The notes under the pieces: model-generated
What the model saw: only the letters and a program-made list of their open reading frames with translations
Database searches by the model: none
What the model was told of the DNA's origin: nothing
DNA from: an uncultured Nitrososphaerota archaeon
GTDB lineage: Archaea > Thermoproteota > Methanomethylicia > Nezhaarchaeales > WYZ-LMO8
Reading direction: 5' to 3'
Length of the DNA: 59,665 nucleotides
NCBI GenBank assembly: GCA_964586135.1
Contig: CAZPGS010000002.1
Location: 1-59,665 of the forward strand
Program-made: the position numbers and the translations under genes
In this document: positions 1 through 59,665 of the stretch, piece by piece
Position numbering within the stretch: position 1 is the stretch's first letter
Layout: each line of letters begins with the position of its first letter

Positions 1-94
1 GGCTGGCGCCTCACGGCGCCGCGCTCCCCGACGGAGGGGGACTTTCCTCAGGTGCGCGATGACACCCGAAGGCTGCCCGACCTCTCCCGGCACC
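1..94 (-). ncRNA. rnpB: RNase P RNA, 5' portion (runs off the left window edge)
   Basis: The reverse complement reads GGGUGCCGGGAGAGGUCGGGCAGCCUUCGGGUGUCAUCGCGCACCUGAGGAAAGUCCCCCUCCGUCGGGG... It contains the universal RNase P RNA CR-I/P4 motif GAGGAAAGUCC after GC-rich helices. No credible ORF is present. A TATA-like CTTAAATAC lies about 22-30 nt upstream. The 5' end is approximate. Confidence 0.7.
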
Positions 95-115
95 CAAGTT
101 AAGAGGTCCTTTCAA

Positions 116-133
116 GTATTTAAGCTTAAAAAG
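116..133. promoter_or_regulatory. AT-rich bidirectional promoter region (TATA-like boxes for rnpB and tiaS)
   Basis: GTATTTAAGCTTAAAAAG is the only AT-rich stretch between the RNase P RNA 5' end (about 94, minus) and the tiaS start (162, plus). CTTAAAAAG ends 28 nt before the tiaS start. The reverse-strand CTTAAATAC begins 22 nt before the rnpB 5' end. Confidence 0.4.
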
Positions 134-161
134 CTCTTGTACAAAGTTTGGAGGCTCGGAG

Positions 162-1502
162 TTGTCGTACGACGTCCTCCACGTGGGAGTGGATAGCGTC
201 GACTCTTGGATGGGCGGCTGTACAACCCACTTCGTCTTCGAGGTCTTGAGAGACGTCGCGAACCGGCTTGACGTCAAATTGCTAGACTACCCTCTGCTGG
301 TGAGGCTAAACCCCAACATCCCTTGGAGGACGCGGGGCAACGGTGCCGTGTGCTTGAGGTTAAAGATCCGGAGCAATGAGATCACGACTTTCGAGAAACT
401 GCTTGAGCTAAAGCTTAGGAGCTACACCGACAAGTCCTACGACTGCGACCCCGTAATAGCCTTGCTCTACGGAGAGGGTCACGAAGGTCTCTCAAACTTC
501 TACGAGAAGGCCCTGACCCGCGTAGTGGCGTTGCAAGAGGCACTAGACCTAGCGAAGAGGCACGACGTCAAAGTAATCAAGACTAGGAGTGGCTTGGGGC
601 TCATAGGGGCACTAGCAGCAATAGGCTCCCTGGCGGAGGGGGACTACACATACGAAGTACTGGCCTATAGAGAAGAGGGAGCTCCTAGGCTCGTAGACCA
701 CGACAGCGTCTGGGCCTTGGAGTTTGAGACGTGGCCTTACACATTCAACAACATCGATCCCGAGACGGGGAGGGTGCTCTTGACCCCTCGCGGTCCCGAC
801 CCTGTCCTCTATGGGATTAGAGGGGAGGACCCTGGGACGCTGATGAGGGCTCTAAGGACTCTTAGGGTCTACACAAAGACCGTGGGCCGCTTGCTGTTCA
901 GAAGCAATCAGGGGACGGACTGCCACTACATGAGTGTGAGGGACATAGAAGAGGTAGAGCCCTACTCCTCAATATCTATCAAGGGGAGGGTGGCGTCTAA
1001 GCCCATAGTCATGAGGGGTGGGCACGTGATCTTCAAGCTATCGAGCGGCGGGAAAGAGATTTACTGTGCTGCCTACAAGCCATCGGGCACCGTGAGGGAT
1101 GTAGCTGAGAGGCTCGTGGTCGGCGATGAGGTCGAGGTGTGCGGAGGGGTGAGGAGGTTTCCGGGCTTAGAAGCTCTATCCCTAAATGTAGAGAGGCTCG
1201 TGGTCTTAAGGGCAGAGGAGGAGGTCGAGGAGGAGAACCCTCCATGTCCGAGGTGCGGGAAGAGGCTTAAGAGCATGGGGAGGTGCGGTGGTTATAAGTG
1301 CAAGAGGTGCGGGTTCAAGAGCGTCGACGCCTGCAAACCACTCTTTAGGCGCTCAAGGAGTAAGGTCGAGGGTGTGTACACGCCCCCGCCTAGGTCGATG
1401 AGGCACTTGGCTAAGCCTCTTAGGAGATACGGCCTCGAGAAAAAAGGGCTTTATGAGGGCGAGGAGATGGAGTTAAGGAGGGCCCTAACACTTGAGCGGT
1501 GA
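162..1502 (+). CDS. tiaS: tRNA(Ile2) 2-agmatinylcytidine synthetase TiaS
   Basis: 446-aa ORF with a TTG start. The N-terminal motif VGVDSVDSWMGGCTTH matches the TiaS/DUF1743 GxDDxDS..GCTT signature. A central OB-like region and a C-terminal zinc ribbon (CPRCGKRLKSMGRCGGYKCKRCG) are present. Confidence 0.85.
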   Translation: MSYDVLHVGVDSVDSWMGGCTTHFVFEVLRDVANRLDVKLLDYPLLVRLNPNIPWRTRGNGAVCLRLKIRSNEITTFEKLLELKLRSYTDKSYDCDPVIALLYGEGHEGLSNFYEKALTRVVALQEALDLAKRHDVKVIKTRSGLGLIGALAAIGSLAEGDYTYEVLAYREEGAPRLVDHDSVWALEFETWPYTFNNIDPETGRVLLTPRGPDPVLYGIRGEDPGTLMRALRTLRVYTKTVGRLLFRSNQGTDCHYMSVRDIEEVEPYSSISIKGRVASKPIVMRGGHVIFKLSSGGKEIYCAAYKPSGTVRDVAERLVVGDEVEVCGGVRRFPGLEALSLNVERLVVLRAEEEVEEENPPCPRCGKRLKSMGRCGGYKCKRCGFKSVDACKPLFRRSRSKVEGVYTPPPRSMRHLAKPLRRYGLEKKGLYEGEEMELRRALTLER

Positions 1503-1533
1503 GGATCTCCCCAAGGACATCGAGCTGACGCGC

Positions 1534-1665
1534 ATGAACAACATAGGAAGGGTCTTCAAGTGCAAGTACTGCGGAGCCATCTTCGTGGGTCTCAACGACG
1601 CTAAGAGGCACAGCGAGAGGCCTGATCCTCAATGCTTAAGCCTAAGGAGGAGGGAGAGGGCCTAA
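1534..1665 (+). CDS. small C2H2-like zinc-finger protein (43 aa; 57 aa if TTG 1492 is used)
   Basis: Below the 60-aa cut-off of the ORF track. Translation is MNNIGRVFKCKYCGAIFVGLNDAKRHSERPDPQCLSLRRRERA. The F-x-C-x2-C-x3-F-x5-x-x2-H pattern resembles a C2H2 finger, followed by a basic tail. It sits in the tiaS/moaD-like intergenic gap. Confidence 0.35.
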   Translation: MNNIGRVFKCKYCGAIFVGLNDAKRHSERPDPQCLSLRRRERA

Positions 1666-1686
1666 GCTAGGCCTAAGAGGGCCTGG

Positions 1687-1965
1687 CTACCCCCCACCAG
1701 CCGGCGGAAATATGGAGATGGTAGAGCCGTCCCTGAGCTTAGCCCTCAACCCTCCGAGAAACATGCAATCTCTCCCGTCCACCAAGACTTTCAAATAACT
1801 CTTCAAGTCCTCTCCTTCAAAAATCAGCTCCTTGACCTCGGGCTTCTGATCGACTAGCGACTCTAGCAGTTGCCCCACAGTAGAGTCTTCAGCAAGTTCC
1901 ATCTCGATACTCTTCCAGCCCATGACATTTCTCAAAAAGCCGTAGACTTCTACCTTGACTTTCAA
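1687..1965 (-). CDS. MoaD/ThiS-family ubiquitin-like small protein (SAMP-like)
   Basis: 92 aa with beta-grasp-like sequence and a C-terminal ...SIFPPAGGG ending typical of the MoaD/ThiS/SAMP family. It is divergently transcribed from the tungstopterin-type AOR gene. Confidence 0.7.
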   Translation of the reverse strand: MKVKVEVYGFLRNVMGWKSIEMELAEDSTVGQLLESLVDQKPEVKELIFEGEDLKSYLKVLVDGRDCMFLGGLRAKLRDGSTISIFPPAGGG

Positions 1966-1995
1966 GAGGGCCCCTTCAACTATCTCCTTAAAAAC

Positions 1996-2004
1996 TTTAA
2001 AAAA
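1996..2004 (+). promoter_or_regulatory. TATA-like box upstream of the AOR::HPS gene
   Basis: TTTAAAAAA lies about 32 nt upstream of the TTG at 2036. That start gives an N-terminus (M)GGYVGRMLEVDL that aligns with AOR-family N-termini. Confidence 0.35.
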
Positions 2005-2035
2005 TTTGAGGGAGAAAAAGCCTTGGGGACCAAGG

Positions 2036-4534
2036 TTGGGCGGCTACGTCGGAAGGATGCTTGAAGTGGACTTAACGAGGGACAATGTAGCGGTCATAGA
2101 CTTAGATTGGGACGTGGCCATGAAGTTCGTGGGTGGTAGGGGCTATGCGGTAAAGCTGCTCTTCGATCTATTGAGGCCGGGTATTGATCCGTTAAGCGAG
2201 GACAACATCTTAATATTCATGACCGGGCCCCTAACCGGTACTAGGGCTCCAGCATCAGGTAGATTCGTGGTATCTTCTAAGTCACCTCTAACGAACACCG
2301 TCTTCGATTCTCACTGCGGAGGGGCTTGGGGTCCTGAGTTGAAGAGAGCCGGCTTCGATGGAGTAATAATCAAGGGGAAGAGCCCTAGACCGGTGTACTT
2401 GTTCGTGAGCCACGGCAAGGCCGAGATACGTGACGCGAGCAGAATGTGGGGCCTCGAAACGGACGCCACAACAGATGCTATTAAGAGAGATATAGGGCTT
2501 GACGACGTCAAGGTCTGTTGTATAGGTCCCGCTGGCGAAAACCGAGTAAAGTTTGCCTGCATAATAAGCGAGAGGCATAGAGCTGCTGGAAGAGGCGGCC
2601 TAGGTGCGGTAATGGGCTCCAAAAACCTGAAGGCTATAGCGGTCAAGGGCACGGGCGAGGTCACGGTCGCAAACCCCAAGGCGTTTAACGAGGAAGCCAA
2701 GAAGGCTCTGGAGGTCTTAAGGGGGAACCCGATAACAGGAGACAGCCTAGGGCGCTACGGGACGGCGTTCCTCGTGCACTTGATGAACAAAGCAGGCGTA
2801 TTGCCATCGTACAACTTCACGCGGGGCTTCTTTGAGGGGGCCGAGGACGTGTGCGGTGAGAGGATCACGGAGACCATGCTCGTGAAGAGAACGGCCTGCT
2901 ACGGCTGTCCGATAGCCTGTGCTCGCCTGATAAAGTACAAGATCGGCGAAGAAGTTGTGTCCTCTGGGCCAGAGTACGAAAGCGTATGGGCCTTAGGGCC
3001 GAATTGCGGAATATGGAATGTAAACGTCATAGTACGAGCAAACGATCTGTGCAATAAGTTGGGCTTGGACACGATTTCGATGGGTAACGTGATAGGGTTC
3101 CTCATGGAGTGCCACGAGAGGGGGCTTTTAAAAGGGCTTGGCGAGGTCGACCTAAAGCTCAATTTCGGCAACTCCGATGCGCTGTTGAAATTAATTGTGG
3201 ACACGGCCTACAAGAGGGGGCTCGGTGCGCTGGCGAGCGAGGGGGTCAGCAGAATAGCGAAGACCCTTGGCGCAGAGGACATGGCCGCTCACGTGAAGGG
3301 GCTCGAGCTACCAGCTTACGATCCGCGAGGGGCCAAGGGGATGGCACTAGCCTACGCCACCTCCAACAGGGGGGGTTGCCACTTGAGGGCTTACGTCGTG
3401 ATGAGCGAGATACTCGGAGTCCCTAGATACATAGACCCCTTATCGTATGAAGGCAAGGCCGAGCTGGTCAAGAGGCTCCAAGATGTCTCGGCGGTGATAG
3501 ACTCGCTTGTGATGTGTAAGTACACCATGTTGGCGCTTTTCTCAACGCTAGCTTACGAGCCGACGCACTACGCAAGGCTCCTGACGACGGCAACGGGCTT
3601 CTACGTCGATGAAGAAGAGTTTTACAAGGTGGGGGAGAGGATTTACAACCTCGAGAGGCTGTTCAACATCAGAGAGGGATTCGGTAGGCCTCACGACGTC
3701 CTACCCCTAAGGTTCTTGAGGGAGCCGCTAAGAGAGGGCCCTGCTAAGGGAGAGGTCGTTGACTTAACGAGACTCCTCGACGCCTACTACATGGTCAGGG
3801 GTTGGAACTACGACGGAGTACCGATGGACAAAAAGCTTCGCCAACTAGGCCTGGAGCCCTTGTACACAGGGCCTAAACTTCAAGTAGCAATAGACGAGAG
3901 GTACTTAAAGGACGGCTTGAGCATAGCAGAGGCCTGCTACAGAGGAGGGGCCGAGATCCTCGAAGTTGGGACGCCCCTCATAAAGTCCGCTGGCCTAGAG
4001 GCCGTGAGAGAGTTTAGGAGGAGGTTCCCCTACGCTACAATAGTCGCTGATTTGAAGACCTTCGATACCGGCTGGTTAGAGGTCGAATTGGCGGCCGAAT
4101 CGGGGGCCGACGTAGTGACAGTGCTGGGGGCAACCGACGACTATACGATCAAAGACGCCGTAGGCGCAGCTAGGAAGTACAATGTCAAAATAATGTGCGA
4201 CCTGATAAATGTTCCAGACCCCCTCACTAGGGCCAAAGAGGTGGAGAGGCTTGGATGCGATATAATATGCGTTCACATGGGCATAAGCGTGCAAATGAGG
4301 GAGAGAGACGTGACCAAGAAGATGGCCATGCTCAAGGAGATAGTCAAGAGCGTCAAGGTCCCTGTGGCTGTAGCGGGCGGCGTAAGGCTTGAGCACGTGG
4401 ACGACTTGGTAAGGTGCGGTTGCAAGATAATAATCGTGGGCTCGGCGATAACTAGGTCTTCCAGCCCCGAAGAGGCCACGAGAAGGTTTATAGCGACAAT
4501 ACGAGGGGCTTACGAGGGGCTCAAGAGCTCTTAG
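2036..4534 (+). CDS. Fusion protein: aldehyde/formaldehyde ferredoxin oxidoreductase (AOR family) N-terminal part plus 3-hexulose-6-phosphate synthase (HPS) C-terminal domain
   Basis: Single uninterrupted frame. The N-terminal roughly 610 aa carry AOR-family hallmarks (GGYVGRMLEVDL, FVGGRGYAVKLL, 4Fe-4S ligands in TACYGCPIAC, and the C-terminal YYMVRGWNYDGVP). From about nt 3875 the sequence KLQVAIDE...ILEVGTPLIK...VADLKTFDTG...GADVVTVLG...ICVHMGISVQ...AVAGGV...IIVGSAIT matches HPS/OMP-decarboxylase-fold HxlA-type enzymes. The longest ORF starts at 1955, but TTG 2036 (or ATG 2057) fits homologs better. Confidence 0.85.
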   Translation: MGGYVGRMLEVDLTRDNVAVIDLDWDVAMKFVGGRGYAVKLLFDLLRPGIDPLSEDNILIFMTGPLTGTRAPASGRFVVSSKSPLTNTVFDSHCGGAWGPELKRAGFDGVIIKGKSPRPVYLFVSHGKAEIRDASRMWGLETDATTDAIKRDIGLDDVKVCCIGPAGENRVKFACIISERHRAAGRGGLGAVMGSKNLKAIAVKGTGEVTVANPKAFNEEAKKALEVLRGNPITGDSLGRYGTAFLVHLMNKAGVLPSYNFTRGFFEGAEDVCGERITETMLVKRTACYGCPIACARLIKYKIGEEVVSSGPEYESVWALGPNCGIWNVNVIVRANDLCNKLGLDTISMGNVIGFLMECHERGLLKGLGEVDLKLNFGNSDALLKLIVDTAYKRGLGALASEGVSRIAKTLGAEDMAAHVKGLELPAYDPRGAKGMALAYATSNRGGCHLRAYVVMSEILGVPRYIDPLSYEGKAELVKRLQDVSAVIDSLVMCKYTMLALFSTLAYEPTHYARLLTTATGFYVDEEEFYKVGERIYNLERLFNIREGFGRPHDVLPLRFLREPLREGPAKGEVVDLTRLLDAYYMVRGWNYDGVPMDKKLRQLGLEPLYTGPKLQVAIDERYLKDGLSIAEACYRGGAEILEVGTPLIKSAGLEAVREFRRRFPYATIVADLKTFDTGWLEVELAAESGADVVTVLGATDDYTIKDAVGAARKYNVKIMCDLINVPDPLTRAKEVERLGCDIICVHMGISVQMRERDVTKKMAMLKEIVKSVKVPVAVAGGVRLEHVDDLVRCGCKIIIVGSAITRSSSPEEATRRFIATIRGAYEGLKSS

Positions 4535-6224
4535 CCGAGCTATCCGAGGCAGTCGACCTCTTGAGCCTGTGCTCCAGGCATGCCTTAACGAAGCCGTAGA
4601 ACAGAGGCGAAGGCCTATTTGGCCTCGACTTGAACTCTGGATGGGCCTGCGTCGCCACGAAGAATGGATGATCCTTAAGCTCGATGAATTCGACCCTTCG
4701 ATTATCAACGCTATACCCCGAGAAGACCATGCCGTAGCTCTGGAGGAGCGACCAGTAAGCAGGGTTTATCTCGTATCGGTGTCTGTGCCTCTCAAATATT
4801 ATCGGCCTGCCATAAAGCTCGTAGACTTTAGTTCCGGGCTCGAGGACCGTGGCTTGGGCTCCCAACCTCATCGTCCCGCCGACCTCTTTGACGTGATATT
4901 GCTCCGGCAACAAGTCCACGACGGGGTGACTAGTGGATGGATCCAGCTCTGTTGTGTTTGCGTCCTTAAGGCCCACGACGTTCCTCACGAACTCCACAAC
5001 AGCTAATTGCATACCAAAGCATATACCCAAAAAGGGGATCTTGTTCTCCCTTGCATACTTAATCACCTTCATCTTACCTTCAGCGCCGCGTGCTCCGAAG
5101 CCCGGCAGGACTACTATGCCGTCGCACGAGCTCAAAATCTCTTGGTACTCTCTTGGTATCTCCTCGCCTTGGTCGAGCGGTGTAGCCTCAAGCCAGGTCA
5201 TGTTAACCTTAGTCTCGAGGGCAGCCCCTGCATGCTTTAAGGCCTCTATTATGCTAATGTAGGAGTCCTTCAACCTCGTGTACTTGCCGCACATGCAAAC
5301 ATTGACTTCATGCTTGTGGAACTTGTGCCTCCTCACCACTTCCTTCCAAGAAGACCAGTCCGCCTTGGCGCCATCCAACATCAATCGCCTACAGATGTAG
5401 TCACCCATCCCTTGTTCGTCTAGTATTATTGGTAGCTCGTATATGCACTCGATGTTGTAAGAAGTGAAGACGGCTTCCTCACGGACGTTGCTGTAAAGCG
5501 CTATCTTCTTCTTAGATTCCTCGTCTAGTGGGTACTTACATCGTGCTACTATTACATCGGGCTGTATGCCAATACGCCTGAGCTCTTGCACGCTATGCTG
5601 GAGGGGCTTCGTCTTGAATTCTCCGGTCACCTCAAGTATTGGCACGAGGGCCACGTGTACGAAGAGGGTGTTCGAAGGGCTCTCCTCAAGCCTCATCTGC
5701 CTGATGGCCTCGAGAAATGGGAGGCCCTCTATGTCCCCCGTAGTGCCCCCACACTCAACAAGGGTCACGTCTGCATGGCTTCTCTGAGCTACAGATCGTA
5801 TTCTCCTCTTCACCTCATCAGTTACGTGCGGTATTATTTGCACGCACTTGCCGAGGTACTTGCCCTTTCTCTCGGCCTCTATGACTGCCATGTAGACCTG
5901 TCCCGTCGTGATGTTGTTGTCCTTTGAGAGGTCTATGTCGAGAAAACGCTCGTAGTGGCCAAGATCTAGGTCTACTTCACCTCCATCTTCTGTCACAAAG
6001 ACCTCGCCATGCATGTATACCCGGCTCTAAGCACGAGGCTTAGAGCCTATGGGTTCATGGTTCCTGCATCGACGTTTATGTCTACCCGGCCCACGGGCCT
6101 ATGGGTCTATCTTTATCGCCGTTACCGAGAAGCCCTTGACTCGTAACATCTTACCTATCGATGCTGTCACGGCTCCTTTGCCTACGCCCGACAGGACACC
6201 TCCCGTAATGAATATGTACTTCAT
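4521..6224 (-). CDS. pyrG: CTP synthase, interrupted by two predicted micro-introns
   Basis: Exons on the minus strand are 6224..6101, 6081..6049 and 6016..4521, totalling 1653 nt (550 aa). Exon 1 encodes [41 protein letters not shown], exon 2 (Y)[10 protein letters not shown](Y), and exon 3 [24 protein letters not shown]... through the glutamine amidotransferase domain (GICFGMQ, HRHRYE). The continuous ORF 4521..6014 alone lacks the universal N-terminal P-loop region. Confidence 0.9.
6017..6048 (-). other. predicted BHB micro-intron 2 of pyrG (32 nt)
   Basis: RNA sequence is A-GGCUCUAAG-CCUCGUG-CUUAGAGCC-GGGU-AU. A 9-bp hairpin is flanked by the 4-bp helix ACCC(exon)/GGGU(intron) and two 3-nt bulges AUA/AUA. 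The outer helix is CAUG/CAUG. Cutting after the second nt of each bulge gives the AAC CCA UAC AUG CAU junction (NPYMH). Confidence 0.75.
6082..6100 (-). other. predicted BHB micro-intron 1 of pyrG (19 nt)
   Basis: RNA sequence is A-GGCC-CGUG-GGCC-GGGU-AG. A GC hairpin is flanked by the 4-bp helix ACCC/GGGU and the 3-nt bulges AUA and AGA. Cutting after the second bulge nt gives the GAC CCA UAC AUA AAC junction (DPYIN). The outer exon-exon helix is weak (relaxed HBh' type). Confidence 0.7.
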
Positions 6225-6323
6225 AATCACTCACACAAAGTGCGTCTGACCTCTGAGGTGAGATAAACCTTGCGCGACATTTGCCTTAACTCATCGCAGC
6301 GAAGACGTAAGTCTGGGCTACGT

Positions 6324-6851
6324 CTACGGGTCTTTCTCTAAAACCTCGATCTTTGCTCTCAGCTTCTCAATCATCTTCTGATTGTCAAAGCTCTGCAACA
6401 TCGCACCGCAGTGGGGACATTTGAACTGCTGGTTCATGGCCCTCTCAAACGGCACCCTATCGTTGCAACCACTTGGACATATGAAAAAGACTTTTTGCTC
6501 TTCGTACCGAAGTCTCTCACGTAACCTGTTTAAGACGAGCTTCTTCCTCTCCTTCACGATCTCCTTTAAGCCCTCTTTGTTTAGAGACCAAAAATAGAGA
6601 AAGTAGCTCTTCTCCTCGTCGACTTCCCTCCTATAGGTCACTATGTGCTTATCGAGGAGGTCATAGAGGATGCGCCTCACTTGGTTGAGCCTCATGCCGG
6701 TCCTCTCGGCTATGAGTTCGTCGACCACCTCGCTCTCATTTAGCAGTACTTTGACTACTTTGACCGCCTCTTCGCCACAGAGCAAGGTGATTAACCTCGT
6801 TATTACGTCCGAAGACTCCTTGTCGTAGCGAAGTGGCGCTCCAGAGTTCAT
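6324..6851 (-). CDS. tfe: transcription factor E (TFE alpha, TFIIE-alpha homolog)
   Basis: 175 aa with an N-terminal winged helix (LNESEVVDELIAERTGMRLNQVRRILYDL) and a C-terminal zinc ribbon (CPSGC...CPHCG), typical of archaeal TFE. Confidence 0.85.
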   Translation of the reverse strand: MNSGAPLRYDKESSDVITRLITLLCGEEAVKVVKVLLNESEVVDELIAERTGMRLNQVRRILYDLLDKHIVTYRREVDEEKSYFLYFWSLNKEGLKEIVKERKKLVLNRLRERLRYEEQKVFFICPSGCNDRVPFERAMNQQFKCPHCGAMLQSFDNQKMIEKLRAKIEVLEKDP

Positions 6852-6918
6852 TACATTCTTACACCTGAGTTATAGAGCATCTAAGCAAGTTTAAAAATAC
6901 TGACTTCGCTACTATTCG

Positions 6919-7452
6919 GTGTGCAAAACCAGGATAATAATACTAAGATACGGCCATAGGCCCACGCGGGATAAAAGGGTCAGCACGCATTTGGCCCTCG
7001 TAGCTCGAGCCTTCGGAGCCCACGAAGCATGGTTTGACACGAAGGATGAGGGCTTAGAGAGGAAGATAGCCCAGGTGAACGAAACTTTCGGCGGAAGATT
7101 CGCCGTAAAGACAGGCATAGACTTGGTGAAGGCGATAGCGAGGGCTAAGAGGGAGGGCTCCTGCGTAGTACACTTGACGATGTACGGCATACCCTTGCCC
7201 CAAGTTATAAAAGAGATCAGGGGCAAGGACAAGCTGTTGGTGCTCGTGGGAGGGCCTAAGGTCCCTAAATACTTCTATGAGGTGGCCGACTACAACGTCT
7301 CCATAACAAATCAACCTCATAGTGAAGTGGCCGCCCTGGCGGTGTTCTTGGACTGGTTCTACGGAGGAAGAGAGTTTAACTTTAAGTTTGAGGGAGGGAG
7401 GATCGAAGTCGAACCCTGTGAGAGGGGCAAAAAGGTCAGGGTATTAAGGTGA
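6919..7452 (+). CDS. trm56: tRNA (cytidine56-2'-O)-methyltransferase aTrm56 (SPOUT)
   Basis: GTG start. LRYGHRPTRDKRVSTHLALVARAFGA and the NQPHSEVAALAVFLD motif match the aTrm56 family. Confidence 0.85.
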   Translation: MCKTRIIILRYGHRPTRDKRVSTHLALVARAFGAHEAWFDTKDEGLERKIAQVNETFGGRFAVKTGIDLVKAIARAKREGSCVVHLTMYGIPLPQVIKEIRGKDKLLVLVGGPKVPKYFYEVADYNVSITNQPHSEVAALAVFLDWFYGGREFNFKFEGGRIEVEPCERGKKVRVLR

Positions 7453-7461
7453 ACAGAAGGT

Positions 7462-8550
7462 TTGGAGAAGGCCGTAATAGTCGGGGTCTTTAAGAAAAGC
7501 GATGACTTCAGGTTGCACGAAGTTGAGGAACTGGCGAAGAACAGCGGGTACCTCATAGTCGACAAGGTCATCCAGATAAGGAGCAACCCGCACTCAGGCT
7601 ACTTGATAGGACCAGGAAAGCTCCAAGAACTCAAAGGCAGGCTGAAGAAGTACGGAATAAGGACTGTGCTCTTCGCCAACGAGCTGAGGCCCGGACAGTA
7701 CTTTAGGTTACAAAAAGAGCTGGGACTCGACGTGAACATACTGGACAGGGTGTTGTTGATCCTCGACGTCTTCGACAAGAGGGCTTCCACTTCAGAGGCT
7801 AAGCTCCAAATTGAGCTCGCGAGGCTGAAGTACACACTACCTTGGGCGCGGGAGCTTGCGAGGCTGAAGGGCTTCGGTAGTGAGAAGATGGGGTTTGGGT
7901 CCCTCGGAGGCTACCCGTACAAAGTCTACATATCGTTTGCCAAGAAGAGGGTTAAAGCAATAGAAGAGAAGTTGGAGAGGCTGAAGAAGAGGCAAGAAGA
8001 AATAGTAGTTCGACGCAAAGAAGTCGACTTGCCCATAGTCGCCTTGACTGGCTATACGCAAGCTGGTAAGACTACCCTCTTCAACCTCCTGACCAAAGAA
8101 AGTAAGGTGACTGGACTGGGGCCTTTTACGACGCTGGAGACATGCGCTAGGAGAGTCGACGCCTACGGCAAGAGCTTCATAATCGTGGACTCTCTCGGCT
8201 TTATCGATGAAATGCCCCAGCTAGTGCTGAATGCCTTTCACGCTACGCTGGTAGAGCTGAAGTTGGCCGACGTAATAACGTTGCTCGTAGACGCCTCAGA
8301 AACGCCTTCGAGCATGGAGAGGAAGCTTAAGACTTCCCTTTCAATTATATCCGAGGTGGCGGGCGACGACAAGCATCTAATCGTAGCTGTCAACAAAATA
8401 GACCTGGTAGGTGATTCCAGACTTGAGAACTCCATTAAGCTCGTAAAAAGGTTGGCTATTCACTGCGATATCGTGCCCGTAAGCGCTAAGAAATCGGTTA
8501 ACGTAAGCTTTCTCTTAAAGAAAATTGTTGAGAAGTTGGAGAAAAGCTAA
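7462..8550 (+). CDS. hflX: GTPase HflX
   Basis: TTG start. It has an HflX N-terminal domain (LFANELRPGQYFRLQKELG, LILDVFDKRASTSEAKLQIELARL) and a G-domain P-loop (GYTQAGKTTLFNLLT) plus NKIDL. Confidence 0.9.
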   Translation: MEKAVIVGVFKKSDDFRLHEVEELAKNSGYLIVDKVIQIRSNPHSGYLIGPGKLQELKGRLKKYGIRTVLFANELRPGQYFRLQKELGLDVNILDRVLLILDVFDKRASTSEAKLQIELARLKYTLPWARELARLKGFGSEKMGFGSLGGYPYKVYISFAKKRVKAIEEKLERLKKRQEEIVVRRKEVDLPIVALTGYTQAGKTTLFNLLTKESKVTGLGPFTTLETCARRVDAYGKSFIIVDSLGFIDEMPQLVLNAFHATLVELKLADVITLLVDASETPSSMERKLKTSLSIISEVAGDDKHLIVAVNKIDLVGDSRLENSIKLVKRLAIHCDIVPVSAKKSVNVSFLLKKIVEKLEKS

Positions 8551-9026
8551 GAATGAGAAGTCTTTTTGCTTGCGCGCTCCTTTATTACGGCTACATCACC
8601 TAAAGTAAGTTGAAATTCATGTGGCTTGGGTGACTCTTGCTCTTGACGGACCTCTTCGTAGAGCTTTATCTTCAACAACTTCTCAAGCTTCTTAGCTAGC
8701 TCCAAAGTAGGGGCCATGCGCCCGCTCTCAAGCCTTCGCACTATTGACTCCTTTTCGCCTATCAGCTTTGCTACATCAGCTTGTGTGAGGCCCATGCTCT
8801 CTCGAGCTTGTCGAATGAGCACGTTGTAGTTACTCACAAGCACGGCGCTCTCAAAGCCCATGCCCGACTCCTTGCGCTTCACGATTCGCTGAGGGCGGGC
8901 CACAGCCCTCGGCTTTACCACTGAACCGTAACGAGAGCACTGAGGGCACACGACAAGCCGAGAGCCCTCGATCCAAACTCTAATAGGCTTGCCAACAATG
9001 GGTCTACCGCAGAGCTCGCACGACAT
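8547..9026 (-). CDS. mbf1: multiprotein bridging factor 1 (aMBF1): zinc ribbon plus HTH
   Basis: N-terminal CELCG...CPQC zinc ribbon and a C-terminal Xre-type HTH (IRQARESMGLTQADVAKLIGEKESIVRRLESG). Confidence 0.85.
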   Translation of the reverse strand: MSCELCGRPIVGKPIRVWIEGSRLVVCPQCSRYGSVVKPRAVARPQRIVKRKESGMGFESAVLVSNYNVLIRQARESMGLTQADVAKLIGEKESIVRRLESGRMAPTLELAKKLEKLLKIKLYEEVRQEQESPKPHEFQLTLGDVAVIKERASKKTSHS

Positions 9027-9091
9027 GGCTTAGACCTCGCTTATGCGGTTACTAGGTAGGTATTAATTCGTGAATTTGAGCTAAATGTGTT

Positions 9092-9616
9092 GTGGCCCCG
9101 TTGAGCGAGAGGTTCCTAGTCGAGCTAGTGAAGATGCGCGCCGACTATCAGTTTGGGCCAGGGGCCGGAGAAGGGCTGGTTTCAAGGGGAATAAGAGTGG
9201 AGGTCTCAAAAAGGACAGGAAAACCGCGATACGTCTACGACTCTGATGGTAGGCTCTTGGCAACAATTAGATGGAGCGACGGGTTCTTAGCTTTGACGCT
9301 TGAAGGGGCTCGCTTACTAAAACAGCACTTAAAGCCGCCAAGGCTTAGAGTAGTGATCAAAAACGACGTCAGAGACTTCGTAAAAGAAGGGAGGAGTGTT
9401 TTCGCAAAGCATGTCATCAAAGTAGATCCTGAAATCCGATGCGGTGATGAGGTCATAGTGGTAGACGAAGAAGACAACTTACTCGCTGTCGGTCGCGCAG
9501 TGCTGTCAAGTTATGAAATGCTAGCATTTAATTCAGGCGTAGCAGTAAAAGTGAGGAGAGGTGTGGGGAGTGAAGATAAGCCCGAGAGAGCTACAGAAGA
9601 TGCTACAAACAGTTAG
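9092..9616 (+). CDS. PUA domain-containing RNA-binding protein
   Basis: 174 aa. The C-terminal half (VIKNDVRDFVKEGRSVFAKHVIKVDPEIRCGDEVIVVDEEDNLLAVGRAVLS...GVAVKVRRG) has the PUA-domain pattern. The exact family is not resolved. Confidence 0.65.
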   Translation: MAPLSERFLVELVKMRADYQFGPGAGEGLVSRGIRVEVSKRTGKPRYVYDSDGRLLATIRWSDGFLALTLEGARLLKQHLKPPRLRVVIKNDVRDFVKEGRSVFAKHVIKVDPEIRCGDEVIVVDEEDNLLAVGRAVLSSYEMLAFNSGVAVKVRRGVGSEDKPERATEDATNS

Positions 9617-9920
9617 GAGAACGGGGCTTTCCATAGAGCAAGTCGAAGGCGTTGAGAGTGTGATCATCAAATTTCGGGACAAGGAGTTGGTAGTCAAAAA
9701 TCCTCACGTCACTAGCCTGAAGGTTGGGGGACAAATAGTCTTTCAAGTAACCGGCGAAATCGAAGAAAGGGCCCTTGTAGTAGAAGAGGTAAGCATATCA
9801 GAAGAGGACGTCCAATTAGTTGCATCTCAAGCGGGTGTGAGTCTCGAGGAGGCCAGGAAGGCGCTAAAAGCTACCAAGGGTGACCTCGCGAGGGCGATAA
9901 TGTACTTGAAAAGTGCGTGA
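9570..9920 (+). CDS. nac: nascent polypeptide-associated complex protein (NAC alpha, with UBA)
   Basis: ISPRELQKMLQ...IEQVEGVESVIIKF.DKELVV.NPHV matches the NAC domain. The C-terminal ISEEDVQLVASQAGVSLEEARKALKATKGDLARAIMYL is a UBA domain. The start is ambiguous (GTG 9561/9570 or ATG 9600). Confidence 0.85.
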   Translation: MKISPRELQKMLQTVRRTGLSIEQVEGVESVIIKFRDKELVVKNPHVTSLKVGGQIVFQVTGEIEERALVVEEVSISEEDVQLVASQAGVSLEEARKALKATKGDLARAIMYLKSA

Positions 9921-9924
9921 AGAC

Positions 9925-10557
9925 TCACTTCCTTACCCGCTTCTTCTTCAACAACCTCAGCCTGAATATGTCTTCGCGGGCTCGCTCATCTAGATATAAT
10001 TCTATGGTCTTTATGTTCCTCTCTATCGTCGGTATCACCACGTTCTCAAGGGCGTTAACCCGCCTCTTGGCCTTTTCGACCTCTTCTGCGATCCTCCTAG
10101 CGACAGCTTGAATCTCAGCAAGCCTTACCACTGAGGCGAACACGTCTTTAAACGCTTTCACAGCTTCGTCCAAGAAGGCCGTCGTGCCCAGCAGATTGTA
10201 CGACGGGATGCCAGCCTCAGCCAGCTGTACGACCTTGAACACTGGAGTTGTGACGCCCATTATGTTCCTGGTCTTGACCTCTATAGCTACTTGAGGCCTC
10301 AGAGAGGCCACCACCTCGTTAAGCTTATAGGCTCCCATGTGAGCTCTGGCTAGGGCTAACTGACTTAGTGCCTTCTCGAGCTTTTCTCTCACCTCGAGCA
10401 TTAAGTTTTGGTACTCTTTAGCTAAGGAGAGTAACTCCATTACCAAGGCATCGCGCTTCTCCTTGAGCAGGGCTAGACCTCTCTCCGCAAGCCTCTTCCT
10501 GCGGCGTAAGCTTATTAGCTCCATCCTCGTTGGCTTTAGCTCCATTCTTGTGCTCAA
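9925..10557 (-). CDS. atpD: A/V-type ATP synthase subunit D
   Basis: 210 aa. KPTRMELISLRRRKRLAERGLALLKEKRDALVMEL is the typical subunit D N-terminus, with coiled-coil sequence throughout. The gene stands alone, with no neighbouring atpA/B. Confidence 0.85.
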   Translation of the reverse strand: MSTRMELKPTRMELISLRRRKRLAERGLALLKEKRDALVMELLSLAKEYQNLMLEVREKLEKALSQLALARAHMGAYKLNEVVASLRPQVAIEVKTRNIMGVTTPVFKVVQLAEAGIPSYNLLGTTAFLDEAVKAFKDVFASVVRLAEIQAVARRIAEEVEKAKRRVNALENVVIPTIERNIKTIELYLDERAREDIFRLRLLKKKRVRK

Positions 10558-10637
10558 CTATCTACACACCATCCTTTTAATCGCGTGAGAAGATTATTTA
10601 AAGTTTAAAGCGCAAGTAGAGATTGTTGGTGTTCTAA

Positions 10638-11720
10638 GTGAGAGCCTCGCTGTGTATAATATACGACGACATCTTCATGAAGCACAATCCCGACCCATAC
10701 CATCCCGAGAGCCCTCGAAGGCTCGCGGAGATAATCAAAGAGCTCAACGGAAGAGGGGTTCTCGCCAAAGTTAAAGTGGAGAGGGCTGTTAAGGCCTCGC
10801 TAAGTGACGTGGTGAGGGTCCATGATGAGGACTACGTCAAGTACGTAGAGAGGGCCATTGCAAGCGGCGCGAGATACGTAGATCCCGACACTCAAGTGTC
10901 AAAGGAGAGCTTCGAGGTGGCCCTTTACGCTGCGGGCTCCAGCATATACGGTTGCGAAAAGGTCTTGAACGATGACTTCGATGTCTGCTTCGTGTTAGAG
11001 AGACCTCCAGGGCATCACGCGGGTAAGGCTGGTGCTGCCTTGGGGGCCCCAACACTAGGCTTCTGCCTCTTCAACAACGTCGCCATAGCAACGAAGCATT
11101 TGATCGAAGAGCGCGGACTGAAAAGGATAGCCATATTCGACTTCGACTGCCATCACGGTAACGGCACGCAAGAAATATTCTATCGAGACGGGTCGGTCCT
11201 TTACATAAGCACTCACCAAGATGGTAGGACGGCTTACCCAGGCACGGGATTTGTTGACGAAGTGGGAGAGGGGGAGGGAAGAGGCTACAACGTCAACGTC
11301 CCACTTCCACCCCTTACAGGCGATGACGTCTACGAAGAGGTCTTAGAGAAAGTTGTGGGTAGACTGCTAAAAGAATACAGGCCAGAAGTCTTGTTGTTGT
11401 CAGCAGGGTTCGACGCGCATAAAGACGATCCGTTGACGTCCATGGGCCTCTCGCTGAACTCGTACGTCAAGATAGCCGAGCTCGTCAAGGGGCTCATGAA
11501 CGAAGGGATCACGAAAAAAGCCGTCTTCGTACTCGAAGGGGGCTACGGCCCAGGGCTTGCATGGGGGGTTTACGACATAATAGCATACTTCATTGGTATG
11601 CCGTTGATAGAGGAGGGCAAGACGACCTCTTCTGAAAGAGTGAAGAGGGAAGGCTTAAAAGTGGTGAGCGAGGTCTACGAGAAGGTTTTGAGGCCCTACT
11701 GGGGGATTGAGGCTTGTTAA
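10638..11720 (+). CDS. histone deacetylase-family protein (AcuC/acetylpolyamine amidohydrolase-like)
   Basis: GTG start. HPESPRRL, ERPPGHHAG, FDFDCHHGNGTQ and LEGGY motifs of the class I/II HDAC superfamily. Confidence 0.85.
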   Translation: MRASLCIIYDDIFMKHNPDPYHPESPRRLAEIIKELNGRGVLAKVKVERAVKASLSDVVRVHDEDYVKYVERAIASGARYVDPDTQVSKESFEVALYAAGSSIYGCEKVLNDDFDVCFVLERPPGHHAGKAGAALGAPTLGFCLFNNVAIATKHLIEERGLKRIAIFDFDCHHGNGTQEIFYRDGSVLYISTHQDGRTAYPGTGFVDEVGEGEGRGYNVNVPLPPLTGDDVYEEVLEKVVGRLLKEYRPEVLLLSAGFDAHKDDPLTSMGLSLNSYVKIAELVKGLMNEGITKKAVFVLEGGYGPGLAWGVYDIIAYFIGMPLIEEGKTTSSERVKREGLKVVSEVYEKVLRPYWGIEAC

Positions 11721-12729
11721 CGGTGGTCGTCGGAGGCTTCTTTGGAGACGAGGGAAAGGCCTCGGCCCCCTAGAAGGGAAGATATGCGCCTATCTCTCAT
11801 TAAAAGATGACGTAAAGGTCGCCGTTAGGACTGGCTCGGTAAACGCCGGCCACACGGTGGTCTACAACAATAAGGAGTACAAACTAAGAATCGTGCCCTG
11901 TGGGTTCGTAAACCCACGTGCTACGCTGTGTATAGCCGCAGGGGCCAACGTGAGGATCGACGTCTTGATGAAGGAGCTGGAGCTCACGAACACCAAGGGC
12001 CGGTTGAAAATAGATCCTCAAGCATCCATAATCGAAGACGAGCACGTAAAGAGGGAGAGGGAAGATCAGTTCCTCATCTCCAAGATAGGCTCGACGGGGC
12101 AGGGGGTCGGGGCAGCAGTAGTCGACAGGGTCAGGAGAGTGGCTAGGCTCGCTCGCGATGTGAAGGAGCTAAGCGAGTACTTGGACGACGTGTCCATGAT
12201 CGTCTGGAGGGCATTGCAACAAGGCCAAAACGTGCTACTCGAGGGCACGCAGGGATACTACCTGTCCCTATACCACGGAACATATCCCTATGTCACGAGC
12301 CGGGACACGACGGCCTCAGCCGTCTGTAGCGAGGTGGGCATAGGCCCCAAAATAGTTGACGAGGTCGTTGTAGTCTTCAAGACTTACGTAACAAGAGTTG
12401 GAGGGGGGCCTCTACCAGGCGAGCTCCCGGAGGAGGAGGCAGAGAAGCTGGGGCTGGTTGAGGTAGCAACGGTGACTGGGAGGAGGAGAAGGGCCGCTCC
12501 CTTCAACTTTGAGCTGGCGAAGAGGGCCGTCATAGCCAACAGCGCAACTCAAGTAGCTCTGACGAGAATTGACGTGCTGTTTCCATCAGCTTCAAGGGTC
12601 AGGAAGTACGATGAGTTGCCGCGTGAGGCGAAGGAATTCGTTGGAAAAGTAGAAGATGAGCTAAAGGTCCCCGTGACCATACTCAGCACAGGCCCTGACG
12701 TCTTTGACACCATAGACCTGAGAGACTAA
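11714..12729 (+). CDS. purA: adenylosuccinate synthetase, interrupted by a predicted 17-nt micro-intron
   Basis: Exons 11714..11756 and 11774..12729 (999 nt). Exon 1 (TTG 11714 or GTG 11723) encodes (M)LTVVVGGFFGDEGK and exon 2 continues GKICAYLS...SVNAGHTV...TGQGVGAAVVDR...GTQG. The spliced junction restores the PurA P-loop GDEGKGK. The longest-ORF start (TTG 11707) yields an out-of-frame N-terminus, MRLVNGGRRRLLWRRGKGLGPLE. Confidence 0.9.
11757..11773 (+). other. predicted BHB micro-intron of purA (17 nt)
   Basis: RNA sequence is A-GGCC-UC-GGCC-CCCU-AG. A GC hairpin is flanked by the 4-bp helix AGGG(exon, 11751..11754)/CCCU(intron, 11768..11771) and the 3-nt bulges AAA and AGA. Cutting after the second nt of each bulge gives GAG GGA AAA GGG AAG (EGKGK). 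The insert contains an in-frame TAG. Confidence 0.7.
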
Positions 12730-14543
12730 GTTACGGTAACGGATTTAGCGAGGTTTCTGGGCTTGTCAGGGTCGCAACCTCGAGCTAAAGCGGCGTAGTA
12801 AGCCAAGAGCTGAAGTGGTATTACGTGGAGCACGGGCGTCAATTGCTTAGGTTCTATTTCTGGGAGGACAAAGGTTCTGTCTGATATCTCCCTGACATCT
12901 TTATCGCCCTCTTCTACGCACGAAACGACGAAAGCACCTCTGGCCTTCATCTCCATTATGTTGCCTATGATCTTGTCGTAGGTCTCATCGCGAGGGCATA
13001 TGAAGATACAAGGATAGCCCTCTTCCACAAGGGCTATGGGCCCATGCTTTGACTCTCCAGCAGGGTAACCCTCGGCATGAATGTAGCTTATCTCTTTCAG
13101 CTTCAAGGCCCCCTCGAGGGCCGTAACTACGTTTATGCCTCTGGCTAGAAAGAATGCATTATTCCTCAAAGCCAAGTCAGCCGCTACGTCTTTAGCCCTT
13201 GGTTCATTGGCTGATGTTGCTTTTTCGATGAGGGTTGCTGAAGATTTCAAGAACTTCTCGGCCACTGAGGCTAAGTCGTAGTTCACTCCCCTAATTCGGG
13301 CCGTCTCTATGCCAATCCTCGTAAGCATTAAGAGCTGCGCTATGAAGGTCTTGGTCGCCGCGACGCCCATTTCCGGACCCGCGTAAAGCCCTACATATAG
13401 TGAGACTAGTCTAGTTATCGACGAACCCATGACATTGGTCAAGGCCAATAATTTGACGTCTTTGTCTCGAAGAGCCCTCAAGACTTGCAAAACATCAGCG
13501 GTTTCCCCGGACTGTGATATCGCCAAAACAGTTGTGTTGGGCGTTATCCTCGTACAGCTGTCGCGAAATTCAGATGCCACGACGGGGTAGGCATCGATGT
13601 CGGCCATCAAGCGCAAAAGGTGCGAGCCGAAGATGCACGCATGGTATGAGGTTCCACAGCCAATGAGGTAGACCCTATCGGACTTGACGAGCTCACTCGC
13701 CAGTCTGAGAATGAAGGCACGCGGCGCGCTCATGACGTTGAGCGCCACTTGGGGTTGTTCGTGTATCTCTTTGACCATGTAGTGCGCGAAGCCTCCTCTA
13801 TCCGCTAGACCGCCTATGCTTTCCTTGTTCAAGGGTTTAAACGGCAGTGGTTGGCCCGATGCCAGGTCCTTAATCGTCACTGCTTGGGGCGTCAAGACCG
13901 CCAGCTCGCCATCGTTCATGATGACGACGTCCTCCACCTCTGGAGGGAGGGCTGGGACGTCGGATGAGCAACACATGAAGTCTCGCGAGATGCCTATGAC
14001 GAGAGGACTCTCCATCCTGACGCAGATTATAGCGTCATCGTGAAACACTGAAATGAGCGCAAAGGCGAAAGACCCTCTCAACAAGAGGGCCGTGTGCCGA
14101 ACGGCCTCTTCTATCGTCAAACCCTCGTTGAGGAACTCTTCAACTAAATGGGCTATGACCTCGCTGTCTGTTCTAGAGCGTAGCTTATGGCCCGCTAAGG
14201 CCAACTTGTCGCGCAATTCTAAATAATTTTCAATGATGCCGTTGTGGACTACGGCTATCTTGCCCTCGCAATCTGTCAGAGGGTGGGCGTTCTCCTTCGA
14301 GGGGGCCCCGTGAGTTGCCCATCGAGTGTGCCCTATCCCACACCTTCCAGGCAATTTACTCATCTCTAGCTTCCTCTCAACTTCCTCTATCTTCCCTTGA
14401 TCCTTTTTCATGAAAACGAGTTTGTTGTAGAGTGTAGCTAGGCCTACAGAGTCGTAGCCCCTGTACTCCAGCTTCTTAAGAGAATCGTAAATTATTCTCG
14501 AAACGTCCCCTCGGAGCGACGTACACCCAAATATTCCGCACAA
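12726..14543 (-). CDS. glmS: glutamine--fructose-6-phosphate aminotransferase (isomerizing)
   Basis: 605 aa with the N-terminal nucleophile MCGIFG, two SIS domains, and a C-terminal PRNLAKSVTV. Confidence 0.95.
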   Translation of the reverse strand: MCGIFGCTSLRGDVSRIIYDSLKKLEYRGYDSVGLATLYNKLVFMKKDQGKIEEVERKLEMSKLPGRCGIGHTRWATHGAPSKENAHPLTDCEGKIAVVHNGIIENYLELRDKLALAGHKLRSRTDSEVIAHLVEEFLNEGLTIEEAVRHTALLLRGSFAFALISVFHDDAIICVRMESPLVIGISRDFMCCSSDVPALPPEVEDVVIMNDGELAVLTPQAVTIKDLASGQPLPFKPLNKESIGGLADRGGFAHYMVKEIHEQPQVALNVMSAPRAFILRLASELVKSDRVYLIGCGTSYHACIFGSHLLRLMADIDAYPVVASEFRDSCTRITPNTTVLAISQSGETADVLQVLRALRDKDVKLLALTNVMGSSITRLVSLYVGLYAGPEMGVAATKTFIAQLLMLTRIGIETARIRGVNYDLASVAEKFLKSSATLIEKATSANEPRAKDVAADLALRNNAFFLARGINVVTALEGALKLKEISYIHAEGYPAGESKHGPIALVEEGYPCIFICPRDETYDKIIGNIMEMKARGAFVVSCVEEGDKDVREISDRTFVLPEIEPKQLTPVLHVIPLQLLAYYAALARGCDPDKPRNLAKSVTVT

Positions 14544-14633
14544 CGAAGACCACCGCTCCTCTTTACATCTAATATTACTACTAACATGTGGCAGATAGCT
14601 TTAACTAACCAGTGCTGAAAATAGGTCTGGGAA

Positions 14634-14885
14634 ATGAGGAAGGACTCGACGTACGTCATTGAGATTAAGAGGGCAATAAGAGACTTCATTAATAACTTAG
14701 ATGCCATGGGTTGCAGCGGCGAGCTTAATTCTGATGGCGTCAAGGCCATAGCTAGGATATTGAAGTTGCTCAATAGGTCGGGTATGAGAAGCGAGGCTAA
14801 GATGTTGGAGAGGCGGTTGAAGAGGAGAGACGACGTCGGGGTCATAATGGGCCTGCTTCTACAATTAGAGGAGAAGCTAAGTTGA
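14634..14885 (+). CDS. hypothetical small protein
   Basis: 83-aa ORF that overlaps the downstream CYTH gene start by 4 nt (operon-like). No recognisable motif. Confidence 0.4.
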   Translation: MRKDSTYVIEIKRAIRDFINNLDAMGCSGELNSDGVKAIARILKLLNRSGMRSEAKMLERRLKRRDDVGVIMGLLLQLEEKLS

Positions 14886-15433
14886 TAGAAGTAGAGGCGA
14901 AAGTGGCCATAAGTGAGGAGGAGAAAGCAAGGATTATAGAGAAGTTAAGGAAGTTGTGTCCTCCTGAGAGGACTCGTGAAAGCAAGGAGGAGGACATCTT
15001 CTTCGTAAGCTCTCACGACTCCTCGTTTGGCACGGATAAGACGCTCAAACTTAGGAGGAGCGATGATGGAGCCAAGCTGATTTTCAAGAGCAGAAAGAGC
15101 GTAGAGGGGTTAAAGGAGAATCTAGAGGTAGAAGTGGGGATAAAGAGGGGAGACGAAGACGACCTCCTGCATCTTCTGAGGTTGCTTGGCTTTAGAGAAA
15201 GCATAGTAGTTAAGAAGAGGAGGTTAAGCTTCTGCGTCGATGAATGTACAGTAAACATAGATGACGTGGAGGGCTTAGGGTCATTCCTTGAAGTAGAAGT
15301 GTTGGCCGACGAATATTGTGTAGACAAGGCTTACAATAAGATAGCGAGTTTGCTGTCGGTCCTAGGGCTCTCGCACAAGAAGCTCATATTCAAGGGCTAC
15401 GCGGAGATGATCGCCGCTCAGGTGGCATCATAG
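14882..15433 (+). CDS. CYTH-domain protein (class IV adenylate cyclase / triphosphatase family)
   Basis: 183 aa. An N-terminal IEVEAKV (ExExK) signature, alternating charged beta strands (LEVEV, FLEVEV) and a size typical of CyaB/ThTPase CYTH proteins. Confidence 0.75.
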   Translation: MIEVEAKVAISEEEKARIIEKLRKLCPPERTRESKEEDIFFVSSHDSSFGTDKTLKLRRSDDGAKLIFKSRKSVEGLKENLEVEVGIKRGDEDDLLHLLRLLGFRESIVVKKRRLSFCVDECTVNIDDVEGLGSFLEVEVLADEYCVDKAYNKIASLLSVLGLSHKKLIFKGYAEMIAAQVAS

Positions 15434-16734
15434 CGAACTTTCGCAGAACCCCTTTGGCCCAAGAACTTTGAAAGTATGAGGTATACGCAATACTCGCCGC
15501 ATACCGAGCAAGCCCTGCTCCTCGAAGGCACTCTTGTATGAATTTTCATGGCGGTTTCCGGGTCAATGGCAAGCTTAAATTGCGCCCCCCAGTCCAGAGA
15601 TGCCCTCGCCTTGGAAATCTCTAAATCCCACTTGAGGGCCTTCTCGCCCAGCCTGACTATGTCTCCGGCATGTGCGGCTATTCTGCTAGCTATTACGCCA
15701 TGTTTTATGTCCTCTGGCAACGGTAGGCCTAAGTGTTCGGAGGGATATACTGCGCACAAGTAGTCGACGCCAGCCGCCACTGCCAACGCCCCTCCTATCG
15801 CTAAAGTTATGTGGTCGTAACCAGGGGCCACGTCGGTCACTAGGGGCCCTAAAGTGTAAAGGGGGGCGTGTCTCGTCAGTATTTTAGCTTGCTTTATGTG
15901 ATGCTCTATTTGATTTAGAGGCATGTGGCCTGGTCCTTCGACTATCACTTGAACGCCTCTCTCCCTGGTCTTCTTGACAAGCTTACTCACTGTAAGGAGC
16001 TCTGTCATCTGCGCCACGTCGTTGGCATCGGCTTGGCAACCGGGCCTCAAGCCGTCTCCTAAGCTTATCGCAAAGTCGTACTCTCTCGCTAGCTCGAGTA
16101 TCAAGTCGTAGTTCTCGAGCAGGGGGTTTTCCTTTTCGTTATGTATGATCCACGCGGCTATTATAGCTCCTCCTCTGCTCACTATGCCTGCTACTCTCGG
16201 ATGCCTCCTAAGGTAGTTAATGGAGTCTCTCGTCACGCCAGCGTGAATGGTCATGAAGTCCACGCCATCTTTTGCGTGCAGCTCTATGGCCTTCATAATG
16301 TCGTCTACGGTCATGTGGACTATCGAGTTGTACTTCTTCAAAGCCATGTGGGCCGCTTCGTATATCGGGACCGTGCCCACGGGCGTTGTCACCTCCCTCA
16401 TTATTGCCCTGCGTATCTCGTCCATCTGATCTGATGTTGAAAGGTCCATCACCGTGTCTGCCCCATACTTGACGGCCAACCTAGCCTTCTCGACCTCCAT
16501 GTTAACGTCTGAGAGGTCCATGGAAGAGCCGACGTTAGCGTTGACCTTTGCCCTTAGTCCTTCGCCTATCCCTATTGGATCCACGTTCTTCCTCGCGACG
16601 TTCCTCGGCACTACTATTCTGCCGCTGGCCACCCCTCTAATTACGAAAGATACTTCTACGTCCTCCTTTAAAGCAACTATCTTGAACTCCTCTAAGACCA
16701 CTCCTCGCTTGGCGGCTTCAACAGTCGTCGTCAA
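15418..16734 (-). CDS. thiC: phosphomethylpyrimidine synthase ThiC
   Basis: 438 aa. VIVEGPGHMPL, LYTLGPLVTDVAPGYDHIT and the C-terminal CSVCGEYC cluster motif. Confidence 0.95.
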   Translation of the reverse strand: MTTTVEAAKRGVVLEEFKIVALKEDVEVSFVIRGVASGRIVVPRNVARKNVDPIGIGEGLRAKVNANVGSSMDLSDVNMEVEKARLAVKYGADTVMDLSTSDQMDEIRRAIMREVTTPVGTVPIYEAAHMALKKYNSIVHMTVDDIMKAIELHAKDGVDFMTIHAGVTRDSINYLRRHPRVAGIVSRGGAIIAAWIIHNEKENPLLENYDLILELAREYDFAISLGDGLRPGCQADANDVAQMTELLTVSKLVKKTRERGVQVIVEGPGHMPLNQIEHHIKQAKILTRHAPLYTLGPLVTDVAPGYDHITLAIGGALAVAAGVDYLCAVYPSEHLGLPLPEDIKHGVIASRIAAHAGDIVRLGEKALKWDLEISKARASLDWGAQFKLAIDPETAMKIHTRVPSRSRACSVCGEYCVYLILSKFLGQRGSAKVRYDAT

Positions 16735-16857
16735 CTAAAACGTCACCACACTAAGAAGCGGCTTTTACGGCTAAAACCTTTCTCACAACGGGCTAACAGC
16801 AATAAATTTTTAGCAAACGTTGCGAACGATAAAATTACAATGGAGAAGTGAGATTAC

Positions 16858-17097
16858 ATGGTCAGAAGTGATCCCTTGAAGTTGTTGATAAAAGCAGTTA
16901 ACAGCGAAGTCATAGTGAGGCTCAAAGACGGACGGAGCTGTCGCGGAATACTTGAAAAGTGCGATCAATGCATGAATTTACTCTTAAACGACGCCGAGGA
17001 GATAGACGAGGACGAGGGGCCCATAGCCAAGTATGGCAAGGTACTCATCAGAGGTAGCAACATTTTGTTCGTAAAGTTGATTAAAAGAGTGACGTAG
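16858..17097 (+). CDS. Sm-like (LSm) archaeal protein
   Basis: 79 aa. The Sm1/Sm2 pattern is present: VIVRLKDGRSCRGILEKCDQCMNLLLNDAEE...GKVLIRGSNILFV. Confidence 0.85.
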   Translation: MVRSDPLKLLIKAVNSEVIVRLKDGRSCRGILEKCDQCMNLLLNDAEEIDEDEGPIAKYGKVLIRGSNILFVKLIKRVT

Positions 17098-17128
17098 AGA
17101 GGCTGTAGACAAAAGCAACGAAGGATGA

Positions 17129-18355
17129 GTGGTCGATTTGCCTGCGGAGACCGATTTCATAACCATAGAAGAGCTCGCGCAAAAGGCCGTGTACGAACAA
17201 GAAGTCGAGATGGTCGAGAGGAAGGGCAAGGGGCACCCTGACACCTTGGCCGACAACGTCTCAGAGGCTGTTTGCCGAGAGCTTTGCAAGTACTACTTAG
17301 AAAACTATGGGACGATATTGCACCACAACGTAGATAAAGCGCTAGTCGTGGGCGGCAGGTCCATTCCAAGATACGGTGGCGGGGTTGTGTGCGAGCCCAT
17401 ATACATAGTGGTGGCTGGGCGCGCCGTGACCCATGTCATGAGGGAAAACTCAATCAACGTGGTACCCATAGGAGCCATAGCTCTCAAGGCCATGAGGGAA
17501 AGCGTGAAGCGGACCTTTAGACACTTGGACCCTGACAGCCACGTTATCTTCGACTACAAGATAAAGCAGGGATCCGTCGATCTCGTCAAGGTCTTCGAGT
17601 TAGGCAAAAGTGTGCCCCTCGCCAACGATACGTCCTTTGGGGTTGGATATGCCCCTCTAACGGAGACTGAAAAACTAGTGCTAGAAGTGGAGAGGACCCT
17701 CAACTCTTCTAGTTACAAGGATAAGAACCCGGCCGTCGGGGAGGACATAAAAGTCTTAGCGCTTAGGAAAGGCGGGAAGGTTGACTTGACTCTAGCCTGC
17801 GCAATGGTAAGCTCCTACATCAAATCACTTGACGATTACTTAAAGGTCAAGGAGGAGGTCAAGGAGGAGGTATTAAAAATAGCGTCAAAATACGACCTTG
17901 AAGTTGACGTAAAAGTAAACACTGCAGACAAGCCCGAGCTCGGAGTCGTGTACTTGACAGTTACGGGAACATCGGCCGAAGCTGGCGACGACGGCAATAC
18001 TGGTAGGGGCAACAGAGCCAACGGGCTCATAACTCCAAACAGGTACATGTCTTTAGAGGCCGTGGCGGGTAAGAACCCTGTGAGCCACATAGGCAAGATC
18101 TACAACATAGTGTCGGCGAACATAGCGAAGAAGGTGCACGAGGAGACCCGCAAGGTCAAAGAGGTCTATGTCTACATGCTAAGCCGCATAGGACGCCCGA
18201 TCAACAAGCCCCTCATTGTCAACGTTAAGGTCATACCACACGAAGGGGTTAACATTAAGACGCTGAAATACGATGTCGAGAGCATCGTTCAAGCGGAGTT
18301 AGAAAACGTGATTAACATCAGAGAACAGCTCCTGAAGAGCCCGCTAGAGTTTTGA
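17129..18355 (+). CDS. mat: archaeal-type S-adenosylmethionine synthetase
   Basis: 408 aa with a GTG start. ERKGKGHPDTLAD and overall length and organisation match the archaeal MAT family. Confidence 0.9.
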   Translation: MVDLPAETDFITIEELAQKAVYEQEVEMVERKGKGHPDTLADNVSEAVCRELCKYYLENYGTILHHNVDKALVVGGRSIPRYGGGVVCEPIYIVVAGRAVTHVMRENSINVVPIGAIALKAMRESVKRTFRHLDPDSHVIFDYKIKQGSVDLVKVFELGKSVPLANDTSFGVGYAPLTETEKLVLEVERTLNSSSYKDKNPAVGEDIKVLALRKGGKVDLTLACAMVSSYIKSLDDYLKVKEEVKEEVLKIASKYDLEVDVKVNTADKPELGVVYLTVTGTSAEAGDDGNTGRGNRANGLITPNRYMSLEAVAGKNPVSHIGKIYNIVSANIAKKVHEETRKVKEVYVYMLSRIGRPINKPLIVNVKVIPHEGVNIKTLKYDVESIVQAELENVINIREQLLKSPLEF

Positions 18356-18599
18356 ACTATTTTTGAATAGCTATCGCTCGCGGCCTTTACACATCCCATC
18401 CTCCACTCGCGGCAACCTTTCCGGGCCCTTAATGCGTTCTCTAGACACGCCACATCGTAAAATCGCCACGAAAAGAGAGAAGGAGGCAAAGTCGCCTTTC
18501 CCACGCCAAGACTCTTTCAACTATAGCGGTGCTTGCCCCAGCTCTCTATTTTCACTTCCAATTCATCGAGGTGATAAGAGGTTCGTGCATAGCGTTCAA

Positions 18600-19985
18600 G
18601 AAAGTACAGACATAGCTACAGCGAGAAAGTCATCGACTTTGTCAAAGAGGTCATGAGAGAATATGGGCCCCGACTCGCTGAAAGCGAGGCCGAGTTGAAG
18701 GCTGGCGAGCACGTATATAAGCTAATGCCCAAGTTTTGCGATGAGGTCCAGAAGGATTGATTCACTTCAAGGCCGAGAGGGTTTACGGGCTACATATGGG
18801 TCGTATTCTTCCTTTGCCTCCTCGGTACAGCACTGTATTTCATGGGCTTTTGGTTTGTAATATTTGTCCTCACCCTCTTCGAATTATCGAGATTTGTCCT
18901 TCACCAATGCCTACACTATGAGGTTGTTGACCTCCTATTCCCGAGGGCCCAAGAGTTCCACATCGTTGATAGGACCTTTCCGTCGGGAACTCCGAAGAAT
19001 AAAATCCTACTCTCCGCCTGCTACGATTCTCCATACGAGTTCCCACTATTGAGTAGGCTGAGGATGAGGCCGCCACTCCTTATACTATCAACAGTAGCGA
19101 TGGTCGTTATCACGGGTTTCTTAGGACTGTTAAGGTACTTTTACGATGTCGATGCGATTCAAAGGCCAATGCTGATCGTAAGCGCGTGCCTTCTCTTCGT
19201 GCTTGCTGCGCTTCGAGGTCCAACAAGGTATTCCTGGCTCAAACGACGATCTCGCTGGCGTTGGAGTTGTTCTTGAAGCTGGGAGATATCTCAGCACGAA
19301 TAGGTTAAAGAATACCGAGGTTTGGATCGTCGTGTTTGCCGGAGAAGGGCACATGCGAGGTTCGAAGAGGTTTGTCAAAAAATACTTCGATAAGCTCAAG
19401 GACTCGATTCTGTTTAACTTTAAGCGCCCCTCTCGTGAGTACTTCTTAGTTGCCACCGAAGAAAGGCTGTTCTTCGCCAAACACCCTCAAAGGGCCGTAG
19501 AGATAGCAAAGAGGGCTTGTGAGAGGGTCGGCGCTAACTTCAAGGTCGGTCCCTTGCCGTTTGCGGGTGGTGATGCGGCGAACTTTTTGAGGAAAGGCCT
19601 TCATGCTGTGACGATGTTTGGCTTACTGTTTGTCCCTAAATGCTCATCCTCATTAGTCTATTTCTATTCGTCGCATCTAGGGATTTCCGCCTCGCGCGCT
19701 ATTAGCGCGGTTCGTGGGCGTTCGAGCCCAACGGCACGGGACTCCCACCTACCTCCGCCCCGCCCAGGCTCGGAGCGCCGCTCCCATCGCCTGAGCGGGC
19801 TCTGAGCAATAAACGGTATCAGAGCTTCAAACTCAACATCTAAACATCAACTACGAAACAGCCCAGACGGTGCTCCATATTGCTGGCACACGCTTGAAGA
19901 TATGCCAGAAAAGCTAAAACCGGCCTCTATCACGAAGGCCGTAGAAATAGCGATCGAGATGGCAAAGTTAGTAGATGAGTCGTAA
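18600..19985 (+). pseudogene. M28-family (Iap-like) membrane-associated metallopeptidase, disrupted
   Basis: Recognisable segments are EKVIDFVKEVMREYGPRLAESEAELKAGEHVY, ILLSACYDS, IPGSNDDLAGVGVVLEAGRYL, GGDAANFLRKGLHAV and WHTLEDMPEKL...VDES*. Lesions are: no start codon in frame, an in-frame TGA at 18758..18760, a frameshift between about 19180 and 19215, and an in-frame TGA at 19803..19805 inside a GC-rich insert. Confidence 0.7.
19681..19807 (+). other. GC-rich structured insert inside the M28 pseudogene (tRNA-like T-arm/hairpins)
   Basis: This stretch is compositionally distinct (very GC-rich) within a roughly 45% GC gene. Hairpins are CGCGC-GCUAUUA-GCGCG (19693..19709), UGGGC-GUUCGA-GCCCA (19715..19730, T-arm-like GUUCGA loop), CAGGC..GGAGC-GCC-GCUCC..GCCUG, and a long-range GAGCCC/GGGCUC pairing. 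Confidence 0.4.
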
Positions 19986-20079
19986 ATGATTCAGTCCACG
20001 TCATAGCCATTCATTTGCCCGAAGCTTCTAAATCTCTTGCCATCGCTATAACAAAAGCGACTGCAAGTGTTCTCGATTA

Positions 20080-22137
20080 TCATTGCCTCGACTTTTCTAG
20101 CTCTCTAGCCCTCTCTTCACGATACCTTTGCAATATGTCCTTCAACCTCTCCTTTAGACTTTGGTCCCTCTTCGCCAGCAGTTCCTCTTTCTTAGCCTTT
20201 ATTATCTCTTTAATGGTCGATGAGGTGTATAGGAAGTCAGAGGCCTTCTCGACCTTGACCTCTTCTATGTCTATTACAGGAATGCAGTTCTCCTTTATGA
20301 CCTCCAGTGCTTCTTTTGGCATCTTATCGATCTTGGTTATTATTGCCTCGGGCCGCATGTTAATTAGGAGCTCGACGCCTTCGACGGTAGAAGAGCTGGG
20401 GTCATGGACCAGCACGATCTCTCCTTTCTTCAAGACGTCATATTTCACGGCCTCCTCCACAGATCTCCTAGTTATGGAGCGTATCTCCTTAATTATCACG
20501 ACAACGCCTTGGGCGAGCTCTCTCACTAAATGCTTGAGCCCCTCAAGCTCCCTTTCCATGATCTCTATTTTAGTCCTCAATTCGCTTATGGTCTTTGCAG
20601 AAGCTTCGAGTCTTCTTTTTATAGCCTCGTCTTGTGTTGTATGAGGCGATTTAAGATAAGCCCTTATGAGCTCCTCTTCGAGCTCTTCTATTTTAGCTTC
20701 TTTTTCCTTTAATTGTTTCAGGAGATTTAGTCGAGACTCCTCGAGATCCTTTATCACCTTGCTTTGTTCCTCGACCTTCTCTCTAAGCCTCGAAAGCTCG
20801 GACCTCAGTCTTTGTATTTCAGGCTCCGCTTGGGTCGTCGCAAAGGATTTGTCAGGCTTGTCGTCAAGTGCTACTCTCTCAAGCACCTCCTTTATCGTAA
20901 GGCCCTTAATGATTAAGGCCTTGGCCCTCTCTATTTGAGGGCGAGATAGGTTGAGCTCCTTTGCCTTAGCTTCAAGTTGCATGAACTTGTTCTTAAAGTT
21001 GAAGTACGCCTTCAGCGCAGCGGCTATGGCGTCCCTCTGATGCGAGTTCTTGACGACGTCTTTGAAGTTAACTACGTTCTCTTGAACTACGCGTCTCTTA
21101 TCCTTCACGCTCAAGTCTCTAGGTGGCGTGTAGACAGTACAACCTAAGATCGATGCTATTTTCTCTACGACTAATGGCACACGCCTTACGTCTGAGGCTA
21201 TGACCACGGGGTTGCCAAACTTAGTGACCGTCCTTATTATAGACATCCTATCGAGGGCTAATCCACTATCTACGAACAGGAGGTTGCCGTGCAGGTCTAA
21301 GATTGCTATGCCCGTGACTATCCCCGGGTCTAGCCCTATTATTATTGGCTTTTCCTCTCGATTATCAAGGCTGGCCTGTTTATCATCAAGAGCGGGGATC
21401 CTCGCCACGATCTTCAGGTTAACGCTGCTCTTCTTTATCAGGTCTCTAAGGGGTCTTAGCAACCTCTTCACGTATGAAGGGGTAGCATTAAGTATGATTG
21501 CGCTTCTCTCAAGACCAAACTTGGATCGTTGAACGTAGCACTCCACATCGCTGCTATCGACATGCTTTTTCAGCTCGTCCAATACTAGGCTCGTCACTTG
21601 CTTTATGGCTGAGCGCTGAGAGCGACTGTACCTTCCTTGGCTCATACCCCCCGGACCAAGGCTCCTCCCTCTCGATATCAAGATCGCCGTCCTAATGGTC
21701 GAGGGCTCGATGATCGTGGTTCCTACTCCCTTTAATGCCAATAAAGCCGAGGCCTCTGCAGCTTGGAGAGGTGAGAGGTGAGAGGCCCTTTCATTTAAGA
21801 CGCCCTCTCTGAAGGCCAGCTCAGCGAGCTTCACGTAGCGATTGCCGACACGGGTCACTTCGATGAGCCTTATCTTGTCTATTACCTTGCTTAGCCGTCT
21901 CTTAATCTCACTTACTGACTCACCTATTTCGAAAATGTTGTCAACGGTTATTGTGTCGACCTTGTACTTCTTTAGGAGACGAGAGACGACTTCCCAATTC
22001 ACGCCCTCTCTACGATCAATTATGGCGCCTTTCTCGTTGATCACTACTAGTGCGTATTCTTGCATGTGTTGGGTCGAAGGTGCCAAGTCTATGCCCATTA
22101 TCATGCGTTGCCCATCGACTTGCTCGCTCAGGTCCAC
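20080..22137 (-). CDS. DUF460-like archaeal protein (RNase H/RuvC-like folds plus long coiled coil)
   Basis: 685 aa. There are two segments with G(I/L)D(L/P) starts (IMGIDLAPS; IIIGLDPGIVTGIAILDL) resembling RNase-H-like nuclease folds, followed by a roughly 150-aa heptad-rich coiled coil. The family assignment is from memory of the DUF460 architecture. Confidence 0.55.
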   Translation of the reverse strand: MDLSEQVDGQRMIMGIDLAPSTQHMQEYALVVINEKGAIIDRREGVNWEVVSRLLKKYKVDTITVDNIFEIGESVSEIKRRLSKVIDKIRLIEVTRVGNRYVKLAELAFREGVLNERASHLSPLQAAEASALLALKGVGTTIIEPSTIRTAILISRGRSLGPGGMSQGRYSRSQRSAIKQVTSLVLDELKKHVDSSDVECYVQRSKFGLERSAIILNATPSYVKRLLRPLRDLIKKSSVNLKIVARIPALDDKQASLDNREEKPIIIGLDPGIVTGIAILDLHGNLLFVDSGLALDRMSIIRTVTKFGNPVVIASDVRRVPLVVEKIASILGCTVYTPPRDLSVKDKRRVVQENVVNFKDVVKNSHQRDAIAAALKAYFNFKNKFMQLEAKAKELNLSRPQIERAKALIIKGLTIKEVLERVALDDKPDKSFATTQAEPEIQRLRSELSRLREKVEEQSKVIKDLEESRLNLLKQLKEKEAKIEELEEELIRAYLKSPHTTQDEAIKRRLEASAKTISELRTKIEIMERELEGLKHLVRELAQGVVVIIKEIRSITRRSVEEAVKYDVLKKGEIVLVHDPSSSTVEGVELLINMRPEAIITKIDKMPKEALEVIKENCIPVIDIEEVKVEKASDFLYTSSTIKEIIKAKKEELLAKRDQSLKERLKDILQRYREERARELEKSRQ

Positions 22138-22198
22138 GAATACATCTACCTCAATACGCGCCGACTACACCCTAGGCGGTTCGCAGACAAGATATTTT

Positions 22199-23071
22199 TT
22201 AAGGCTCGTTCTTAATATCCTTTAACATTTCGTAGGCGTCCACGTTTAAGCCAAACCTTCTGTTAAAGAAGCGTACTAAATTTGTTACGTCTCGCTCTAA
22301 GTATTCTGAGCTCCTAGGATGGTTCTTCGAGGCCCATTGAGGCCAATCTATTATGAGGATGTCGAAATCCGGCTTTATGATCACGTTAAACTCGCTCAGA
22401 TCTGCGTGCACTATGGATGCTTCCTGGTAGGCCTTCTTAATGTTCTCTGCTATCTCCATAAGAACTCGCCAGGGATCAGGCAGGTCCGTGACGACATAGA
22501 GCGGATCGCCTATTATCACGTCCATTACTATTGCGTGCCTGTTGTAAGCTATGGGCCTAGGGACCTTAACGCCCAGAGGATATAGGGTCTCAAGGGCCTC
22601 ACATTCTCTCCTAGCAGCGATGCACGACTGCCTGTACCAAGATGAGGCCTCGCCATAAGTCCTAAGCCTCTTAGTTTGCTTAAAGCTGGACCTCCCGACT
22701 CTGTGAAACTTTATGGCTACCCTGTACCCAGATGGCGATAGACCATCGTAAACATCCGCCTCCTTCCCCACGCCAAGCTTCACACCAACGGCGTCCAGTA
22801 CCCCCTTGTCAACGAAGTACTTGAGGGCAAGGGCATCGCGTCCGTATTGCCTCAAGGCATAGCCCAAGTAGTCTAGCTTTCGACGGGCTACGAAGCCTAT
22901 CTTGTACAATTTGTCTAAGTCATCCAAGAGGGCGTCGACGGGCTTCTTCAGCTGCCTCGCCAAGACGTCGACGGGGATGTATTCATACCTTAAGTGGAGC
23001 CTCTCCATCGCTAATAAGATCTTGTAGTCGTGGTCCTTGAGCATTCTCATGAGGGAAGCTACGACTGACAT
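22199..23071 (-). CDS. rio2: RIO-type serine/threonine kinase Rio2
   Basis: N-terminal winged helix followed by the RIO kinase core: GVGKEADVY, AIKFHRVGRSSFK, IVHADLSEFNVI, IDWPQ. Confidence 0.9.
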   Translation of the reverse strand: MSVVASLMRMLKDHDYKILLAMERLHLRYEYIPVDVLARQLKKPVDALLDDLDKLYKIGFVARRKLDYLGYALRQYGRDALALKYFVDKGVLDAVGVKLGVGKEADVYDGLSPSGYRVAIKFHRVGRSSFKQTKRLRTYGEASSWYRQSCIAARRECEALETLYPLGVKVPRPIAYNRHAIVMDVIIGDPLYVVTDLPDPWRVLMEIAENIKKAYQEASIVHADLSEFNVIIKPDFDILIIDWPQWASKNHPRSSEYLERDVTNLVRFFNRRFGLNVDAYEMLKDIKNEP

Positions 23072-23075
23072 TCTC

Positions 23076-23756
23076 TCAGCGCTTTTCGATCAATACGGCG
23101 TCCAAAATTATTAGCTCGCCCCAGTTCCTACGCCAGGCTATCTCATAGTTTGCTACCTTTATCCTTTCTACCAAGAAAGGAGCGTCCACGACAAAGGTCT
23201 CGTATTCCCCTCCTTCTCCGCAAGGGCTCACACCCCAAGTCTTAGATAATTTCTTCAAGTGCTCGAGGAACCTTTGATCTATTTCTCTACCTAACCACTC
23301 CTGAGTCAGGCCTTCAGCGTAGACGCCAACGACGATTGCTCTGAAGCCTTCACCGATCATTCGATAGACCACGTCAAGGGGGCCTCGCCCCCATAGGGGG
23401 ACTATCAGCTCTAGCCCAGCCTTATCGCATACCTCTTGTAAAATTCTCCTTTGATAATTGCTAGCTATGACGCCCGCGACCACACCCTCTATTCCATGTT
23501 GCTCCCTTAATGCGGTTAAGGTTTTACACAGAACGTCGTACTCCTGGTTCATGGGCGCCTTTACTAAGTCTTGTGTAACTCCCATTGATTTGGCTTGCAA
23601 AGCAGTCCACTTAACGTTGGGGACGTGGAATAGCTTTGACTCAGGGTCTTGAGGCCAAAAAGTTACTAGCCTCTCCACCTTGAGCCCCATGTCTAAGGCT
23701 AAGTGACAAGCATACGCGCTATCCTTGCCCCCGCTCCACAAGCACGCCACCTTCAC
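23076..23756 (-). CDS. PP-loop ATP pyrophosphatase, diphthine-ammonia ligase-like (MJ0570/DUF71 family)
   Basis: 226 aa. SGGKDS PP-loop (LWSGGKDSAYA) and GEGGEYETFVVDAP motif. Confidence 0.8.
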   Translation of the reverse strand: MKVACLWSGGKDSAYACHLALDMGLKVERLVTFWPQDPESKLFHVPNVKWTALQAKSMGVTQDLVKAPMNQEYDVLCKTLTALREQHGIEGVVAGVIASNYQRRILQEVCDKAGLELIVPLWGRGPLDVVYRMIGEGFRAIVVGVYAEGLTQEWLGREIDQRFLEHLKKLSKTWGVSPCGEGGEYETFVVDAPFLVERIKVANYEIAWRRNWGELIILDAVLIEKR

Positions 23757-25675
23757 TTAACATCAACCCTAGATAGCATGAATTGCTCGACCTTCTCCTT
23801 GACGACCTCGCTCACAAGCCTTCCATCTACCTTGCCTCGTAGAATGGACATTACCTTGCCCATCACTATCTTGAAGGCTTTCTCCCCCCTTTCCTTAAGG
23901 AGCTCCGCGTTCTCCTCTATTATGCGATTCACGAGGGCCCGCACTTCATCTAGCGAGACCGCCCTAAGACCTAGTTTCTCCAAAATCTCCGAGGCAGAGG
24001 CCTTGGGGTTCTCGGCCATGGCCTTTAAGACTTCAGGTATAGCTTCCTTGGCTATAAGCCCTTTGCCCAGGGCCTTGAACATCTCTAAGAGGTTGGCCTC
24101 GTCTACTTGATCCAAGGGGACGCCTTCTCTCTTTAAGCTCTTCCATGTGTACTCAAGCGTTGTAGCGACTATCACTGGGCTAACCTCTGGGACGTCTGAG
24201 ATTATCCTCTCAAATAGGTCGAGCCTGTAAGAGTTTATCATCAACACGGCTAGGTCCTTGCTTAGCCCATACTCCTCAACAAATCTCTTGAGCTTCTCTT
24301 CGGGCATCTCTGGCAAGGACCTTGCAAGCCTTTCTAGCCTTTCCTTAGTTATCACGATGGGCCTGACGTCCGTCTCCGGATACATTCGGGAGGCTCCAGG
24401 CCTCGGCCTCATGTAACGTGTAGTGCCATCAGGGTTGGCCGCCCTGGTCTCTTCAGGGACCCCCTTCAGCGCTTCTCTGCACCGCCTCAATACGGCTTGG
24501 AGCGCCTTTACGGCTTTCTCCTCCTCATCAACCACAAAGACCGCTGCATCACTTGAACAGCAATCGAGCCTCTTCTTGAGCTCGTCAACATCAGCATCTG
24601 TTATCCCATAAGCTGGCATTTCGTCTGTGTGGAAGATACCCTTAACCCCGCCCCAGAGAACTGCATAGTCTTTGAGCTCCGTTCCGAACCTCCTCCCCGG
24701 TTGGACCTCCAGTCCTAGCAGGCCAGCGAAGTTCTCGAGCTTTATAGCCATCACTTTGTGGCCTCTTTGAAGGCCCTGTAGAATTATCTTGCTCTTGGTG
24801 CTCTTGAATACGTCACTCACGTCGACGATGTCGCTCTCTACCTCGACCACGCCACGCCTCTTGAGCTCGTCTCTGATCTCTAAGAGCTTGAGCTGCCTCT
24901 GGACCTCTAGCTCTATCACTTTTGATATCAGTTCCAAGTCTTGAAGACCTTTGACCTCTACCTTCCCTCCCTTTGCGAGTGAGATGTTTATGTCTTGCCT
25001 GATAGTCCCGAGGCCTCGCTTGACCTTCCCGAGTATGCGGAAGAGCTGACCGATCTTTAGGGCTACTCTCTGGGCTTGCTCCGGCGTCTTTATCTCGGGA
25101 GCGGTCGAGACCTCGATGAGCGGTATGCCCAGCCTGTCGAGCCTGAACACGACCTTGTCCTCGGAGTCAGATATCTTGCGCGCAGCGTCCTCCTCTAAGC
25201 ATATCGCCTGGATGTGAACAGGTCCTTCGAGGTCTTGTATTACGCTTTCATGGCCTCCTATAGCCACTACCGCCGTACGCTGAAAGCCAGTGGTATTCGA
25301 ACCGTCTATGACCACCTTCCTCATCACTTGGATGACGTCCGGCACCTGTGCCTTAAGCATGAGGGCTATTTGCAGAGCTATGTCTAGGGCTTCTTCGTTG
25401 AGTGCGTGGGGCGGCTCTTCGTCCATCTCAACGAGGCACGTGGTGTCGCTATAAGCTTGGTAGACGTAGACCTTGCCCTTTTCGTACTCAAGCAGGGCTG
25501 CCTCGTCGACGGTTCCTAGCTCGCTACGAGTTGGGCGCAGATACCTAGCGAAGACTATGTCGGGCTCGTCGTCTCTAAGCAGAGTTGGGCACGAGCAGAA
25601 CAGCTTCGACTTGGTATTGAGTTGTTGGTGTATTTCAAGCCCAACCCTTAGGCCTAGCTCTTCGTATTTATTCAC
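23753..25675 (-). CDS. gatE: Glu-tRNA(Gln) amidotransferase subunit E
   Basis: 640 aa. VGLEIHQQLNT.SKLFCSCPT is the typical N-terminus. Its start overlaps the end of upstream gatD, and its own end overlaps the next gene. Confidence 0.95.
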   Translation of the reverse strand: MNKYEELGLRVGLEIHQQLNTKSKLFCSCPTLLRDDEPDIVFARYLRPTRSELGTVDEAALLEYEKGKVYVYQAYSDTTCLVEMDEEPPHALNEEALDIALQIALMLKAQVPDVIQVMRKVVIDGSNTTGFQRTAVVAIGGHESVIQDLEGPVHIQAICLEEDAARKISDSEDKVVFRLDRLGIPLIEVSTAPEIKTPEQAQRVALKIGQLFRILGKVKRGLGTIRQDINISLAKGGKVEVKGLQDLELISKVIELEVQRQLKLLEIRDELKRRGVVEVESDIVDVSDVFKSTKSKIILQGLQRGHKVMAIKLENFAGLLGLEVQPGRRFGTELKDYAVLWGGVKGIFHTDEMPAYGITDADVDELKKRLDCCSSDAAVFVVDEEEKAVKALQAVLRRCREALKGVPEETRAANPDGTTRYMRPRPGASRMYPETDVRPIVITKERLERLARSLPEMPEEKLKRFVEEYGLSKDLAVLMINSYRLDLFERIISDVPEVSPVIVATTLEYTWKSLKREGVPLDQVDEANLLEMFKALGKGLIAKEAIPEVLKAMAENPKASASEILEKLGLRAVSLDEVRALVNRIIEENAELLKERGEKAFKIVMGKVMSILRGKVDGRLVSEVVKEKVEQFMLSRVDVK

Positions 25676-27005
25676 CGGGCATCCCCCGATGCTCAGTCCT
25701 CTGACTCATCTCCCCCGCTATGTTCATTGTCATTAACCTCTTGACCTCCTCCTCGTCCCTGGCATTAGCCAAGCACCACATCATTTTAACGAGGGCTGTC
25801 TCAGGGGGCATGTCTTCACAAGGTATCACGCCCATTCGCAAAAGCTCTACACCAGTCCTATAGACGTTCATGTTGACCCTCCCCCATATGCACTGGGAGG
25901 TCATGGCGACGACTATCCCGCGGTCTACGAGCTTCTTAATGGAGGAGAAGACGTAGCTCGGCGCATGCCCGAGCCCTGTGCCCTCAATTATGACCCCTCT
26001 GTAACCAACGTGGATGGGCCATTCTATTGCCTCAGGGGGTATTCCAGGGTAAACCTTGATCAGAGCGGCTCTAGCATCGAAATTCGCATAGACTTTGAGG
26101 TCCCTCCCGTCCTCGTTGCGAGGCCTTAAGTTCTTAGCGAGGACGATGAGCTCCCTCCCCTTTAACACCCTTGCGACTGGTGTGTCGTTTACCGGCCTGA
26201 AGGCATCTCTTCGACTTGTGTGACACTTCCTAGTCCTTGTGCCTCTCAACACTATCAAGCTCTCATCGCTTATGCTTTCATGCATCACAACAACGACCTC
26301 CGCAAAAGGCGCGCGAGCGGCTACGAGCACTGCTCCTAGCATGTTGAGAGCGGCATCACTTGATGGCCTATCTGACGACCTCTGAGCCCCGACGAGGACC
26401 ACGGGAACGGGTAGTTGCTGCAGAGCAAAGCTAAGCGCAGCAGCCGTGTAACCCATGGTGTCAGTGCCGTGCGCTACTACCACCCCGCTTACGTCATTTT
26501 TAACGATTTCCTCGGCTGTTGCTTTGGCTATCACGGACCAGTACTCTGGCCTCATATCCTCACTGAAGATGTTGAAGAGCGTGCGCATCGATACCGTAGC
26601 TAACTCGCTAAGCTCTGGTATGGCTTCATAAAGGTCTTCGGCTGAAAGCGATGGATAAACGGCCCCGGTCTTGTACTCAACCTTGCTTGCTATGGTACCT
26701 CCTGTGCCTAAGACCGTGACTTTAGGCAACCCAGCCTTTAACTCTAAGACTTTCCTGTCTTCGAATTTAATTGCGTGCTTCTTCGCCACCAATTCGACTT
26801 TGACTTCTGAGAGCCTAAAGCCGATGTTGTAGCCGTTGTCCATCTTTATCATCACGTAATCGTCGCTTAGTATCTCAGTCCTAGGCATTAGGAGGCCCTC
26901 GTAAATCATGGGCCCCTTAATCACACGAACTCTGTCGTATGGCTCTAAGTTCAATTGCTTTAGAGGACCAGGAACGCCAAGTTCTTCAGACAAGTCGATC
27001 ACCAA
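25668..27005 (-). CDS. gatD: Glu-tRNA(Gln) amidotransferase subunit D
   Basis: 445 aa with an asparaginase-like core: GTGGTIASKVEYKTGAV and HGTDTMGYTAAALSF. Confidence 0.95.
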   Translation of the reverse strand: MVIDLSEELGVPGPLKQLNLEPYDRVRVIKGPMIYEGLLMPRTEILSDDYVMIKMDNGYNIGFRLSEVKVELVAKKHAIKFEDRKVLELKAGLPKVTVLGTGGTIASKVEYKTGAVYPSLSAEDLYEAIPELSELATVSMRTLFNIFSEDMRPEYWSVIAKATAEEIVKNDVSGVVVAHGTDTMGYTAAALSFALQQLPVPVVLVGAQRSSDRPSSDAALNMLGAVLVAARAPFAEVVVVMHESISDESLIVLRGTRTRKCHTSRRDAFRPVNDTPVARVLKGRELIVLAKNLRPRNEDGRDLKVYANFDARAALIKVYPGIPPEAIEWPIHVGYRGVIIEGTGLGHAPSYVFSSIKKLVDRGIVVAMTSQCIWGRVNMNVYRTGVELLRMGVIPCEDMPPETALVKMMWCLANARDEEEVKRLMTMNIAGEMSQRTEHRGMPGE

Positions 27006-27135
27006 TTGGCTATCGACTTACAGGGCGACAAGAGGAAAGGGACTACCCCGAGAATTGAGCGTGGTGTAGGGCTACTGGTAAAAATTGTAACGCAAAGACT
27101 GGGACTTCCTTCAAATGAAGCACATGCTCGAAAGG

Positions 27136-27300
27136 CTATGCGGGTTGAGCTGCTTTCTGCTTTGATAAGGCTAAGAACCTCCTCACGTATTCCTTATGGT
27201 TCCTGACACGGGGTACGGGGTTCCTCTTAGGCTTAGGCGGTATTTTAGGCGTTTGGGACCTGACCTTCCCAGCCTTTGTCAGTGAGCCATGTGATGGCAT
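27136..27300 (-). CDS. rps30e: 30S ribosomal protein S30e
   Basis: Not in the ORF track (54 aa). Translation is [54 protein letters not shown]. The [14 protein letters not shown] motif is the eS30 signature. ATG is at 27300 and TAG at 27136..27138. Confidence 0.85.
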
Positions 27301-27365
27301 ATCTCAACCACCGAATTCCTTGTAAAGGGAATGGCGACCCTGATATAAATGTGTTGCTGGAGAGA

Positions 27366-28199
27366 CTAAGTAACAGGTTCCCTGGAGCCGGAAGGGGACC
27401 TCCTAAAGCGCCCGAACTCCTTTAAGCGGCTTAGCGTAATGTCGTCAAAGACAGGACCTTCTTTGCACAGCCTTAACCCATCTATGACGCACGATCCGCA
27501 GACGCCTATTGCGCACTTCACGTATCTCTCGAGTAACATTTGGTGACGTGTTCCTTTATTTAAGAGCATTTCATGTATGATGAACAGCATTTCTTCAGGT
27601 CCGCAAGCGAATGCATAAGAGATGGTTTTAGAGCTCATTAGCTCTCTAGCGACATCGACTACCGTCCCCTTAAACCCCAAGCTTCCGTCATCTGTCGCTA
27701 CTATCAAATTATCTCCAACGAGCTTAGACAACTCATCAATAAAGAGGGCCTCGTCTGCTCTCTTAAAACCGCAGACGACGTAAGGCCTTAGAGGAAGGCT
27801 TACTAAAGCCTCCACGAGGGGGAGCAACGGCGCCACCCCCACACCACCGCCGAGGACGAGCACGTCCCCTTCTCGCGAAAGATCAACGTGCGGTGCGACG
27901 AAGCCTCTGCCGTAAGGCCCCCTGATGAATATTTTATCGCCTGGATTTAACGATGCAAGGGCTTTGGTCCCCTCGCCTTTCACCTTAAACGTAAGCCCCA
28001 AGGTCGAGTCTTCATAGTCATAACTCGATGGAGATAGAGGGAACTCGTCTATGTCTGGAAGCCATACCATGACAAAGCGCCCCGGCCTCATCTTGCGTAT
28101 GGCCTTACGGTCGTTGAGCCGCAAAATTATGGAGAATAGGCCTTCTGCCTCTCTCTTCTTGTCCTTCAAGATCCCTTCAAAGTAGTACCTATCCATCAC
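27366..28199 (-). CDS. pyrK: dihydroorotate dehydrogenase electron-transfer subunit PyrK
   Basis: 277 aa with a ferredoxin-reductase-like fold and a C-terminal 2Fe-2S Cys cluster (CAIGVCGSCV...LCKEGPVF). It lies immediately upstream of pyrD. Confidence 0.85.
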   Translation of the reverse strand: MMDRYYFEGILKDKKREAEGLFSIILRLNDRKAIRKMRPGRFVMVWLPDIDEFPLSPSSYDYEDSTLGLTFKVKGEGTKALASLNPGDKIFIRGPYGRGFVAPHVDLSREGDVLVLGGGVGVAPLLPLVEALVSLPLRPYVVCGFKRADEALFIDELSKLVGDNLIVATDDGSLGFKGTVVDVARELMSSKTISYAFACGPEEMLFIIHEMLLNKGTRHQMLLERYVKCAIGVCGSCVIDGLRLCKEGPVFDDITLSRLKEFGRFRRSPSGSREPVT

Positions 28200-28200
28200 C

Positions 28201-29115
28201 TCAATGCGCCATGCCTATCAAGTCCTTGACATCTCTAAAGCCCTCTTCCTCCATGTATCTTTTTAAGCCATTTACGAGCCCCCTAAATACCTTGAGCCCG
28301 TACCTGTAGACCGCCGTGCCCACCTGGACAGCGGTGGCACCAGCCATAAGGAATTCCACAACATCTTCCCACCTCGATATCCCGCCCACGCCGATTAAGG
28401 GCGCATCAAACTCCTCGTAGAGCTCATACACGACCCTCAAGGCGATGGGCTTAATCGCGGGTCCTGAGAGGCCCCCATATATCGACGATAGCACCGGCCT
28501 TTTGGCGCGTATGTCTATGGCCATAGCCCTTATAGTGTTTACCGCGGTTATGGCTGATGCCCCATGCTTCACGGCGGCCTCGGCGACCTCCATTAAGTTC
28601 GTAGTGAGGCCCAACTTTACGAAAACGGGCAAGGACGTCACAGCAGAGACCGCTTTAACTACTTGGGCCGTGAGCCTAGGGTCTTCGGAGAACTGCCTAG
28701 TCTCGTCGACGTGAGGACATGACAAGTTCAGCTCTAAAGCCTTTGCTAAGCCTTTTTCGGAAATTAGCCAGGCCGCTTTGACGTAGTCCTCTACCTTAGT
28801 GCCAGCGATGCTGAATATCACGGGGATCTTAGTCATCGCCTTTTGGTTCTCGAGGCACTCGGCAAGGTAGTTCTCTACGCCGGGATTGGCTAGGCCTATG
28901 GCATTGAGCAAGCCAAAGCGCAACTCGACTATCACTGGGTTAGGGTTTCCTTCTCTAGGATTCACTGTGAGAGACTTCGTGACGACGGCCGAGGCCCCTG
29001 CTCTATATGCTCTAACCAACATGCTAGGCGTGGTACCAAGCACTCCCGACGCCAACATGATTGGATGCCGGAGCTTGAGCGAGGCCAAGGTGACTTCTAA
29101 GCTCATGACTGCCAC
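28201..29115 (-). CDS. pyrD: dihydroorotate dehydrogenase catalytic subunit (class 1B)
   Basis: 304 aa. Motifs include NPIMLASGV-like (HPIMLASGVLG), NAIGLANPG, LNLSCPH and GGISRWEDVVEFLMAGA. Confidence 0.95.
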   Translation of the reverse strand: MAVMSLEVTLASLKLRHPIMLASGVLGTTPSMLVRAYRAGASAVVTKSLTVNPREGNPNPVIVELRFGLLNAIGLANPGVENYLAECLENQKAMTKIPVIFSIAGTKVEDYVKAAWLISEKGLAKALELNLSCPHVDETRQFSEDPRLTAQVVKAVSAVTSLPVFVKLGLTTNLMEVAEAAVKHGASAITAVNTIRAMAIDIRAKRPVLSSIYGGLSGPAIKPIALRVVYELYEEFDAPLIGVGGISRWEDVVEFLMAGATAVQVGTAVYRYGLKVFRGLVNGLKRYMEEEGFRDVKDLIGMAH

Positions 29116-29192
29116 CTATATGAGTAGAAAACAGTTATATATTGTCATGGTAATCATTTAATTAAATCAAGCGAAACAGGAGAAGGCAAGCC

Positions 29193-30416
29193 ATGAAAGG
29201 CTATGTCGTGAGTAACTTCGTGGGCTTTCTGCTCTGCGACGAGAAGGGGGAAGTAGTCGAAAAGGTGTTGTTTCCCAAAGACCCTGGAGAGCTGGCTAAC
29301 AGGTTCTACTCGTTGAGCAGAGGAGAGGTCGTCGACGAAGTCAGAGAGCTTTGCGAAAAGACTCGAAAGCTTAATTTCGACGTGCTCGTGGTAGAAGATC
29401 CTAAGATCGCGCGAATGCTCGTCGCTTCAGGATTCCAAGAAGTTAGAGTGGAGGGCCCCAATAAAGTGGCCAAGCTCGTGAGGGCCCGTATGTTGGACCT
29501 TGCGGTCAAGCTGGGTTACGCACAAAGCGAAGAAGAGGCCTTGTCAATTCTTCAAAAAGTTGCCTCGGACTTGAGCGCTAGAAAAATAGTCGAAGCGGTC
29601 GAGAAAAGGGATCTCCTCGTCGCTCAAGCCGTTTCGTGCATAGATGAAGTCGAGAAGATGTTGAACGTATTGGCTTCAAGATTAAGGGAGTGGTATGGGG
29701 TTCACTTTCCAGAGCTCGGCAATGTCATCAAAGATCATGAGGATTTCGTAAAAGCGCTAACGATCATAGGTCATAGAGATAACGCGAAGAAGCCTGAGGT
29801 CTTGGAAAAGCTCGGCCCCTTGAGGGACAAGGTAACTAAGGTGTTAGAGGGCAGTCCTTCTCTTGGAGCTAACGTCCTTCAAAAGGACATAGAAATAATG
29901 AAGGAGGTGGCCTCGGCGACCCTGAGGCTCTACGAGCTCAATGAGAAGCTTAGAAAGTACGTTGACGAGGTCATGAGCGAGGTCGCTTCCAATACAAAAG
30001 AGCTCATAGGTCCAGTCTTAGGAGCACGATTAATAGCTCTTGCTGGAGGATTAGAGAGGCTTGCAAAGCTGCCAGCAAGCACCATTCAACTTCTCGGAGC
30101 CGAAAAAGCCCTTTTCAGAGCACTTAGAACAGGAAGCAAGCCGCCTAAGCATGGCATAATTTTCCAGTACCCCGAGGTGTACAGATCGCCCAAGTGGCAG
30201 AGGGGCAAGATAGCCAGAGCACTGGCCGGGAAAATAGCGATAGCTGCTAGAGTGGATTACTTCACAGGAGAGTACATAGCCGATGAGCTTAAGGAAGACT
30301 TGAAGAACAGGATAAAGGAAATAAAGGAGGTTTACAAGGCACCGCCTAAGAAAGTTGCAGAGAAGAGGGCGGAGAAGAGGGCCCCTAAAAAGGCTAAGAG
30401 GACAGGGGGAGAGTAG
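29193..30416 (+). CDS. nop5: C/D box sRNP core protein Nop5 (Nop56/58)
   Basis: 407 aa with the Nop domain (AEKALFRALRTGSKPPKHGIIFQ) and a lysine-rich C-terminal tail. It is followed directly by fibrillarin. Confidence 0.95.
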   Translation: MKGYVVSNFVGFLLCDEKGEVVEKVLFPKDPGELANRFYSLSRGEVVDEVRELCEKTRKLNFDVLVVEDPKIARMLVASGFQEVRVEGPNKVAKLVRARMLDLAVKLGYAQSEEEALSILQKVASDLSARKIVEAVEKRDLLVAQAVSCIDEVEKMLNVLASRLREWYGVHFPELGNVIKDHEDFVKALTIIGHRDNAKKPEVLEKLGPLRDKVTKVLEGSPSLGANVLQKDIEIMKEVASATLRLYELNEKLRKYVDEVMSEVASNTKELIGPVLGARLIALAGGLERLAKLPASTIQLLGAEKALFRALRTGSKPPKHGIIFQYPEVYRSPKWQRGKIARALAGKIAIAARVDYFTGEYIADELKEDLKNRIKEIKEVYKAPPKKVAEKRAEKRAPKKAKRTGGE

Positions 30417-30419
30417 CTC

Positions 30420-31109
30420 ATGAGAGTGAGGCTTCACGAAGACATAAGCGGGGTTTACGTAGTGGAAATGGAAGACGGAAGCACGAGGCTAGCGACTCGC
30501 AACCTAGCCCCTGGCATCAAGGTTTACGGTGAAATGCTCATTAAGTACGAAGACGTGGAGTTAAGGGTATGGGACGCTTATAGGTCTAAGCTCGCGGCGG
30601 CTTTCATGAAGGGTTTAAAGACTTCGCCTCTCGTCGATGGAGCGCGAGTCCTCTACTTAGGAGTTGCGTCTGGGACCACGTGCTCTCACATCTCTGACAT
30701 GATAGGTCATAGAGGTCGCGTTTACGGAGTTGAGTTCTCACCTAGGGTTATGAGGGAATTTCTGGAGAGGGTCGCCAGGTTTAGGAAAAACGTTGTTCCA
30801 ATATTGGCGGACGCCCGCCTACCAGTCGAGTATGCGTACTTAGTAGAAGAAGTCGACGTAATATATCAAGACGTGGCTCAACCATATCAAAGCAAGATCC
30901 TCGTTGACAACGCGGACTTTTACTTAAAGAAAGGCGGTTGGGCCTTCTTGGCGATAAAGGCTAGAAGCATAGACGTCACCAAAGAGCCTTCAGAGGTCTA
31001 TAAGAAGGAGATAGAGACCTTAAAGGACGGTGGCTTTGAGATAGTTAACGTTGTGCACTTGGAGCCCTACGACGTCGACCACGCAATGATACTAGCGCGT
31101 AGGACGTGA
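30420..31109 (+). CDS. flpA: fibrillarin-like rRNA/tRNA 2'-O-methyltransferase
   Basis: 229 aa. [17 protein letters not shown] (SAM motif), VYGVEFSPR and ILADAR motifs. Confidence 0.95.
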
Positions 31110-31570
31110 GCTCGTTGTTAAGCGACGCCTACCGTTTTGGGAGGGACTTCATCGATAGAGTAAGCAGGATATTGTCACGAGAAATAGAGAGGATAAACGA
31201 TCACTTACCTAGAGAGAGCCGAACTTTAAGAGAGCTATTGGAGATGAAAGAGCCAAAGGTATTGACTAGAGCTGGTGATGAGCTCATAATGGACAGGAAA
31301 GAACTTGAGTTTCTCGCCGACATAGTGCCAGCACATCATCACGATAAGTTGAGGTTGCCCATAATCATATTGCGTATGATAGAGATGGGAGGAGGCGTCT
31401 ACATGATATGTGGAGGAGATTTAGAGGCCCAAGTCATAGCTAAAGTCTTGGGCCCGAATGCCGTGCACTATGATGGTAGTAGGGCTTTCCTGTATAAACC
31501 TTATATAGCTATTCTACGAAGTAAGCTTAGGACGACAACAGTCATAGGCTTCGTCTCCAGCATGGAGTGA
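31106..31570 (+). CDS. UPF0216/DUF61-family protein
   Basis: 154 aa. [46 protein letters not shown]....LRLPIII resembles the archaeal DUF61 pattern. Start and stop overlaps with the flanking genes place it in the nop5-flpA operon. Confidence 0.6.
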
Positions 31571-32541
31571 GGAGGCAAGAGGTGCCCCTAGAGAGCGTGA
31601 TAGCGAAGATCGTGGAGTTGCTGTACGAAAAGGGCCTTGAAATGTCAAGGCCTTACATTAATGAAAGGAGCTCTATAAACATAGTCGCTAGAAGCGGGGA
31701 TAAATTGCTCCTAATCAAGGCACTAAATCATGCCAGCGAGTTGAGGAGCTCTTGCGCCGCGGAGATCAAGAAAGCAAGTTACGCCTTAAGAGGTTCACCG
31801 CTTGTCGTCAGCGAAAGGGATGGATCTCATGAAATAGATAAAGAGTCGGTTTATGAGAAGCAAGGGCTCTACATCGTTCACCCCGAAGCTCTGAGGGACT
31901 ACTTTGAAGGAAGGAGACAATATGTGTACCATAAGGGTGGCAGGTTCTACGTAAAGATTAACGGCAAAAAGTTAAGGGAAATTCGAGAGAGCATCGGCTT
32001 ATCGCTGGGCGGATTAGCAAGCCTATTGGGCGTTACAAGGAAGGCAGTTTATGAATATGAGAAGGAGGAAATGGATGCTACGATCGACGTTGCTTCAAAG
32101 CTATATGAAATCCTCAACAGGTATGTGGGTGAGGAGGCCCTGCAAGCATTCAAGCCTATAGACATCCTCGACAAAACGCTTTCTATAGAAGACAAAGGGA
32201 GCCGGAGAAGTGAAGGCAGCAAGTCGAGGCTTCAAGAAGAAGTGGCCCTAAAGCTGTCAAGGTTAGGATTTTCGATATTCCAATTTAGGGAGGCCCCGTT
32301 TAACATCATAGCTAAGAGAAATGGGGAGAGAGGGAGGACGCTACTAATTTTAACGCTAGAGGCTTTTAGCAACAAGTTCAGAGAAGAATTAGAAGTTCTT
32401 CGAGAAGTAGCAGAAGTCGCTAGGGTTAAGAAGCTAGTCGTGACGCGAAGGGCTTCCCTAGAAGAGGGGGTAATAAGCGCTAGGGAGCTTGACGACATGT
32501 CCAGCCCCGAAGAATTAATTGAAGTTGCGTCATTCGGTTAG
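31567..32541 (+). CDS. putative HTH (Xre/cro-C1 type) transcriptional regulator, archaeal ~320-aa family
   Basis: 324 aa with a central HTH: LREIRESIGLSLGGLASLLGVTRKAVYEYEKEE. The architecture matches the conserved archaeal 'putative HTH-type transcriptional regulatory protein' family. Confidence 0.7.
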   Translation: MRRQEVPLESVIAKIVELLYEKGLEMSRPYINERSSINIVARSGDKLLLIKALNHASELRSSCAAEIKKASYALRGSPLVVSERDGSHEIDKESVYEKQGLYIVHPEALRDYFEGRRQYVYHKGGRFYVKINGKKLREIRESIGLSLGGLASLLGVTRKAVYEYEKEEMDATIDVASKLYEILNRYVGEEALQAFKPIDILDKTLSIEDKGSRRSEGSKSRLQEEVALKLSRLGFSIFQFREAPFNIIAKRNGERGRTLLILTLEAFSNKFREELEVLREVAEVARVKKLVVTRRASLEEGVISARELDDMSSPEELIEVASFG

Positions 32542-33696
32542 CAGTTTAATTAAATCTACGATGTCACCACTAAATCTAAACCCCTTGGGATTGAAGTGCG
32601 TTGGAGTGGCATGGAAGCCTTGAGAGAGGAGCTTCTCGATCAGCTTCTGCATCTTTGGTTGCTTTAGCTTGTACTTATGTGAGAGGGCGTCTACGGTGTA
32701 AAAAGTCGGAGGACCATCTGCTTCGCTCGTTATCAACTTTAGGACTCTCTTGAGCGCTTTCTCGCTAGGCAAGTCCAAAGAACTCACTACTTTACTGACC
32801 TCTTCGCAAAATGCCTTGTCAAATATGGGGCCTATCCACAGAGGGCCAGCGATCTCCATGGGAGAGCCGCACTTCTCACATGAGCTTTTCATCAATGCCA
32901 TGTCTTCGAGTTTCACGACGTACCTGTGCAGGCAGTTGCGACAGTGGTATACTAAGCCGATGTTCTCTTGGCCCTCCTTAGAAGAGACCAACTGGGCGAA
33001 GACTCTAATGTAGTGTCTTGTGCTATTGACAATTAATGGCTTTATTGATAACTCGTACTTTCCAGACTCTCTGCATAGCAGGCCTAGTACAAGCCTAACT
33101 GCAAGCTCGTGGCAATACTCAGTCCTCAGGGAAAGGCCCCCGTACCTCCTCAACGCCACATGAGGGTAAACACCACATAGAGGAGGCATGTCTGTGGCGG
33201 TTAGGGCTATTACGCCACCCAAAACCGTTGACCTAATGGCCGAGTCCACGTAAGGTGCAGGCGAGCCGAAGGGGTCTATATCGACGAAGTCGAACCTCTT
33301 TCCCTTGACGTTATACCTCGACAACAAGGAGTTAGCGTTTGAAAGCTTTACTATGACCTTCTTGTGGACTTGATTCAAGAAAGCGTTGATCCTCGCGGTC
33401 CTCACGGCCACCGGGTTGACGTCTGATAACACTGCTTCTTCTACTTCTTCGACTTCTTTGGCATATCTGATGCCTCTGACTCCGCTCGCCGTTAATGGCT
33501 CTGCCACTCGCAAGTCTTTCTTCCCAATAACATTTGCATAAGCCTTTAATACGCAAATAGATAGGTCGCGCGAAAAAGACATGACAGGATTGTAGAATAC
33601 TGCCTTTCTAGCCTCCTCCCCTAAGACTGCTCTATCTGGTAGCAGAAGCTTAACCTTGCCTTCGTATAGGAGCTCGAGAGGCATTTTTATGCTCAT
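32530..33696 (-). CDS. trm1: tRNA (guanine26-N2)-dimethyltransferase Trm1
   Basis: 388 aa. VFYNPVMSFSRDLS, LTASGVRGIRYA, DIDPFGSPAPY and a Cys-rich insertion (CRNC...CEKCG). Confidence 0.9.
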   Translation of the reverse strand: MSIKMPLELLYEGKVKLLLPDRAVLGEEARKAVFYNPVMSFSRDLSICVLKAYANVIGKKDLRVAEPLTASGVRGIRYAKEVEEVEEAVLSDVNPVAVRTARINAFLNQVHKKVIVKLSNANSLLSRYNVKGKRFDFVDIDPFGSPAPYVDSAIRSTVLGGVIALTATDMPPLCGVYPHVALRRYGGLSLRTEYCHELAVRLVLGLLCRESGKYELSIKPLIVNSTRHYIRVFAQLVSSKEGQENIGLVYHCRNCLHRYVVKLEDMALMKSSCEKCGSPMEIAGPLWIGPIFDKAFCEEVSKVVSSLDLPSEKALKRVLKLITSEADGPPTFYTVDALSHKYKLKQPKMQKLIEKLLSQGFHATPTHFNPKGFRFSGDIVDLIKLLTE

Positions 33697-33720
33697 GGCC
33701 TTTAGCTCGCTTGTTTCGCA

Positions 33721-34359
33721 TCAATTACCTAAATTTACTCTCTCCTCGCCGCCACCTCGAAAGCCTATACATATTAGATATATTTCTCTGCTCCTCGGTC
33801 GCGAGGCCTTGGGCTTAAAAACACGCACCCTTTCAAACAATTGTCGTAGCTTCAATAAAATGTCATCGAGCTCGCTTCCTTGAAAAGCCTTTATTACGGC
33901 TACCCCTCCTCTTTTGAGCAACTTATTGGCAAGCTTGATCACGCATTGAATTATGTGTTCGTGCTGCGCCATATCAGTTGTCCATACGCCCGTCAACTTC
34001 GGCGAGGCGTCAGACAATATTACGTCGACTTTGTCAAGCACAATCTTCGCGAGCTCCTCATGTAAGCTCTCGTTACAAACGTCCCCCACCACCGTCTTGA
34101 CGTTAGGCCTTCCAAGCTTTTTAATGGACCTAATGTCTACCCCTATTACAAGGCCGCTAGGACCAGTCGCTTGAGAGGCTACTTGTAGCCATCCTCCAGG
34201 ATAAGCCCCTATGTCCAAAACCACCTGTCCCTCTTTAATTACGTTAAATCTCTCAATTATCTCAATCAGCTTAAAAGCGGCGCGAGACCTAAAGCCCAAA
34301 CTCTTCGCCATCTTGCAATAATGATCCCTTGACCTTTCAATCTTCCATCTTCTCGACAT
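33721..34359 (-). CDS. rlmE: 23S rRNA (uridine-2'-O)-methyltransferase RlmE/FtsJ
   Basis: 212 aa. RSRAAFKLIEI, VLDIGAYPGGWLQV, ILSDASPKLTG and VIKAFQG. Confidence 0.9.
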   Translation of the reverse strand: MSRRWKIERSRDHYCKMAKSLGFRSRAAFKLIEIIERFNVIKEGQVVLDIGAYPGGWLQVASQATGPSGLVIGVDIRSIKKLGRPNVKTVVGDVCNESLHEELAKIVLDKVDVILSDASPKLTGVWTTDMAQHEHIIQCVIKLANKLLKRGGVAVIKAFQGSELDDILLKLRQLFERVRVFKPKASRPRSREIYLICIGFRGGGEERVNLGN

Positions 34360-34369
34360 AGTTATTAGC

Positions 34370-34732
34370 TCACGACTTTAAGAGCCATCGGGTCAGGTCT
34401 TCGCATTTTTCGGGGCTTATTAGTTGTCCACTACCACATCGCGACAAGTTGGCACATGAAAAACAAGGACAGTCGCCTATCGCGTCTAAGCTCATCCTGA
34501 TGTTGCTTGAAACCGCCACGAGCTTAAAGGTCTTCGAGCGACCTCTATACACGGGTTCTCTTACGATGAGCCCCCTCCTCTCTAAGGTCAAGGCTATGCG
34601 AGAACCCTCACGGCTACTGACGTTCAACGCTCTCCACAGATCGCTCTGCAGGACTCCTTCGAGTCCCGCATTGCTTATTATCTTAAGAGCCTTTGAATAT
34701 ATGTCTTCGTCGTCTTTTCGGCTTTGTTTCAC
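34370..34732 (-). CDS. winged-helix DNA-binding protein with a C-terminal Cys cluster (possibly RPC34-like)
   Basis: 120 aa. The wHTH segment is GVLQSDLWRALNVSSREGSRIALTLERRGLIVREPV and the C-terminal cluster is CPCFSCANLSRC...C. It lies directly upstream of tfb on the same strand. The RPC34-like assignment is tentative. Confidence 0.5.
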   Translation of the reverse strand: MKQSRKDDEDIYSKALKIISNAGLEGVLQSDLWRALNVSSREGSRIALTLERRGLIVREPVYRGRSKTFKLVAVSSNIRMSLDAIGDCPCFSCANLSRCGSGQLISPEKCEDLTRWLLKS

Positions 34733-34739
34733 AGCTGAG

Positions 34740-35669
34740 TTATATGGTGACTATCAATTCAAGTTTTCGCATAAGTTCTTGGTACCTGTTACGTATCGTG
34801 ACCTCGGTTACGTTAGCCGAAGCGGCTATGTCTCTCTGCGTGCACTTGACGTGTTGAAGGATGCAGGCTATGTATATGGCTGCAGCAGCAATGCCCATAG
34901 GGCCTCTGCCAGAGGTCAGGCCCCCGCTCCTCGCTTTCTCAAGGATTGTTATAGCGAGTCTCTGGACGTCCTGCGAAAGGTTCAGCTTGTTCACAAGGCG
35001 CGGTATGAAGTTTATTGAGGCCATGGGCGTTATCTTTGCCAAGAGCGTCCTCAACAGAAGCCTATAATTCTTGCCTATTTCTCGTTTTTTGATATTGGAT
35101 ACCTGGGCGACCTCGTCGAGAGTTCTCGGTATCCTATTCTGTCTACATGCCGCGTAAATAGCACCAGCGACCATACTTCCAATGGATCTTCCCTTTATCA
35201 TCTTCGCTTCCACCATCCTTCTATAGAGGACGGCCGCGCTCTCCCTTACGTTTCTCGGAAGGCCGAGTTGAGATGCTATCCTGTCAAGCTCGGATAAGGC
35301 ATGGGTCAGGTTTCTCTCGAAAGTGTTAGACACCCTTGATCTCTGTTGCCACTTCTTCAGCTTGTAGATTTGCATTCTCTTCGCAGGACTTAAGCTCTTC
35401 AACGACTTATCATTTCCAGGCCAATTTATTACAGTCGATAGACCCTTATCGTGGATAGTAAGGGTTAAGGGGGCTCCGGCTCTGGCCCTCTTACCTTGTT
35501 GCTCGGAGTCAAAGGCCCTCCACTCAGGGCCTAGATCTATGAGGCGCTCACTAATTACGAGACCACATCTCGCGCAGGTCATTTCAGCGCGATCGTAGTC
35601 CCTAAAGAACTCCGTGCCCCCGCATTCTGGGCACTTGGGCTCGGTATCATCAGTTAACGGGCCCTTCAT
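34740..35669 (-). CDS. tfb: transcription initiation factor B (TFB/TFIIB)
   Basis: 309 aa with the Zn ribbon CPECGG...CARCGLVISE, the B-reader LGPEWRAF and two cyclin repeats. Confidence 0.95.
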   Translation of the reverse strand: MKGPLTDDTEPKCPECGGTEFFRDYDRAEMTCARCGLVISERLIDLGPEWRAFDSEQQGKRARAGAPLTLTIHDKGLSTVINWPGNDKSLKSLSPAKRMQIYKLKKWQQRSRVSNTFERNLTHALSELDRIASQLGLPRNVRESAAVLYRRMVEAKMIKGRSIGSMVAGAIYAACRQNRIPRTLDEVAQVSNIKKREIGKNYRLLLRTLLAKITPMASINFIPRLVNKLNLSQDVQRLAITILEKARSGGLTSGRGPMGIAAAAIYIACILQHVKCTQRDIAASANVTEVTIRNRYQELMRKLELIVTI

Positions 35670-35944
35670 CTCACATCATCCCCTACGCCCTTCGAAGTAG
35701 AAGTCACGTAAACCTTCTTGATACGCCTTAAATCATCGAGGGCTATTTTGCTCGAGGGTTTTATCAATATATAGGGCGATGAGATGGGCCCTATGACGTC
35801 GTAAACTAAGCCTATGACACGACTCTTGCCGTCGTAAACCGATTCACCTATTTTTGGAATGGCCTTAGAAGAGCTCTTAACCACGAATTTCTTGCTCTTA
35901 GACAGGTGAAGTGCCAATCCTAGAAGAGTCAGGGACCCCCTCAT
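35666..35944 (-). CDS. gar1: H/ACA RNP protein Gar1
   Basis: 92 aa. IGESVYDGKSRVIGLVYDVIGPISSPYILIKP matches the Gar1 core. Its stop overlaps the tfb start by 4 nt. Confidence 0.85.
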   Translation of the reverse strand: MRGSLTLLGLALHLSKSKKFVVKSSSKAIPKIGESVYDGKSRVIGLVYDVIGPISSPYILIKPSSKIALDDLRRIKKVYVTSTSKGVGDDVR

Positions 35945-36054
35945 GACAGGGGATATATCTTCAATAACCCAATATAAATGTTTCTTGAGCGGATCATATG
36001 TTTTTTAGGGCGGGTTAGACTGCTGTCCTTGGAGCTTGAGGGCTCCTCCTCTGG

Positions 36055-36360
36055 CTATTTCTTGAGCTTCTTTCTCTCTTCTGCGATTTTCTTAGCTATC
36101 ATTACGAGGATCTCCCTCTTAGGCCTCACTTTTTTGACCGAGACTCTTAAGGTCTCTTCCCACCACCAACTTGGATGGACCTTTTCCTCGATCATGGGCT
36201 CGAGGTTTAATTTTTGAGAGGCCCCGAATATCTCATCTATCTTTGGAGATGGCACGGCGAGACTCTTAGAAATCTTTCTTCCCTGAGACGCGCTTTTATT
36301 ACTGTCCAAGTAGCAAGAGTAAACGATTACTCGATTCTTGTCCCCTAATATGGCCTTCAC
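36055..36360 (-). CDS. srp19: signal recognition particle protein SRP19
   Basis: 101 aa. [34 protein letters not shown] matches the SRP19 pattern (iYP.Yld...sr.eGRr). Confidence 0.85.
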
Positions 36361-36761
36361 TCCCCTCCACTGAGCAATGTTGCGTTTACGACGCCGTCTT
36401 GACCCGGTCTCGACAGGACCTTAGCGACTCCCTTCTCTGTCTCAATTATAGCGCCCTTAGTTATTACACCTCGTCGAGAGTAGTCTATGCTCGCGGGGTT
36501 CTCTCTGACCCTTAAGATCTTGAGCTTGTACACCTTGTTCGTCACGGGATCTAAGACGTTGGCATAAGCGGCATACTTGAGGCTTACCTTATTATTCCCA
36601 CCTCTGACCCTTTTGATGATCCTGCTCTCCTCTTCCGCTGGCAAGGTTTCGACAGGGCTTCTACCCCTTTCATACTTCCTCTTCTTCCTATGGGGCCTTA
36701 TCTTGCCCCCGCTCGGCTTCTTCAAGTCTCTGCCGTGGTATTGAGACATCGAATAGGTCAC
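36357..36761 (-). CDS. rps8e: 30S ribosomal protein S8e
   Basis: 134 aa. [25 protein letters not shown] and the later ...[17 protein letters not shown] are typical of eS8. Confidence 0.95.
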
Positions 36762-36819
36762 TCCACGTCATTGAGATTATAGTGAAGAAAAATCTAAAGA
36801 GAGAGGTTATAAGTTTTGT

Positions 36820-37860
36820 GTGGACGAAGTGAGGAAAATGGACGGCGAGGTCCTGCTAGCCCACGGCGCTGGCGGAACATTAATGGTCGAGCTCATCAAA
36901 GACATTATCTTGAAGAGCATAAGTCGGAGAAGTGTACTTAATGGTATCGGCCTAGACGAAATGGACGATGGAGCCACGATACCCCTTGGCGACTACGAAA
37001 TAGTGTTAAGCATGGACGGGCACACAGTTGATCCCATATTCTTCCCGGGAGGCGATATTGGGAGGTTGGCGGCGGCGGGAACGATAAACGACCTAGCGGT
37101 TATGGGCGCGAGGCCCTTGGCAATTATGGACTCAATAGTGGTCGAAGAGGGCTTCCTCCTAAGCGACTTAGAGAAGATCATAAAGTCAATGAACGAGACC
37201 GTCGAAGAGGTAGGCGCCGCCATAATTCACGGAGATTTCAAGGTCATGCCCAAGGGCAAGATAGACAAAATAGTCATAAGCACCGCGGGCGTAGGGCTAG
37301 CCGAGAGAGGCAAGGTCTTGAAGGATTCAAATCTAAAGCAGGGAGACAAGGTCATAGTGACCGGCTTTGTCGGCGATCACGGCATAGCACTGGCCTCTGT
37401 TAGAGAGGGGATCGAGTTTGAGGCCGATATAAAGTCAGACGTAGCCCCTGTTTGGGACGTTGTCGAGGCAGCCCTGAGAGTCGGAGGGGTCCACGCCGCT
37501 AAAGATCCTACGAGGGGTGGGCTCTCGATGGCTTTGAATGAGATGGCTTCAAAGTCGGGCCTCTCCATATGGATCAAGGAGAAGGACATACCCATAAGGG
37601 AGGAAGTCAAGGCTGCTTCTGAGGTGCTAGGACTAAACCCTCTCGAGGTCACGTGCGAGGGCATTGCGGTGCTTATAGTTGAGGGCTCTGTAGCTGAAGA
37701 GGTTCTAGAGGCCATAAAAAAGACGAAGCATGGAAAGCATGCTTCTATTATAGGCGAGGTTAAGAAAGAGCCCATGCGCAAGGTCGTGCTCGAAACCGTT
37801 GTGGGCGGCAAAAAGCTATTAGAACCCCCTCTTGGAGAACCGACGCCTAGAGTGTGTTGA
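36820..37860 (+). CDS. hypE: hydrogenase maturation protein HypE
   Basis: 346 aa with an AIR-synthase-like fold (LLAHGAGG, MDGHTVDPIFFPGGDIG). The diagnostic C-terminal ...PTPRVC ends in Cys, like the HypE PRIC motif. Confidence 0.85.
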   Translation: MDEVRKMDGEVLLAHGAGGTLMVELIKDIILKSISRRSVLNGIGLDEMDDGATIPLGDYEIVLSMDGHTVDPIFFPGGDIGRLAAAGTINDLAVMGARPLAIMDSIVVEEGFLLSDLEKIIKSMNETVEEVGAAIIHGDFKVMPKGKIDKIVISTAGVGLAERGKVLKDSNLKQGDKVIVTGFVGDHGIALASVREGIEFEADIKSDVAPVWDVVEAALRVGGVHAAKDPTRGGLSMALNEMASKSGLSIWIKEKDIPIREEVKAASEVLGLNPLEVTCEGIAVLIVEGSVAEEVLEAIKKTKHGKHASIIGEVKKEPMRKVVLETVVGGKKLLEPPLGEPTPRVC

Positions 37861-37863
37861 GGA

Positions 37864-38946
37864 GTGGGGACGAGCAAGACCCCAAGAATAATAATCGACT
37901 CGAGGGTCAAGAAGCTGAAAGAGTCCATGGCTAGGCTAGGCGCTAAAAGCCTCTTGATCTCTCAGCCAGAGAACGTGCAATACGTGACTGGCTTCAAGGC
38001 CGTCGGCAATCCACCTAAAAGCTCTTGGGCACTTATCCTCAGTGATTACGAGGAGGTCTACCTCTTAGTCCCAGCTTTGGAGTACTACGAGGCCGAAGAA
38101 GAAGTCGAAGCAGCAAAAGTCGTCAAGCTCACCAGAGACAAAAACATGGCTGAGGGCCTCCTTGACTTCCTAGCAGAGGTGAGGGCTCCGGGGCCCATTT
38201 ACACGGACTGCTTACAGGACCGTGACCTGATGGAGGCGCTTAAGAAGAAGTTTGGAAGGCCAGGGTCTATGCGAACAGTCCTAGAGAACATGAGGGCCAA
38301 GAAAGACGAATACGAGGTCTCGTGCATAAAGGAGGCCGTAAGAAAAGCCCTGAAGGGTCTAGAGAGAGCACAAGAAGTTCTACGCGAGGGTATGAAAGAG
38401 ACACAATTCATGGCGGAGATAGAGAAAGCGCTGTGGGAGGAGGATATAGAGGGCTTAGCATTTGACACTATCGTGGCCTCAGGTCCGAGGTCTTCGTATC
38501 CTCACGCTAAGCCAACAGCAAAGCGCATAGAGAGGGGAGATAGCGTCGTGATAGACGTAGGAGTAAGGGTTCAAGGTTATTGCTCAGATATCACAAGGAC
38601 GTTTATCGTGGGAGGCAATCAAGAAGCAGAAAGAGCCTTAGAACGCGTGATCAACATACAAAATTCTGTGGCTTTAGACGTAAAAAACGGAGTTAGGGCT
38701 TCTGACCTTAACGCTAAGGCCAAGAAGCTCTTAGAGGAGTTGCATGAATACTTCCTACACGGCCTAGGTCACGGCTTAGGTCTCTCAGTCCATGAGAAGC
38801 CTGCTATATCTTCTTTAAGCGAAGATATATTAGAAAGTGGGAACGTCGTAACCCTAGAGCCCGGCGTGTACGTCAAAGGAAGGTTTGGGGTAAGACACGA
38901 AGACGTGTTCTTAGTTAAAGAAAGCGGTTGCGTGAAGTTGTCATGA
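37864..38946 (+). CDS. pepQ: Xaa-Pro dipeptidase / M24B metallopeptidase
   Basis: 360 aa. Creatinase-like N-domain and pita-bread motifs VVIDVGVRVQGYCSDITRT, HGLGHGLGLSVHE and TLEPGVY. Confidence 0.9.
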   Translation: MGTSKTPRIIIDSRVKKLKESMARLGAKSLLISQPENVQYVTGFKAVGNPPKSSWALILSDYEEVYLLVPALEYYEAEEEVEAAKVVKLTRDKNMAEGLLDFLAEVRAPGPIYTDCLQDRDLMEALKKKFGRPGSMRTVLENMRAKKDEYEVSCIKEAVRKALKGLERAQEVLREGMKETQFMAEIEKALWEEDIEGLAFDTIVASGPRSSYPHAKPTAKRIERGDSVVIDVGVRVQGYCSDITRTFIVGGNQEAERALERVINIQNSVALDVKNGVRASDLNAKAKKLLEELHEYFLHGLGHGLGLSVHEKPAISSLSEDILESGNVVTLEPGVYVKGRFGVRHEDVFLVKESGCVKLS

Positions 38947-38959
38947 AGGTGAAAAACAC

Positions 38960-40537
38960 ATGAGGTTTCACTTAAAGGGCTACATAGTCTTGAGCAAGCA
39001 ACTCGATGAAGAAGTCGTCAAGAGGCTTTTAGAGCTGATAAATGAAGCGAATAGGGTTTTGCTCATTAAGGGTGTGCCTAAGAACAAGGAGAGCGAGGCA
39101 GCTAAGGTGGTCAATTGGTCGGTGAGCGGTGAGAGAGTCCACGTAGAGATCGAGTCTGGCAAGTACGTTAGAGCTCATGACGCGTTATTTAGACTGAAGA
39201 ACTACTTAGGCTCAGCGTTAGGAAAAGAGTTTAGAATAGGCATAAGGGGTTTCGGCGCATTGGCTTACGAAATAGAGGTGCCCCACTTTAAGGGCGACGT
39301 CCAAGAAGTCTTGAAGCTCATAGGCGACAAGGGCTCAGCAGAGAGAACTGGCGAAGGCCTTCTGATAAGGCTCGGAGAGCTGAGCGAGGAGGACCTCGAA
39401 GCGAGGCTTGTCGATAGGCTCGTGAAAAGGGTGTTGGAGGGCGCCATCGAGGTTCCAGCGGAAGAGGCAAAGCTAGTCCCCTTCGGCTTCGTGCTTGAGC
39501 AGTCGAGGCCTAAAGACGTAAGGATGAAGGTCGAGGTCGCTGCAGAAGCTGAGAAGCTGGGATGGATCAAGAGGTTCCCAGCGAAGGGGCAATGGATTTT
39601 CACGGCCCCCATGGTTGGCCTCTTGAAAATTATGAGGGACCTGATAATAGAACACGTCTGCAGACCTCTAAACTTTGAGGAGTGGATGTTTCCCAGGCTC
39701 ATACCAATGAGCGTGCTAGTGAGGCTCTCGAGCTACGTCGAGCACCTTCCAGAAGGCATGTTTTATGTATGCGTGCCACCTAGAGACCCCTCAGCCTTCG
39801 ACCAATACAAGAGGGAGTATGCCCTCAAGAGGGTTATACGTAAGGATTTGCTAAAAGAAATATTGGGCGAGCCCGAGTACGTCCTCGACGCAGTCCAGTG
39901 CCCACCTTTTTACCAATTCTTCAGCGAAGAAACCGTTAGGCCAGAAGACCTTCCCATAAAGGTCTACGAATGCATGGGCGGATGGACGTGGAGGAATGAG
40001 GCTGGTGGGGTCGAGGGACTGGCTAGGACCAACGAGTTCTGGCGCATGGAAATGGTTTACCTAGGTTTTCCAAGCGACGTCGTCAAGATAAGGGACGAGG
40101 TCGTTTCGAGGACCGTAGAACTGGTCGATAAAGTCTTGGACCTTGAATGGAGGGTTGTCGTGGGAGCCCCTTTCTACTTATCGAGCGAGGAGGCCAGCAA
40201 GAGGAGAATCGACATTTCCTCTAGGGAGAAGATACCTACTTTAGATATAGAGTGCTACCTGCCTTACAGAGGGGGAAGAGATGAGGCTGAGTGGTTAGAG
40301 ATAACAGCAGCAAGTGTGCACTACACTCACTACGTCTCGGCCTTTAAAATAAAGGATGTCAGGAATCGAGAGATATGGACTGGTTGCGTGGGCCACGGCT
40401 TGACGAGGTGGGCCACGGCCTTTCTAGCTCGGCACGGCTTTGATCCAGACAATTGGCCAAGTAAAGTTAAGGAGCTCTACGAGAAGTATGGTCCTTATAG
40501 GGTTGTCAGGACGTTGGAGTGGCCCTCGAACAGATAG
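38960..40537 (+). CDS. class II aminoacyl-tRNA synthetase-like protein, closest by pattern to methanogen-type (type-2) seryl-tRNA synthetase
   Basis: 525 aa with a roughly 200-aa N-terminal domain and a class II core: FPRLIP (motif 1 region), WTWRNEAGGVEGLARTNEFWRMEMVYLG (motif 2-like), and TGCVGHGLTRWATAFLARHGFDPDNWP (motif 3-like). Cys/Glu/Cys residues (AVQCPPFY, WRNE, TGCVG) sit where the zinc ligands of type-2 SerRS are expected. The assignment is from memory, not a search. Confidence 0.55.
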   Translation: MRFHLKGYIVLSKQLDEEVVKRLLELINEANRVLLIKGVPKNKESEAAKVVNWSVSGERVHVEIESGKYVRAHDALFRLKNYLGSALGKEFRIGIRGFGALAYEIEVPHFKGDVQEVLKLIGDKGSAERTGEGLLIRLGELSEEDLEARLVDRLVKRVLEGAIEVPAEEAKLVPFGFVLEQSRPKDVRMKVEVAAEAEKLGWIKRFPAKGQWIFTAPMVGLLKIMRDLIIEHVCRPLNFEEWMFPRLIPMSVLVRLSSYVEHLPEGMFYVCVPPRDPSAFDQYKREYALKRVIRKDLLKEILGEPEYVLDAVQCPPFYQFFSEETVRPEDLPIKVYECMGGWTWRNEAGGVEGLARTNEFWRMEMVYLGFPSDVVKIRDEVVSRTVELVDKVLDLEWRVVVGAPFYLSSEEASKRRIDISSREKIPTLDIECYLPYRGGRDEAEWLEITAASVHYTHYVSAFKIKDVRNREIWTGCVGHGLTRWATAFLARHGFDPDNWPSKVKELYEKYGPYRVVRTLEWPSNR

Positions 40538-40613
40538 CCTGAATCGCTAAGAAGCATTATGTCGCGCGTTTATAGCAAATGACGACCGCTAGAGCTAATG
40601 GTTAAGAATAAGG

Positions 40614-40677
40614 GGCGTCAGTCCGCCCATCACACGTCATCGCTCATTGCTCTTAGACCGTCATCTCTTCATCCGCC
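40614..40677 (-). ncRNA. candidate C/D box sRNA
   Basis: Minus-strand RNA is GGCG-GAUGAAGA-...-GCGAUGACG-UGUGAUGGGCGGA-CUGA-CGCC. It has a terminal 4-bp stem GGCG/CGCC, a C-like box AUGAAGA (one mismatch), a C'-like GAUGA, and a D box CUGA 13 nt after C'. The D' box is poor. It lies in a 250-nt gap with no ORF. Confidence 0.3.
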
Positions 40678-40786
40678 GTGAACTAATCAGCCAGGGAGTT
40701 ATATAGGCTTTTACGTAAGCGCGATCAATAACATTAAATTCTGTGCATAGCCGAGAATAACATAGATGCTATCGCGGTGTTGAAGG

Positions 40787-41557
40787 TTGACAGACGAAGT
40801 AGTCGTGGGGGCGATAGCTGACGTTCACTCACCTAAGTACCTAGAAGACTTCAAGAGGGTGTTGAACAACAGCCCTGACGTTGATCTAATGCTCCTCGCC
40901 GGAGACATGATATACAAAGGTCGGGTCGAGGAGTACGAAAACGTCTTGAGCGCCATAAAGAGTAGGTACGACGGTTGTAAGATGATAGCCTGCTTCGGCA
41001 ACGAAGAGTATGACAACAGGATAGAGCAAATAACAAAAAGCTATAACGATGTTACATGGCTGAATGACGAAAGCGTAACGATAAATATTAAAGGGCTCGA
41101 ACTTAGCATTTTTGGAACTAGGGGCTGTCTCGACAGGCCAACGGCGTGGCAGAGAAAGAACATACACAATATAATTCAGATATATGAGCAAAGGCTTAAG
41201 AGGATCAATGAGGCGCTTGCATCCTTAGCCCTCAAGAAAACGAGCTACGTGATCTTGCTATCGCATTACTCCACCACATTTAAGACGCTTGTTGGAGAAC
41301 CTCAATGGGCTTGGCCCGAGCTAGGATCAAGCAGGCTTGAGGAAGGGATGAAAAGGCATGGCCCGAACTTAGTAATTCACGGGCACGCTCATAACAGCAA
41401 GGTTCACGTAGTCACGATTAATGGGACGCAAGTATACAACGTCTCATTCCCTGCTACTAGGAAGCTAACGATCATCAAGTTACAAGGAGTTAAAGGGGTA
41501 GGTGAAGGCAGGAGTATACAGACGAAGCTGACGTCGTTCATGACAGGTAAGCCTTAA
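40787..41557 (+). CDS. calcineurin-like metallophosphoesterase
   Basis: 256 aa. Motifs are DVHSP, LLAGDMIY, GNEEYD, SHY and HGHAHN. Confidence 0.8.
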   Translation: MTDEVVVGAIADVHSPKYLEDFKRVLNNSPDVDLMLLAGDMIYKGRVEEYENVLSAIKSRYDGCKMIACFGNEEYDNRIEQITKSYNDVTWLNDESVTINIKGLELSIFGTRGCLDRPTAWQRKNIHNIIQIYEQRLKRINEALASLALKKTSYVILLSHYSTTFKTLVGEPQWAWPELGSSRLEEGMKRHGPNLVIHGHAHNSKVHVVTINGTQVYNVSFPATRKLTIIKLQGVKGVGEGRSIQTKLTSFMTGKP

Positions 41558-41587
41558 ATTGAGCCTCCACTTTTCACCAAGTAACAA

Positions 41588-41663
41588 GGGGCCGTAGGCT
41601 AGCCTGGTAGACTGCGAGGCTTGGGCCCTCGTGACCCAGGTTCAAATCCTGGCGGCCCCACCA
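41588..41663 (+). tRNA. tRNA-Pro (anticodon UGG), CCA encoded
   Basis: Acceptor GGGGCCG/CGGCCCC, anticodon arm CGAGG-CUUGGGC-CCUCG (UGG), T-arm CCAGG-UUCAAAU-CCUGG, discriminator A then CCA. The D-stem (GGCU/GACU) is weak. No intron is present. Confidence 0.85.
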
Positions 41664-42238
41664 GCTCATTTAATCCTCGTCATTAGCACTTACCCCTCAG
41701 TAACCCTTTTCTATGATAGTCGAGGTGGATGATGTAGTGAGAATATGCTTGACACACAGTCTTATCGGTTAGGCTTATGGTAAAGCTCCGTAAGTCTATT
41801 ACTCCAGACAACGCCTCGAGTTTTTATTGGAAGGCTGAGCTTCTTGAGGCTTCTTGAGCGTGAGGCAGTAGTCGTGAGTTTTTGCACTCTTGAAGGTCAT
41901 CGATGTGAGGCTCTCTACCCGACCTCTAGGCTGAGGTATATCCCTTATTGCCAACCTTTCGCAGTTTTGAGCTTTGTACTCGAAGGTCTCAGAAATTGCA
42001 CAGAACTACCAAAGACCAGCAATGACTATGAGACGGTAACTCAGAAGCGAGCTTGTATCCCTTTGGCAAGTCCTTGAACTCTTTCCACGTGGACCCTCGA
42101 TGAGGTTTGATAGCGTGAGGCACTCAAGTCAAACATCTTCACAGCTTCCTGTCGCTTATCCTCTTGGGTCTTACTTGAAGCATGAGGTCTTACTGAAAGC
42201 CACATTATCGAGGTCGTTGACTTCTCTTCTGAGACACG

Positions 42239-42424
42239 TTAGATCTCTCGAGGCATGCCGACGACCTTTATGTAGACCCTGACCCTCTTATCGTCCTTAG
42301 CAAGTTCCTCCCAAAGCTTGTTCAGCCCTTTTGGCAGGTATACCTTGAACCTCTCGCTTTCTCTCACCACGTTCCTCTCGCCCACATACAACAGCCCCCT
42401 GCCTAAGAGCTCAAGTTCGCTCAT
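42239..42424 (-). CDS. small hypothetical protein, possibly SpoVT/AbrB-like
   Basis: 61 aa. FKVYLPKGLNKLWEELAKDDKRVRVYIKV resembles the swapped-hairpin 'v.IPk.l...l' pattern. It is an isolated ORF in a decayed region downstream of tRNA-Pro. Confidence 0.35.
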   Translation of the reverse strand: MSELELLGRGLLYVGERNVVRESERFKVYLPKGLNKLWEELAKDDKRVRVYIKVVGMPREI

Positions 42425-42987
42425 TAGATCTCTTGCCCCCTATCGAGGAATTAGAAGGTTCTCATATAAACTACTAAAACGTTTTGAGGAACGATTTCTT
42501 TTATTCGTCCCTTACCCTCCTGTTATCTCGTTCTGTAAAAATTTTCAAAACAAGTTCCCTCAAATGCTCAGACTATTCGAAAAATATATCCCCACTTTTT
42601 TGAAAGTAATTTAAACAAGTGTTTAAACGAGAGGCCAGAAACGCGAAACTGTCCTCCGCCCCTGTGCGCACGCGATCAAGAACACAGTGGTGCAAATTCG
42701 TGGGTTCGAAGTTGATTATGCCCTTCTCTCACCCCTCCATCGACTCTAAGCAACTTATTTTGATGGAAGAGCCTTCTCGCCTCATCTCTGAGAAAGTATG
42801 TAAAGCAAATAGGGGTTAATGATTACGAGGGCCACGCTAGTTAACGCCATAGAGCCTAAGTGGAGACGTCGCTTAGTGACTTCGTATGACCTCAGAGGGC
42901 TTGGGGATTTGTAGTGATCAATTTCTAGGCAAGTCTTTTACCCTCATAATCTTAGAAGGCTCGGGCACTCGTTTATCGGCTCCTGCG

Positions 42988-44067
42988 CTAGTGGCTTGGT
43001 ATGACGCCTAAGTTCTTCAGAAAACGCACATAGCAGTCTATAGCCTCTCCGGAGAACTTAAACTCCTCCATGCACTCCTTCACGCGCTTTATCATCTCCT
43101 TGGCCTTCTTATGGAGGAACTTCTCATCGCGATAAGCCTCCCTCACCTTCTCCTCTGACTTCCTCTTTAGCAAAGCGACTTCCTCAATAGTGAAGTTATA
43201 TTCGTCAATTAGCCTCCTGACAGAGGTTCTCGATAACCTCTTCAGCTTCTCATAAGCTAGGTCAAATTTCTTCTTTGAACTAATTCTATGCTTCAAGCCT
43301 ATGCAAGCTCTTATCGCTTGCTCTACTACGTCTAAGTCAAGGCCTTGAAACTCAGGCAATTCTGCTATTTTTGAGAGGAGCCTCGCGACCTTCTTGCTCC
43401 AATTCCAAGCTCTCCTTATCGCCTTGAGCCTCTCTTGCCTCCTCTCTTCTACTAGCCTCTCTAAGTCTTTCGACCTTGGTGCGAGATAACTTGGAAGGCC
43501 TCCTTCTTCCAGCTCCTCCAATACCTCCCTAATGGCCTTCACGGCAAAGCTTGGATGTATTCCTCCATCAACGAGGACTCTATAGCACCTATCCACGAGG
43601 ACTTGCTTAAACCTCCTTGCTCTCTTAGAACCTTTAGTCCTAACCCGACTTTCCAGCTTCAGCTCTCTGAGCACATACCTTAGAGCCGAGGCCAGGAAGG
43701 GGTAACGCAAAGAAAGCCTTTCAACGAAAGGCTCTGCATTCCTCCATCCCTGAGGCTCGCTGTACTTCCTGGCGAGCCTCCTAACCTCTATCCTATAGTT
43801 ATTAGCGTTGTCTTTCCATGCGAGCTTGGCCCTAAGTCTCTCTTCTTCGCTCTCAGCAACCTTGCGTTGCCTCATTGAGGGCTTGTGGTAAATGGATCTC
43901 TCAAGGCTCGTGAGCAACATCGAGTCTTCAACCACTAAACCGCAATTGGTGCAGACAAGGTAACCACTTTGATCTAGAGCAAGAGGTGATTCGCATTCTG
44001 GACACTTCACGGTTTTTTGGTCGCTGAAGTAACACTTAAACCGTGCGCAAGCAATTTTGCTAATCAA
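42988..44067 (-). CDS. hypothetical protein with N-terminal TFIIB-type zinc ribbon
   Basis: 359 aa. CPECESPLALDQSGYLVCTNCGLVVED matches the TFB/TFIIB ribbon. The remainder is helical, Arg/Lys/Glu-rich, and has no recognisable cyclin-repeat motifs. Confidence 0.6.
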   Translation of the reverse strand: MISKIACARFKCYFSDQKTVKCPECESPLALDQSGYLVCTNCGLVVEDSMLLTSLERSIYHKPSMRQRKVAESEEERLRAKLAWKDNANNYRIEVRRLARKYSEPQGWRNAEPFVERLSLRYPFLASALRYVLRELKLESRVRTKGSKRARRFKQVLVDRCYRVLVDGGIHPSFAVKAIREVLEELEEGGLPSYLAPRSKDLERLVEERRQERLKAIRRAWNWSKKVARLLSKIAELPEFQGLDLDVVEQAIRACIGLKHRISSKKKFDLAYEKLKRLSRTSVRRLIDEYNFTIEEVALLKRKSEEKVREAYRDEKFLHKKAKEMIKRVKECMEEFKFSGEAIDCYVRFLKNLGVIPSH

Positions 44068-44299
44068 AGCTGCTTTTCATATCTAATTATCAGACTAACT
44101 TATTGAGCCTGCGAGCTTGAGGCCCCTATCATATTACATAGGGCCTCCTTCGCTTTCTACATCACATTCTTGTCTACAAACCCCTGATGTCACTTTACTT
44201 GCAAATTTGTTTATCAGACTCGCAAGTCCCACGTCGCATATACATTGCCTGCTCATGATTGCCATCAGCTTGCCCCTCTCTTGAAAACAAGTTGTAAGC

Positions 44300-44460
44300 A
44301 CAATTTCATAACTCTTTTTGTAGAGTTATATTATAAATTGTACTTAATTAAGCTTATAGTACTATAGTGTATAATAATCAAATTACTATAGTCTAGACAA
44401 AACTTCATATTATATTGGTTCTACATAAGACATGTACTAAACTCTTTTGGAGATTCGATA
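44300..44460. repeat. extremely AT-rich tract with short palindromes and repeats
   Basis: ACTATAGT occurs at 44361..44368 and 44385..44392. The inverted repeat ATAACTCT/AGAGTTAT lies around 44310..44330. TTATCAGACT is repeated at 44087..44096 and 44211..44220 just upstream. There is no ORF. Confidence 0.6.
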
Positions 44461-44853
44461 CTCGATTAAACGATTAGTTGTTGTCGATCACTGGCTCAAG
44501 ACCTCTCACGCTAACGTTCCCACAAGCTTCGAGCCCCTTCGTCTTAAACCCTACAAAAGTTGCATGGGGTAGAGGGCTGATATCAGCGTCAAGGGGGCTT
44601 GAAAATGCACGATAAGCTACCGATGAAAGCTGTCAACTAAACGTCCAAAAAACGCTTAATCATAGGCGCTACGACGTCGATGGTCACACGCGTTACTGCC
44701 CTTCTCTTCAACGTCCAAGCTCGTTATAACACATCAGAGCGCTAGAGGCGCTGGCCACGAGCCATATAATAAAATCCGCTTTAACTCTAAGAGAACACCT
44801 ATCTTTCTAGGCAAAGACTAGATCACGTGTAGGGCCGACCGCGCTAAAGACGA

Positions 44854-46062
44854 TCAGCGCGCTCCCTTCCGCTTCTTGTCAGCTCCTATAAGAGCTGAGA
44901 GTGTGAAAGGGCGGGCAGAATCGTGAACTTCACGTCGAGCTAAGCTTAGAGGAAAGCGTAAAGCTAATGCAAGTGACTTCAAGAACCCTCTAAGCTTCTT
45001 CATCCCTTTATACGGCTTGTTCTTCCCCGCTTTCGGATAATAAGCATATATTACGATGTCTATCTTATCGTTCGTTATTTCATGAATTAAATCCGTTAAC
45101 ATACAACATAACCTCTTGACCCCCTCCTCCGCGCAAAGCCCTGTCCTTTCTTGGAGGCGCGCTAACGCCGATTTGATGCTTGTCCAACGCGAGCGCTTTT
45201 CGGCCTTCCTCAATTCTCTCTCGAACCACATCGCGTCCCTCTCTATCAGGTCCGCTATGCTCATCGGTGACTTGGAAGCGACCTTCAATACCTTCATCAC
45301 CCTATCTTCCTCCTCCCTCCTCACCTCCATGTTGAAGGACGTCGTGGCGATCTTAGTAACAGGCTCTGGCTGTAGACTAGATGAGCTGAAGCCTGGATCA
45401 GCCTTGAAGCTAAGGCTTAAAGAACTTGGCGTCCTTACGGAGGCTAAGAACTTGTGCCTAGTATACATATAGTAAGCTGAGAGAGCGAAAGGTGCTATTG
45501 CTGGTATTAGCGAAGGTAATAAAAGGAGAAAGGCCTTGAGCTCGACCCCCGCCCTTTCCTTGATCTTAATGGGCTCTCCCTGCCAGTCAATGAGCTCTCT
45601 GAGCTCTTGAGAACCCTTTACGTAGACCTCTACGTGACCGTAAGGTAAGAGGCCGCAGTTTACCAACCCGCCTTCGCTTATCCCCTCGAAGACCAAGCCC
45701 GTCGAGAGGTGAGTCACTTTGTAATAAAGGCCCTTCGGGACTTCGAGAATTAGGTGACCGAGTGCCACCTTGGCCTCATATGTGGTGTTATCCTTAATGT
45801 TGTTGAGGCTATAGAGTTCCACCCCCTTGTATGTTATAGTCAAAAAGGACCGGTCCTCAATTATCGCGTGAGTCTCGTTGTAGAGCCTAGCGCCCACGAA
45901 CTCGACCTTGCTCGTGACGACGTTGTCCTCTTGGTCGTAGACTACTATGAAGCTCTCCGCGTTAGCAGTCGAGGGCATGAGGAGCGGTACCACCAGCGCT
46001 GTCAGTAAGAGCGCTGTCAGTAACGCTCTCGTGACTTTTGTGATTAGCCACTTGGCCGTCAT
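44854..46062 (-). CDS. hypothetical single-pass membrane protein (signal peptide, extracellular domain, TM, cytoplasmic basic domain)
   Basis: 402 aa. The N-terminal signal is LLTALLLTALVVPLLMPSTANA, the central TM is FLLLLPSLIPAIAPFALSAYYMY, and the C-terminal half is charged. Composition resembles the housekeeping block, not the GC-rich block next to it. Confidence 0.6.
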   Translation of the reverse strand: MTAKWLITKVTRALLTALLLTALVVPLLMPSTANAESFIVVYDQEDNVVTSKVEFVGARLYNETHAIIEDRSFLTITYKGVELYSLNNIKDNTTYEAKVALGHLILEVPKGLYYKVTHLSTGLVFEGISEGGLVNCGLLPYGHVEVYVKGSQELRELIDWQGEPIKIKERAGVELKAFLLLLPSLIPAIAPFALSAYYMYTRHKFLASVRTPSSLSLSFKADPGFSSSSLQPEPVTKIATTSFNMEVRREEEDRVMKVLKVASKSPMSIADLIERDAMWFERELRKAEKRSRWTSIKSALARLQERTGLCAEEGVKRLCCMLTDLIHEITNDKIDIVIYAYYPKAGKNKPYKGMKKLRGFLKSLALALRFPLSLARREVHDSARPFTLSALIGADKKRKGAR

Positions 46063-46162
46063 CCGTGGAACCCCTTAAAGCTGTTAGCCCTCCTTAAAGA
46101 CGCCTAAAAAGATGCACGGTTCCTCTCATCCCCCGACGTCTAAGTGCCGATTGGTTGAGTGG

Positions 46163-46588
46163 TTACTGGTAGCTCAAGACCTCTATCGCTATGTTATTCA
46201 TATCCACGCACTCGACGCTCAAGGCATAGGTCTGGCCCCCAGGTAGATCCAAGTCGCTCAGCCACACCTTGTACCTTATTGAGCGCTCATCCGCGCTCAA
46301 GACTATCTCGACGGCCCTGTCCACCGCCATCACATAGCCGACGGGTATCGAGGAGCCGTTTACCGCGAGCACGGGCCCCCTGATCGCTATTGAGGCAGTC
46401 TTCGGGACGTAGACGTTCACGATCACCTTCGAGCCCGGCCTCATGGCCACGGAGCTTATCGCCGTGTGGAGCGCCATGACGTCGGCGCTCGGCGCTACGG
46501 TTTGGCCTGAACTTGCCAGTAGCCCGAGGGCCACCGCGACGCAGGCCGTCGTGATTGAGAAGAGCACGAGTTTGTCCGCCACCTCCAA
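46163..46588 (-). CDS. pilin-like/accessory small protein with N-terminal hydrophobic helix
   Basis: 141 aa. The N-terminus is MEVADKLVLFSITTACVAVALGLLASSG, followed by a beta-rich domain. It is the last gene of the GC-rich pilus gene string. Confidence 0.5.
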   Translation of the reverse strand: MEVADKLVLFSITTACVAVALGLLASSGQTVAPSADVMALHTAISSVAMRPGSKVIVNVYVPKTASIAIRGPVLAVNGSSIPVGYVMAVDRAVEIVLSADERSIRYKVWLSDLDLPGGQTYALSVECVDMNNIAIEVLSYQ

Positions 46589-46602
46589 GCCCCTTCACCT
46601 CA

Positions 46603-47250
46603 TCAAGGCCTCAAGCGGATCCTCAGCCCCCTCTCGTCCATTACCTCTAGCGAGCTCGGTCTCTGGAGGTAATAGAGCTTCAGGGAGTCGCCAGAGGCCT
46701 CCACCTTGACGGGCTTGGGGTCAAAGGTCAGGCTCTGGCCGGTGATCTCGCCGTTCTCGTCGTAGAAGCTGATTGCCACGACGAAGTAGATGCCCTCGGG
46801 GGCGGCTGAGGCGACCGAGGCGCCGAACCTCACGCTACAGGTGTAGTCCACGCCCCTCCCGCCCACGCTCAGCGTGTACTTCACGGAGAGCGAGGCCTCC
46901 GACCAGTAGCCCACGGCCAAGGCGGGGTTGTTGGAGAGGATCATGTAGGAGCTCAGGGGGACGAACCGCCCGTCGAGAGCGTTCAAGTTCTGAGAGAGGG
47001 CCACGCCGACGGTCGGGGCCTTCCCGTTCACGTACGCCGCGAGCGCGTTGAGGGTCGCGTGCCTCAAGGAGGCCTCCGCCGTGCTCAGGTCCACCTTAGC
47101 TATCGGGACGTAGGTGGGCGCGTTCGTCGCTAGGGCGCCAGCCACCATCAGCATGACAAATCCCACGAGCAAGGCCACCACCGTGTAGTTCACGGGGGCC
47201 ACCTTCGTTCTCGCACGCCTTCGCTCGAGGAGTCTTAAAAGGGCGCTCAA
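46603..47250 (-). CDS. pilin-like/accessory protein with N-terminal hydrophobic helix
   Basis: 215 aa from TTG 47250. A TATA-like CTTTTAAG at 47234..47241 lies inside this N-terminus, so GTG 47202 (MAPVNYTVVALLVGFVMLMVAGALA...) may be the real start. Confidence 0.5.
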   Translation of the reverse strand: MSALLRLLERRRARTKVAPVNYTVVALLVGFVMLMVAGALATNAPTYVPIAKVDLSTAEASLRHATLNALAAYVNGKAPTVGVALSQNLNALDGRFVPLSSYMILSNNPALAVGYWSEASLSVKYTLSVGGRGVDYTCSVRFGASVASAAPEGIYFVVAISFYDENGEITGQSLTFDPKPVKVEASGDSLKLYYLQRPSSLEVMDERGLRIRLRP

Positions 47251-47289
47251 GCTTGACCGGGTTCTCTAGGAGCTCCGAGAGACGAGGCC

Positions 47290-47706
47290 TCAGCTCTTCA
47301 CGACGAGGCCCACGTACCTGCGGTTCACGTCGCCGTTGTAGCCGGACAGCACCACGACGGCGGCGACCCCCTCTACATCCTCCCCGACCTTCAGGAGGAG
47401 GTCGCCGTTAGAGCTACACACGGTCAGCTTGAAGGGCCTCGAGCCCACGAACGCCCTCACGTGTTGCGCTAGGAAGACAGAGTCGTTCTTGTAGACGGCT
47501 CTAACGAAGCTCGGGTCCCGTGCCAAGGCTGCTAGGGCGTCGCCTGGAGGTTCGGGGGGTGGGGCTTGGGAGGGCTTGGAGAGCACGCTCATGCACGCCA
47601 CCGCGAAGAAAAGCAGGACGAAGGAGGCTATGAAAGCATCTAGGAGGTGGGCCTGAGCTCTTCTCCCCGCTCTTCTCTCAGCCCTCGCGAGCGCCGCTGC
47701 CCTCAC
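47290..47706 (-). CDS. pilin-like/accessory protein with N-terminal hydrophobic helix
   Basis: 138 aa. An Arg-rich N-terminus is followed by AQAHLLDAFIASFVLLFFAVACMSVL. Its start overlaps the upstream gene stop by 4 nt. Confidence 0.5.
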   Translation of the reverse strand: MRAAALARAERRAGRRAQAHLLDAFIASFVLLFFAVACMSVLSKPSQAPPPEPPGDALAALARDPSFVRAVYKNDSVFLAQHVRAFVGSRPFKLTVCSSNGDLLLKVGEDVEGVAAVVVLSGYNGDVNRRYVGLVVKS

Positions 47707-48353
47707 GAGGAGTACTCCTCCCTCAGCATCACGAGCCCCGCGTAGCCCTTGAGGCGGGGGTCGCTCGGGCCGACCAATTTCGAGCCCACCATCCTCAGCT
47801 TGGACAGGTAGCCGTCGTCGATCGCCCTCGTTTGAGGGCCCGCGCTCGTCCTCACTACCATGAACTCCGAGGGCTCCACCTCATAGCCGGTGGTCACCTT
47901 CAGTTGGGGGTACAGGCCCGGGGCGCTCGCCAGGGGATAGACCCCCGCGGTCGTCACCACGAGCCCTCTAGGGTAGGCGGCCCCGTGCTTCACCCCGTAG
48001 CCGCTAGAGGTTATCGCGACTACCCACTCGTCTGAGTCGGCGCTCACCTTCGTCGGCAGGACCCGCTCCTCGAAGAGCCTCACCTGATGCGCCGCCCCGC
48101 TTGTCTTGATCACGGCTACCACGGCCCTGACCCCCTCCAGCCCGACCCCTATCGTCGCAACCTTTGACGAGGGGTCGTAATTTATCGGTATCTTGAGGAG
48201 GTAACGGTAGGCCACCGCGGCCACGTCCGGGGGCAACATGCTGGAGGCGTAGGCTAGGGCCGAGTAGTAGCCGAGGCCCGCGCAGAGCGCCAAGAAGAAC
48301 AGGAAGACGCCGGTCGCTATCGCGAGGTCGATGTGCTCCTCCACTCCCTCCAC
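47703..48353 (-). CDS. pilin-like/accessory protein with N-terminal hydrophobic helix
   Basis: 216 aa. The N-terminus is ..EEHIDLAIATGVFLFFLALCAGLGYY. An alternative GTG start at 48344 fits the TATA-like box at 48368..48375 better. Confidence 0.5.
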   Translation of the reverse strand: MEGVEEHIDLAIATGVFLFFLALCAGLGYYSALAYASSMLPPDVAAVAYRYLLKIPINYDPSSKVATIGVGLEGVRAVVAVIKTSGAAHQVRLFEERVLPTKVSADSDEWVVAITSSGYGVKHGAAYPRGLVVTTAGVYPLASAPGLYPQLKVTTGYEVEPSEFMVVRTSAGPQTRAIDDGYLSKLRMVGSKLVGPSDPRLKGYAGLVMLREEYSS

Positions 48354-48430
48354 ATGCTAGGAAGGGGTTAAAAAGGCGACGGCACTCGGGGCACCCGGAG
48401 CTACGGTGCCATCGGCGTCGTACTGCCCCC

Positions 48431-50110
48431 TTAGACCCAGCCCATCGCCGCTCCCGTGAACAGCTCAAGCACGACGATCAGGCAACACATGGCGGCGTCC
48501 CTGAAGCCCTCCCCGAGCTTGAAGGAGGATATCTTCCCGGCTATCAGGCCGCATATGACCGCGGAGGTCGCTACCCCCAACATCACTTGGCTCGCTATGT
48601 AGGGCATGTCCTCCGGGGTTATCATTATCGCGAAGGGCATCGAGGCGACCGCTTGCTGCGTCATCGTCATCGCGCCCAGCCTCGCGAGCATGGGCATGAC
48701 GAAGCCCATGAGCGCTATCGCTATCCCGCCCGCCAGCGCGACCCCGAACATGATCATCCACCGGTTGAGGGCGATGTTGCTCCTGTACTCGCTCACGGAG
48801 TCCACGTGCTCCCTGAAGGCCTCAGCGAGGCCGTCGAACGCCTCAGCCCTCGCTCCCAGCTCCTCCAGGTCCCTCATGAGGTCTAAGGCGAGGAGGGCCG
48901 GCTTCGGGAGCAGGTGGGCTGTGTCCTTCAGCGCCCTGTCGAAGCCGCTCAGCCTGGCCTTGTTCACCAAGAGCTTCAGGAACCTATCGAAGAGCCTCCC
49001 GTAAACCCTCGTGGACAGGTACTCCAAGGCCTTGAAGGGGCTGGAGCCCCTTCTCACCTCGTCCGCCAGATCCCTTAGGAAGGCCGGTAGTTTCTCTATC
49101 ACTTCCGTCAGGGCCCTGTCGTGCCTCTTCCACTCCATGTAGGCCGGCACGGCAAAGCCCGCGCACGCCGCGACGACTGCGAGGGCCGAGGCGAACCTTA
49201 TCATCAGAGGTAGCCTGAGGAGGCCCAAACTCACGCACGCTCCCAAGGTCACCCCCAAGGGGAGCCACTTCATCAAGGGCCTGGTGTACACGGGCGAGTA
49301 CTGCTGAGGGGCCACGTCGGGGCACATCGCGTCGGCGATCACTATGAGCATCCCACCCATCGTTAGGAAGACGACCGAGAAGAAGAGGATCATCATCCCG
49401 ATCTGTTGCGAGGCTAGGAGCATGAGCATGGTGTAGACGCTCACGGGCAGGATGCAGAAGATGGAGGTCACGGCGGTTGCCAGAGTGCTCATCCTGTTGC
49501 TCATCGCCTTGAAGGAGGCCTTTAGGGCGTTTAGGGCCTGCACGTGGAGGTCCCTAAACGCCTGGACTGGGGAGCCACCCGTCCTCTCCAAAAAGGCCAT
49601 CGTCGTGAGTAGTTGCCTCCACACCCCGCCTATCGGCCTGTCGGCCTCCTTGGAGAAGACGGTGGGGAGGGGCTCGAGCGTTATGGAGGCGTCCCTGAAC
49701 AGGCGCTTGAGCTCGAAGCTCGCATGGGGGAGGGTGAGCTCCTTCTCCCTCAGGCGATTGGCTATCTGGATCGTCGGGAGGCCGGCCTGCGCGTAGGCGT
49801 CCGCCATCAGGACGGCCCGGTAACTCTCCTCCGCCAGCCTCTTCAGGTGCGACTTGTAGTCCCTGTACGGCTTCGTGTAGAGGAAGAAGACGAGAGTCGA
49901 GAGCGCGAGGATAATCAGGATGGCCTGGAGCGGAGGGTCGGGTGGAGATAGCTGGGGCGCCGAGCGCTTCACGAGGAGGAGCATCGCGAGGGGAAGGGCC
50001 GGGACGAAGGAGTAGGCGAGGGCCTTCTTGAACCTCCTGTAGAGGGCCTCCGGGTTCTGGAAGAGGTAGTAGCGGCAGGCCTCCTCGAAGAGCCTCCTCA
50101 CGTGAGGCAA
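48431..50110 (-). CDS. FlaJ/TadC/PilC-like polytopic membrane platform protein of a type IV filament system
   Basis: 559 aa with at least 7 hydrophobic segments and two soluble helical regions, as in T2SS-F/FlaJ proteins. Its start lies 4 nt after the stop of the secretion ATPase, the canonical ATPase-platform pairing. Confidence 0.7.
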   Translation of the reverse strand: MPHVRRLFEEACRYYLFQNPEALYRRFKKALAYSFVPALPLAMLLLVKRSAPQLSPPDPPLQAILIILALSTLVFFLYTKPYRDYKSHLKRLAEESYRAVLMADAYAQAGLPTIQIANRLREKELTLPHASFELKRLFRDASITLEPLPTVFSKEADRPIGGVWRQLLTTMAFLERTGGSPVQAFRDLHVQALNALKASFKAMSNRMSTLATAVTSIFCILPVSVYTMLMLLASQQIGMMILFFSVVFLTMGGMLIVIADAMCPDVAPQQYSPVYTRPLMKWLPLGVTLGACVSLGLLRLPLMIRFASALAVVAACAGFAVPAYMEWKRHDRALTEVIEKLPAFLRDLADEVRRGSSPFKALEYLSTRVYGRLFDRFLKLLVNKARLSGFDRALKDTAHLLPKPALLALDLMRDLEELGARAEAFDGLAEAFREHVDSVSEYRSNIALNRWMIMFGVALAGGIAIALMGFVMPMLARLGAMTMTQQAVASMPFAIMITPEDMPYIASQVMLGVATSAVICGLIAGKISSFKLGEGFRDAAMCCLIVVLELFTGAAMGWV

Positions 50111-50114
50111 GGCC

Positions 50115-51746
50115 TTAAAAAGAGGGGCGGGCCTCCTGGCAACGCGCTCCTCGGGCCGGCTGCGCGGGCGGCGGGGCCAGCAGGCGCTCCGTCTTCGTGA
50201 ACTCCTCTAGCCTCTCTATGAGGTCCTTCGGGTCGCGGTAAAACTCCGTGAGGGCCCTGAGCCACTCGCCCGGCTCCGCCAGCTTCTCCCGGAGCCCCTT
50301 GACCGCGACCAGGCTCAAGAACCTTGCCCGCAATCTCCAGGAGGCCTCGACCTCGGCCTCACCCTTCAGGCCCCTCTCTGCCACGGCCCTGAGCACGGGC
50401 CTTGGGTCCTCCATCACCACCCTGTCCTCCTCCGGCTTGTACCTCGCCACGGCCACGCACTTGGGCCTGAAGTCCTCGTCCAGCCCCTCCACGAAGTATA
50501 TCGCCTTGACCCTCCTCAGCCTCTGGGTCTTTGTCTGGAAGAGGCCCATGTGCGCTAGGAGCCTCAGCTCCGCCGCGAGGGCCCTCTCCATGCCCAAGTC
50601 CTTGAGCCTGCCGAAGAGCGCCTCGGGAGACTCGGCGTGTATCGAGGCGAGGCCCCCCTGCCCTATCCCGAGGGCCTGCCCGAAGACCCTCGCCTCCTCC
50701 CCCCTTATCTCATTTATAGTTATGTAGTCGCAGTCGTACCTCAGCAGGTGCTTCACGAGGTCCATCATGGTTATCGCGCCCTCGCCGGCTATCCCGAACC
50801 CGGTTCTCTCGTACATGAGCACCTTGCCCGGGTGTGGGACGTCCATCTCGGGTATGTCGCATGCTATCCCTATCCTAGCCTCAGGGGGGAGGAGCATCGC
50901 GACTGCGTTTATCAGGGTCGTCTTCCCGCTACCAAGCCCGCCGAAGCTCACCAAAGCCAGCTTGTGCTCCGAGGCTATCCAGAGGAGGGCCATGGCCTCG
51001 GGGCTTATCACGCCGGTCGCCAGGTAGAGCGGGGGCGTCCAAGGCCTCTTCGGGAACTTCCTTATGACGAAGCTGGAGCTCCTCGCGACCTCCCCCTCCC
51101 CCAAGGTCAGGGCCGCCCTATCCCCCGTCGGCAACACCACGCTCACCTGGGGCCTGAAGCGCGATATCGACCTCCCTCCCCTGTAGGCCAGCAGCCTGAC
51201 CATCTCGTCCAGTTGCTCCTTCGTGAGGTGGACGTTGGTGGGCATCCTCCCGAACCTCCTGTGGGTAACGACGACCGGCCTGTCGGGCGAGTCACAGGCT
51301 ATCCCCTCCAGCTCGTCGTCCATGACCAAGGGGTGTATCGCCTTATAGCCCACGACCTCCCTCTGGATCAAGTAGCGGAGGGCCCTAGTCTCGTAGTCCT
51401 CCTCTCCCAGCCCGAGGGCCTCGAAGACCCTCGCCAGCCCGCCCTCCACGTCCTCCGGCCTCACTATGTACAGCAGGACCTCGTCTATCAGCCTCTGGGC
51501 CTTGTAGAGGGTCTCGTCGTCCACCTTTGGGTCCTCGACTACGTACTTGTAGCCCTCCCTCCCCTCTACTATCGCGACCTTGGCGAAGCCGTCCGGGGAG
51601 TAGAGGGCGCGCTCCACGCCCTCGTAGTCCTGCTGCCTCGGCCTCGTGAGGACTATTCTCGGCCTGAAGCCGGGCGGTAGCTTCGGGGGGGCCTTCTCGG
51701 CCCCTGAGGATCCCGAGGGCCTGCGCCCGAAGGGGTTCAGCCTCAT
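50115..51746 (-). CDS. FlaI/VirB11-type type II/IV secretion ATPase (pilus/archaellum assembly ATPase)
   Basis: 543 aa. Walker A SFGGLGSGKTTLINAV, Asp/Walker B region CDYITINEIRGEEA, His box GGLASIHAESPEALFGRL, and an N-terminal domain with the YKYVVEDP motif as in FlaI/UpsE/AapE-type proteins. Confidence 0.85.
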   Translation of the reverse strand: MRLNPFGRRPSGSSGAEKAPPKLPPGFRPRIVLTRPRQQDYEGVERALYSPDGFAKVAIVEGREGYKYVVEDPKVDDETLYKAQRLIDEVLLYIVRPEDVEGGLARVFEALGLGEEDYETRALRYLIQREVVGYKAIHPLVMDDELEGIACDSPDRPVVVTHRRFGRMPTNVHLTKEQLDEMVRLLAYRGGRSISRFRPQVSVVLPTGDRAALTLGEGEVARSSSFVIRKFPKRPWTPPLYLATGVISPEAMALLWIASEHKLALVSFGGLGSGKTTLINAVAMLLPPEARIGIACDIPEMDVPHPGKVLMYERTGFGIAGEGAITMMDLVKHLLRYDCDYITINEIRGEEARVFGQALGIGQGGLASIHAESPEALFGRLKDLGMERALAAELRLLAHMGLFQTKTQRLRRVKAIYFVEGLDEDFRPKCVAVARYKPEEDRVVMEDPRPVLRAVAERGLKGEAEVEASWRLRARFLSLVAVKGLREKLAEPGEWLRALTEFYRDPKDLIERLEEFTKTERLLAPPPAQPARGARCQEARPSF

Positions 51747-51828
51747 GTAACTGACCCCCTTAAAAAGGCCCGCGGCTAGGAGGTAAAGAAGAGGAAGGGG
51801 GTTTGGGGCTCGCCCGCGCTACGCAACG

Positions 51829-52263
51829 CTAGCCGGAGAGGCACACGACCATTACTGGGTAGGACTTCGTGGCGCCCCCGCTAAAGGTCACCGTCACGAT
51901 AGTGAGGTACTGCTGGCCGGCCACAAGGCTGGGAGCGCCAGAGCCACCCGAGGAGAGGAACCCCGAGAGGCTCCTCTCGCCACCCGGAGGTATTGAGGTA
52001 CCCGTACTGAACGTGCCGACAGGTTGTGTCTGGGAGCCGGCCCCCCTCGGGTAGACCGTCACGGACACGGCCGTTATATCGACGGAGCCCACGTTCCTCA
52101 CGTTCAAGATTACCCTGCCGGTGCTGAAGATGCTTACCCCGCTGATCATGGCGTCGGTAGTTTGGGCCTGTTGCGCTATCATCGGTATTATCTGGGCGGC
52201 CACGAACCCCGCCACGGCTATCGTCGCCACGAAGAGCACCAAGAACTCGGCCGAGAGCTTCAC
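51829..52263 (-). CDS. archaeal type IV pilin-like protein (paralog 2)
   Basis: 144 aa with a GTG start. The N-terminus is MKLSAEFLVLFVATIAVAGFVAAQIIP, followed by a Gly/Ser/Thr/Val-rich beta domain. A TATA-like TTTTAAAAG lies 24 nt upstream. Confidence 0.7.
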   Translation of the reverse strand: MKLSAEFLVLFVATIAVAGFVAAQIIPMIAQQAQTTDAMISGVSIFSTGRVILNVRNVGSVDITAVSVTVYPRGAGSQTQPVGTFSTGTSIPPGGERSLSGFLSSGGSGAPSLVAGQQYLTIVTVTFSGGATKSYPVMVVCLSG

Positions 52264-52332
52264 CCCTCTGCCACCGGTTAAAGGGATTTTAAAAGAGGGA
52301 GGGGTTTTGAGGGCCCTCTCGGCTCGCGCTGT

Positions 52333-52758
52333 TCAGATGCTCCTGACTATGGCGGCCACGTCCTTGGCGACGACCTTGCCGTCGGCGAAGGTGCATTCTA
52401 TCCTGAACGTTATCCTGTCCCCAACGTTGGCCGTGTAGCCCCTGACCTCCAGCTGGACCATGTCGCCAGGCTTGATCGGCTTGGCGACGTCCACGAGACT
52501 ACCGTCAACGTAGGTGACGTCACATTCTTGCTGGGTCTCTCTGACCGTCGCTTTTACGGCCACTCGCACCATGTCTACCGTCGCCAAGTTCTTTATCTTG
52601 ATGTAGGTCCTCTCCCTGAGGCACTGGTCCACCTGCGGCGTGAAGTCCGGCGTCCCGGCCATCGAGGCGCCTATGTAGCCCATGCCCCAGGCGGCGACGG
52701 CGCCGACGACTGCTATTGTCACCACCAGCAGTATCACGGTCTCTATGCTCAGCTTCAC
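52333..52758 (-). CDS. archaeal type IV pilin-like protein (paralog 1)
   Basis: 141 aa. The N-terminus MKLSIETVILLVVTIAVVGAVAAWGMG parallels the neighbouring pilin. A TATA-like CTTTTTAAAG lies 27 nt upstream. Confidence 0.7.
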   Translation of the reverse strand: MKLSIETVILLVVTIAVVGAVAAWGMGYIGASMAGTPDFTPQVDQCLRERTYIKIKNLATVDMVRVAVKATVRETQQECDVTYVDGSLVDVAKPIKPGDMVQLEVRGYTANVGDRITFRIECTFADGKVVAKDVAAIVRSI

Positions 52759-52773
52759 TTCCCGAGCACCTCG

Positions 52774-53172
52774 TCATAGGGCCCCTTTAAAAAGGGGTGA
52801 GGCCCCTGGGAGCCCCGAGGGCTGGAGGCCGGCGCCCACCCCTAAGGGCCCTCCGCAGGAGCTCCGCAGGGAGGGGAGCGAAGCGACCTCCGAGAGCGAC
52901 GAAGCCCTCAGGCCGGCCCTCCCCTCCAGCGACCTCAGCGCCATCCTCTCCTCGTACTTCGAGGAGACCTCCTTGAAGTTCCTCCTTAAGAACATCACGA
53001 CGAGCTCCGGCTTGGTCAGGAGGCTCGGGTAGCCCCTTCACGAAGTTGACGAGGATCTCGTAGAAGGCCTCCCCGAGGCGGCTCCCCAGCTCTCCTCCAG
53101 CCCCTCTCTGATGGCCTCCTCGATGGCCCTCTCCACGTCGCCCTTGGGCGCCAAGGTTCTGCCACTCCTCAC
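52774..53172 (-). pseudogene. small soluble protein gene with two compensating frameshifts (or homopolymer sequencing errors)
   Basis: A GTG at 53172 overlaps the upstream stop (GTGA). The third-position GC pattern supports frame a (..GDVERAIEEAIREGLEE), then frame b (LGSRLGEAFYEILVNFVKG), then frame a again (YPSLLTKPELVVMFLRRNFKEVSSKYEERMALRSLEGR..). Frame a alone hits a TGA. Both switches lie at G-runs (CTGGGGAG, AAGGGGCT). Confidence 0.3.
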
Positions 53173-53498
53173 CCCCCGATCCAGGCGTAAGCGCCGTCCG
53201 AGTTTATGACGACGAGCGTCCCCCCGGCGGACTGGTACCCGGTCTTGGGGATGGGCTCCTCCTCGCTCGCGCCGGAGGAGCTGACGACGACCTTGTCCGC
53301 TTGGATCTCCACGACAGCGCCTCCCACGTAGACGGCCTCGGAGCCCCTGAGGCCGCTCAGGCCGCTCGCCAGCCGCTTCGCCACGTTGTCCGCCTGAACC
53401 CTGAAGACGACGTACAGCTGGGGCTGCATCAATGTCACGAAGCTTGTCACCATAAACACCGCCAGCATTGAGCCGATGAGCGCCGAGATGGTCCTCAT
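53169..53498 (-). CDS. pilin-like small protein
   Basis: 109 aa. The N-terminus MRTISALIGSMLAVFMVTSFVTLMQ has the same M-[KR]-x-[SI] short leader plus hydrophobic helix as the two pilins, followed by a beta-rich C-terminal part. Confidence 0.55.
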   Translation of the reverse strand: MRTISALIGSMLAVFMVTSFVTLMQPQLYVVFRVQADNVAKRLASGLSGLRGSEAVYVGGAVVEIQADKVVVSSSGASEEEPIPKTGYQSAGGTLVVINSDGAYAWIGG

Positions 53499-53594
53499 GT
53501 AGGCCTCCGCTTAAAAAGAGGGAGGGGCCCCTGGGAGCGACGGCCTTGGACTGGCCGGAGCCCGCCCTCGGCTCTCCCTCTTCGGCCTAGGGGC

Positions 53595-53798
53595 TCAGGC
53601 CTCGAAGAAAAGGGAGGCGAGGTCGACGCTGGACAGCAGTATGGCCAGGTTGTTGATCGGTGCGAGGACCACGGGAAGCAGGAAGGCGTACTCCGCTCCC
53701 TCGCCGCCCCCAGGCCTCTCCCCGAGCCTCTTCAATAGGCAGAGGGCGAGGTATATTGTGAGGGCCTCGACGGGCGCGTAGAGCGGCAGGACGACCAA
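53595..53798 (-). CDS. hypothetical small membrane protein
   Basis: 67 aa with a TTG start and two hydrophobic segments. The support is weak because many spurious frames stay open in GC-rich DNA. Confidence 0.25.
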   Translation of the reverse strand: MVVLPLYAPVEALTIYLALCLLKRLGERPGGGEGAEYAFLLPVVLAPINNLAILLSSVDLASLFFEA

Positions 53799-53895
53799 GC
53801 CGCGCTCGAGACCCGTCCCCTAGCGAAAGCACGGCGTGGGTCGTGATCCGCTCAAACACGCTGGACTTTTGCCTCTTTTTAAGCCCACAGACCAC

Positions 53896-54552
53896 ATGCT
53901 GAGGACGACCGAGAAGGCCGTCTTAATCGCGTGTTGCGTCGCGGGCATAGCGATAGCCCTCCCGCTCTGGAACCCCTACGCCAAGGTCTCCACCTTGAGC
54001 TTGGAGTACGTGAGGGGACAGGCCGTCAAGTGGGCCCGTTGCCTAGAAGAGGGGACGCCCTTCGCGTTCGACGTCCCGGTCCTCGTCGAAAGCGAGAGTG
54101 TTGCGATAAGGGTCGACCTCCCCAACGAGCAACCGCTGGTGGTCAGGGCCGTCAAGTCCAAGCTGAAGATACCCTGCCCCGAGGCCTCGAGAGGGATCCT
54201 GCTCTACGGCCCCCCAGCCTCCTGGTCGAGCGAGAGGAGGGCGAAGGTGTATCAGGAGCAGGGCTTCGTGGTGGTGGAGCTGATCCCGAGGGTCCAGATC
54301 ACCGCGACCTCCGAGTCGGGCGCTAGGGTCTACGTGGTGAGGGTGGAGCTGTTCAGGGCGGACCTCTCCCAAATAGAGGCGGGCAAGGCCATCGGGCCCA
54401 AGGGGATTCAGGGGCTCGCCTACACGAGGGGCTACGACTACTCCGGGTCGAGCAGGGTCTACCTCGACAACGTCGAGGTGACCCGGAGCCCGCTCTCCGT
54501 CGTCAAGGGCGACGCCGCGAGGGTGATAATCGCCTACGAGGCGTGGGGCTGA
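53896..54552 (+). CDS. hypothetical N-terminally anchored secreted protein
   Basis: ATG 53896 gives MLRTTEKAVLIACCVAGIAIALPLW... (TM anchor) followed by a beta-rich domain. The longest ORF starts at 53836. A CTTTTTAAG box lies at 53875..53883. This is the only plus-strand gene in the GC-rich block. Confidence 0.55.
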   Translation: MLRTTEKAVLIACCVAGIAIALPLWNPYAKVSTLSLEYVRGQAVKWARCLEEGTPFAFDVPVLVESESVAIRVDLPNEQPLVVRAVKSKLKIPCPEASRGILLYGPPASWSSERRAKVYQEQGFVVVELIPRVQITATSESGARVYVVRVELFRADLSQIEAGKAIGPKGIQGLAYTRGYDYSGSSRVYLDNVEVTRSPLSVVKGDAARVIIAYEAWG

Positions 54553-54949
54553 GCCCCGGAGTTCGGGGGACGGCCGTGCGCGGGATGGGGTCACCCATCA
54601 GGTGCGTATGTCATCAAAGTGACGCGCTCCCATCGCTTTTCATCAGCTTGAGGTCGCCCGAAAGTGGCCCATAGCGATCATGGTCTCACCGCTAGGAGTA
54701 ACACCATTCCGAAAAAGTACATGCGCATTTCGAGGCTACAAGTGGCTAGGGCCTGCGAGCTGAAGGCTACATGTCCAGCCCACCTTTGATGGAGAAAAGG
54801 AGCTTATGTGCAGGGGCTCAAGCACGTGACGCTTCTCTATATAAAAAAGGAGCTAGGAAGGGATGCTGTGAATGCTCTGCTAAAAACGCCTCTCCATATT
54901 GCTCCTCTGTTAGGCTCCGGCGCGGAGGCGGCTAAGGCCTTCCAGTACT

Positions 54950-56656
54950 TCAAGGAGCCTTCACAATGGCTATGACGGCGCCGACTATCGTAGCGACGAT
55001 GGCAACGTACCAGAGCACCTCCGTCATTGGGAGCCGGACGCCGAAGGGCGGCGCCCTTGCCTCGACGACCACCTCAGCGGTCGAAGGCTCGTAGAGGTCA
55101 CTGCCAGCGTAGGAGGCCGTGACCGCGTAGCGGCCGGCCTTCTCGAGCTCAACGGGGACGGAGAAGGAGCCATCCCCGCCCGCCGTCACCTCAATCGTCT
55201 TCGCGGACCCGTCGGGCCTCCTGATAGTTATCGTTATCGGGACCGCCATCGCTGGCTCCACCCTCCCCCTGACCACGACCTCCCCTCCCACGTTCACGAC
55301 AGAGGGCTCTGCCGACAAGGCGATGGCGGTCGCGAAAGTGACCTTGAGGGCGCCAACGTCCTTAAAGGCGACCTCCCTCACCTCCGCGTCCCCGAGCCTC
55401 ACTTTAACGCCCTCCTTGGGGAGGACGGAGAGGGTGGCGTCGTCGAGGGCGAGGGCCTTCAGGGGGAATGGAGGGAGGGCGGCACAGAGCGCGACCGACG
55501 CGTTGGAGAGGGCCTTGAGTGTGTCGGCGGGTGCCGAGGCGCCCTTCTTCACGACCCTAGGCGTGACGAGGGTCATCGTCAAGAGGGTCGCGGGAGAGGT
55601 AGCGCTCCCGGCCTCCTCGAGCGAGAGGCACAACCTCCCTCCCTCCACCACCGAGAAGTCCCTGGCGAGGGCTGTCAGGGCGTGGAACAGGAATTGGACG
55701 TCCACCGCGTAGAAGGGCGGGGGGAAGTAGTGCCGCCCGAAGACGTCGTCAACGATGCAGGCGAAGAGGGCGGCCCTGAAGAAGTCCTCATGCAAGGCCC
55801 TCAGAGAGGCCCTCGCGCGACAGGCCGTCGAGTTCTGAAAGGTGCCCACGTAGAAGGTGATGGGGAGGGGCGCCGAGGGAGGACTGAACACCTCGTCGAA
55901 GAGGGTGAAGACGGCCTCGACGCCGAGGAGCTCCCTGAGCTCCTCGACCACCTCCTCCTTGTCGATGAGCGCGCGGAAGCCTACTGCCAGCTCCCCGCCA
56001 CCTTCGCGCTCGGTCTTGGTGGCGTTTAAGACGTCGACGGCCTTGATGGCGTCGCCCCAGCCGGTGAGGCGGGACCGGAAGAGGGAGGCCACGAGGCTCT
56101 TCAGGAGCTCCTCGTCGGTGACGTCGATCACCTCCAAGAAGGCGGTGAAGTTGCCGGTGGCCCTCACCCATAGAAGGCCCCTCCAGGCAGCCCTCGGCCC
56201 GGTGGCCCGCTCATCGACGACGGAGAGGGAGAGCGACGCTTCTGACGTCCCGACCTGCGCCCTACTCTTGAGGCTTATCGCCGTGGCGTCGCCCAGCTCC
56301 GCCCGCACCTCCGTCCCGCTCGCCTCGAAGGAGTAGGTAGGCGTTTCTCCAGGGCTGAGGGTCAGTAGCGTGCAGACCTCGAGGGAGGCGTTCAGGGAGC
56401 CCGTCGGTTCATCGACTTCGAGAGGGGCATTCAGGGACAGCTTGAGGGGCATTGGCTCAAGCCTTCCGACGACGCGGAGGGCGAGCGCAACGCTCCCGTC
56501 CCTGTACACGTAGAGGGTCCCGCTGACCTCCGTCCTCGCGGCCGCCTCCTCGGGGAGGGCCTCCGCGAGGGCTGGAGGCGCCGGAGAAGTCAGGAGGGCT
56601 AAGAGGGCTAAGACTAGCGCCAGCGCCACAGACGCGGGCCTCGAGCTACCCGGCAC
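54950..56656 (-). CDS. large secreted/cell-surface protein with signal peptide, Ig-like (CARDB/Big-like) repeat and C-terminal TM anchor
   Basis: 568 aa with a GTG start. Signal peptide ASVALALVLALLALLTSPAPPALA, Ig-like segment VNVGGEVVVRGRVEPAMAVPITITIRRPDGSAKTIEVTAGGDGSFSVPVELEKAGRYAVTASYAGSDLYEPS, and C-terminal anchor VLWYVAIVATIVGAVIAIV. Confidence 0.65.
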   Translation of the reverse strand: MPGSSRPASVALALVLALLALLTSPAPPALAEALPEEAAARTEVSGTLYVYRDGSVALALRVVGRLEPMPLKLSLNAPLEVDEPTGSLNASLEVCTLLTLSPGETPTYSFEASGTEVRAELGDATAISLKSRAQVGTSEASLSLSVVDERATGPRAAWRGLLWVRATGNFTAFLEVIDVTDEELLKSLVASLFRSRLTGWGDAIKAVDVLNATKTEREGGGELAVGFRALIDKEEVVEELRELLGVEAVFTLFDEVFSPPSAPLPITFYVGTFQNSTACRARASLRALHEDFFRAALFACIVDDVFGRHYFPPPFYAVDVQFLFHALTALARDFSVVEGGRLCLSLEEAGSATSPATLLTMTLVTPRVVKKGASAPADTLKALSNASVALCAALPPFPLKALALDDATLSVLPKEGVKVRLGDAEVREVAFKDVGALKVTFATAIALSAEPSVVNVGGEVVVRGRVEPAMAVPITITIRRPDGSAKTIEVTAGGDGSFSVPVELEKAGRYAVTASYAGSDLYEPSTAEVVVEARAPPFGVRLPMTEVLWYVAIVATIVGAVIAIVKAP

Positions 56657-56739
56657 TCATCTCACCCCGTGGGCTCGGCTAGTTGAAGGGGCCTTAAAAG
56701 AGGGGCGGCAGAGGGCCTGGCGACAAGCCGAAGTAGCCC

Positions 56740-58752
56740 TCACGCCTTTTCGAGCAGTATGCAACCGAACGGCCCTCTGGCGTAGAGCACGCCGGTGGCC
56801 TCGCTACACCAGGCGATTGCCCAGACCTCGTAGCCGCTCACCGGCAACGAGAGCTCGCCACGGGCGAAGTAGACGGTGCCGTCCGAGTAGGCGGTCTTGG
56901 TGACCTCCCAGATCCGCTCCGCGCCCAGATCCTTGACCACGAGCGTGACCCTAGCGCGGGGGACGGGCGCGTAGTCCGGTGCCCTGTGTTCGTAGACCCT
57001 CAGCTTGAACCCGCTCGAGTCCCTTTGAAGGACGGAGAGGGCAAGCTCCCTGTACTCGGCGGAGTTGCTCTCTAGGGCGAACTCGTCTGTGGCGGGGGTC
57101 ATGGGTATCGAGGACAGCCCATTGACCCTGTGGCCGGTCGGCCTCAAGATTTGAGGGTCGATTGAGTCGCTCTCCGCGTAGCTGTGGTTGCTCGAGTCGA
57201 TGCCGGTCTTCAAGCAGACCCTCCTCGTCTCCAAGTCCAAGCCGTAGTAGAGGTAGGGCCTGTTCTTGACGGGGGAGTTGTCGTCGCACCAGAGGCCGTA
57301 GACCCTTATCACGCAGGAGGAGGGCGAGAGCCAGATCTGGTGCACTTCAGGCCTTATGGAGGCGAGCCTGACGTAGATGGTGAAGTCCTTCGAGCCCCCG
57401 CCGTAGGACACGGTTATCACGACGGGGACGTCAACGTAGTCCACCCCCTGGAGGAGCTTGGCCCTGAACACCTTATCTGATTGGAAGCGGACCCACCCGC
57501 TCCTCAGGTCGTCCTCCGTTATCTCCTTGGTGGCCTCGAAGCTACCGCCGTCGGCGTACAACGCCCTGTTGAACGGGTCGCTAGGGTCGATGGTCCAGAA
57601 GTACTCCTTCGGGAAGGAGGCGCTGACGGTCATCTTCACGCCCGGGCTACCTTGGACCTGCACGTAGACGTTGGGCCTGAAGAAGTCCCCGAAGGCGAGC
57701 TTGGTGGGGCCGCTGGGGTCGCTCGGCTCGGCCCAGCCCCGGGGAAGCAACTCCACGGCCGAGTCCTCGTCCTCCAGTCTCCAGTCCTCGGGGCTGGTGA
57801 AGGGGAGGATCACCCTCGGGTCCGCCGTCAGGTTTACGGCCAGGTCTGGAGTGAAGGTTATCTCGACGCTCTCGAACTGGAAGGCGCAGTCGTTGCGCTG
57901 ATCCCACGGCACGTACTGGTAGAACTTCTCGTCGTAAATACTGAGCTCGGCGTCCGTGTGGGCGAGGAGGCCGAAGTAGATGTAGTACTCGCCCGGCTCG
58001 ATCCCCTCCTCCGAGGTGTTGATCGCTATCTCCGGAGTCCAAGTGGTCCCGGTACTGATCTTCTCACCCACCCTGAGGGTGAACAGGTGCTGCAAGTAGC
58101 CGACGCTCGCGTTTTCCCAGCTCGTGCCACTCGGATAGCCCTCCCACTCTACCTCCGTCACCCAGCCGAGCCCCGGCTCGTACCGCACTTCTCTTATTAT
58201 CCTGATGAGGCACACTTGGAAGTAGACGTCTGCGCGAGCCCGGTAGGGATAGCGGCTAGGAAGAAGCTGAGGGTCATAGGTGGGCTTCGCGACGAAGTCC
58301 TGCACCGCCTTGATGCTCGCCCTCACCCTTATGGAAAAGTTGCCCTCGGGGATCTTGATCGACTCCTTCGTGTAAAAGCCCGCGTAGGTCCACATGTCCT
58401 TCTCGTGGCCGCGTACCCTGACCGTCACGCCCCCTTTGATGCCCTTTAGCGCGGGGCCCCAATCCGTAATCCACCTCAGCTCGCCGTCGTAGTAGAAGCA
58501 GTAGCCCCACGAGCGCCCGACCACGTGGTAGGTCCCGTAGGGCCCTTCGAGCCTCTCCGCATAGCCCATCTCCCACCGCCAGAAGTTCTCGTCGAAGGGA
58601 GGGGCCGTGAGGACGTCGGCCCCAGCTGAGCTGAACGGGGTGAGGGGTTCGAGCAGGAGCGAGAGGGCTAGTGCTAGTAATGCGAAGGTTTCGAAGGCGT
58701 TGGCCCTCCTATTTTCAAAGGTATTGCGTGTGAGAGGCTCCCCGAGGCTCAC
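56740..58752 (-). CDS. large secreted hypothetical protein
   Basis: 670 aa with a GTG start. The N-terminal hydrophobic segment is FETFALLALALSLLLEPL. The body is Trp/Tyr-rich and beta-type with no motif I can name. Confidence 0.6.
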   Translation of the reverse strand: MSLGEPLTRNTFENRRANAFETFALLALALSLLLEPLTPFSSAGADVLTAPPFDENFWRWEMGYAERLEGPYGTYHVVGRSWGYCFYYDGELRWITDWGPALKGIKGGVTVRVRGHEKDMWTYAGFYTKESIKIPEGNFSIRVRASIKAVQDFVAKPTYDPQLLPSRYPYRARADVYFQVCLIRIIREVRYEPGLGWVTEVEWEGYPSGTSWENASVGYLQHLFTLRVGEKISTGTTWTPEIAINTSEEGIEPGEYYIYFGLLAHTDAELSIYDEKFYQYVPWDQRNDCAFQFESVEITFTPDLAVNLTADPRVILPFTSPEDWRLEDEDSAVELLPRGWAEPSDPSGPTKLAFGDFFRPNVYVQVQGSPGVKMTVSASFPKEYFWTIDPSDPFNRALYADGGSFEATKEITEDDLRSGWVRFQSDKVFRAKLLQGVDYVDVPVVITVSYGGGSKDFTIYVRLASIRPEVHQIWLSPSSCVIRVYGLWCDDNSPVKNRPYLYYGLDLETRRVCLKTGIDSSNHSYAESDSIDPQILRPTGHRVNGLSSIPMTPATDEFALESNSAEYRELALSVLQRDSSGFKLRVYEHRAPDYAPVPRARVTLVVKDLGAERIWEVTKTAYSDGTVYFARGELSLPVSGYEVWAIAWCSEATGVLYARGPFGCILLEKA

Positions 58753-59433
58753 GTGGGGCTGTGCTTAAAAGGGGGCTGAATGTCAAGGGGAAGACTTAGA
58801 GCGAGGTCGCGGCCTGCGCTTGATGGTTATGAAGTGATGTTCGTCGCCCGACCTTCGACGGGAGGACGTGGAGAAAGCCCCACTGATTATGGTCGGCATC
58901 GTCACCATAAGCTCGGCGCTAGCTTAGCGCTAGCTAAAAATGGCGACTCCCGTAGGAAGTTGCATGGCGATTGCCTTCGCCGAGCAACTAGCCAATTGAA
59001 GAGGCCGTCCCTTTAGCTATTAGATAAGAACGTGGAGTCACGCTATAGAGTAGTAGGCTTGTCAGAGATCGAAGAGGCTTGAAGGCGGAGGCCTTGAAAT
59101 AGGGGTCTCAGAGAGTGATCACCGTGTCGGTTGCGCAACACACAACCGAGATGGCTCTATCGAGCGATCCTTAACGCAGTTCAGAGCTTAAGGCCCTTGA
59201 TGCTACAAGGGCCCGAGAAAGTTGACGGCCACACGTCCTTCGTCATGATCTCTGGCTCTCATGTTGTGCGCTTGAATTAGGTCTTGCCACTCAAGGTTGA
59301 GAGGAGACATTGTTGAAGTAGCATTTAAGCACGTTTATACTTTTGGACCGCCTATCGTGGTGGACTTAGCCCTGACGAGACACAACCATCAAGTCTCAGT
59401 AAAAATGTGATGCGAGGTGAAACGGATATGCAA

Positions 59434-59506
59434 AGCCCCGGGCGGGATTCGAACCCGCGACTTGCGGCTTACAAGGCCGCCGCCATAACCGCTAGGCAAC
59501 CGGGGC
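59434..59506 (-). tRNA. tRNA-Thr (anticodon UGU)
   Basis: The reverse complement is GCCCCGG-UU-GCCU-AGCGGUUA-UGGC-G-GCGGC-CUUGUAA-GCCGC-AAGUC-GCGGG-UUCGAAU-CCCGC-CCGGGGC-U. It forms a cloverleaf of 73 nt with no intron and no encoded CCA. Confidence 0.9.
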
Positions 59507-59618
59507 TTAAAGTACCAATTTCGGGAGACCATAAAAGCGTTAATGTCCTCAGCGATCTCAGCCTCTCGAAGCAAGCTTTTATTTCGGGCTTTGCTCTTTT
59601 TCTAATCGCTTAATCAGA

Positions 59619-59665
59619 GCCGGGTTCGCCTAGTCTGGTAGGGCGCGGGCTTGCTAAGCCCGTTC
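59619..59665 (+). tRNA. tRNA-Ser (anticodon GCU), truncated by the right window edge
   Basis: GCCGGGU-UC-GCCU-AGUCUGGUA-GGGC-G-CGGGC-UUGCUAA-GCCCG-UUC... The acceptor, D-arm and anticodon arm (GCU) are present. The sequence ends where the long variable arm should begin. Confidence 0.75.

Follow-up and report, generated by a model that had tools for sequence, protein, structure and literature searches.

An archaeal fusion of an AOR-family oxidoreductase to 3-hexulose-6-phosphate synthase, with a probable role in oxidising the formaldehyde released during pentose synthesis

Introduction

Most archaea synthesise pentoses by operating the RuMP pathway in reverse, a route that releases one formaldehyde for every ribulose-5-phosphate (Ru5P) formed, and, to our knowledge, the fate of this formaldehyde is understood only where the formaldehyde-activating enzyme (Fae) and H4MPT are present. 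The 59,665-nucleotide stretch of DNA analysed here (the window; contig CAZPGS010000002.1 of an uncultured member of the Nezhaarchaeales) contains a gene that bears on this question. The initial annotation read it as a complete aldehyde:ferredoxin oxidoreductase (AOR) family enzyme joined in frame to a complete HPS (3-hexulose-6-phosphate synthase); profile matches and the continuous reading frame bear out this architecture. What the two halves are, how widely they occur together and what their union might achieve are considered below.

Gene structure and the AOR-HPS junction

The frame is open on the plus strand from 1955 to 4534 (859 amino acids counted from the first TTG), and the TTG at 2036 is the likely start codon (Table 1) because the N-terminus that it generates, GGYVGRMLEVDL, aligns with Pyrococcus furiosus AOR around residues 2-13, because homologues are 831-834 amino acids long, matching this choice, and because a promoter-like box is present upstream. 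This A/T-rich sequence, CTTTAAAAAATTT, is located ~31 nt from the start of the fusion and ~31 nt from the start of a divergent MoaD-like gene, within an intergenic region of 70 bp, and could possibly function as a promoter core shared by both genes.

Table 1. Features of the AOR-HPS locus (positions in the window)
Feature	Position	Strand	Description
MoaD/SAMP1-like ubiquitin-fold gene	1687..1965	-	92 aa, GGG at C-terminus, divergent from the fusion
A/T-rich BRE/TATA-like box	1995..2007	.	CTTTAAAAAATTT, read from sequence
AOR-HPS fusion gene	2036..4534	+	832 codons + stop; TTG start (likely)
AFOR_N domain	2051..2653	+	residues ~6-206 of 832; PF02730, 273 bits (cut-off 29.8)
AFOR_C domains 2 + 3	2696..3853	+	PF01314, 480-483 bits (cut-off 27)
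Junction	3854..3874	+	end of AOR C-terminal helix (..LGLEPLY) and 3-residue linker TGP, then HPS strand 1
3-Hexulose-6-phosphate synthase domain	3875..4531	+	residues 614-832; TIGR03128, 203.7 bits

The divergent gene, already recognised as MoaD/SAMP-like in the initial annotation, is confirmed as such by its terminal glycines and by its matches to NF041918 SAMP1 (66.7 bits, cut-off 60), TIGR01687 (63 bits) and ThiS (47 bits), and its product is probably a sulfur carrier in tungstopterin synthesis. It was considered, and rejected, as a partner specific to the fusion. Similar genes adjoin fused AOR genes but also many unfused ones, among them those of Methanocellales, Hadarchaeum, Thermofilum, Dehalococcoidia, Clostridia and further groups, and it is therefore better regarded as a general AOR accessory.

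The DNA across the junction contains no stop codon, frameshift or homopolymer run, and 63 of the 71 fusions have the same linker spacing. In an AlphaFold2 monomer model of the fusion (pLDDT 93, pTM 0.92), confidence is maintained across the junction (pLDDT ~94), and the AOR and HPS halves are predicted to pack as one rigid body. That two adjacent genes had been merged by an assembly or sequencing artefact, including the stop codon near 3860 that might have been hidden by such an error, has a negligible probability, and is excluded by the uninterrupted DNA and because the same architecture and linker recur in ~70 independent protein clusters and in 42 of the 62 species genomes of the window's class, closed chromosomes among them.

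Identity of the two halves

All of the motifs from which the two enzymes were originally recognised are present: GGRG and CYGCPIAC in the AOR half and KLQVAIDE, EVGTPLIK, ADLKTFD, ICVHMG, AGGV and VGSAIT in the HPS half. GGRG occupies residues 33-36, and none of its residues (G33, G34, R35, G36) varies among the 65 full-length fusions over which invariance was scored. CYGCPIAC corresponds to residues 288-295 (nt 2897-2920), and the four cysteines, C288, C291, C295 and C494, that align with the [4Fe-4S] ligands of P. furiosus AOR (1AOR) are similarly invariant, as are the catalytic E313 and H449 and the pterin-motif residues D345 and D489. H449, aligned with both 1AOR and 9mqx, is His448 in the P. 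furiosus AOR numbering, and the first pterin motif, N-K-L-G-L-D-T, is identical in the solved AOR 9mqx. Based on these domains and conserved residues, the N-terminal half is predicted to be a tungstopterin/[4Fe-4S] aldehyde oxidoreductase.

The solved AORs (1AOR, 9mqx, 9g7j and 8c0z) align end to end with the N-terminal 610 residues at 540-570 bits and share with the fusion all four cysteine ligands of the Fe-S cluster, the active-site residues Glu313 and His448 and both pterin motifs. They are, however, stand-alone proteins of ~605 amino acids, whereas the fusion has, in addition to the C-terminal HPS, a 6-residue insertion, F502-S-T-L-x-x (residues 502-507), after the fourth cysteine and clade-specific residues that include K252, E508, T517 and T518. 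Only five distinguishing positions and one short insertion separate the AOR half from unfused AORs. The original designation, aldehyde/formaldehyde oxidoreductase, was correct as to family but not as to the FOR type, an identity rejected on scores of 570 bits for 9mqx and 540 for 1AOR versus 359 for P. furiosus FOR (1B25) and 248 for WOR5. P. furiosus FOR belongs to the same superfamily, and its ferredoxin-linked conversion of formaldehyde to formate is the activity proposed below for the fusion, but it is the more distant relative and the fusion falls outside the FOR clade. As a counterpoint to that proposal, the AOR half is located in a clade of broad-substrate AORs.

For the C-terminal half, which begins with KLQVAIDE at nt 3875, the initial annotation had named OMP decarboxylase and KGPDC as the identities that would count against HPS, and both are rejected on profile and structure-homologue scores. 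The TIGR03128 RuMP_HxlA score passes its cut-off narrowly (203.7 versus 200 bits), but UlaD/KGPDC and PyrF profiles give only 67-84 and 23-39 bits, respectively. Pfam OMPdecase/HUMPS matches at 114 bits and, among solved structures, the archaeal HPS 9lj9 scores 212 bits with ~60% identity, and 3ajx 123 bits, versus ~60 bits for KGPDC. Residues E643, D672, K674, D677, H747 and G781-G782 can all be aligned with 3ajx and 9lj9, and none of them varies in the 65 fusions; they comprise the Mg/catalytic set of HPS, in which E643 belongs to ExGTP, D672-K674-D677 form D-x-K-x-x-D and H747 is the catalytic histidine, and the phosphate-binding G781-G782. Given this close identity, the invariant catalytic set and a position nested within HPS sequences in the tree, it is very improbable, despite the marginal TIGR03128 score, that the barrel is a different OMPdecase-suprafamily enzyme, an aldolase or decarboxylase feeding another aldehyde to the AOR. 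The genomes themselves also argue against this, as PHI is retained and the fused domain is the only HPS candidate in the two near-complete congeners designated G058 (95% complete, 2 contigs) and G056, in which the other OMPdecase-family gene is PyrF. In the window's own assembly, the fused HPS is the sole OMPdecase-family match.

Distribution and ancestry of the fusion

The fusion is present in ~70 full-length protein clusters from Nezhaarchaeales, Methanomethylicaceae/Methanosuratincola, Bathyarchaeia, Hadarchaeia, Asgard lineages and Thermoplasmata, and a survey of related loci by named organism identified at least eight that span the junction among the matches listed. In the trees, the AOR halves group in a single clade (SH-aLRT 93) that shares the 6-residue insertion; the main set of HPS halves does likewise (96), with sub-clades that match the AOR tree. 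Judged from these congruent trees, the fusion is old and its halves have co-evolved. The suggestion that this coupling had not been described stands for the literature searched (open-access papers and preprints), in which no description of an AOR-HPS coupling was found, but the gene is widespread and ancient rather than a local oddity. Variants of ~1000 amino acids were considered as possible AOR-HPS-PHI triple fusions and rejected, as the additional region is a truncated, degenerate second copy of HPS. A tie to methanogenesis was likewise rejected, as mcrA is missing from the family designated f2 and from most of the window's genus.

Comparison with known HPS fusions

No NCBIfam model spans both the AOR and HPS halves, and the window protein matches the models of three known HPS fusions through its HPS part only, with scores below the cut-offs for NF009833 (154.7 versus 274 bits), NF041755 (206.3 versus 500) and NF005442 (245 versus 593). 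In Fae-HPS (NF009833/PRK13307), found in methanogens and other H4MPT-using archaea, HPS is likewise joined to a formaldehyde-consuming enzyme, and its presumed role, like that proposed here for AOR-HPS, is to make Ru5P through the RuMP pathway run in reverse. In this ~400-residue protein, however, the N-terminal Fae condenses formaldehyde with H4MPT and there is no redox chemistry, whereas the 610-residue tungstopterin/[4Fe-4S] partner in AOR-HPS would oxidise formaldehyde to formate, pass the electrons to ferredoxin and not require H4MPT. The HPS-PHI of Thermococcales (NF041755 RuMP_HxlAB; 9lj9) has the same role in pentose synthesis, but its C-terminal PHI is the next enzyme of the pathway, which leaves the fate of formaldehyde open. 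In AOR-HPS carriers PHI is a separate gene and it is an enzyme acting on the by-product that would be fused instead. Archaeal Fae-HPS and HPS-PHI reportedly contribute to pentose synthesis by running in the direction that releases formaldehyde. The third fusion, with an RraA/aldolase-like C-terminal partner (NF005442, bifunctional hexulose-6-phosphate synthase/ribonuclease regulator), occurs as an additional HPS in several of the congeners, G059-G061 among them (664 bits), with an HPS clade near that of AOR-HPS, but is absent from the window's own assembly (85% complete), G058 and G056.

Pathway genes in fusion-carrying genomes

A search for PHI, suggested with the initial annotation, located it in the window's own genome on contig C27 (TIGR03127, 184 bits, cut-off 160), and it is present, always as a separate gene, in 57 of the 62 genomes of the class and in all 35 of high quality. 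Transketolase_N was detected nowhere in the window's order, including genomes that are 94-98% complete, whereas archaeal controls match; it is present in some carriers in family f9. Because transketolase is absent, Ru5P in the window's order must come from the reverse HPS reaction. Release of formaldehyde by HPS, as originally envisaged, is therefore in agreement with the comparative genomics, the fused HPS being the only HPS in G058 and G056, although many other fusion carriers have a second HPS, either free or RraA-linked.

Within the class, the HPS partner is either Fae or AOR, and the two never occur together. Fae-HPS is present in the sister families f3, f4 and f7, precisely those without AOR-HPS, and AOR-HPS without Fae-HPS in f1, f2, f8 and f9. 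No Fae of any kind was identified in 34 of the 42 fusion carriers, and a closed Heimdallarchaeote chromosome also has the fusion without Fae. In the window's own assembly (85% complete), Fae and PurP are both missing, but a free Fae is encoded in each of the six congeners, ~8 kb from PurP, and the apparent absence of Fae is therefore probably due to assembly incompleteness. The argument that AOR substitutes for Fae in a genome lacking it is accordingly weakened; in this lineage the fusion is not simply a replacement for Fae, and the window's family, most members of which (8 of 10) have a free Fae, has a second formaldehyde sink. PurP-family genes are present in 57 of the 62 class genomes, and fusion-carrying genomes also encode 2-4 unfused AOR paralogues.

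Proposed function and alternatives

The sequence comparisons make it reasonably probable that the fusion is a bifunctional enzyme of the reverse RuMP pathway that oxidises the formaldehyde it releases to formate, with the electrons passed to ferredoxin. Fructose-6-phosphate would be isomerised by the separate PHI to D-arabino-3-hexulose-6-phosphate, which the C-terminal HPS would split into Ru5P and formaldehyde. The AOR module, held rigidly against HPS by the 3-residue linker, would then oxidise the formaldehyde to formate and transfer two electrons to ferredoxin. Such coupling would hold free formaldehyde at low levels, draw the unfavourable lyase step forward and recover low-potential reducing power, and the formate could supply the formate-dependent purine enzymes (PurP family) of the carriers. 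In this scheme we infer which way the flux runs, that the AOR acts on formaldehyde, that channelling occurs, that ferredoxin is the partner and what becomes of the formate.

The fusion might instead serve co-expression, stoichiometry or a shared oligomer, with a broad-aldehyde AOR that oxidises formaldehyde only incidentally and without channelling. The aldehydes would then be amino-acid-derived or other. The AOR rather than FOR type of the N-terminal half, the few positions that separate it from unfused AORs and the free Fae also present in f1 carriers are all consistent with such an arrangement. We consider it unlikely, however, as the linker length has been conserved throughout the history of the family, the halves have co-evolved and their rigid packing is confidently predicted, general aldehyde oxidation is already covered by the unfused paralogues, and the alternate HPS partner, Fae, is a formaldehyde-specific enzyme.

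Flux in the opposite direction, with strongly reduced ferredoxin driving the AOR to reduce formate to bound formaldehyde that HPS immediately condenses with Ru5P, would make the fusion an entry point for formate into sugar phosphates, for assimilation or detoxification. Both half-reactions are reversible in principle, AOR-family enzymes of other organisms reduce acids in vivo, many fusion carriers are methanogens that use H2 and have ferredoxin of low potential, and the predicted rigid fusion would restrict the escape of formaldehyde. The exergonic HPS condensation could also pull formate reduction, the formate/formaldehyde couple having an E0' of about -450 to -650 mV in the values quoted in PMC7143981. 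In the window's order, however, pentoses require the reverse reaction, and a RuMP cycle is impossible because, without transketolase, Ru5P cannot be regenerated from fructose-6-phosphate. With the fused HPS the sole HPS in G058 and G056, and with an alternation of Fae-HPS and AOR-HPS that fits the known disposal of formaldehyde by Fae-HPS, this direction appears quite unlikely.

A more speculative reading, which we hold to be rather improbable, combines both directions in a true substrate-channelling and physiologically reversible C1 module, capable also of ATP-free assimilation of formate to sugar phosphate. Nascent formaldehyde would be converted to formate during pentose synthesis, charging ferredoxin, and highly reduced ferredoxin would drive formate through formaldehyde to sugar phosphate. 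We know of such an ATP-free step only in synthetic designs. In archaea that have no H4MPT or H4F C1 branch, such as Methanomethylicaceae and many Asgard archaea, AOR-HPS may also be dedicated to supplying the formate used for purine C2 and C8.

Significance

As Methanosuratincola, a genus that carries the fusion, has cultured members, the proposed function can be tested at the bench. If correct, AOR-HPS would be a concrete answer to the formaldehyde problem for lineages without the Fae/H4MPT route, namely Methanomethylicaceae, part of the Nezhaarchaeales, Hodarchaeales/Heimdall and other Asgard archaea, together with some Thermoplasmata. In the AOR family, which is poorly understood, one clade would gain a physiological substrate. 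The fusion would also provide a natural template, relevant to synthetic C1 assimilation, in which ferredoxin-linked interconversion of formaldehyde and formate is placed beside an enzyme that forms carbon-carbon bonds.

Structure and surroundings of the AOR-HPS gene

A tungstopterin aldehyde oxidoreductase (AOR) and an HPS (3-hexulose-6-phosphate synthase) are joined in-frame in one ORF, confirming the fusion described in the initial annotation, and all of the motifs quoted there are present in the protein. Pfam recognizes AFOR_N (273 bits), AFOR_C (480 bits) and OMPdecase/HUMPS (114 bits), and the C-terminal barrel is identified as HPS, not KGPDC or OMP decarboxylase, by the NCBIfam model TIGR03128 RuMP_HxlA (203.7 bits, cut-off 200) versus 67-84 bits for UlaD/KGPDC and 23-39 bits for PyrF. 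Translation most likely begins at a TTG codon, as the N-terminus read from this position, GGYVGRMLEVDL, aligns with the N-terminal end of P. furiosus AOR, and homologues have lengths of 831-834 aa.

Features of the AOR-HPS locus in the window and of related loci (G034, G058 and G060, genomes of the class survey; C1 and C10, their contigs; L021 and L023, individual loci)
Feature	Source	Position	Strand	Remarks
MoaD/SAMP1-like gene	window	1687..1965	-	profile matches
A/T box CTTTAAAAAATTT	window	1995-2007		within the 70-bp divergent gap (1966-2035); each start codon about 31 nt away
AOR-HPS open frame	window	1955..4534	+	single uninterrupted ORF
AOR-HPS start codon, most likely	window	TTG 2036	+	832 aa
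AOR-HPS (+)/pyrG (-) 3' overlap	window	4521-4534		convergent, 14 nt
AOR-HPS gene with one in-frame TAG	G034:C10	26478-27587	-	Methanomethylicaceae
HPS-RraA/aldolase-like fusion	G060:C1	626709-627314 (L021 532-1836)	-	NF005442, 664 bits
Fae and PurP genes	G058:C1	1078310-1087927		about 8 kb apart
Fusion with ThiS/MoaD-like gene	CP070695.1 (Heimdallarchaeote)	L023 10451-11922		co-directional; overlaps fusion stop codon

The divergent MoaD/SAMP-like gene is borne out by Pfam and NCBIfam matches, and the single A/T box, placed symmetrically between the two starts, suggests a shared bidirectional promoter core with very short leaders. A ThiS/MoaD-family gene also adjoins the fusion in Methanomethylicaceae-like contigs, Methanosuratincola and the Heimdallarchaeote, where a 389-aa SIS-domain protein, phosphofructokinase and glycogen phosphorylase follow, a sugar-phosphate neighbourhood. 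Across Archaea and Bacteria, such genes are also found beside many AOR genes that are not fused, which argues against a fusion-specific system, and the window's genome has three ThiS/MoaD-family paralogues. The MoaD-like neighbour is most plausibly the accessory for tungstopterin synthesis that usually accompanies AOR genes.

Distribution of the architecture

A search restricted to the junction and HPS region identified ~70 full-length clusters (90% identity) with AFOR_N, AFOR_C and OMPdecase domains, 803-841 aa in length. Under the names given by the sources, they include Nezhaarchaeales (83-94% identity) and Methanomethylicaceae (about 66-69%), together with Thermoprotei, Hodarchaeota/Hodarchaeales, Heimdallarchaeota, Thorarchaeota, Promethearchaeota and Thermoplasmata (about 50%). 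Among the matches listed in a GTDB contig scan, additional carriers were a Methanosuratincola sp., Bathyarchaeia, Hadarchaeia and a MAG labelled Nanohalarchaeota. Within the window's class, 42 of 62 species genomes have an ORF of about 836-900 aa that contains a full-length match to a junction-spanning query: 10/10 in the window's own family (f1), 4/4 in f2, 1/1 in f8 (divergent, 41% identity) and 27/32 in f9, with no match in f3-f7. This recurrence rules out an assembly artefact and a hidden stop or sequencing error at the junction, where the DNA shows neither a stop codon nor a frameshift or homopolymer run. In an exhaustive HMMER search of 1.84 billion representatives, the best 150 matches at 50% clustering included only 4 fused representatives, the remainder being unfused AORs of about 600 aa with <=50% identity, so AOR-HPS is evidently a compact family and not a recurrent accident.

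Some variants (P0037-P0040, P0105) of about 1000 aa have an AOR, a partial degenerate HPS copy and then a full HPS. The degenerate copy, about 184 aa, retains D-x-K-x-x-D, but its catalytic His and phosphate-binding end are gone; it looks like the product of tandem duplication of the HPS module within the fusion. The in-frame TAG in one Methanomethylicaceae gene could be a sequencing error, the mark of a pseudogene, or a read-through codon in a pyrrolysine-using lineage.

Both halves look functional. With residues identified by alignment to 1AOR, 9mqx, 9lj9 and 3ajx, the [4Fe-4S] cysteines (C288, C291, C295, C494), E313 and H449 of the AOR, the pterin-motif aspartates (D345, D489) and the HPS residues E643, D672, K674, D677, H747 and G781-G782 are invariant in 65 full-length fusions. 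Junction spacing is the same in 63 of 71 fusion proteins, and only some three residues (TGP) separate the final helix of the AOR from strand 1 of the HPS. AlphaFold2, with a 61-sequence alignment, predicts one rigid two-module body (mean pLDDT 93, pTM 0.92; pLDDT about 94 across the junction). In a tree with unfused AORs, the fused AOR halves all group in a single clade (SH-aLRT 93), in which the sole 'unfused' member is a fragment truncated at its C-terminus, and share a 6-residue insertion, F502-S-T-L-x-x, directly after the fourth Fe-S cysteine that is missing in 51 of 70 unfused AORs. The main-set HPS halves also form one clade (support 96) with the sub-clades of the AOR tree; P0112 and its f8 partner G015 occupy a long separate branch. 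Judged from sequence, the two halves have evolved together and, as monophyly of all the fused HPS halves is not rejected by an AU test (p = 0.18), one origin is the simplest reading, though not proven.

Formaldehyde, HPS partners and pentose synthesis

The N-terminal half lies nearest to AOR proper (9mqx, 570 bits; 1AOR, 540; 9g7j, 522) and is clearly farther from formaldehyde:ferredoxin oxidoreductase (FOR; 1B25, 359 bits) and WOR5 (248 bits). Of the initial label, aldehyde/formaldehyde oxidoreductase, the first part therefore stands and FOR membership is dropped; it is the context, and not the subfamily, that suggests formaldehyde as the substrate. Among the comparative evidence, a swap of partners speaks most strongly for an AOR half that acts on formaldehyde from HPS. 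Families f3, f4 and f7 have a fusion of HPS to formaldehyde-activating enzyme (Fae) and no AOR-HPS; f1, f2, f8 and f9 have AOR-HPS and no Fae-HPS. The sole property common to the alternative partners is that they act on formaldehyde. Fae in any form is absent from 34 of the 42 AOR-HPS carriers in the class and was not found in the closed Heimdallarchaeote chromosome with the fusion. A free Fae is present in 8 of 10 genomes of the window's family, including all six congeners, and not found in the window's own 85%-complete assembly. This absence probably reflects incompleteness, as four congeners (G056, G058, G059, G060) have Fae and PurP at a distance of about 8 kb and both are missing here. 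The assembly lacks Fae, tandem PurP-family genes and PyrF, all present in congeners, and one missing region may explain the Fae and PurP absences.

The gene for PHI, the isomerase partner of HPS, lies at another site in this genome (184 bits, cut-off 160). PHI was found in 57 of the 62 genomes of the class, and in 35 of 35 of high quality, and its gene stands alone in every case. Apart from the fused HPS, this assembly has no OMPdecase-family match; given its 85% completeness, congeners were also checked, and in G058 (95% complete, 2 contigs) and in G056 the fusion is accompanied only by one PyrF. Many other relatives (G060, with equivalents in G048-G051, G053-G055, G059 and G061) have a further HPS joined to an RraA-like domain. 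This form was not found in this assembly or in the near-complete G058 and G056 and, across the genus, tends to go with the absence of mcrA. Transketolase_N was not found anywhere in the window's order (f1-f3), genomes 94-98% complete included, with M. jannaschii and S. acidocaldarius positive as controls. It is present in f4 and about 60% of f9; surveyed across f1-f3 and f5-f8, the whole order and several sister families lack it. The transketolase-free families appear to lack the non-oxidative pentose phosphate pathway, so in this order ribulose-5-phosphate (Ru5P) must come from F6P (fructose-6-phosphate) by way of PHI and reverse HPS, and a RuMP assimilation cycle could not close. This favours the formaldehyde-releasing direction.

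Proposed function

PHI would convert F6P to hexulose-6-phosphate, from which the HPS domain would release Ru5P and formaldehyde; the AOR module would oxidize the latter to formate, passing two electrons through its own [4Fe-4S] cluster to ferredoxin. The formate/formaldehyde couple has a strongly negative potential (-450 to -650 mV, as given in PMC7143981), so this oxidation is expected to be favourable and would draw the lyase reaction forward. The formate, we infer, could pass to PurP-family formate-dependent enzymes, genes for which are present in 57 of 62 class genomes. Comparative evidence supports the initial interpretation, in which the fusion would detoxify released formaldehyde and capture its reducing power, perhaps with direct channelling. 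The assimilatory direction, formate to formaldehyde to hexulose-6-phosphate, is chemically possible and, if true, would be the most interesting outcome, but the missing transketolase speaks against it in the window's order. A fusion serving co-expression only, with a generalist AOR half, is a less probable alternative, which fits poorly with the fixed linker length, co-evolved halves, rigid predicted model and 2-4 unfused AOR paralogues in each genome.

In the full text of open-access papers and preprints we found no description of this coupling. The nearest published ideas are an AFOR, separate from the RuMP enzymes, that would oxidize formaldehyde beside that pathway in Brockarchaeota (PMC8065059); FOR-family AORs that may detoxify formaldehyde in Atabeyarchaeia and Freyarchaeia (PMC11291895); and a Desulfurococcus proposal that runs from formate through formaldehyde to RuMP with NAD-linked enzymes (PMC7143981). 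Fae-HPS, HPS-PHI and HPS-RraA each have a curated NCBIfam model, whereas none spans both halves of AOR-HPS, and its homologues have generic names ('aldehyde ferredoxin oxidoreductase', '3-hexulose-6-phosphate synthase', 'orotidine 5'-phosphate decarboxylase'). AOR is a new partner among bifunctional HPS fusions, in a protein that is widespread and apparently uncharacterised, and the function proposed for it can be tested in cultured Methanosuratincola.

Follow-up and report, generated by a model that had tools for sequence, protein, structure and literature searches.

A twice-split pyrG and a split purA from a Nezhaarchaeales archaeon, with inserts that resemble tRNA-type introns

Archaeal tRNA introns of the bulge-helix-bulge (BHB) type, as Marck and Grosjean reportedly described in 2003, can lie at non-canonical positions and can number more than one per gene. 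Gain of tRNA introns is known from the Thermoproteales. The inserts described here share the layout of the canonical 37/38 tRNA intron, in which the final nucleotides of the exon are paired to the 3' portion of the intron and the bulge adjoining the intron hairpin holds the 5' cut; the sizes of such introns begin at 11 nt. Non-canonical positions and several introns in one gene also occur (as cited in PMC11291895). The difference lies in the host, which here is an mRNA, so that reading frame and in-frame stop codons matter, and which offers no tRNA body to aid recognition.

The closest described system in a protein gene is the cbf5 pre-mRNA intron of Desulfurococcales and Sulfolobales (Watanabe 2002; Yokobori 2009, PMC2738675), likewise a short insert in the coding region (33-39 bp cited) with a relaxed BHB. 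Its introns are predicted to be cut between the second and third bulge residues and most of its motifs are relaxed (PMC2738675); the cuts predicted here fall between the same two residues. In both systems the insert breaks the codon of a catalytic or invariant motif and is present or absent by lineage. The host of the former is an RNA-modification enzyme, while here the hosts are CTP synthase and adenylosuccinate synthetase (AdSS), and the lineages are Nezhaarchaeales, Culexarchaeia and others. Further differences are that one gene here holds two predicted introns, 33 nt apart, and that a short exon target is used twice in one gene and in different genes across lineages. For cbf5, cDNA and cleavage in vitro have demonstrated splicing, whereas for the present inserts it is predicted.

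An EndA substrate in mRNA has also been confirmed in vivo and in vitro in Haloferax volcanii, where HVO_1309 carries a BHB intron in its 5' UTR (Schwarz et al. 2020, PMC7714728). That intron lies in an untranslated leader and not in coding sequence as here, its motif is canonical, whereas the inserts here are relaxed, and its host, a euryarchaeon, has a homodimeric enzyme. HAC1/XBP1 splicing (IRE1 with RtcB or tRNA ligase) similarly removes a small coding-region intron by means of a protein endonuclease and a tRNA ligase; its removal alters the reading frame and acts as a regulatory switch. It differs in being eukaryotic, in using IRE1 as the endonuclease and in the recognition of paired stem-loops rather than a BHB.

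In the window, by which we mean the whole stretch of 59,665 nt that was analysed, pyrG lies on the minus strand and is split twice, by a 19-nt insert (6100..6082, AGGCCCGTGGGCCGGGTAG) and a 32-nt insert (6048..6017, AGGCTCTAAGCCTCGTGCTTAGAGCCGGGTAT). The original prediction had the gene broken in this way, and every statement that it made about the sequence was reproduced. The locus is made up of the following elements.

6260..6271, minus strand: TATA-like box AAGGTTTATCTC, some 40 nt before the ATG of pyrG
6101..6224, minus strand: pyrG exon 1, 124 nt, encoding M1 to P41 and the first base of the Tyr42 codon
6082..6100, minus strand: pyrG insert 1, 19 nt, AGGCCCGUGGGCCGGGUAG, predicted BHB micro-intron
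6049..6081, minus strand: pyrG exon 2, 33 nt, completing Tyr42, encoding 10 residues and beginning Tyr53
6017..6048, minus strand: pyrG insert 2, 32 nt, AGGCUCUAAGCCUCGUGCUUAGAGCCGGGUAU, predicted BHB micro-intron
4521..6016, minus strand: pyrG exon 3, 1496 nt including the stop codon, the remainder of CTP synthase

From ATG 6224 the frame stays open for 41 codons and then meets a TAG; the 33-nt segment at 6081..6049 is read in a second frame, in which the split Tyr is followed by 10 residues and another TAG. The long ORF (6014..4521) begins MHGEVFV, and ORF callers report exon 3 as a 497-aa protein. Exon 1 encodes the ATP-binding P-loop, is called in relatives as a separate 41-aa ORF with Pfam CTP_synth_N, and together with exon 2 supplies the DPYINVD segment that is conserved across the CTP synthases aligned. 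An in-frame UAG stands at the 5' junction of every pyrG insert (for insert 1, in 11 of 11 loci), and judging from these frames the unspliced pyrG RNA cannot yield an enzyme. The TATA-like box recurs, identical or with one base changed, ahead of exon 1 in all related loci printed, and no comparable element was found between the pyrG exons; the box is likely to act as a single putative promoter for all three.

Deleting both inserts gives a 1653-nt coding sequence for a protein of 550 aa, as originally predicted. This product aligns end to end with the CTP synthase of S. solfataricus (3nva, E 9e-215) and without gaps to solved CTP synthases, is identical to 3nva over a 27-residue stretch spanning both junctions, and scores 789 bits on the NCBIfam PyrG equivalog (cut-off 308). 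The 41-aa, 10-aa and 497-aa pieces might instead be translated separately and form an active enzyme through non-covalent assembly. Start and stop codons are both present in exon 1, and a precedent exists in small archaeal genomes, where some split genes have products that assemble. Exon 2, however, has no in-frame start codon, and the invariant Tyr42 and Tyr53 would be absent from the separate pieces because both codons are cut internally; the conserved RNA structure and the frozen synonymous exon bases described below would also be left unexplained. We consider separate translation extremely improbable.

The MFE fold of 6130..5990 contains, at both inserts, the ACCC/GGGU helix, an AUA bulge and the GC hairpin, in agreement with the original prediction of such a helix with A-rich bulges and GC hairpins. 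This fold has a z-score of -2.85 and none of 200 shuffles folds as well; at 37 and at 80 C alike, both pyrG inserts have the BHB-like fold as their MFE structure. Insert 1 pairs its GGGU with exon ACCC between AUA and AGA bulges and has the hairpin GGCC-CGUG-GGCC, while at insert 2 the same exon pairing is flanked by AUA and AUA and the hairpin has 10 bp. A central 4-bp helix between two 3-nt bulges on opposite strands is present at the pyrG inserts and at the purA insert described below, and the intron-internal hairpin h' is never missing. Insert 1 and the P-loop inserts lack the outer exon-exon helix h; insert 2 has this helix in the form CAUG/CAUG with one extra unpaired A, and there it is 93% paired and appears in the MFE fold of the isolated segment. 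The motif is thus a relaxed BHB and not a canonical one. Within the central helix the three G-C pairs are invariant, and the outermost pair is A.C in 1 of 11 relatives at insert 1 and in 4 of 11 at insert 2.

Cutting between the second and third bulge nucleotides produces the junction that the protein alignment demands, at all three inserts of the window and in every relative. This position had been predicted for pyrG, and it matches the rule given for cbf5 (PMC2738675). Cutting one nucleotide later at both sites would lead to the same mRNA, because an A follows both donor and acceptor.

Taken with the frames restored, this anatomy suggests that the two pyrG inserts and the purA insert are very probably protein-gene introns of the archaeal tRNA type. 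Each gene would be transcribed into one pre-mRNA, in which the four nucleotides that end the exon (ACCC in pyrG, AGGG in purA) and four within the insert, close to its 3' end (GGGU/C, CCCU/C), would make up the central 4-bp helix. The insert would also hold a GC-clamped hairpin that closes a 3-nt A-rich bulge on the 5' strand, and on the 3' strand the helix would be followed by a second 3-nt A-rich stretch. Cleavage by the endonuclease EndA behind nucleotide 2 of both bulges, with joining of the exons by the RNA ligase RtcB, would rebuild the split Tyr codons of pyrG (U^AC or U^AU, where ^ marks the junction) and the Lys codon of purA (A^AA). Relaxed motifs require a broad-specificity EndA, (alpha-beta)2 or epsilon2 (PMC5829648). 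A motif search, with a consensus that matches genuine EndA entries in the PDB, found no EndA-like ORF across the window and the 804 kb of fetched loci, and no introns were detected in the tRNA genes of the window and related loci.

Removal from the RNA could also be the work of other machinery, either a different nuclease and ligase or self-cleavage. The motif is relaxed and no Rfam model covers it, there being no match at the gathering threshold across the insert region. Against this, the 4-bp helix, the 3-nt bulges and the cuts after bulge nucleotide 2 are the geometry of an EndA substrate, as for the relaxed cbf5 motifs (PMC2738675), and self-splicing group I or group II introns need a ribozyme core of hundreds of nucleotides, for which inserts of 17-33 nt are too small. 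Such machinery is in our view unlikely, and splicing of the tRNA type remains the preferred reading.

The original prediction had called for a comparison of orthologous pyrG loci. Both inserts occur in 11 distinct Nezhaarchaeales loci on dozens of independent contigs, all of them metagenome-assembled and drawn from independent NCBI, JGI, ENA and Logan assemblies, and are missing from about 65 related lineages. Among the 11 loci insert 1 measures 19, 20, 21, 22 or 27 nt and insert 2 measures 30, 31, 32 or 33 nt, and excision at the bulge positions gives a full PyrG of 545-555 aa in every one. Length modulo 3 across the orthologues is 1,2,1,1,0,1,1,2,2,0,0 for insert 1 and 2,1,1,1,0,0,0,1,2,0,2 for insert 2.

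The pairing is conserved along with the position. In the pyrG helices 96.2% of cells are paired, compared with 15-43% when the partners are slid, three pairs change on both sides, and none of 500 shuffles reaches the covariation score. In relatives the hairpin of insert 1 shows the compensatory change GGCC to GACCC/GGGUC, and two hairpin pairs of insert 2 are altered on both sides. Synonymous sites are frozen where the exon takes part in the helix: all 11 insert-bearing loci have ACCCAT^A at both positions, as against 7/66 and 8/66 of the insert-less loci, and the third codon positions of exon 2 differ between relatives, GAC CCA U and AAC CCA U being the exceptions.

Gene callers report only a truncated ORF of 492-504 aa and the 41-aa ORF, as would be expected of a decaying pseudogene with junk insertions, in which case CTP would come from a second pyrG or a salvage pathway. 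The spliced coding sequence is, however, under purifying selection, with dN/dS of 0.035-0.059 (about 0.05) over 550 codons and synonymous sites near saturation, and the three exons are open and correctly ordered, with no further disruptions, in 11 of 11 loci. The compensatory changes in the inserts also speak against decay, as does the finding that no insert-bearing assembly is listed more than once in the 80 best loci encoding PyrG, which come from species-representative genomes and reach down to about 61% identity. There is very little chance that the gene is a pseudogene.

The inserts might alternatively be kept in the mRNA and passed over by programmed bypassing, or by frameshifts with stop-codon read-through. 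A stop directly after the last sense codon, followed by a hairpin, is an arrangement that we take to resemble the take-off site of phage T4 gene 60. There is nevertheless no CCN landing codon before the next exon to match the take-off codon CCA, and a ribosome hop would lose the invariant Tyr, because its codon (U^AC) is itself split. Insert length modulo 3 differs between orthologues and therefore no fixed frameshift can work, while read-through would add residues within a segment that is contiguous in every CTP synthase aligned. Retention of the inserts in the translated message is thus highly unlikely, and we return to their removal as tRNA-type introns.

A third insert, of 17 nt, breaks the P-loop of purA 5.5 kb from pyrG, on the plus strand.

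11714..11756, plus strand: purA exon 1, with TTG 11714 or GTG 11723 as the presumed start codon, encoding (M)LTVVVGGFFGDEG and the first base of the Lys codon
11757..11773, plus strand: purA insert, 17 nt, AGGCCUCGGCCCCCUAG, predicted BHB micro-intron within the P-loop codons
11774..12729, plus strand: purA exon 2, the remainder of adenylosuccinate synthetase; the predicted spliced product has 332 aa

Excision restores GDEGKGK and a protein colinear with the P. horikoshii AdSS 2d7u (E 1e-101). Exon AGGG pairs with CCCU between AAA and AGA bulges, with GGC-CUCG-GCC as the hairpin. In the window the MFE is -13.1 kcal/mol and the BHB-like fold, at -10.3, lies 2.8 kcal/mol above it; z-scores of the short forms of the insert are unremarkable. 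The purA insert is found in Nezhaarchaeales and at least three other lineages; the same insert occurs in loci L097-L104, and longer or flipped versions occur in L166, L168, L171 and L176, the GGC/GCC stem being flipped to GCC/GGC in L168 and L171. Structure was judged here from per-sequence folds, as column-wise covariation is unusable for this insert: MAFFT misregisters L168, and the Nezhaarchaeales stems are invariant. In Culexarchaeia it is pyrG that carries an insert in its P-loop, and inserts of this type are 96.1% paired with four compensatory pairs, a result reached by none of 500 shuffles. The original reading of the pyrG inserts as BHB introns agrees with all that could be computed from it, and is refined in that the motif is relaxed rather than canonical and the phenomenon is wider than pyrG.

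To estimate chance occurrence we scanned for the specific structural signature, which matched 8 times in 804 kb of shuffled sequence. It occurs three times in the window, compared with about 0.6 expected by chance, and all three matches have the exact position and length that restore a reading frame. In the 804 kb of fetched loci 50 of 58 matches fall at the three verified site classes, and the remaining 8 equal the shuffle expectation. A relaxed scan allowing A-N-A bulges gave 20 matches against 10.5 expected, and frames were rescued only by the three with a GC-rich central helix; chance probably accounts for its AT-rich matches at 35992 (+), 35979 (-) and 42616 (-), which are located in spacers of promoter-like or non-coding character. 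A generic scan for any bulge with ORF rescue found about 80 candidates in the window and 152 in the reversed-sequence control and was uninformative, as was an earlier permissive scan, which was dropped. Two other candidates were rejected: P0010, considered as a truncated gene, is intact with a mis-called start, and the overlapping Peptidase_M28 fragments at 18842..19805 reflect a plain frameshift with no BHB-like motif. In a collection of 5.8 billion proteins, searched with the full-length query, members of six clusters and the N-terminal 105 aa, there was no near-identical junction-spanning or full-length PyrG of this clade.

The exon targets are few. ACCCAU^ACAU is occupied twice in Nezhaarchaeales pyrG, and RGGGAA^ARG, which corresponds to the G-K-G codons of the P-loop, is occupied in purA (Nezhaarchaeales and at least three other lineages) and in Culexarchaeia pyrG. 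It is possible, although we hold this only tentatively, that a single mobile family of minimal BHB introns has repeatedly colonised the same short targets, which would amount to active intron gain into archaeal protein genes. The layout proposed for the family is an A, a GC-clamped hairpin, 4 nt complementary to the upstream exon and then A-R, and gain could proceed, for example, by reverse splicing and then reverse transcription. GTP is consumed by AdSS, activates CTP synthase and is required for ligation by RtcB; because all three are tied to GTP, splicing could, as pure speculation, couple expression of the two enzymes to the GTP pool.

For coding regions, the original claim that cbf5 is the only well-established case agrees with the literature (PMC7714728), to which the 5'-UTR intron of HVO_1309 has to be added; in the literature searched we found no paper with coding-region introns of BHB type beyond cbf5. 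A culture of Methanonezhaarchaeia has become available (PMC12700198) and would make experiments feasible, provided that it falls within the insert-bearing clade. Public annotations give a 'CTP synthase' of 492-504 aa without the P-loop and an AdSS with a garbled P-loop, and because of such N-terminally truncated entries metabolic reconstructions and completeness estimates for these lineages can be wrong; archaeal gene finders need an intron model. The DNA is that of an uncultured hot-spring archaeon and the CTP synthase gene is essential. Confirmation of splicing would raise the number of archaeal protein genes with introns of the tRNA type from one (cbf5) to at least three, with the first two-intron gene and the first in core nucleotide metabolism, and introns of BHB type would be seen to occur in several uncultured Thermoproteota lineages. 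As identical 9-10-nt target contexts recur across genes and lineages, the gain of introns by archaeal mRNAs becomes directly testable.

The pyrG gene, which encodes CTP synthase, begins on the minus strand of the window with a 41-aa ORF (ATG 6224) that ends at a TAG, continues in a different frame with a 33-nt middle piece that encodes 10 aa and ends at another TAG, and resumes as a long ORF (6014..4521) whose first residues are MHGEVFV. The original prediction, that the N-terminal region is present upstream but broken twice, is thus borne out in every coordinate and ORF. Removing 6100..6082 (19 nt, insert 1) and 6048..6017 (32 nt, insert 2) gives a 1653-nt coding sequence for 550 aa, and the expected colinearity with known PyrG holds: the product aligns over its full length to solved CTP synthases (top match S. 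solfataricus 3nva, E 9e-215), is identical to 3nva and ungapped over a 27-residue stretch spanning both junctions, and reaches 789.6 bits against the NCBIfam PyrG equivalog (cut-off 308). At the 5′ junction of every pyrG insert, in the window (6101/6100 and 6049/6048) and in all related loci, the last exon base and the first two insert bases form an in-frame UAG (CCA U^AG, with ^ marking the junction), so translation of unspliced RNA would stop exactly at the predicted 5′ splice site.

The MFE fold of 6130..5990 agrees with the proposal that both inserts fold alike, giving one shared element in which exon ACCC pairs with insert GGGU, followed by an A-rich 3-nt bulge (AUA) and a GC hairpin. This hairpin is GGCC-CGUG-GGCC in insert 1 and a 10-bp stem, GGCUCUAAGC/GCUUAGAGCC, in insert 2; 0/200 shuffles were as stable (z-score -2.85). 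At both 37 and 80 C, each insert folded in isolation keeps the fold resembling a bulge-helix-bulge (BHB), the motif cut by the archaeal tRNA-splicing endonuclease EndA; insert 2 gains an additional outer CAUG/CAUG helix. The motif is relaxed, with no outer helix in insert 1 and one extra unpaired A opposite the 3′ bulge in insert 2. The protein alignment puts both junctions where they had been predicted, between nucleotides 2 and 3 of each bulge (AU^A ... AG^A in insert 1, AU^A ... AU^A in insert 2). The cleavage rule published for cbf5 introns is the same (PMC2738675).

The six nearest PyrG clusters (81–90% identity), named Candidatus Nezhaarchaeales wherever the source gives a name, are all 492–502 aa long and lack the N-terminus, and none of their listed members, which come from JGI, ENA, Logan and NCBI assemblies, exceeds 504 aa. 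In loci with upstream DNA the broken gene occupies a constant neighbourhood (TFE, pyrG, AOR fusion, ThiS), and in most gene calls of related loci the N-terminal piece is a separate 41-aa CTP_synth_N ORF. At 1955..4534 (plus strand) the window encodes an 859-aa protein in which aldehyde:ferredoxin oxidoreductase (AFOR_N/AFOR_C) is fused to an OMP-decarboxylase-family domain; its gene is convergent with pyrG with a 14-nt overlap, and the fusion is conserved beside pyrG in related Nezhaarchaeales loci. Scanning one genome per species yielded five further insert-bearing loci, one identical in sequence to L003 (L numbers denote related pyrG or purA loci from other assemblies). Both inserts occur in 11 distinct sequences, in which insert 1 measures 19/20/21/22/27 nt and insert 2 30/31/32/33 nt, and this comparison of orthologous loci, proposed earlier as a check, restored the frame throughout: excision at the bulge positions gives a 545–555-aa PyrG in 11/11. 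Insert length modulo 3 is not constant among the orthologues, so a fixed recoding event could not stand in for excision. The spliced coding sequence has a dN/dS of 0.035–0.059 for pairs with unsaturated dS, and each insert-bearing assembly is present only once among the best 80 PyrG loci. The pyrG inserts are neither an artefact nor the sign of a pseudogene.

Covariation was assessed on a MAFFT alignment of the 11 insert-bearing sequences, using 500 shuffles and a control in which the 3′ partners were slid by 1–3 columns. The proposed structure pairs 96.2% of cells, against 15–43% with slid partners, and its covariation score was reached by 0/500 shuffles. The intron hairpins contain all three pairs in which both partners have changed (e.g. 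G-C to A-U, U-A to C-G). In each central helix the three G-C pairs are invariant, and the outermost A-U is A.C in 1/11 (insert 1) and 4/11 (insert 2). At both sites, 11/11 insert-bearing loci have exactly the exon helix and bulge bases ACCCAU^A, which occur in only 7/66 and 8/66 insert-less loci, though the amino acids (D/N-P-Y) are identical; third codon positions nearby do vary among the insert-bearing loci.

A further insert interrupts purA, the adenylosuccinate synthetase (AdSS) gene, whose ORF as called (11707..12729) has an aberrant, garbled N-terminus:
11714..12729, plus strand: purA, with the insert at 11757..11773 inside the P-loop codons

The DNA encodes GGFFGDEGK in one frame, then a stop, then GKICAYLS in another frame. 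Once the 17 nt (AGGCCUCGGCCCCCUAG) are removed, the P-loop again reads GDEGKGK, matching the solved P. horikoshii AdSS 2d7u, with which the 332-aa spliced product is colinear from residue 3 (E 1e-101). The architecture recurs: exon AGGG pairs with CCCU, with AAA and AGA as bulges and GGC-CUCG-GCC as the hairpin. The same insert (17–18 nt) is found in metagenome loci L097–L104, that of L104 being 18 nt with an in-frame TAG. More distant lineages carry inserts of 28 nt with a 9-bp stem (L166), of 18 nt, in frame, carrying a TAA and a stem inverted to GCC/GGC (L168 and L171), and of ~31 nt (L176); in most other loci compared the P-loop is intact (54 scored by P-loop motif). The BHB-like fold is the MFE fold in L166, L168 and L176. 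In the window its energy is -10.3 kcal/mol and the MFE lies 2.8 kcal/mol lower; z-scores of the short forms are unremarkable. The purA insert is structurally the weakest of the three in the window; its coding evidence is strong.

Inserts were surveyed by measuring how far apart the invariant motifs GGVLS and HGEVF lie, which was possible in 93/95 pyrG loci. An extra 50–60 nt is confined to a Nezhaarchaeales subclade, and ~65 other Thermoproteota loci have no extra nt, including another Nezhaarchaeales genome (L012/L023, 70% identity). A second group, including Candidatus Culexmicrobium (Culexarchaeia), has 22–28 extra nt as a single insert within the P-loop codons (GUG GGG AA^A ... AG^A GGY GUN):
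~50 nt after the pyrG start: 22–28-nt P-loop insert, in L013/L028, L016, L025, L027, L031, L032 and L034 (Candidatus Culexmicrobium and relatives)

Their PyrG proteins are annotated as truncated CTP synthases of 510–515 aa. The insert shares the architecture (exon GGGG with CCCU/CCCC, bulges AAA and ARA), with a hairpin sequence that differs in nearly every species; 96.1% of cells are paired, four pairs change on both sides and 0/500 shuffles did as well. One such insert is 24 nt, a multiple of 3, yet carries an in-frame TAG. The seemingly truncated 523-aa PyrG of L015 (JGI Ga0105163_1000634) proved intact, the gene caller having picked an internal start; a short database length alone is therefore no sign of an insert.

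The signature scanned for over 804 kb (the window plus the related loci) required A-N-A bulges, a compact hairpin and a central helix with three G-C pairs. There were 58 matches, exactly three of them in the window; 50 fall at the three verified site classes, and the 8 others equal the 8 found in shuffled sequence. One minimal layout is common to all inserts: an A comes first, followed by a GC-clamped hairpin, 4 nt that complement the upstream exon, and finally A-R. Both window pyrG inserts share the exon context ACCCAU^ACAU (P-Y-I and P-Y-M), and the purA and Culexarchaeia pyrG inserts share RGGGAA^ARG (G-K-G codons). In L016, which is Culexarchaeia-like, the pyrG P-loop is occupied and the purA P-loop intact, the opposite of the window lineage; one kind of site is thus occupied in different genes in different lineages. 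This pattern suggests either repeated gain or mobility, or survival only where exon bases are immobile.

Other parts of the window were also inspected. The Peptidase_M28 gene (18842..19805, plus strand) consists of two overlapping ORFs in different frames, downstream of a stretch without a clear coding frame (18.3–18.9 kb); it has no BHB-like motif and looks like a plain frameshift (pseudogene or sequencing error). In an AT-rich stretch at ~41.7–43.0 kb (G+C ~0.47) all ORFs are short and match no family, Rfam gives no match either, and the single BHB-like pattern match, at 42616 (minus strand), is probably due to chance. Across ~44.5–59.4 kb the G+C rises from ~0.50 to 0.60–0.63. This block, which lies between tRNA-Pro (41588..41663) and tRNA-Thr (59433..59507), codes for a type IV pilus-like system that comprises large surface proteins, several small pilin-like proteins and:
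48431..50110: T2SSF
50115..51746: T2SSE ATPase

The block may have been acquired as an island, or may reflect a chimeric join in the assembly.

The literature agrees with the premise that cbf5 is the only established BHB intron in an archaeal protein gene: according to Schwarz et al. 2020, the cbf5 mRNA intron was the only one reported outside tRNA and rRNA, and to it they add a 5′-UTR intron in HVO_1309 (PMC7714728). For mRNA, the cbf5 papers are still the sole ones cited in a 2025 structural study of EndA (PMC12397907), and a 2026 review of non-canonical splicing does not mention archaeal mRNA introns (PMC13149111). Among openly searchable papers we found none linking “bulge-helix-bulge” with “CTP synthase”, or adenylosuccinate synthetase with terms for the splicing endonuclease. 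Introns go unmentioned in the Culexarchaeia and Methanonezhaarchaeia papers, and an Asgard paper locates introns in tRNA genes.

Fold, frame restoration, covariation and exon constraint together support the reading of the pyrG inserts as BHB introns. It is very probable that the inserts are removed from RNA by the pathway of EndA and the RNA ligase RtcB, and those of pyrG and purA are predicted to be of the same type as the pre-mRNA BHB intron of cbf5. What stands out is that two introns lie in one gene and a third in a neighbouring gene, that the hosts are core metabolic genes, and that the target sequences recur across genes and lineages.

Follow-up and report, generated by a model that had tools for sequence, protein, structure and literature searches.

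Short bulge-helix-bulge introns predicted in pyrG and purA of a Nezhaarchaeota subclade, two of them on one target sequence

Interrupted pyrG and purA genes

The window analysed here, that is, the whole stretch of 59,665 nt, carries two genes whose coding sequences are interrupted by short inserts. The first one, pyrG, lies on the minus strand with its ATG at 6224 and its stop at 4521, and its N-terminal coding part is broken twice. Exon 1 (6101..6224, minus strand; ATG at 6224..6222, a start that is kept in the related loci L001-L008) consists of 41 codons and the U of a Tyr codon, and its last six nucleotides are ACCC (6106-6103), the exon strand of a helix that we call H, followed by AU, the first two nucleotides of a 5′ bulge. 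Intron 1 (6082..6100, minus strand) is 19 nt long and is organised as A / GGCC CGUG GGCC / GGGU / AG, where the second element is a hairpin (h′), GGGU pairs with the exonic ACCC and the 3′ bulge is AG|A, the bar marking the predicted splice site. Read on the minus strand, the whole context is AAG AUA GAC CCA U|AGGCCCGUGGGCCGGGUAG|AC AUA AAC. Exon 2 (6049..6081, minus strand; 33 nt), whose omission would keep the reading frame, encodes 10 residues between this split Tyr codon and a second one, at which intron 2 begins (6017..6048, minus strand; 32 nt; z = -4.25). This second intron has the form A / GGCUCUAAGC CUCGU GCUUAGAGCC / GGGU / AU, with a 10-bp h′ hairpin and a 3′ bulge AU|A, and its context on the minus strand is AUG AAC CCA U|AGGCUCUAAGCCUCGUGCUUAGAGCCGGGUAU|AC AUG CAU. 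Exon 3 (4521..6016, minus strand) runs from the AC of the second Tyr codon to the stop. A previous sequence-only reading of this DNA had placed the two introns at 6017-6100, coordinates that match exactly the last base of intron 2 and the first base of intron 1, and was also exact in stating that both inserts start with AGGC, that both end with GCCGGGUA(G/U) and that both spliced junctions contain ACCCAU|ACAU. It gave the two stems as 4 and 9 bp; the first value holds, whereas folding extends the second stem to 10 bp.

The predicted spliced junctions of pyrG are GACCCAU|ACAUAAAC at site 1 and AACCCAU|ACAUGCA at site 2. When both inserts are taken out, the canonical CTP synthase motif is regained and the encoded protein matches the Pfam family CTP_synth_N over positions 1-265 of 265 (404.8 bits), versus positions 54-265 (304.7 bits) for the publicly called reading frame. 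Public gene calls at this locus consist of a 497-aa 'CTP synthase' that corresponds to exon 3, its start lying beyond intron 2, and of a separate 41-aa CTP_synth_N open reading frame that corresponds to exon 1. An in-frame UAG arises at the pyrG 5′ splice site (CCA U|AG), and translation of an unspliced mRNA would end there.

The second gene, purA, lies on the plus strand and is interrupted once. Its exon 1 (11714..11756, plus strand) comprises a TTG start, MLTVVVGGFFGDEG and the A of a Lys codon, and ends in AGGG, the exon strand of H, followed by the bulge nucleotides AA; the TTG start is conserved in relatives and a GTG at 11723 is not. The intron (11757..11773, plus strand) has 17 nt, AGGCCUCGGCCCCCUAG, organised as A / GGC CUCG GCC / CCCU / AG with a 3′ bulge AG|A, and exon 2 (11774..12729, plus strand) continues with AA GGG AAG up to the stop. 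The insert sits inside the motif GDEGK|GK, which is regained upon its removal through the predicted junction GAGGGAA|AAGGGAAG (GAGGGAA|AAGGG), and the Pfam score of the spliced PurA rises by 26 bits. As the sequence-only reading had proposed, this insert uses a helix of its own, AGGG/CCCU.

Fold, conservation and predicted splicing

All three inserts fit a relaxed bulge-helix-bulge structure made of a 4-bp exon-intron helix, 3-nt bulges A-N|A and an intron hairpin, and at each of them the two bulges are on opposite strands across the helix. In pyrG the helix is ACCC/GGGU and the bulges are AU|A and A(G/U)|A; in purA the helix is AGGG/CCCU and the bulges are AA|A and AG|A. The h′ stem measures 4 bp in pyrG intron 1, 10 bp in pyrG intron 2 and 3 bp in purA (3-12 bp overall). 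The canonical hBHBh′ architecture is not present, pyrG intron 1 having no outer helix h and intron 2 an irregular one, and because a regular outer exon-exon helix is missing we assign the three inserts to the relaxed HBh′ form, a motif that requires splicing endonucleases of the broad-specificity types (PMC5829648, PMC12397907). The minimum-free-energy fold of both pyrG regions is exactly this H-bulge-h′ structure, and for purA the motif is a close alternative to the minimum-free-energy fold. Crystal structures of endonuclease-RNA complexes place the cut between bulge nucleotides 2 and 3 (PMC12397907). Applied here, this rule restores the frame and the invariant residues at all three inserts. 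The same rule applied to the tRNA-Ile(GAU) gene of the same contig, located just upstream of the window (L169 1414-1504) and reading CUCGG CUGA UA|A CCGACG UCAG AG|A CCGAG, removes an intron of 13 nt and leaves a correct anticodon loop of 7 nt, and the 3′ bulge of this tRNA intron, AG|A, is the same as that of pyrG intron 1 and of the purA intron.

A permissive bulge-helix-bulge scan returned thousands of matches and was uninformative, and the strict consensus H4-A-N|A-hairpin-rcH4-A-N|A was used instead. It matched six times in the window, versus 2.25 ± 1.4 times in shuffles, and the helix was GC-rich in three of the six matches, which are exactly the pyrG and purA inserts. A frameshifted gene for an M28-like peptidase (18842-19805) was considered as a fourth case and rejected, no bulge-helix-bulge motif being seen in it. 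Neither a splicing endonuclease gene nor an RtcB ligase gene was found within the window.

How widespread are these inserts? In a comparative set of genomic and metagenomic pyrG loci (160 in total), the nearest relatives of the window are metagenome-assembled genomes of Candidatus Nezhaarchaeota/Nezhaarchaeales (79-95% protein identity), which places the host in this group and not in the Thermoproteales setting that had been evoked at first. Both pyrG inserts are found at the same positions in 11 distinct sequences (WIN, which is the window itself, L008, L084, L088, L001, L081, L002, L003, L082, L085 and L004), and these form one monophyletic clade within Nezhaarchaeota in the PyrG tree. No pyrG inserts occur in the sister group (L007, L092 and L013), although site 1 of L007 reads ACCCATACAT and is unoccupied, and none of the 121 other distinct archaeal pyrG sequences has an insert at either of the two Pro-Tyr sites. 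Every genome examined has both pyrG introns or neither, and a genome with a single one was not found. All seven clade loci that reach purA have the purA intron, and the six outgroup loci lack it.

Across the 11 sequences, intron 1 varies from 19 to 27 nt and intron 2 from 30 to 33 nt, most of these lengths shift the frame, and every pyrG insert contains the in-frame TAG (CCA T|AG). The stem positions of the pyrG inserts are paired in 97-100% of the cases, with compensatory changes that amount to two pairs in intron 1 and three in intron 2 (8 distinct orthologues), a covariation signal made of few events among related sequences. The purA intron is conserved among relatives without covariation. 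Three genomes have an A.C mismatch (GGGC) in place of the outermost H pair of pyrG intron 2, and one genome has such an A.C mismatch in the purA intron. The exon side of the helix appears frozen even at synonymous positions, since ACCCAUA is present at both sites in 11 of the 11 intron-bearing genes, versus 14% and 17% of the 121 intronless ones. Thus, the earlier suggestion that the inserts behave as bulge-helix-bulge introns of protein-coding genes finds support in clade-wide conservation, compensatory changes and exact restoration of the frame, all of them properties read from DNA.

A second clade carries a similar element at another place of the same gene. Eight distinct pyrG sequences from Culexmicrobium (Culexarchaeia) and related genomes labelled as Methanomethylicia, which are monophyletic, contain one intron of 21-28 nt within the codons of the GKG motif, with the arrangement GGGG AA|A-hairpin-CCC(C/U) A(G/A)|A GG. 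Its stems are 100% paired, with three compensatory pairs, and this intron is independent of those at the Pro-Tyr sites. The context of the purA intron, AGGG AA|A...AG|A AGG, closely resembles it. Since purA in the Nezhaarchaeota clade and pyrG in Culexarchaeia have both been hit at GGGAA|AGG-like sites, preferred sites can be colonised separately.

From the anatomy, conservation, covariation, frame restoration and phylogenetic distribution, all of which are observed directly, we infer that the inserts are removed from the mRNA by splicing, and we propose the following model. Once the gene is transcribed, ACCC at the exon end of pyrG, or AGGG in the case of purA, would pair with GGGU or CCCU near the 3′ end of the intron, to give a helix bounded by the two A-N|A bulges and closed on its far side by the intron hairpin. 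The tRNA splicing endonuclease would then cut each strand between bulge nucleotides 2 and 3, and a ligase of the RtcB type would join the exons. All three introns would date back at least to the ancestor of one Nezhaarchaeota subclade, with vertical inheritance thereafter. On these sequence-derived grounds, the pyrG and purA inserts are almost certainly real bulge-helix-bulge introns that are spliced from pre-mRNA.

Could the inserts instead remain in the RNA, with pyrG and purA being pseudogenes, split genes or genes for N-terminally truncated proteins? Gene callers do report a 497-aa CTP synthase next to a separate 41-aa fragment, and no protein in spliced form, spanning the junctions at more than 81% identity, was found among 5.8 billion protein clusters, so neither a curated nor a transcript-derived spliced model exists there. 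However, a truncated product would lack positions 1-53 of CTP_synth_N, which are encoded by exons 1 and 2 and include SGVGKG and KIDPYINVD, and in the 11 genomes these two exons are intact and under purifying selection, whereas the length of the inserts changes and their pairing is retained. In addition, a second copy of pyrG or purA was not seen within the window, and the same architecture recurs in a second gene and in a second lineage. We therefore consider retention of the inserts very improbable. Two further readings were rejected: read-through of the TAG, for instance by pyrrolysine, would have to cope with insert lengths that mostly shift the frame and with a translated insert that would destroy DPYINVD, and an assembly error is ruled out because over 10 independent assemblies contain the inserts.

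A different way to leave the inserts in the mRNA would be for the ribosome to skip them by translational bypassing, known from gene 60 of phage T4 and from the byp elements of mitochondria. A take-off codon beside a stop codon, together with a hairpin, is the hallmark of such events, and the UAG that directly follows a Pro codon in pyrG and precedes a stable hairpin does recall gene 60. Yet the Tyr codon is split U|AC at intron 1 and no contiguous UAC or UAU follows the insert, whose 3′ end reads GGGUAG|ACAU (GGGUAA|ACAU in L003 and L004). Bypassing fails because the split codon cannot be read contiguously and the invariant Tyr could not be produced; besides, a matching CCA landing codon is missing, and neither the conserved 4-bp exon-intron helix nor the symmetric 3-nt bulges would be needed for it. 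We regard this possibility as even more remote than retention of the inserts, and splicing as bulge-helix-bulge introns as the explanation to be preferred.

Origin of the pyrG pair

Why do two introns occupy the same target in one gene? Both are inserted in the identical 10-mer ACCCAU|ACAU, 33 nt apart, and the target is the same in 11 of 11 genomes; it occurs twice because CTP synthase repeats [D/N]-P-Y-[I/M]. The window contains 186 sites that match N(CCC|GGG)ANA (the bar here separating alternatives), only three of which are occupied, two of them neighbours in pyrG. We favour, with a confidence somewhat above even, the explanation that the two Pro-Tyr introns share an origin and that one was copied into the neighbouring identical site, which makes this the likeliest history rather than a demonstrated one. 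The adjacent ACCCAU|ACAU could have received the copy through its ability to pair with the GGGU of the intron, and the copying may have proceeded by ectopic repair or conversion at the DNA level or by reverse splicing. The complete account, with three genuine relaxed H-B-h′ introns, vertical inheritance and a common origin of the pyrG pair, seems to us somewhat more probable than its negation.

The alternative is that two real bulge-helix-bulge introns were gained independently in pyrG and came to resemble each other by convergence. According to this reasoning, the resemblance reflects what the endonuclease requires, namely a strong 4-bp helix, A-N|A bulges and a hairpin clamped by G-C pairs, and pyrG offers just two ACCCAUA sites. 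The shared termini, which had been taken as a signature of duplication or transposition, fit this alternative as well and weigh little, because GGGU is forced by pairing with ACCC and because the initial A and the A-N|A bulges characterise the whole class, occurring also in purA, in the GKG-site introns of Culexarchaeia and in the tRNA-Ile intron. Duplication draws better support from the identical 10-mer at a distance of 33 nt, from the low occupancy of candidate sites and from a stem resemblance in basal sequences that is described below. Under a strict site model, the spliced pyrG has five candidate sites and two independent events would fall on the identical pair with a probability of ~0.1, about 1 in 10. 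The separate colonisation of GGGAA|AGG-like sites in different genes and lineages points in the same direction. Against it, only 3 of 186 sites are occupied in 59.7 kb and yet two of these are 33 nt apart in one gene, and the two pyrG introns always co-occur.

The intron interiors bear on both explanations. Loops and inner stems differ and the interiors of the two pyrG sites cannot be aligned in most genomes. Within the window, their likeness is limited to the stem start GGC/GCC, expected by chance in ~37% of cases (p ~0.37), a GG at the stem start being nearly universal in this intron class. However, intron 1 of the basal sequences L082 and L085 is 27 nt long, and its stem, GGCCUCU.../...AGAGGCC, resembles the intron 2 stem, GGCUCU.../...AGAGCC, with six pairs in common and a one-pair indel (p ~0.03-0.05, for a comparison picked post hoc), which speaks against independent gain.

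Spread of the introns had led to the expectation that related copies would exist elsewhere, and none was found in the DNA searched. We looked for the 10-mer in the window and for the intron pattern in the 160 loci, and we ran the strict scan over 1.46 Mb and two scans of viral contigs; neither the window, nor ~170 kb of clade DNA, nor the 160 loci (1.46 Mb), nor the viral contigs, which together cover a small part of any single genome, gave anything else than pyrG itself and chance matches. The interior of the tRNA-Ile intron is unrelated in sequence to the pyrG introns. The ~7 kb upstream of the window (contig ENA ERZ27245635 k141_192822, 168.7 kb) contain an rRNA operon, the RNase P RNA and two tRNAs. 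No convincing mini-introns were detected in this rRNA operon. The proposed comparison of pyrG and purA in sister species has mapped the introns across the clade, and the both-or-neither pattern gives no order for the two pyrG gains. All this considered, we still take seriously that the two introns were gained separately and converged, although we give this clearly less credit than duplication.

Implications and relation to known introns

To our reading, these introns provide the first case in which two such elements lie on one target sequence in a single gene, and intron gain, whether by copying into sites able to re-form the motif or otherwise, therefore becomes testable. Gene callers split or truncate the essential genes pyrG and purA, and consequently metabolic reconstructions and completeness estimates of these uncultured lineages are affected. 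A cultured strain of Methanonezhaarchaeia exists (PMC12700198), so RT-PCR tests are feasible. A broader idea, which we put forward as speculative and rather doubtful, is that a still-active family of bulge-helix-bulge mini-introns in Nezhaarchaeota and Culexarchaeia is colonising conserved, GC-rich N-SSS-A-N|A sites where the codons of housekeeping genes are most conserved. If this were true, the pyrG pair would be a duplication captured on its way into a neighbouring identical target, many 'truncated' genes of these genomes would in fact contain introns, and the gain of archaeal mRNA introns would obey the same logic as tRNA intron transposition.

A close structural parallel is in the same genome. 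The intron of tRNA-Ile(GAU) shares with the pyrG and purA inserts the 4-bp central helix, in its case with bulges UA|A and AG|A, and the cut between nucleotides 2 and 3, and it differs in that its anticodon stem serves as a proper outer helix and that a loop of only 6 nt takes the place of the h′ hairpin. In another system, the splicing of HAC1/XBP1 by IRE1 together with RtcB or Trl1, a short mRNA intron that changes the frame (26 nt in XBP1) is also excised at structured sites by a protein endonuclease, the exons are also sealed by a tRNA ligase, and the unspliced form also leads to a truncated or different product. The nuclease there is IRE1, however, the cut sites are stem-loops of another kind and the process is regulated by stress.

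Regarding the mode of spread, Fujishima et al. (2010), as summarised in PMC4090602, described the transposition of tRNA introns in Thermoproteales. In both cases, bulge-helix-bulge introns appear at new sites that are able to re-form the motif, and a spread at the DNA level, in which the motif would specify the target, has been proposed. The differences are that in that other lineage many near-identical introns are found in different tRNA genes, whereas the pyrG introns are only two, are very short, show weak similarity beyond structure and have no other copies among the DNA searched. Concerning size, the inserts had been described as equalling the shortest tRNA introns; with 17-19 nt the shorter ones are near the minimum, but above it, since archaeal tRNA introns can be as short as 11 nt (PMC2738675).

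A close precedent is known from Crenarchaeota, in the pre-mRNA of cbf5 (Watanabe 2002; Yoshinari 2006; Yokobori 2009, PMC2738675). Like the inserts studied here, the cbf5 intron is a short intron of a protein-coding gene with an often relaxed motif, it interrupts codons that specify a catalytic or highly conserved motif, it is restricted to particular lineages and passed on vertically, and it has been attributed to a hetero-oligomeric splicing endonuclease of broad specificity. Since 2002, cbf5 is the only archaeal mRNA cited as carrying a tRNA-type intron in the literature accessible to us, a structural paper of 2025 still citing the cbf5 work only (PMC12397907), and we found no literature on pyrG or purA introns or on Nezhaarchaeota or related classes with such introns. 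The present cases differ from cbf5 in the genes concerned and in their hosts (Nezhaarchaeota, Culexarchaeia and relatives instead of Crenarchaeota), in the two pyrG introns at identical targets and in their even smaller size, 17-33 nt compared with the 33-39 bp of cbf5 introns (PMC2738675); splicing was shown experimentally for cbf5 and is predicted here. The pyrG and purA inserts almost certainly join the kind of intron so far known from cbf5, and they would add two genes and four insertion sites, spread over two candidate phyla, to the archaeal mRNA introns.

Predicted splice junctions of the pyrG introns

Every one of the putative bulge-helix-bulge introns at the PY sites of pyrG (CTP synthase) creates an in-frame UAG at its 5′ splice site (CCA U|AG, the bar marking the predicted cut between bulge nucleotides 2 and 3), in 11 of 11 genomes of the Nezhaarchaeota clade, among them the window, where the positions are 6098-6100 and 6046-6048 (minus strand). 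Translation of unspliced pyrG mRNA would therefore terminate immediately. Exon 2 (6049-6081, minus strand) is 33 nt long and carries CCAU|ACAU at each of its two junctions, so that exons 1 and 3 would join in frame with the loss of 11 residues; mis-joining or alternative joining that skips exon 2 is conceivable. In L007 (Nezhaarchaeales SZTDM-1b bin 4), a sister lineage that lacks the introns, the position of intron 1 (around 3105-3120) holds an unoccupied ACCCATACAT, and thus the target sequence may be older than its intron. Public gene calls divide pyrG into a 497-aa 'CTP synthase' (window 4521-6014, minus strand) and a 41-aa fragment (L169 13019-13144, on the source contig).

Introns in the GKG codons of purA and pyrG

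The 17-nt purA intron (window 11757-11773, plus strand) is kept in all 7 loci of the pyrG-intron clade that reach purA (the window, and near 4442-4475 on the minus strand L081, L083, L084, L086, L087 and L088) and is missing from the outgroups. The public call for this gene (340 aa) has a wrong, out-of-frame N-terminus. In Culexmicrobium (Culexarchaeia) and relatives, which form a monophyletic clade, the GKG codons of pyrG are interrupted by a separate mini-intron of 21-28 nt (L009 3048-3071, L011 2977-3002, L012 2975-3002, L015 2977-3002, L016 1848-1872, L018 2981-3002, L093 968-995 and L099 4999-5019). Its layout is GGGG AA|A-hairpin-CCC(C/U) A(G/A)|A GG, with complete pairing and three compensatory stem pairs, and it is different from, and independent of, the Nezhaarchaeota PY-site introns. 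The purA site, AGGG AA|A...AG|A AGG, also lies in GKG codons, and its close likeness to the Culexarchaeia pyrG site hints at GGGAA|AGG as a preferred target.

Other loci and a tRNA intron upstream of the window

Within the window, a single 859-aa ORF (1955-4534, plus strand) encodes both an aldehyde:ferredoxin oxidoreductase, with AFOR_N and AFOR_C, and, fused to it, an OMP-decarboxylase/HUMPS-family domain. At 18842-19805 (plus strand), overlapping ORFs of 144 and 200 aa in different frames jointly resemble a membrane-anchored M28-type peptidase; no bulge-helix-bulge motif bridging them was found, and the pair may represent a frameshift, a pseudogene or two separate genes.

The window starts within an archaeal RNase P RNA gene (1-88, minus strand), and a 16S-23S rRNA operon with tRNA-Ile and tRNA-Ala lies directly upstream on the source contig (L169 1599-7008). 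The match to 23S covers 3150 nt (L169 1599-4748), compared with 2987 positions in the Rfam model, and contains no convincing mini-intron. The gene for tRNA-Ile(GAU) (L169 1414-1504, minus strand), some 5.4 kb upstream of where the window starts, has a canonical 13-nt intron in which CUGA pairs with UCAG and the bulges are UA|A and AG|A. Its cut rule and 3′ bulge are identical to those of the mRNA introns; the interior sequences are unrelated.

Follow-up and report, generated by a model that had tools for sequence, protein, structure and literature searches.

An uncultivated hot-spring archaeon very probably carries an archaeal BHB intron, predicted to be removed by pre-mRNA splicing, at 11757..11773 within the coding sequence of its purine-synthesis gene purA. 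The gene lies in the window, the 59,665-nt stretch of DNA that was analyzed as a whole. Read from TTG 11714, purA encodes MLTVVVGGFFGDEGK and then meets a TAG at 11771; the P-loop VVVGGFFGDEGK shares this frame with GTG 11723 and TTG 11714, and the remaining purA lies in a different frame. Deletion of 11757..11773 (AGGCCTCGGCCCCCTAG) gives GAC GAG GGA AAA GGG AAG ATA, which reads GDEGKGKI, and a 332-aa PurA. Removing the 17 nt lifts the Pfam PF00709 score from 232 to 257 bits, and residues 3-332 of the spliced product align with residues 4-337 of the Pyrococcus crystal-structure PurA 2d7u (E = 1e-101), with the junction ungapped.

The start had been placed at either GTG 11723 or TTG 11714, and the latter is retained because relatives have TTG, GTG or ATG there (11 of 12 clade sequences, the L006 row having ACT) and the non-start codon GTA at the 11723 position. 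Exon 1 then overlaps the stop of an upstream deacetylase-family gene by 7 nt. Pairwise codon differences among the clade sequences (357 synonymous vs 70 nonsynonymous) indicate that exon 1 is under purifying selection within its own frame. Because excision of 11757-73, 11758-74 or 11759-75 yields an identical protein, the choice of 11757-73 was made on the BHB rule, which alone singles out that register. The junction-spanning peptide of the spliced product is GKGKICAYLSLKD; the tryptic N-terminal peptide ending in GDEGK is not diagnostic because it is also encoded by the unspliced mRNA.

Anatomy of the purA insert and its predicted splicing

The core of the insert consists of two opposite-strand 3-nt bulges, AAA and AGA, with a 4-bp helix (AGGG/CCCU) between them, and this core, which had been anticipated, recurs in 24 of 24 loci (Table 1). 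The rule that cuts fall after the second base of each bulge was derived from tRNA BHB geometry (PMC4090602); applied to the sequences, it yields an in-frame GDEGKGK(I/V) at each of the 24 loci, whatever the insert length (seven in all), in agreement with the cut sites first proposed. The inner hairpin had to be redrawn, since the GGCC-UC-GGCC of the original prediction has a 2-nt loop that cannot form; the actual hairpin is GGC-CUCG-GCC. The element does not have the strict hBHBh' form: its intron-side helix (3-9 bp across loci, 100% paired) is present and the exon-exon helix is absent, G11750 standing opposite A11775 and conserved exon-exon pairing not being found across loci. Rather, the core matches the relaxed HBh' type known from Crenarchaeota and from cbf5 introns (PMC4090602, PMC2738675). 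A group I or group II intron or an intein was rejected, the insert being just 17 nt long and Rfam giving no match above threshold at 11650-11850.

Table 1. Coordinates of the purA and pyrG features in the window
Feature	Position	Strand	Remarks
purA body ORF	11707..12729	+	reading-frame analysis
purA exon 1	11714..11756	+	start TTG 11714; encodes MLTVVVGGFFGDEG and base 1 of the Lys codon
Predicted purA intron, 17 nt, AGGCCUCGGCCCCCUAG	11757..11773	+	contains in-frame stop UAG 11771-11773
purA exon 2	11774..12729	+	AA-GGG-AAG-ATA..., including stop codon; Pfam and 2d7u alignment
Central helix, exon strand AGGG, 4 bp	11751..11754	+	pairs with 11768..11771
5' bulge AAA, predicted cut after 11756	11755..11757	+	invariant AAA in 24/24 loci
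Inner intron hairpin GGC-CUCG-GCC (h' helix), 3 bp and tetraloop	11758..11767	+	paired 100% across sequences
Central helix, intron strand CCCU	11768..11771	+	pair counts across relatives
3' bulge AGA, predicted cut after 11773	11772..11774	+	A(A/G)A in 24/24 loci
pyrG (CTP synthase), whole gene	4521..6224	-	exons 6224..6101, 6081..6049, 6016..4521
Predicted pyrG intron 1, 19 nt	6082..6100	-	Tyr codon of KIDP-Y-IN; ACCC-AUA-GGCC CGUG GGCC-GGGU-AGA
Predicted pyrG intron 2, 32 nt	6017..6048	-	Tyr codon of MNP-Y-MH; ACCC-AUA-10 bp hairpin-GGGU-AUA

The enzymes, the cut chemistry and splicing itself are steps that we infer. In the pre-mRNA, exon AGGG would pair with intron CCCU, the two bulges flanking this helix and the intron hairpin propping the core. 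The tRNA splicing endonuclease EndA, expected in Thermoproteota as the broad-specificity alpha2-beta2 form, would cut after the second base of each bulge, and an RtcB-type ligase would then link 11756 to 11774, rebuilding the Lys codon so that GDEG-K-GKI is read in a single frame. An unspliced mRNA would terminate at the intron UAG, and thus no aberrant enzyme is proposed to be made. Both broad-specificity EndA (alpha2-beta2 or epsilon2) and RtcB are expected from the Thermoproteota lineage (PMC4090602); a Pfam scan of the ~45 window ORFs found neither, and an ARAGORN search of the window and of 25 related loci yielded no tRNA with an intron.

The BHB motif alone is no better than chance. The generic pattern has 665 matches in the window, where 20 dinucleotide shuffles average 659, and the local fold stability at purA is ordinary (z = 0.5). 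The minimum-free-energy structure at purA is not the BHB, which at 37 C has -10.3 kcal/mol against a minimum of -13.1, a difference of 2.8 kcal/mol, and is approximately equal to the minimum at 75 C. Exact frame repair and conservation are better than chance, and with the motif count at chance level the weight therefore rests on comparison.

Conservation across relatives and rival explanations

A same-site insert was found in 24 of 148 purA loci (~20 distinct sequences), the other 124 being without it. The carriers are Nezhaarchaeales-like and Methanomethylicales-like genomes and one Bathyarchaeota genome, from independent assemblies that differ in project and assembler. Within the window clade (75-97% identity) the insert is present in 14 of 14 purA loci. 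Insert lengths are 16, 17, 18, 21, 22, 28 and 30 nt, thus covering all three classes modulo 3, and every homologous insert contains an in-frame stop. The P-loop GDEGKGK is retained in all 124 intron-less loci. Public homologues at 76-97% identity all lack the N-terminal P-loop, and those at ≤67% identity cover it; the public gene calls of the closest homologues begin LRLVNGG... or MCAYLSL.... The comparison indicates, moreover, that the helix-forming exon codons are fixed solely where the insert is present, the Glu-Gly codons being GAG-GGR in 21 of 21 intron-bearing loci vs 19 of 103 intron-less loci (Fisher p = 4e-13, kinship ignored).

Anatomy, exact frame repair, conservation and exon-codon constraint are thus legible in the aligned sequences, as is covariation. 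In alignment A1, which was trimmed and registered by structure and is hence biased toward the BHB, 99.2% of cells are paired vs 90.8% in shuffles (0 of 500 reach 99.2%) and the covariation score is 0.284 vs 0.109 (0 of 500 reach 0.284), statistics that ignore kinship. Slid controls are 40-72% paired with a covariation score of ≤0.07. The central helix is paired at 98.6% across loci, and changes on both sides occur in 3 of the 7 pairs of the purA BHB helices. In the h' helix, compensatory changes affect two of three pairs (GCC/GGC in L147 and L149; GUAGAG/CUCUAC in L056). The A-U pair of the central helix becomes G-C in five sequences and G-U in two, with one A.C mismatch in L001, identical in L082. 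Compensatory substitution in the BHB helices is accordingly observed, in an alignment registered by structure.

Three other explanations were weighed. That the insert is a conserved RNA element serving some other purpose, for instance as a hairpin that blocks translation or acts in regulation, with N-terminally truncated PurA made from an internal start or no PurA made at all, is very unlikely. In its favor, gene calls include internal starts such as MCAYLSL..., and a regulatory role might be suspected from the fact that both host genes serve nucleotide synthesis. However, GDEGKGK is the GTP-binding loop of adenylosuccinate synthetase, so that PurA without it would have no such loop, and the loop is kept in the 124 intron-less loci; nor would one expect purifying selection on exon 1 in a separate frame, or a geometry that is exactly the one giving a seamless junction. 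Translational recoding, in which the ribosome shifts frame or hops over the insert in an unspliced RNA, much as 50 nt are bypassed in phage T4 gene 60, is highly improbable. The gap opens with a hairpin and has a stop codon within it or just past it, a superficial likeness to gene 60, and cbf5 introns were formerly misread as frameshifting (PMC2738675). Yet the insert lengths would need +2, +1 and 0 shifts and the in-frame inserts carry stops, and therefore no single frameshift direction works; programmed ribosomal frameshifting, with its fixed direction and conserved slippery site, was rejected for inserts that range over 16-30 nt. Codon arithmetic likewise argues against bypass of the gene 60 type: no matched take-off and landing codons at 11753-11781 reach the purA frame without loss of P-loop residues, a GGA-to-GGG landing deleting Lys-Gly of the P-loop and AAG 11756 to AAG 11774 being out of frame. 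Across relatives it is the pairing of the BHB, with compensatory changes, that is conserved, and not a slippery site.

That purA is a pseudogene with a meaningless indel, or that an assembler erred, is the least probable of the three. The window does contain a plain frameshift near 19210 that is absent from close relatives L081 and L086, and therefore indels or errors occur in this assembly. Unlike that frameshift, the purA insert is shared by every purA locus of the clade and by carriers whose assemblies are independent, both exons are conserved as protein with mostly synonymous change, and the length changes always stay compatible with exact repair. A random frameshift or sequencing error, already judged unlikely, is thus excluded, and the proposal that a BHB micro-intron interrupts the P-loop codons of purA has survived every sequence-based test run.

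Relation to known BHB introns

The kind of intron is already known from cbf5 (PMC2738675), to which purA and pyrG would be additional host genes. The cbf5 (pseudouridine synthase) pre-mRNA of Desulfurococcales and Sulfolobales has introns of 16-44 bp (Watanabe 2002; Yokobori 2009, PMC2738675). Like these, the purA insert (16-30 nt across carriers) has BHB-type structure in a coding sequence, with an often relaxed cleavage motif, and interrupts a codon of a catalytic motif, here the P-loop Lys codon. Also alike are copies that are in frame yet would require splicing, vertical inheritance with gains and losses, and lineages with heteromeric EndA, which for the purA carriers is expected from their lineage. 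In contrast to cbf5, the hosts are purA and pyrG, with up to two introns per gene, the lineages are Nezhaarchaeales-like, Methanomethylicales-like and Culexarchaeia-like with one Bathyarchaeota, and one exon context, GGGAA^AGG, holds an insert in each of two genes. Experiments have proven splicing for cbf5, whereas for purA and pyrG it is predicted from sequence. Because its host is purA and not cbf5, the purA insert is a sister case rather than the same intron.

Archaeal tRNA introns have median lengths of 12-25 nt, and their central helix forms between exon bases and the 3' part of the intron (PMC4090602). The purA insert resembles tRNA BHB introns, including the non-canonical and multiple ones of Thermoproteales, in core motif, topology, size range and presumed enzymes, but its substrate is an mRNA with no tRNA body or anticodon-stem-like outer helix, and its junction must keep the reading frame. 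Fujishima et al. are said to have proposed, in 2010, transposition of such introns between tRNA genes. An mRNA is a splicing-endonuclease substrate in Haloferax volcanii as well, where a BHB element in the 5' UTR of HVO_1309 is cleaved in vivo and in vitro (PMC7714728). That case, confirmed where purA is a prediction, differs in that the BHB lies in an untranslated leader instead of a coding sequence and that the euryarchaeal host has an enzyme of strict substrate specificity. The proposed purA splicing would also work like IRE1/RtcB splicing, with a protein endonuclease, an RtcB-type ligase and a change of frame, although there the endonuclease is another one, the motif is a twin stem-loop and the event is a stress-regulated switch. 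In the eukaryotic XBP1 and HAC1 mRNAs, the endonuclease reads RNA structure and a short intron (26 nt in XBP1) is removed; the ends are then sealed by an RtcB-type ligase, and the changed frame encodes the active protein. PMC13149111 and PMC8718801 mention this pathway.

In the literature of 2020-2025, cbf5 is still cited as the only archaeal case of a BHB intron within a coding sequence (PMC7714728, PMC12397907), and a full-text literature search found no prior report of one in purA or pyrG. The predicted introns would widen the range of BHB introns in protein genes to two central genes of nucleotide synthesis and to several uncultivated Thermoproteota lineages, and place two within one gene, pyrG. 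The ~20 variants provide comparative data on what a broad-specificity endonuclease accepts outside tRNA. Since public purA calls lack the P-loop and pyrG is split, metagenome-assembled genomes may be scored as defective in purine or pyrimidine synthesis. Cultured Methanomethylicia and Methanonezhaarchaeia are now reported (PMC12244365, PMC12700198), and the splicing claim is thus directly testable; the text of the Methanonezhaarchaeia cultivation paper yielded no mention of a transcriptome or RNA-seq.

pyrG and other sites

The pyrG inserts to which the original prediction alluded are real, and removal of both gives an intact 551-aa CTP synthase. Splicing would follow the same mechanism as in purA, exon ACCC pairing with intron GGGU at both sites. 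Intron 1 is conserved in clade relatives at 19-27 nt, with an inner helix GACCC/GGGTC in L005, and half of its BHB is present in the minimum-free-energy fold; intron 2 is conserved at 30-32 nt in L001-L005, L081-L084 and L086. The idea of a genome-wide class is borne out only in part: the window has three predicted introns in two genes within 60 kb, and no other split gene was found among the ~45 window ORFs checked. Candidates at 6904-8550 and 35669-36767 proved to be separate genes (Trm56 and HflX; Gar1, SRP19 and S8e), the one at 18761-19805 is the M28-like peptidase gene with the plain frameshift, and the suspected split genes at 41784-42614 and 52790-53922 gave no family matches.

A tentative reading, which we consider possible but less likely than its opposite, is that these elements, rather than being three isolated relics, form part of a mobile family of BHB micro-introns able to insert where a short exon word pairs with the intron's 4-nt 3' segment. 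It is suggested by shared target words, a shared intron body and the occurrence of the intron in four separate clusters on a rough PurA tree. Two words are seen. GGGAA^AGG, which nucleotide-binding loops use as Gly-Lys-Gly codons, hosts an intron in purA of three lineages, in two codon phases, and again in Culexarchaeia-like pyrG; ACCCAU^ACAU is common to both window pyrG sites. The window purA intron and pyrG intron 1 have an AGGCC...GGCC body in common, the main difference being the 4-nt segment (CCCU vs GGGU). The sharing raises the question of intron mobility between mRNAs; were the family mobile, tRNA-type introns would colonize archaeal mRNAs far more often than cbf5 alone suggests, and splicing could gate the expression of nucleotide-synthesis enzymes.

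The scan for BHB patterns in split frames that had been called for was informative in one form. On the window, the loose pattern was at chance level and an ORF-repair filter allowing introns up to 120 nt was swamped by false positives. A stringent scan of 1.9 Mb (A.A bulges, compact hairpin, unspliced frame broken) gave 278 matches, 37 of which repair an ORF, compared with a 4% background (p = 2e-10). As a positive control, the cbf5 intron was re-found at GHGGTL-DP in two Bathyarchaeota loci. Altogether 35 of the 37 repairing matches lie in purA, pyrG or cbf5, the pyrG sites comprising the two introns of the window clade and a third site in Culexarchaeia-like genomes, and the remaining two represent one AT-rich candidate site, present in L024 and L046.

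Frame structure of purA and its 17-nt insert

The source is an uncultivated archaeon from the Nezhaarchaeales/Methanomethylicia branch of Thermoproteota, and the nearest purA loci come from MAGs that carry the labels Candidatus Nezhaarchaeota, Nezhaarchaeales or Methanomethylicota. The main ORF of purA (11707..12729) matches adenylosuccinate synthetase and lacks the N-terminal GTP-binding loop, VVVGGFFGDEGK, which is encoded just upstream in a different frame that ends at TAG 11771-73. The original prediction of a P-loop and body lying in separate frames, made whole by removing 17 nt, is thus borne out in the window: deletion of 11757..11773 (AGGCCUCGGCCCCCUAG) joins GGA-A to AA-GGG-AAG-AUA and yields MLTVVVGGFFGDEGKGKICAYLS... 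in a 332-aa product, residues 3-332 of which align with residues 4-337 of the Pyrococcus horikoshii PurA structure 2d7u, ungapped at the junction. Because deleting 11757-73, 11758-74 or 11759-75 gives the identical protein, the boundaries are set only by the structural rule that a bulge-helix-bulge (BHB) intron is cut between the second and third base of either 3-nt bulge. Two details of the prediction changed. It had allowed GTG 11723 or TTG 11714 as start codon; as relatives carry TTG, GTG or ATG at the position of 11714 and the non-start GTA at that of 11723, we take TTG 11714. The inner hairpin, drawn as GGCC-UC-GGCC, is instead GGC-CUCG-GCC, since a 2-nt loop cannot form.

Taken alone, the purA motif is no better than chance. 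Counted across the window, the generic arrangement of a 4-bp helix, a 3-nt bulge, a hairpin, the helix complement and a second 3-nt bulge turns up 665 times, and dinucleotide shuffles average 659. The local purA fold has no unusual stability and its minimum-free-energy structure differs from the BHB; the latter is 2.8 kcal/mol less favourable at 37 °C, a gap that all but closes at 75 °C. The minimum-free-energy fold of pyrG does contain the helix-bulge-hairpin. The evidence for the purA insert therefore rests on comparison.

Features discussed in the text (L numbers are fetched loci of relatives; other positions are in the window)
Feature	Position	Strand	Remarks
purA	11714..12729	+	start TTG 11714
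pyrG insert 1	6100..6082	-	19 nt; follows ACCC-AUA, ends GGGU-A(G/U)A
pyrG insert 2	6048..6017	-	32 nt; same build as insert 1
Culexarchaeia-like pyrG insert	L007 4888-4913, L009 4862-4889, L010 4859-4882, L018 5325-5350, L093 4659-4679	-	21-28 nt; in SSVGK^G
cbf5 insert, Bathyarchaeota	L045 369-387, L051 4515-4533	-	19-nt BHB at GHGGTL^DP
AT-rich candidate	L024 2599-2621, L046 606-628	+	23 nt; UUAU-AAA-hairpin-AUAA-AUA
M28-like membrane peptidase	18761-19805	+	split between two frames near 19205-19215 (~19210); no BHB
Aldehyde:ferredoxin oxidoreductase fusion	1955-4534	+	single 859-aa ORF
RNA-modification/RNP genes	162-1502, 6904-7452, 9092-9616, 29193-31109, 32530-34359, 35669-36004		TiaS, Trm56, PUA-domain protein related to archaeosine TGT, Nop5 + fibrillarin, Trm1, FtsJ, Gar1

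The insert in relatives and in pyrG

Among 160 purA loci fetched from one-genome-per-species contigs and JGI metagenomes, an insert occupies the identical site in 24 (~20 distinct sequences), and GDEGKGK is uninterrupted in 124. The inserts measure 16, 17, 18, 21, 22, 28 or 30 nt and share one build: exon (A/G)GGG, AAA, hairpin, CCC(U/C), A(A/G)A. As predicted for the window, the cutting rule given above recovers GDEGKGK(I/V) on sequence in 24 of 24 loci. Every insert, including the frame-preserving ones of 18, 21 and 30 nt, contains a stop in the exon-1 frame. Homologues at ≤67% identity cover the spliced query in full, whereas all those at 76-97% leave its first residues uncovered; public calls of the latter begin with the frame-wrong LRLVNGG... 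or with MCAYLSL... from an internal Met, and purA of this clade is systematically mis-annotated. P0001, P0002, P0004, P0006, P0011 and P0012 are such public gene calls (LRLVNGGRRR... or MCAYLSL...) without the P-loop.

Pairing was counted in a core alignment (central helix plus the three outer hairpin pairs) that was registered by structure and is thus biased towards it; in this alignment 99.2% of cells are paired versus 90.8% in shuffles, none of 500 shuffles reaching the observed value, and three of the seven pairs show changes on both sides. When the partner strand is offset by 1-3 columns, pairing falls to 40-72%. Compensatory changes are found in the central helix (AGGG/CCCU versus GGGG/CCCC) and in the hairpin (GGC/GCC versus GCC/GGC in L147 and L149, and GUAGAG/CUCUAC in L056). 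The exon strand of the helix is also distinctive, with Glu-Gly codons GAG-GGR in 21/21 intron-bearing versus 19/103 intron-less loci (Fisher p = 4e-13, uncorrected for phylogeny). Exon 1, read in its own frame, changes mostly synonymously (357 synonymous versus 70 other pairwise codon differences).

The two pyrG inserts, which lie on the opposite (minus) strand some 5.6 kb from purA, were correctly held to share this architecture. Each lies within a Tyr codon in the identical exon word ACCCAU^ACAU, and without the two the gene encodes an intact CTP synthase of 551 aa; both persist across the clade, where their loops vary and their stems show compensatory changes. Five Culexarchaeia-like loci, in which purA is uninterrupted, lack both and instead carry a 21-28-nt pyrG insert in SSVGK^G (exon GGGG-AAA ... 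CCCY-ARA), whose exon context, GGGAA^AGG, is also that of the purA insert.

Proposed splicing and its alternatives

The best-supported reading is that the purA insert is a BHB intron, which tRNA splicing endonuclease would cut from the pre-mRNA and whose flanking exons the RNA ligase RtcB would join; both enzymes are putative here, and neither is encoded in the window, including among its many RNA-modification and RNP genes. As in tRNA introns (PMC4090602), exon bases pair over 4 bp with the 3' part of the intron, and cleavage would take place in the two bulges. The purA insert lacks the outer helix between exons that the strict hBHBh' motif has. Such relaxed forms are cut only by broad-specificity enzymes, e.g., the alpha2-beta2 enzymes of Crenarchaeota and their relatives, and are typical of cbf5 introns too (PMC2738675, PMC4090602).

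Frameshifting at the insert fails because insert lengths span all three classes modulo 3, and gene-60-type bypass fails because no take-off/landing pair restores the frame without losing P-loop residues. Were PurA truncated through use of an internal start, it would have no GTP site, and selection on exon 1 would be left unexplained. That purA is a pseudogene, or the insert an artefact, fails on the conservation of the insert across independent assemblies, and random frameshift or sequencing error is, as originally argued, unlikely. The M28-like peptidase provides the contrast: its ORF is contiguous in the close relatives L081 and L086 (that of L001 is also broken), so its break is a plain frameshift mutation or sequencing error.

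Relation to known introns and wider occurrence

A stringent scan of all 161 sequences (1.9 Mb) for compact BHBs with A.A bulges returned 278, of which 37 repair a broken ORF (random deletions do so in 4% of cases; p = 2e-10). Of those 37, 35 lie in purA, pyrG or cbf5. The cbf5 insert is the known archaeal pre-mRNA intron site at the catalytic-Asp motif (PMC2738675) and serves as a positive control. Its Bathyarchaeota hosts are a lineage apart from those that the consulted passages of that paper name, which are Desulfurococcales, Sulfolobales, A. pernix and Sulfolobus species. The other two matches represent one AT-rich site whose removal would extend an ORF of unknown function and which may be a false positive. 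The proposed genome-wide class of mRNA micro-introns is only partly borne out: the window holds three inserts in two genes, and Pfam scans of ~45 more window ORFs, with full-length domains, gave no further split gene. Stretches 41700-42990, 44070-44850 and 52760-53830 hold short open frames only, with no Pfam or NCBIfam match.

As described in PMC2738675, cbf5 introns are 16-44 bp long, often have a relaxed motif, interrupt the codon of a catalytic residue, in some cases keep the frame, and have been gained and lost. The purA and pyrG introns are alike in all these traits and differ in host genes and lineages. Papers of 2020 and 2025 (PMC7714728, PMC12397907) still give cbf5 as the sole example within coding sequence, next to one in a Haloferax 5' UTR, and full-text searching turned up no purA or pyrG BHB intron. 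On these grounds we class the purA and pyrG introns as a further case of the known kind.

The codon phase of the purA intron differs between lineages: phase 1 (helix AGGG) for the Nezhaarchaeales-like clade and a Bathyarchaeota locus, phase 2 (helix GGGG) for Methanomethylicales-like genomes. The intron has therefore either slid by 1 nt or been inserted independently. In a rough neighbour-joining tree of PurA its carriers fall into four separate clusters; the word GGGAA^AGG holds an intron in two different genes, and pyrG has two occupied copies of ACCCAU^ACAU. Together, phases, clusters and reused exon words hint at intron mobility that might be guided by 4-nt pairing. That splicing regulates nucleotide synthesis would be pure speculation.

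Elsewhere in the window, a complete aldehyde:ferredoxin oxidoreductase (AFOR_N + AFOR_C) is fused to a C-terminal domain of the OMP-decarboxylase/hexulose-phosphate-synthase family.
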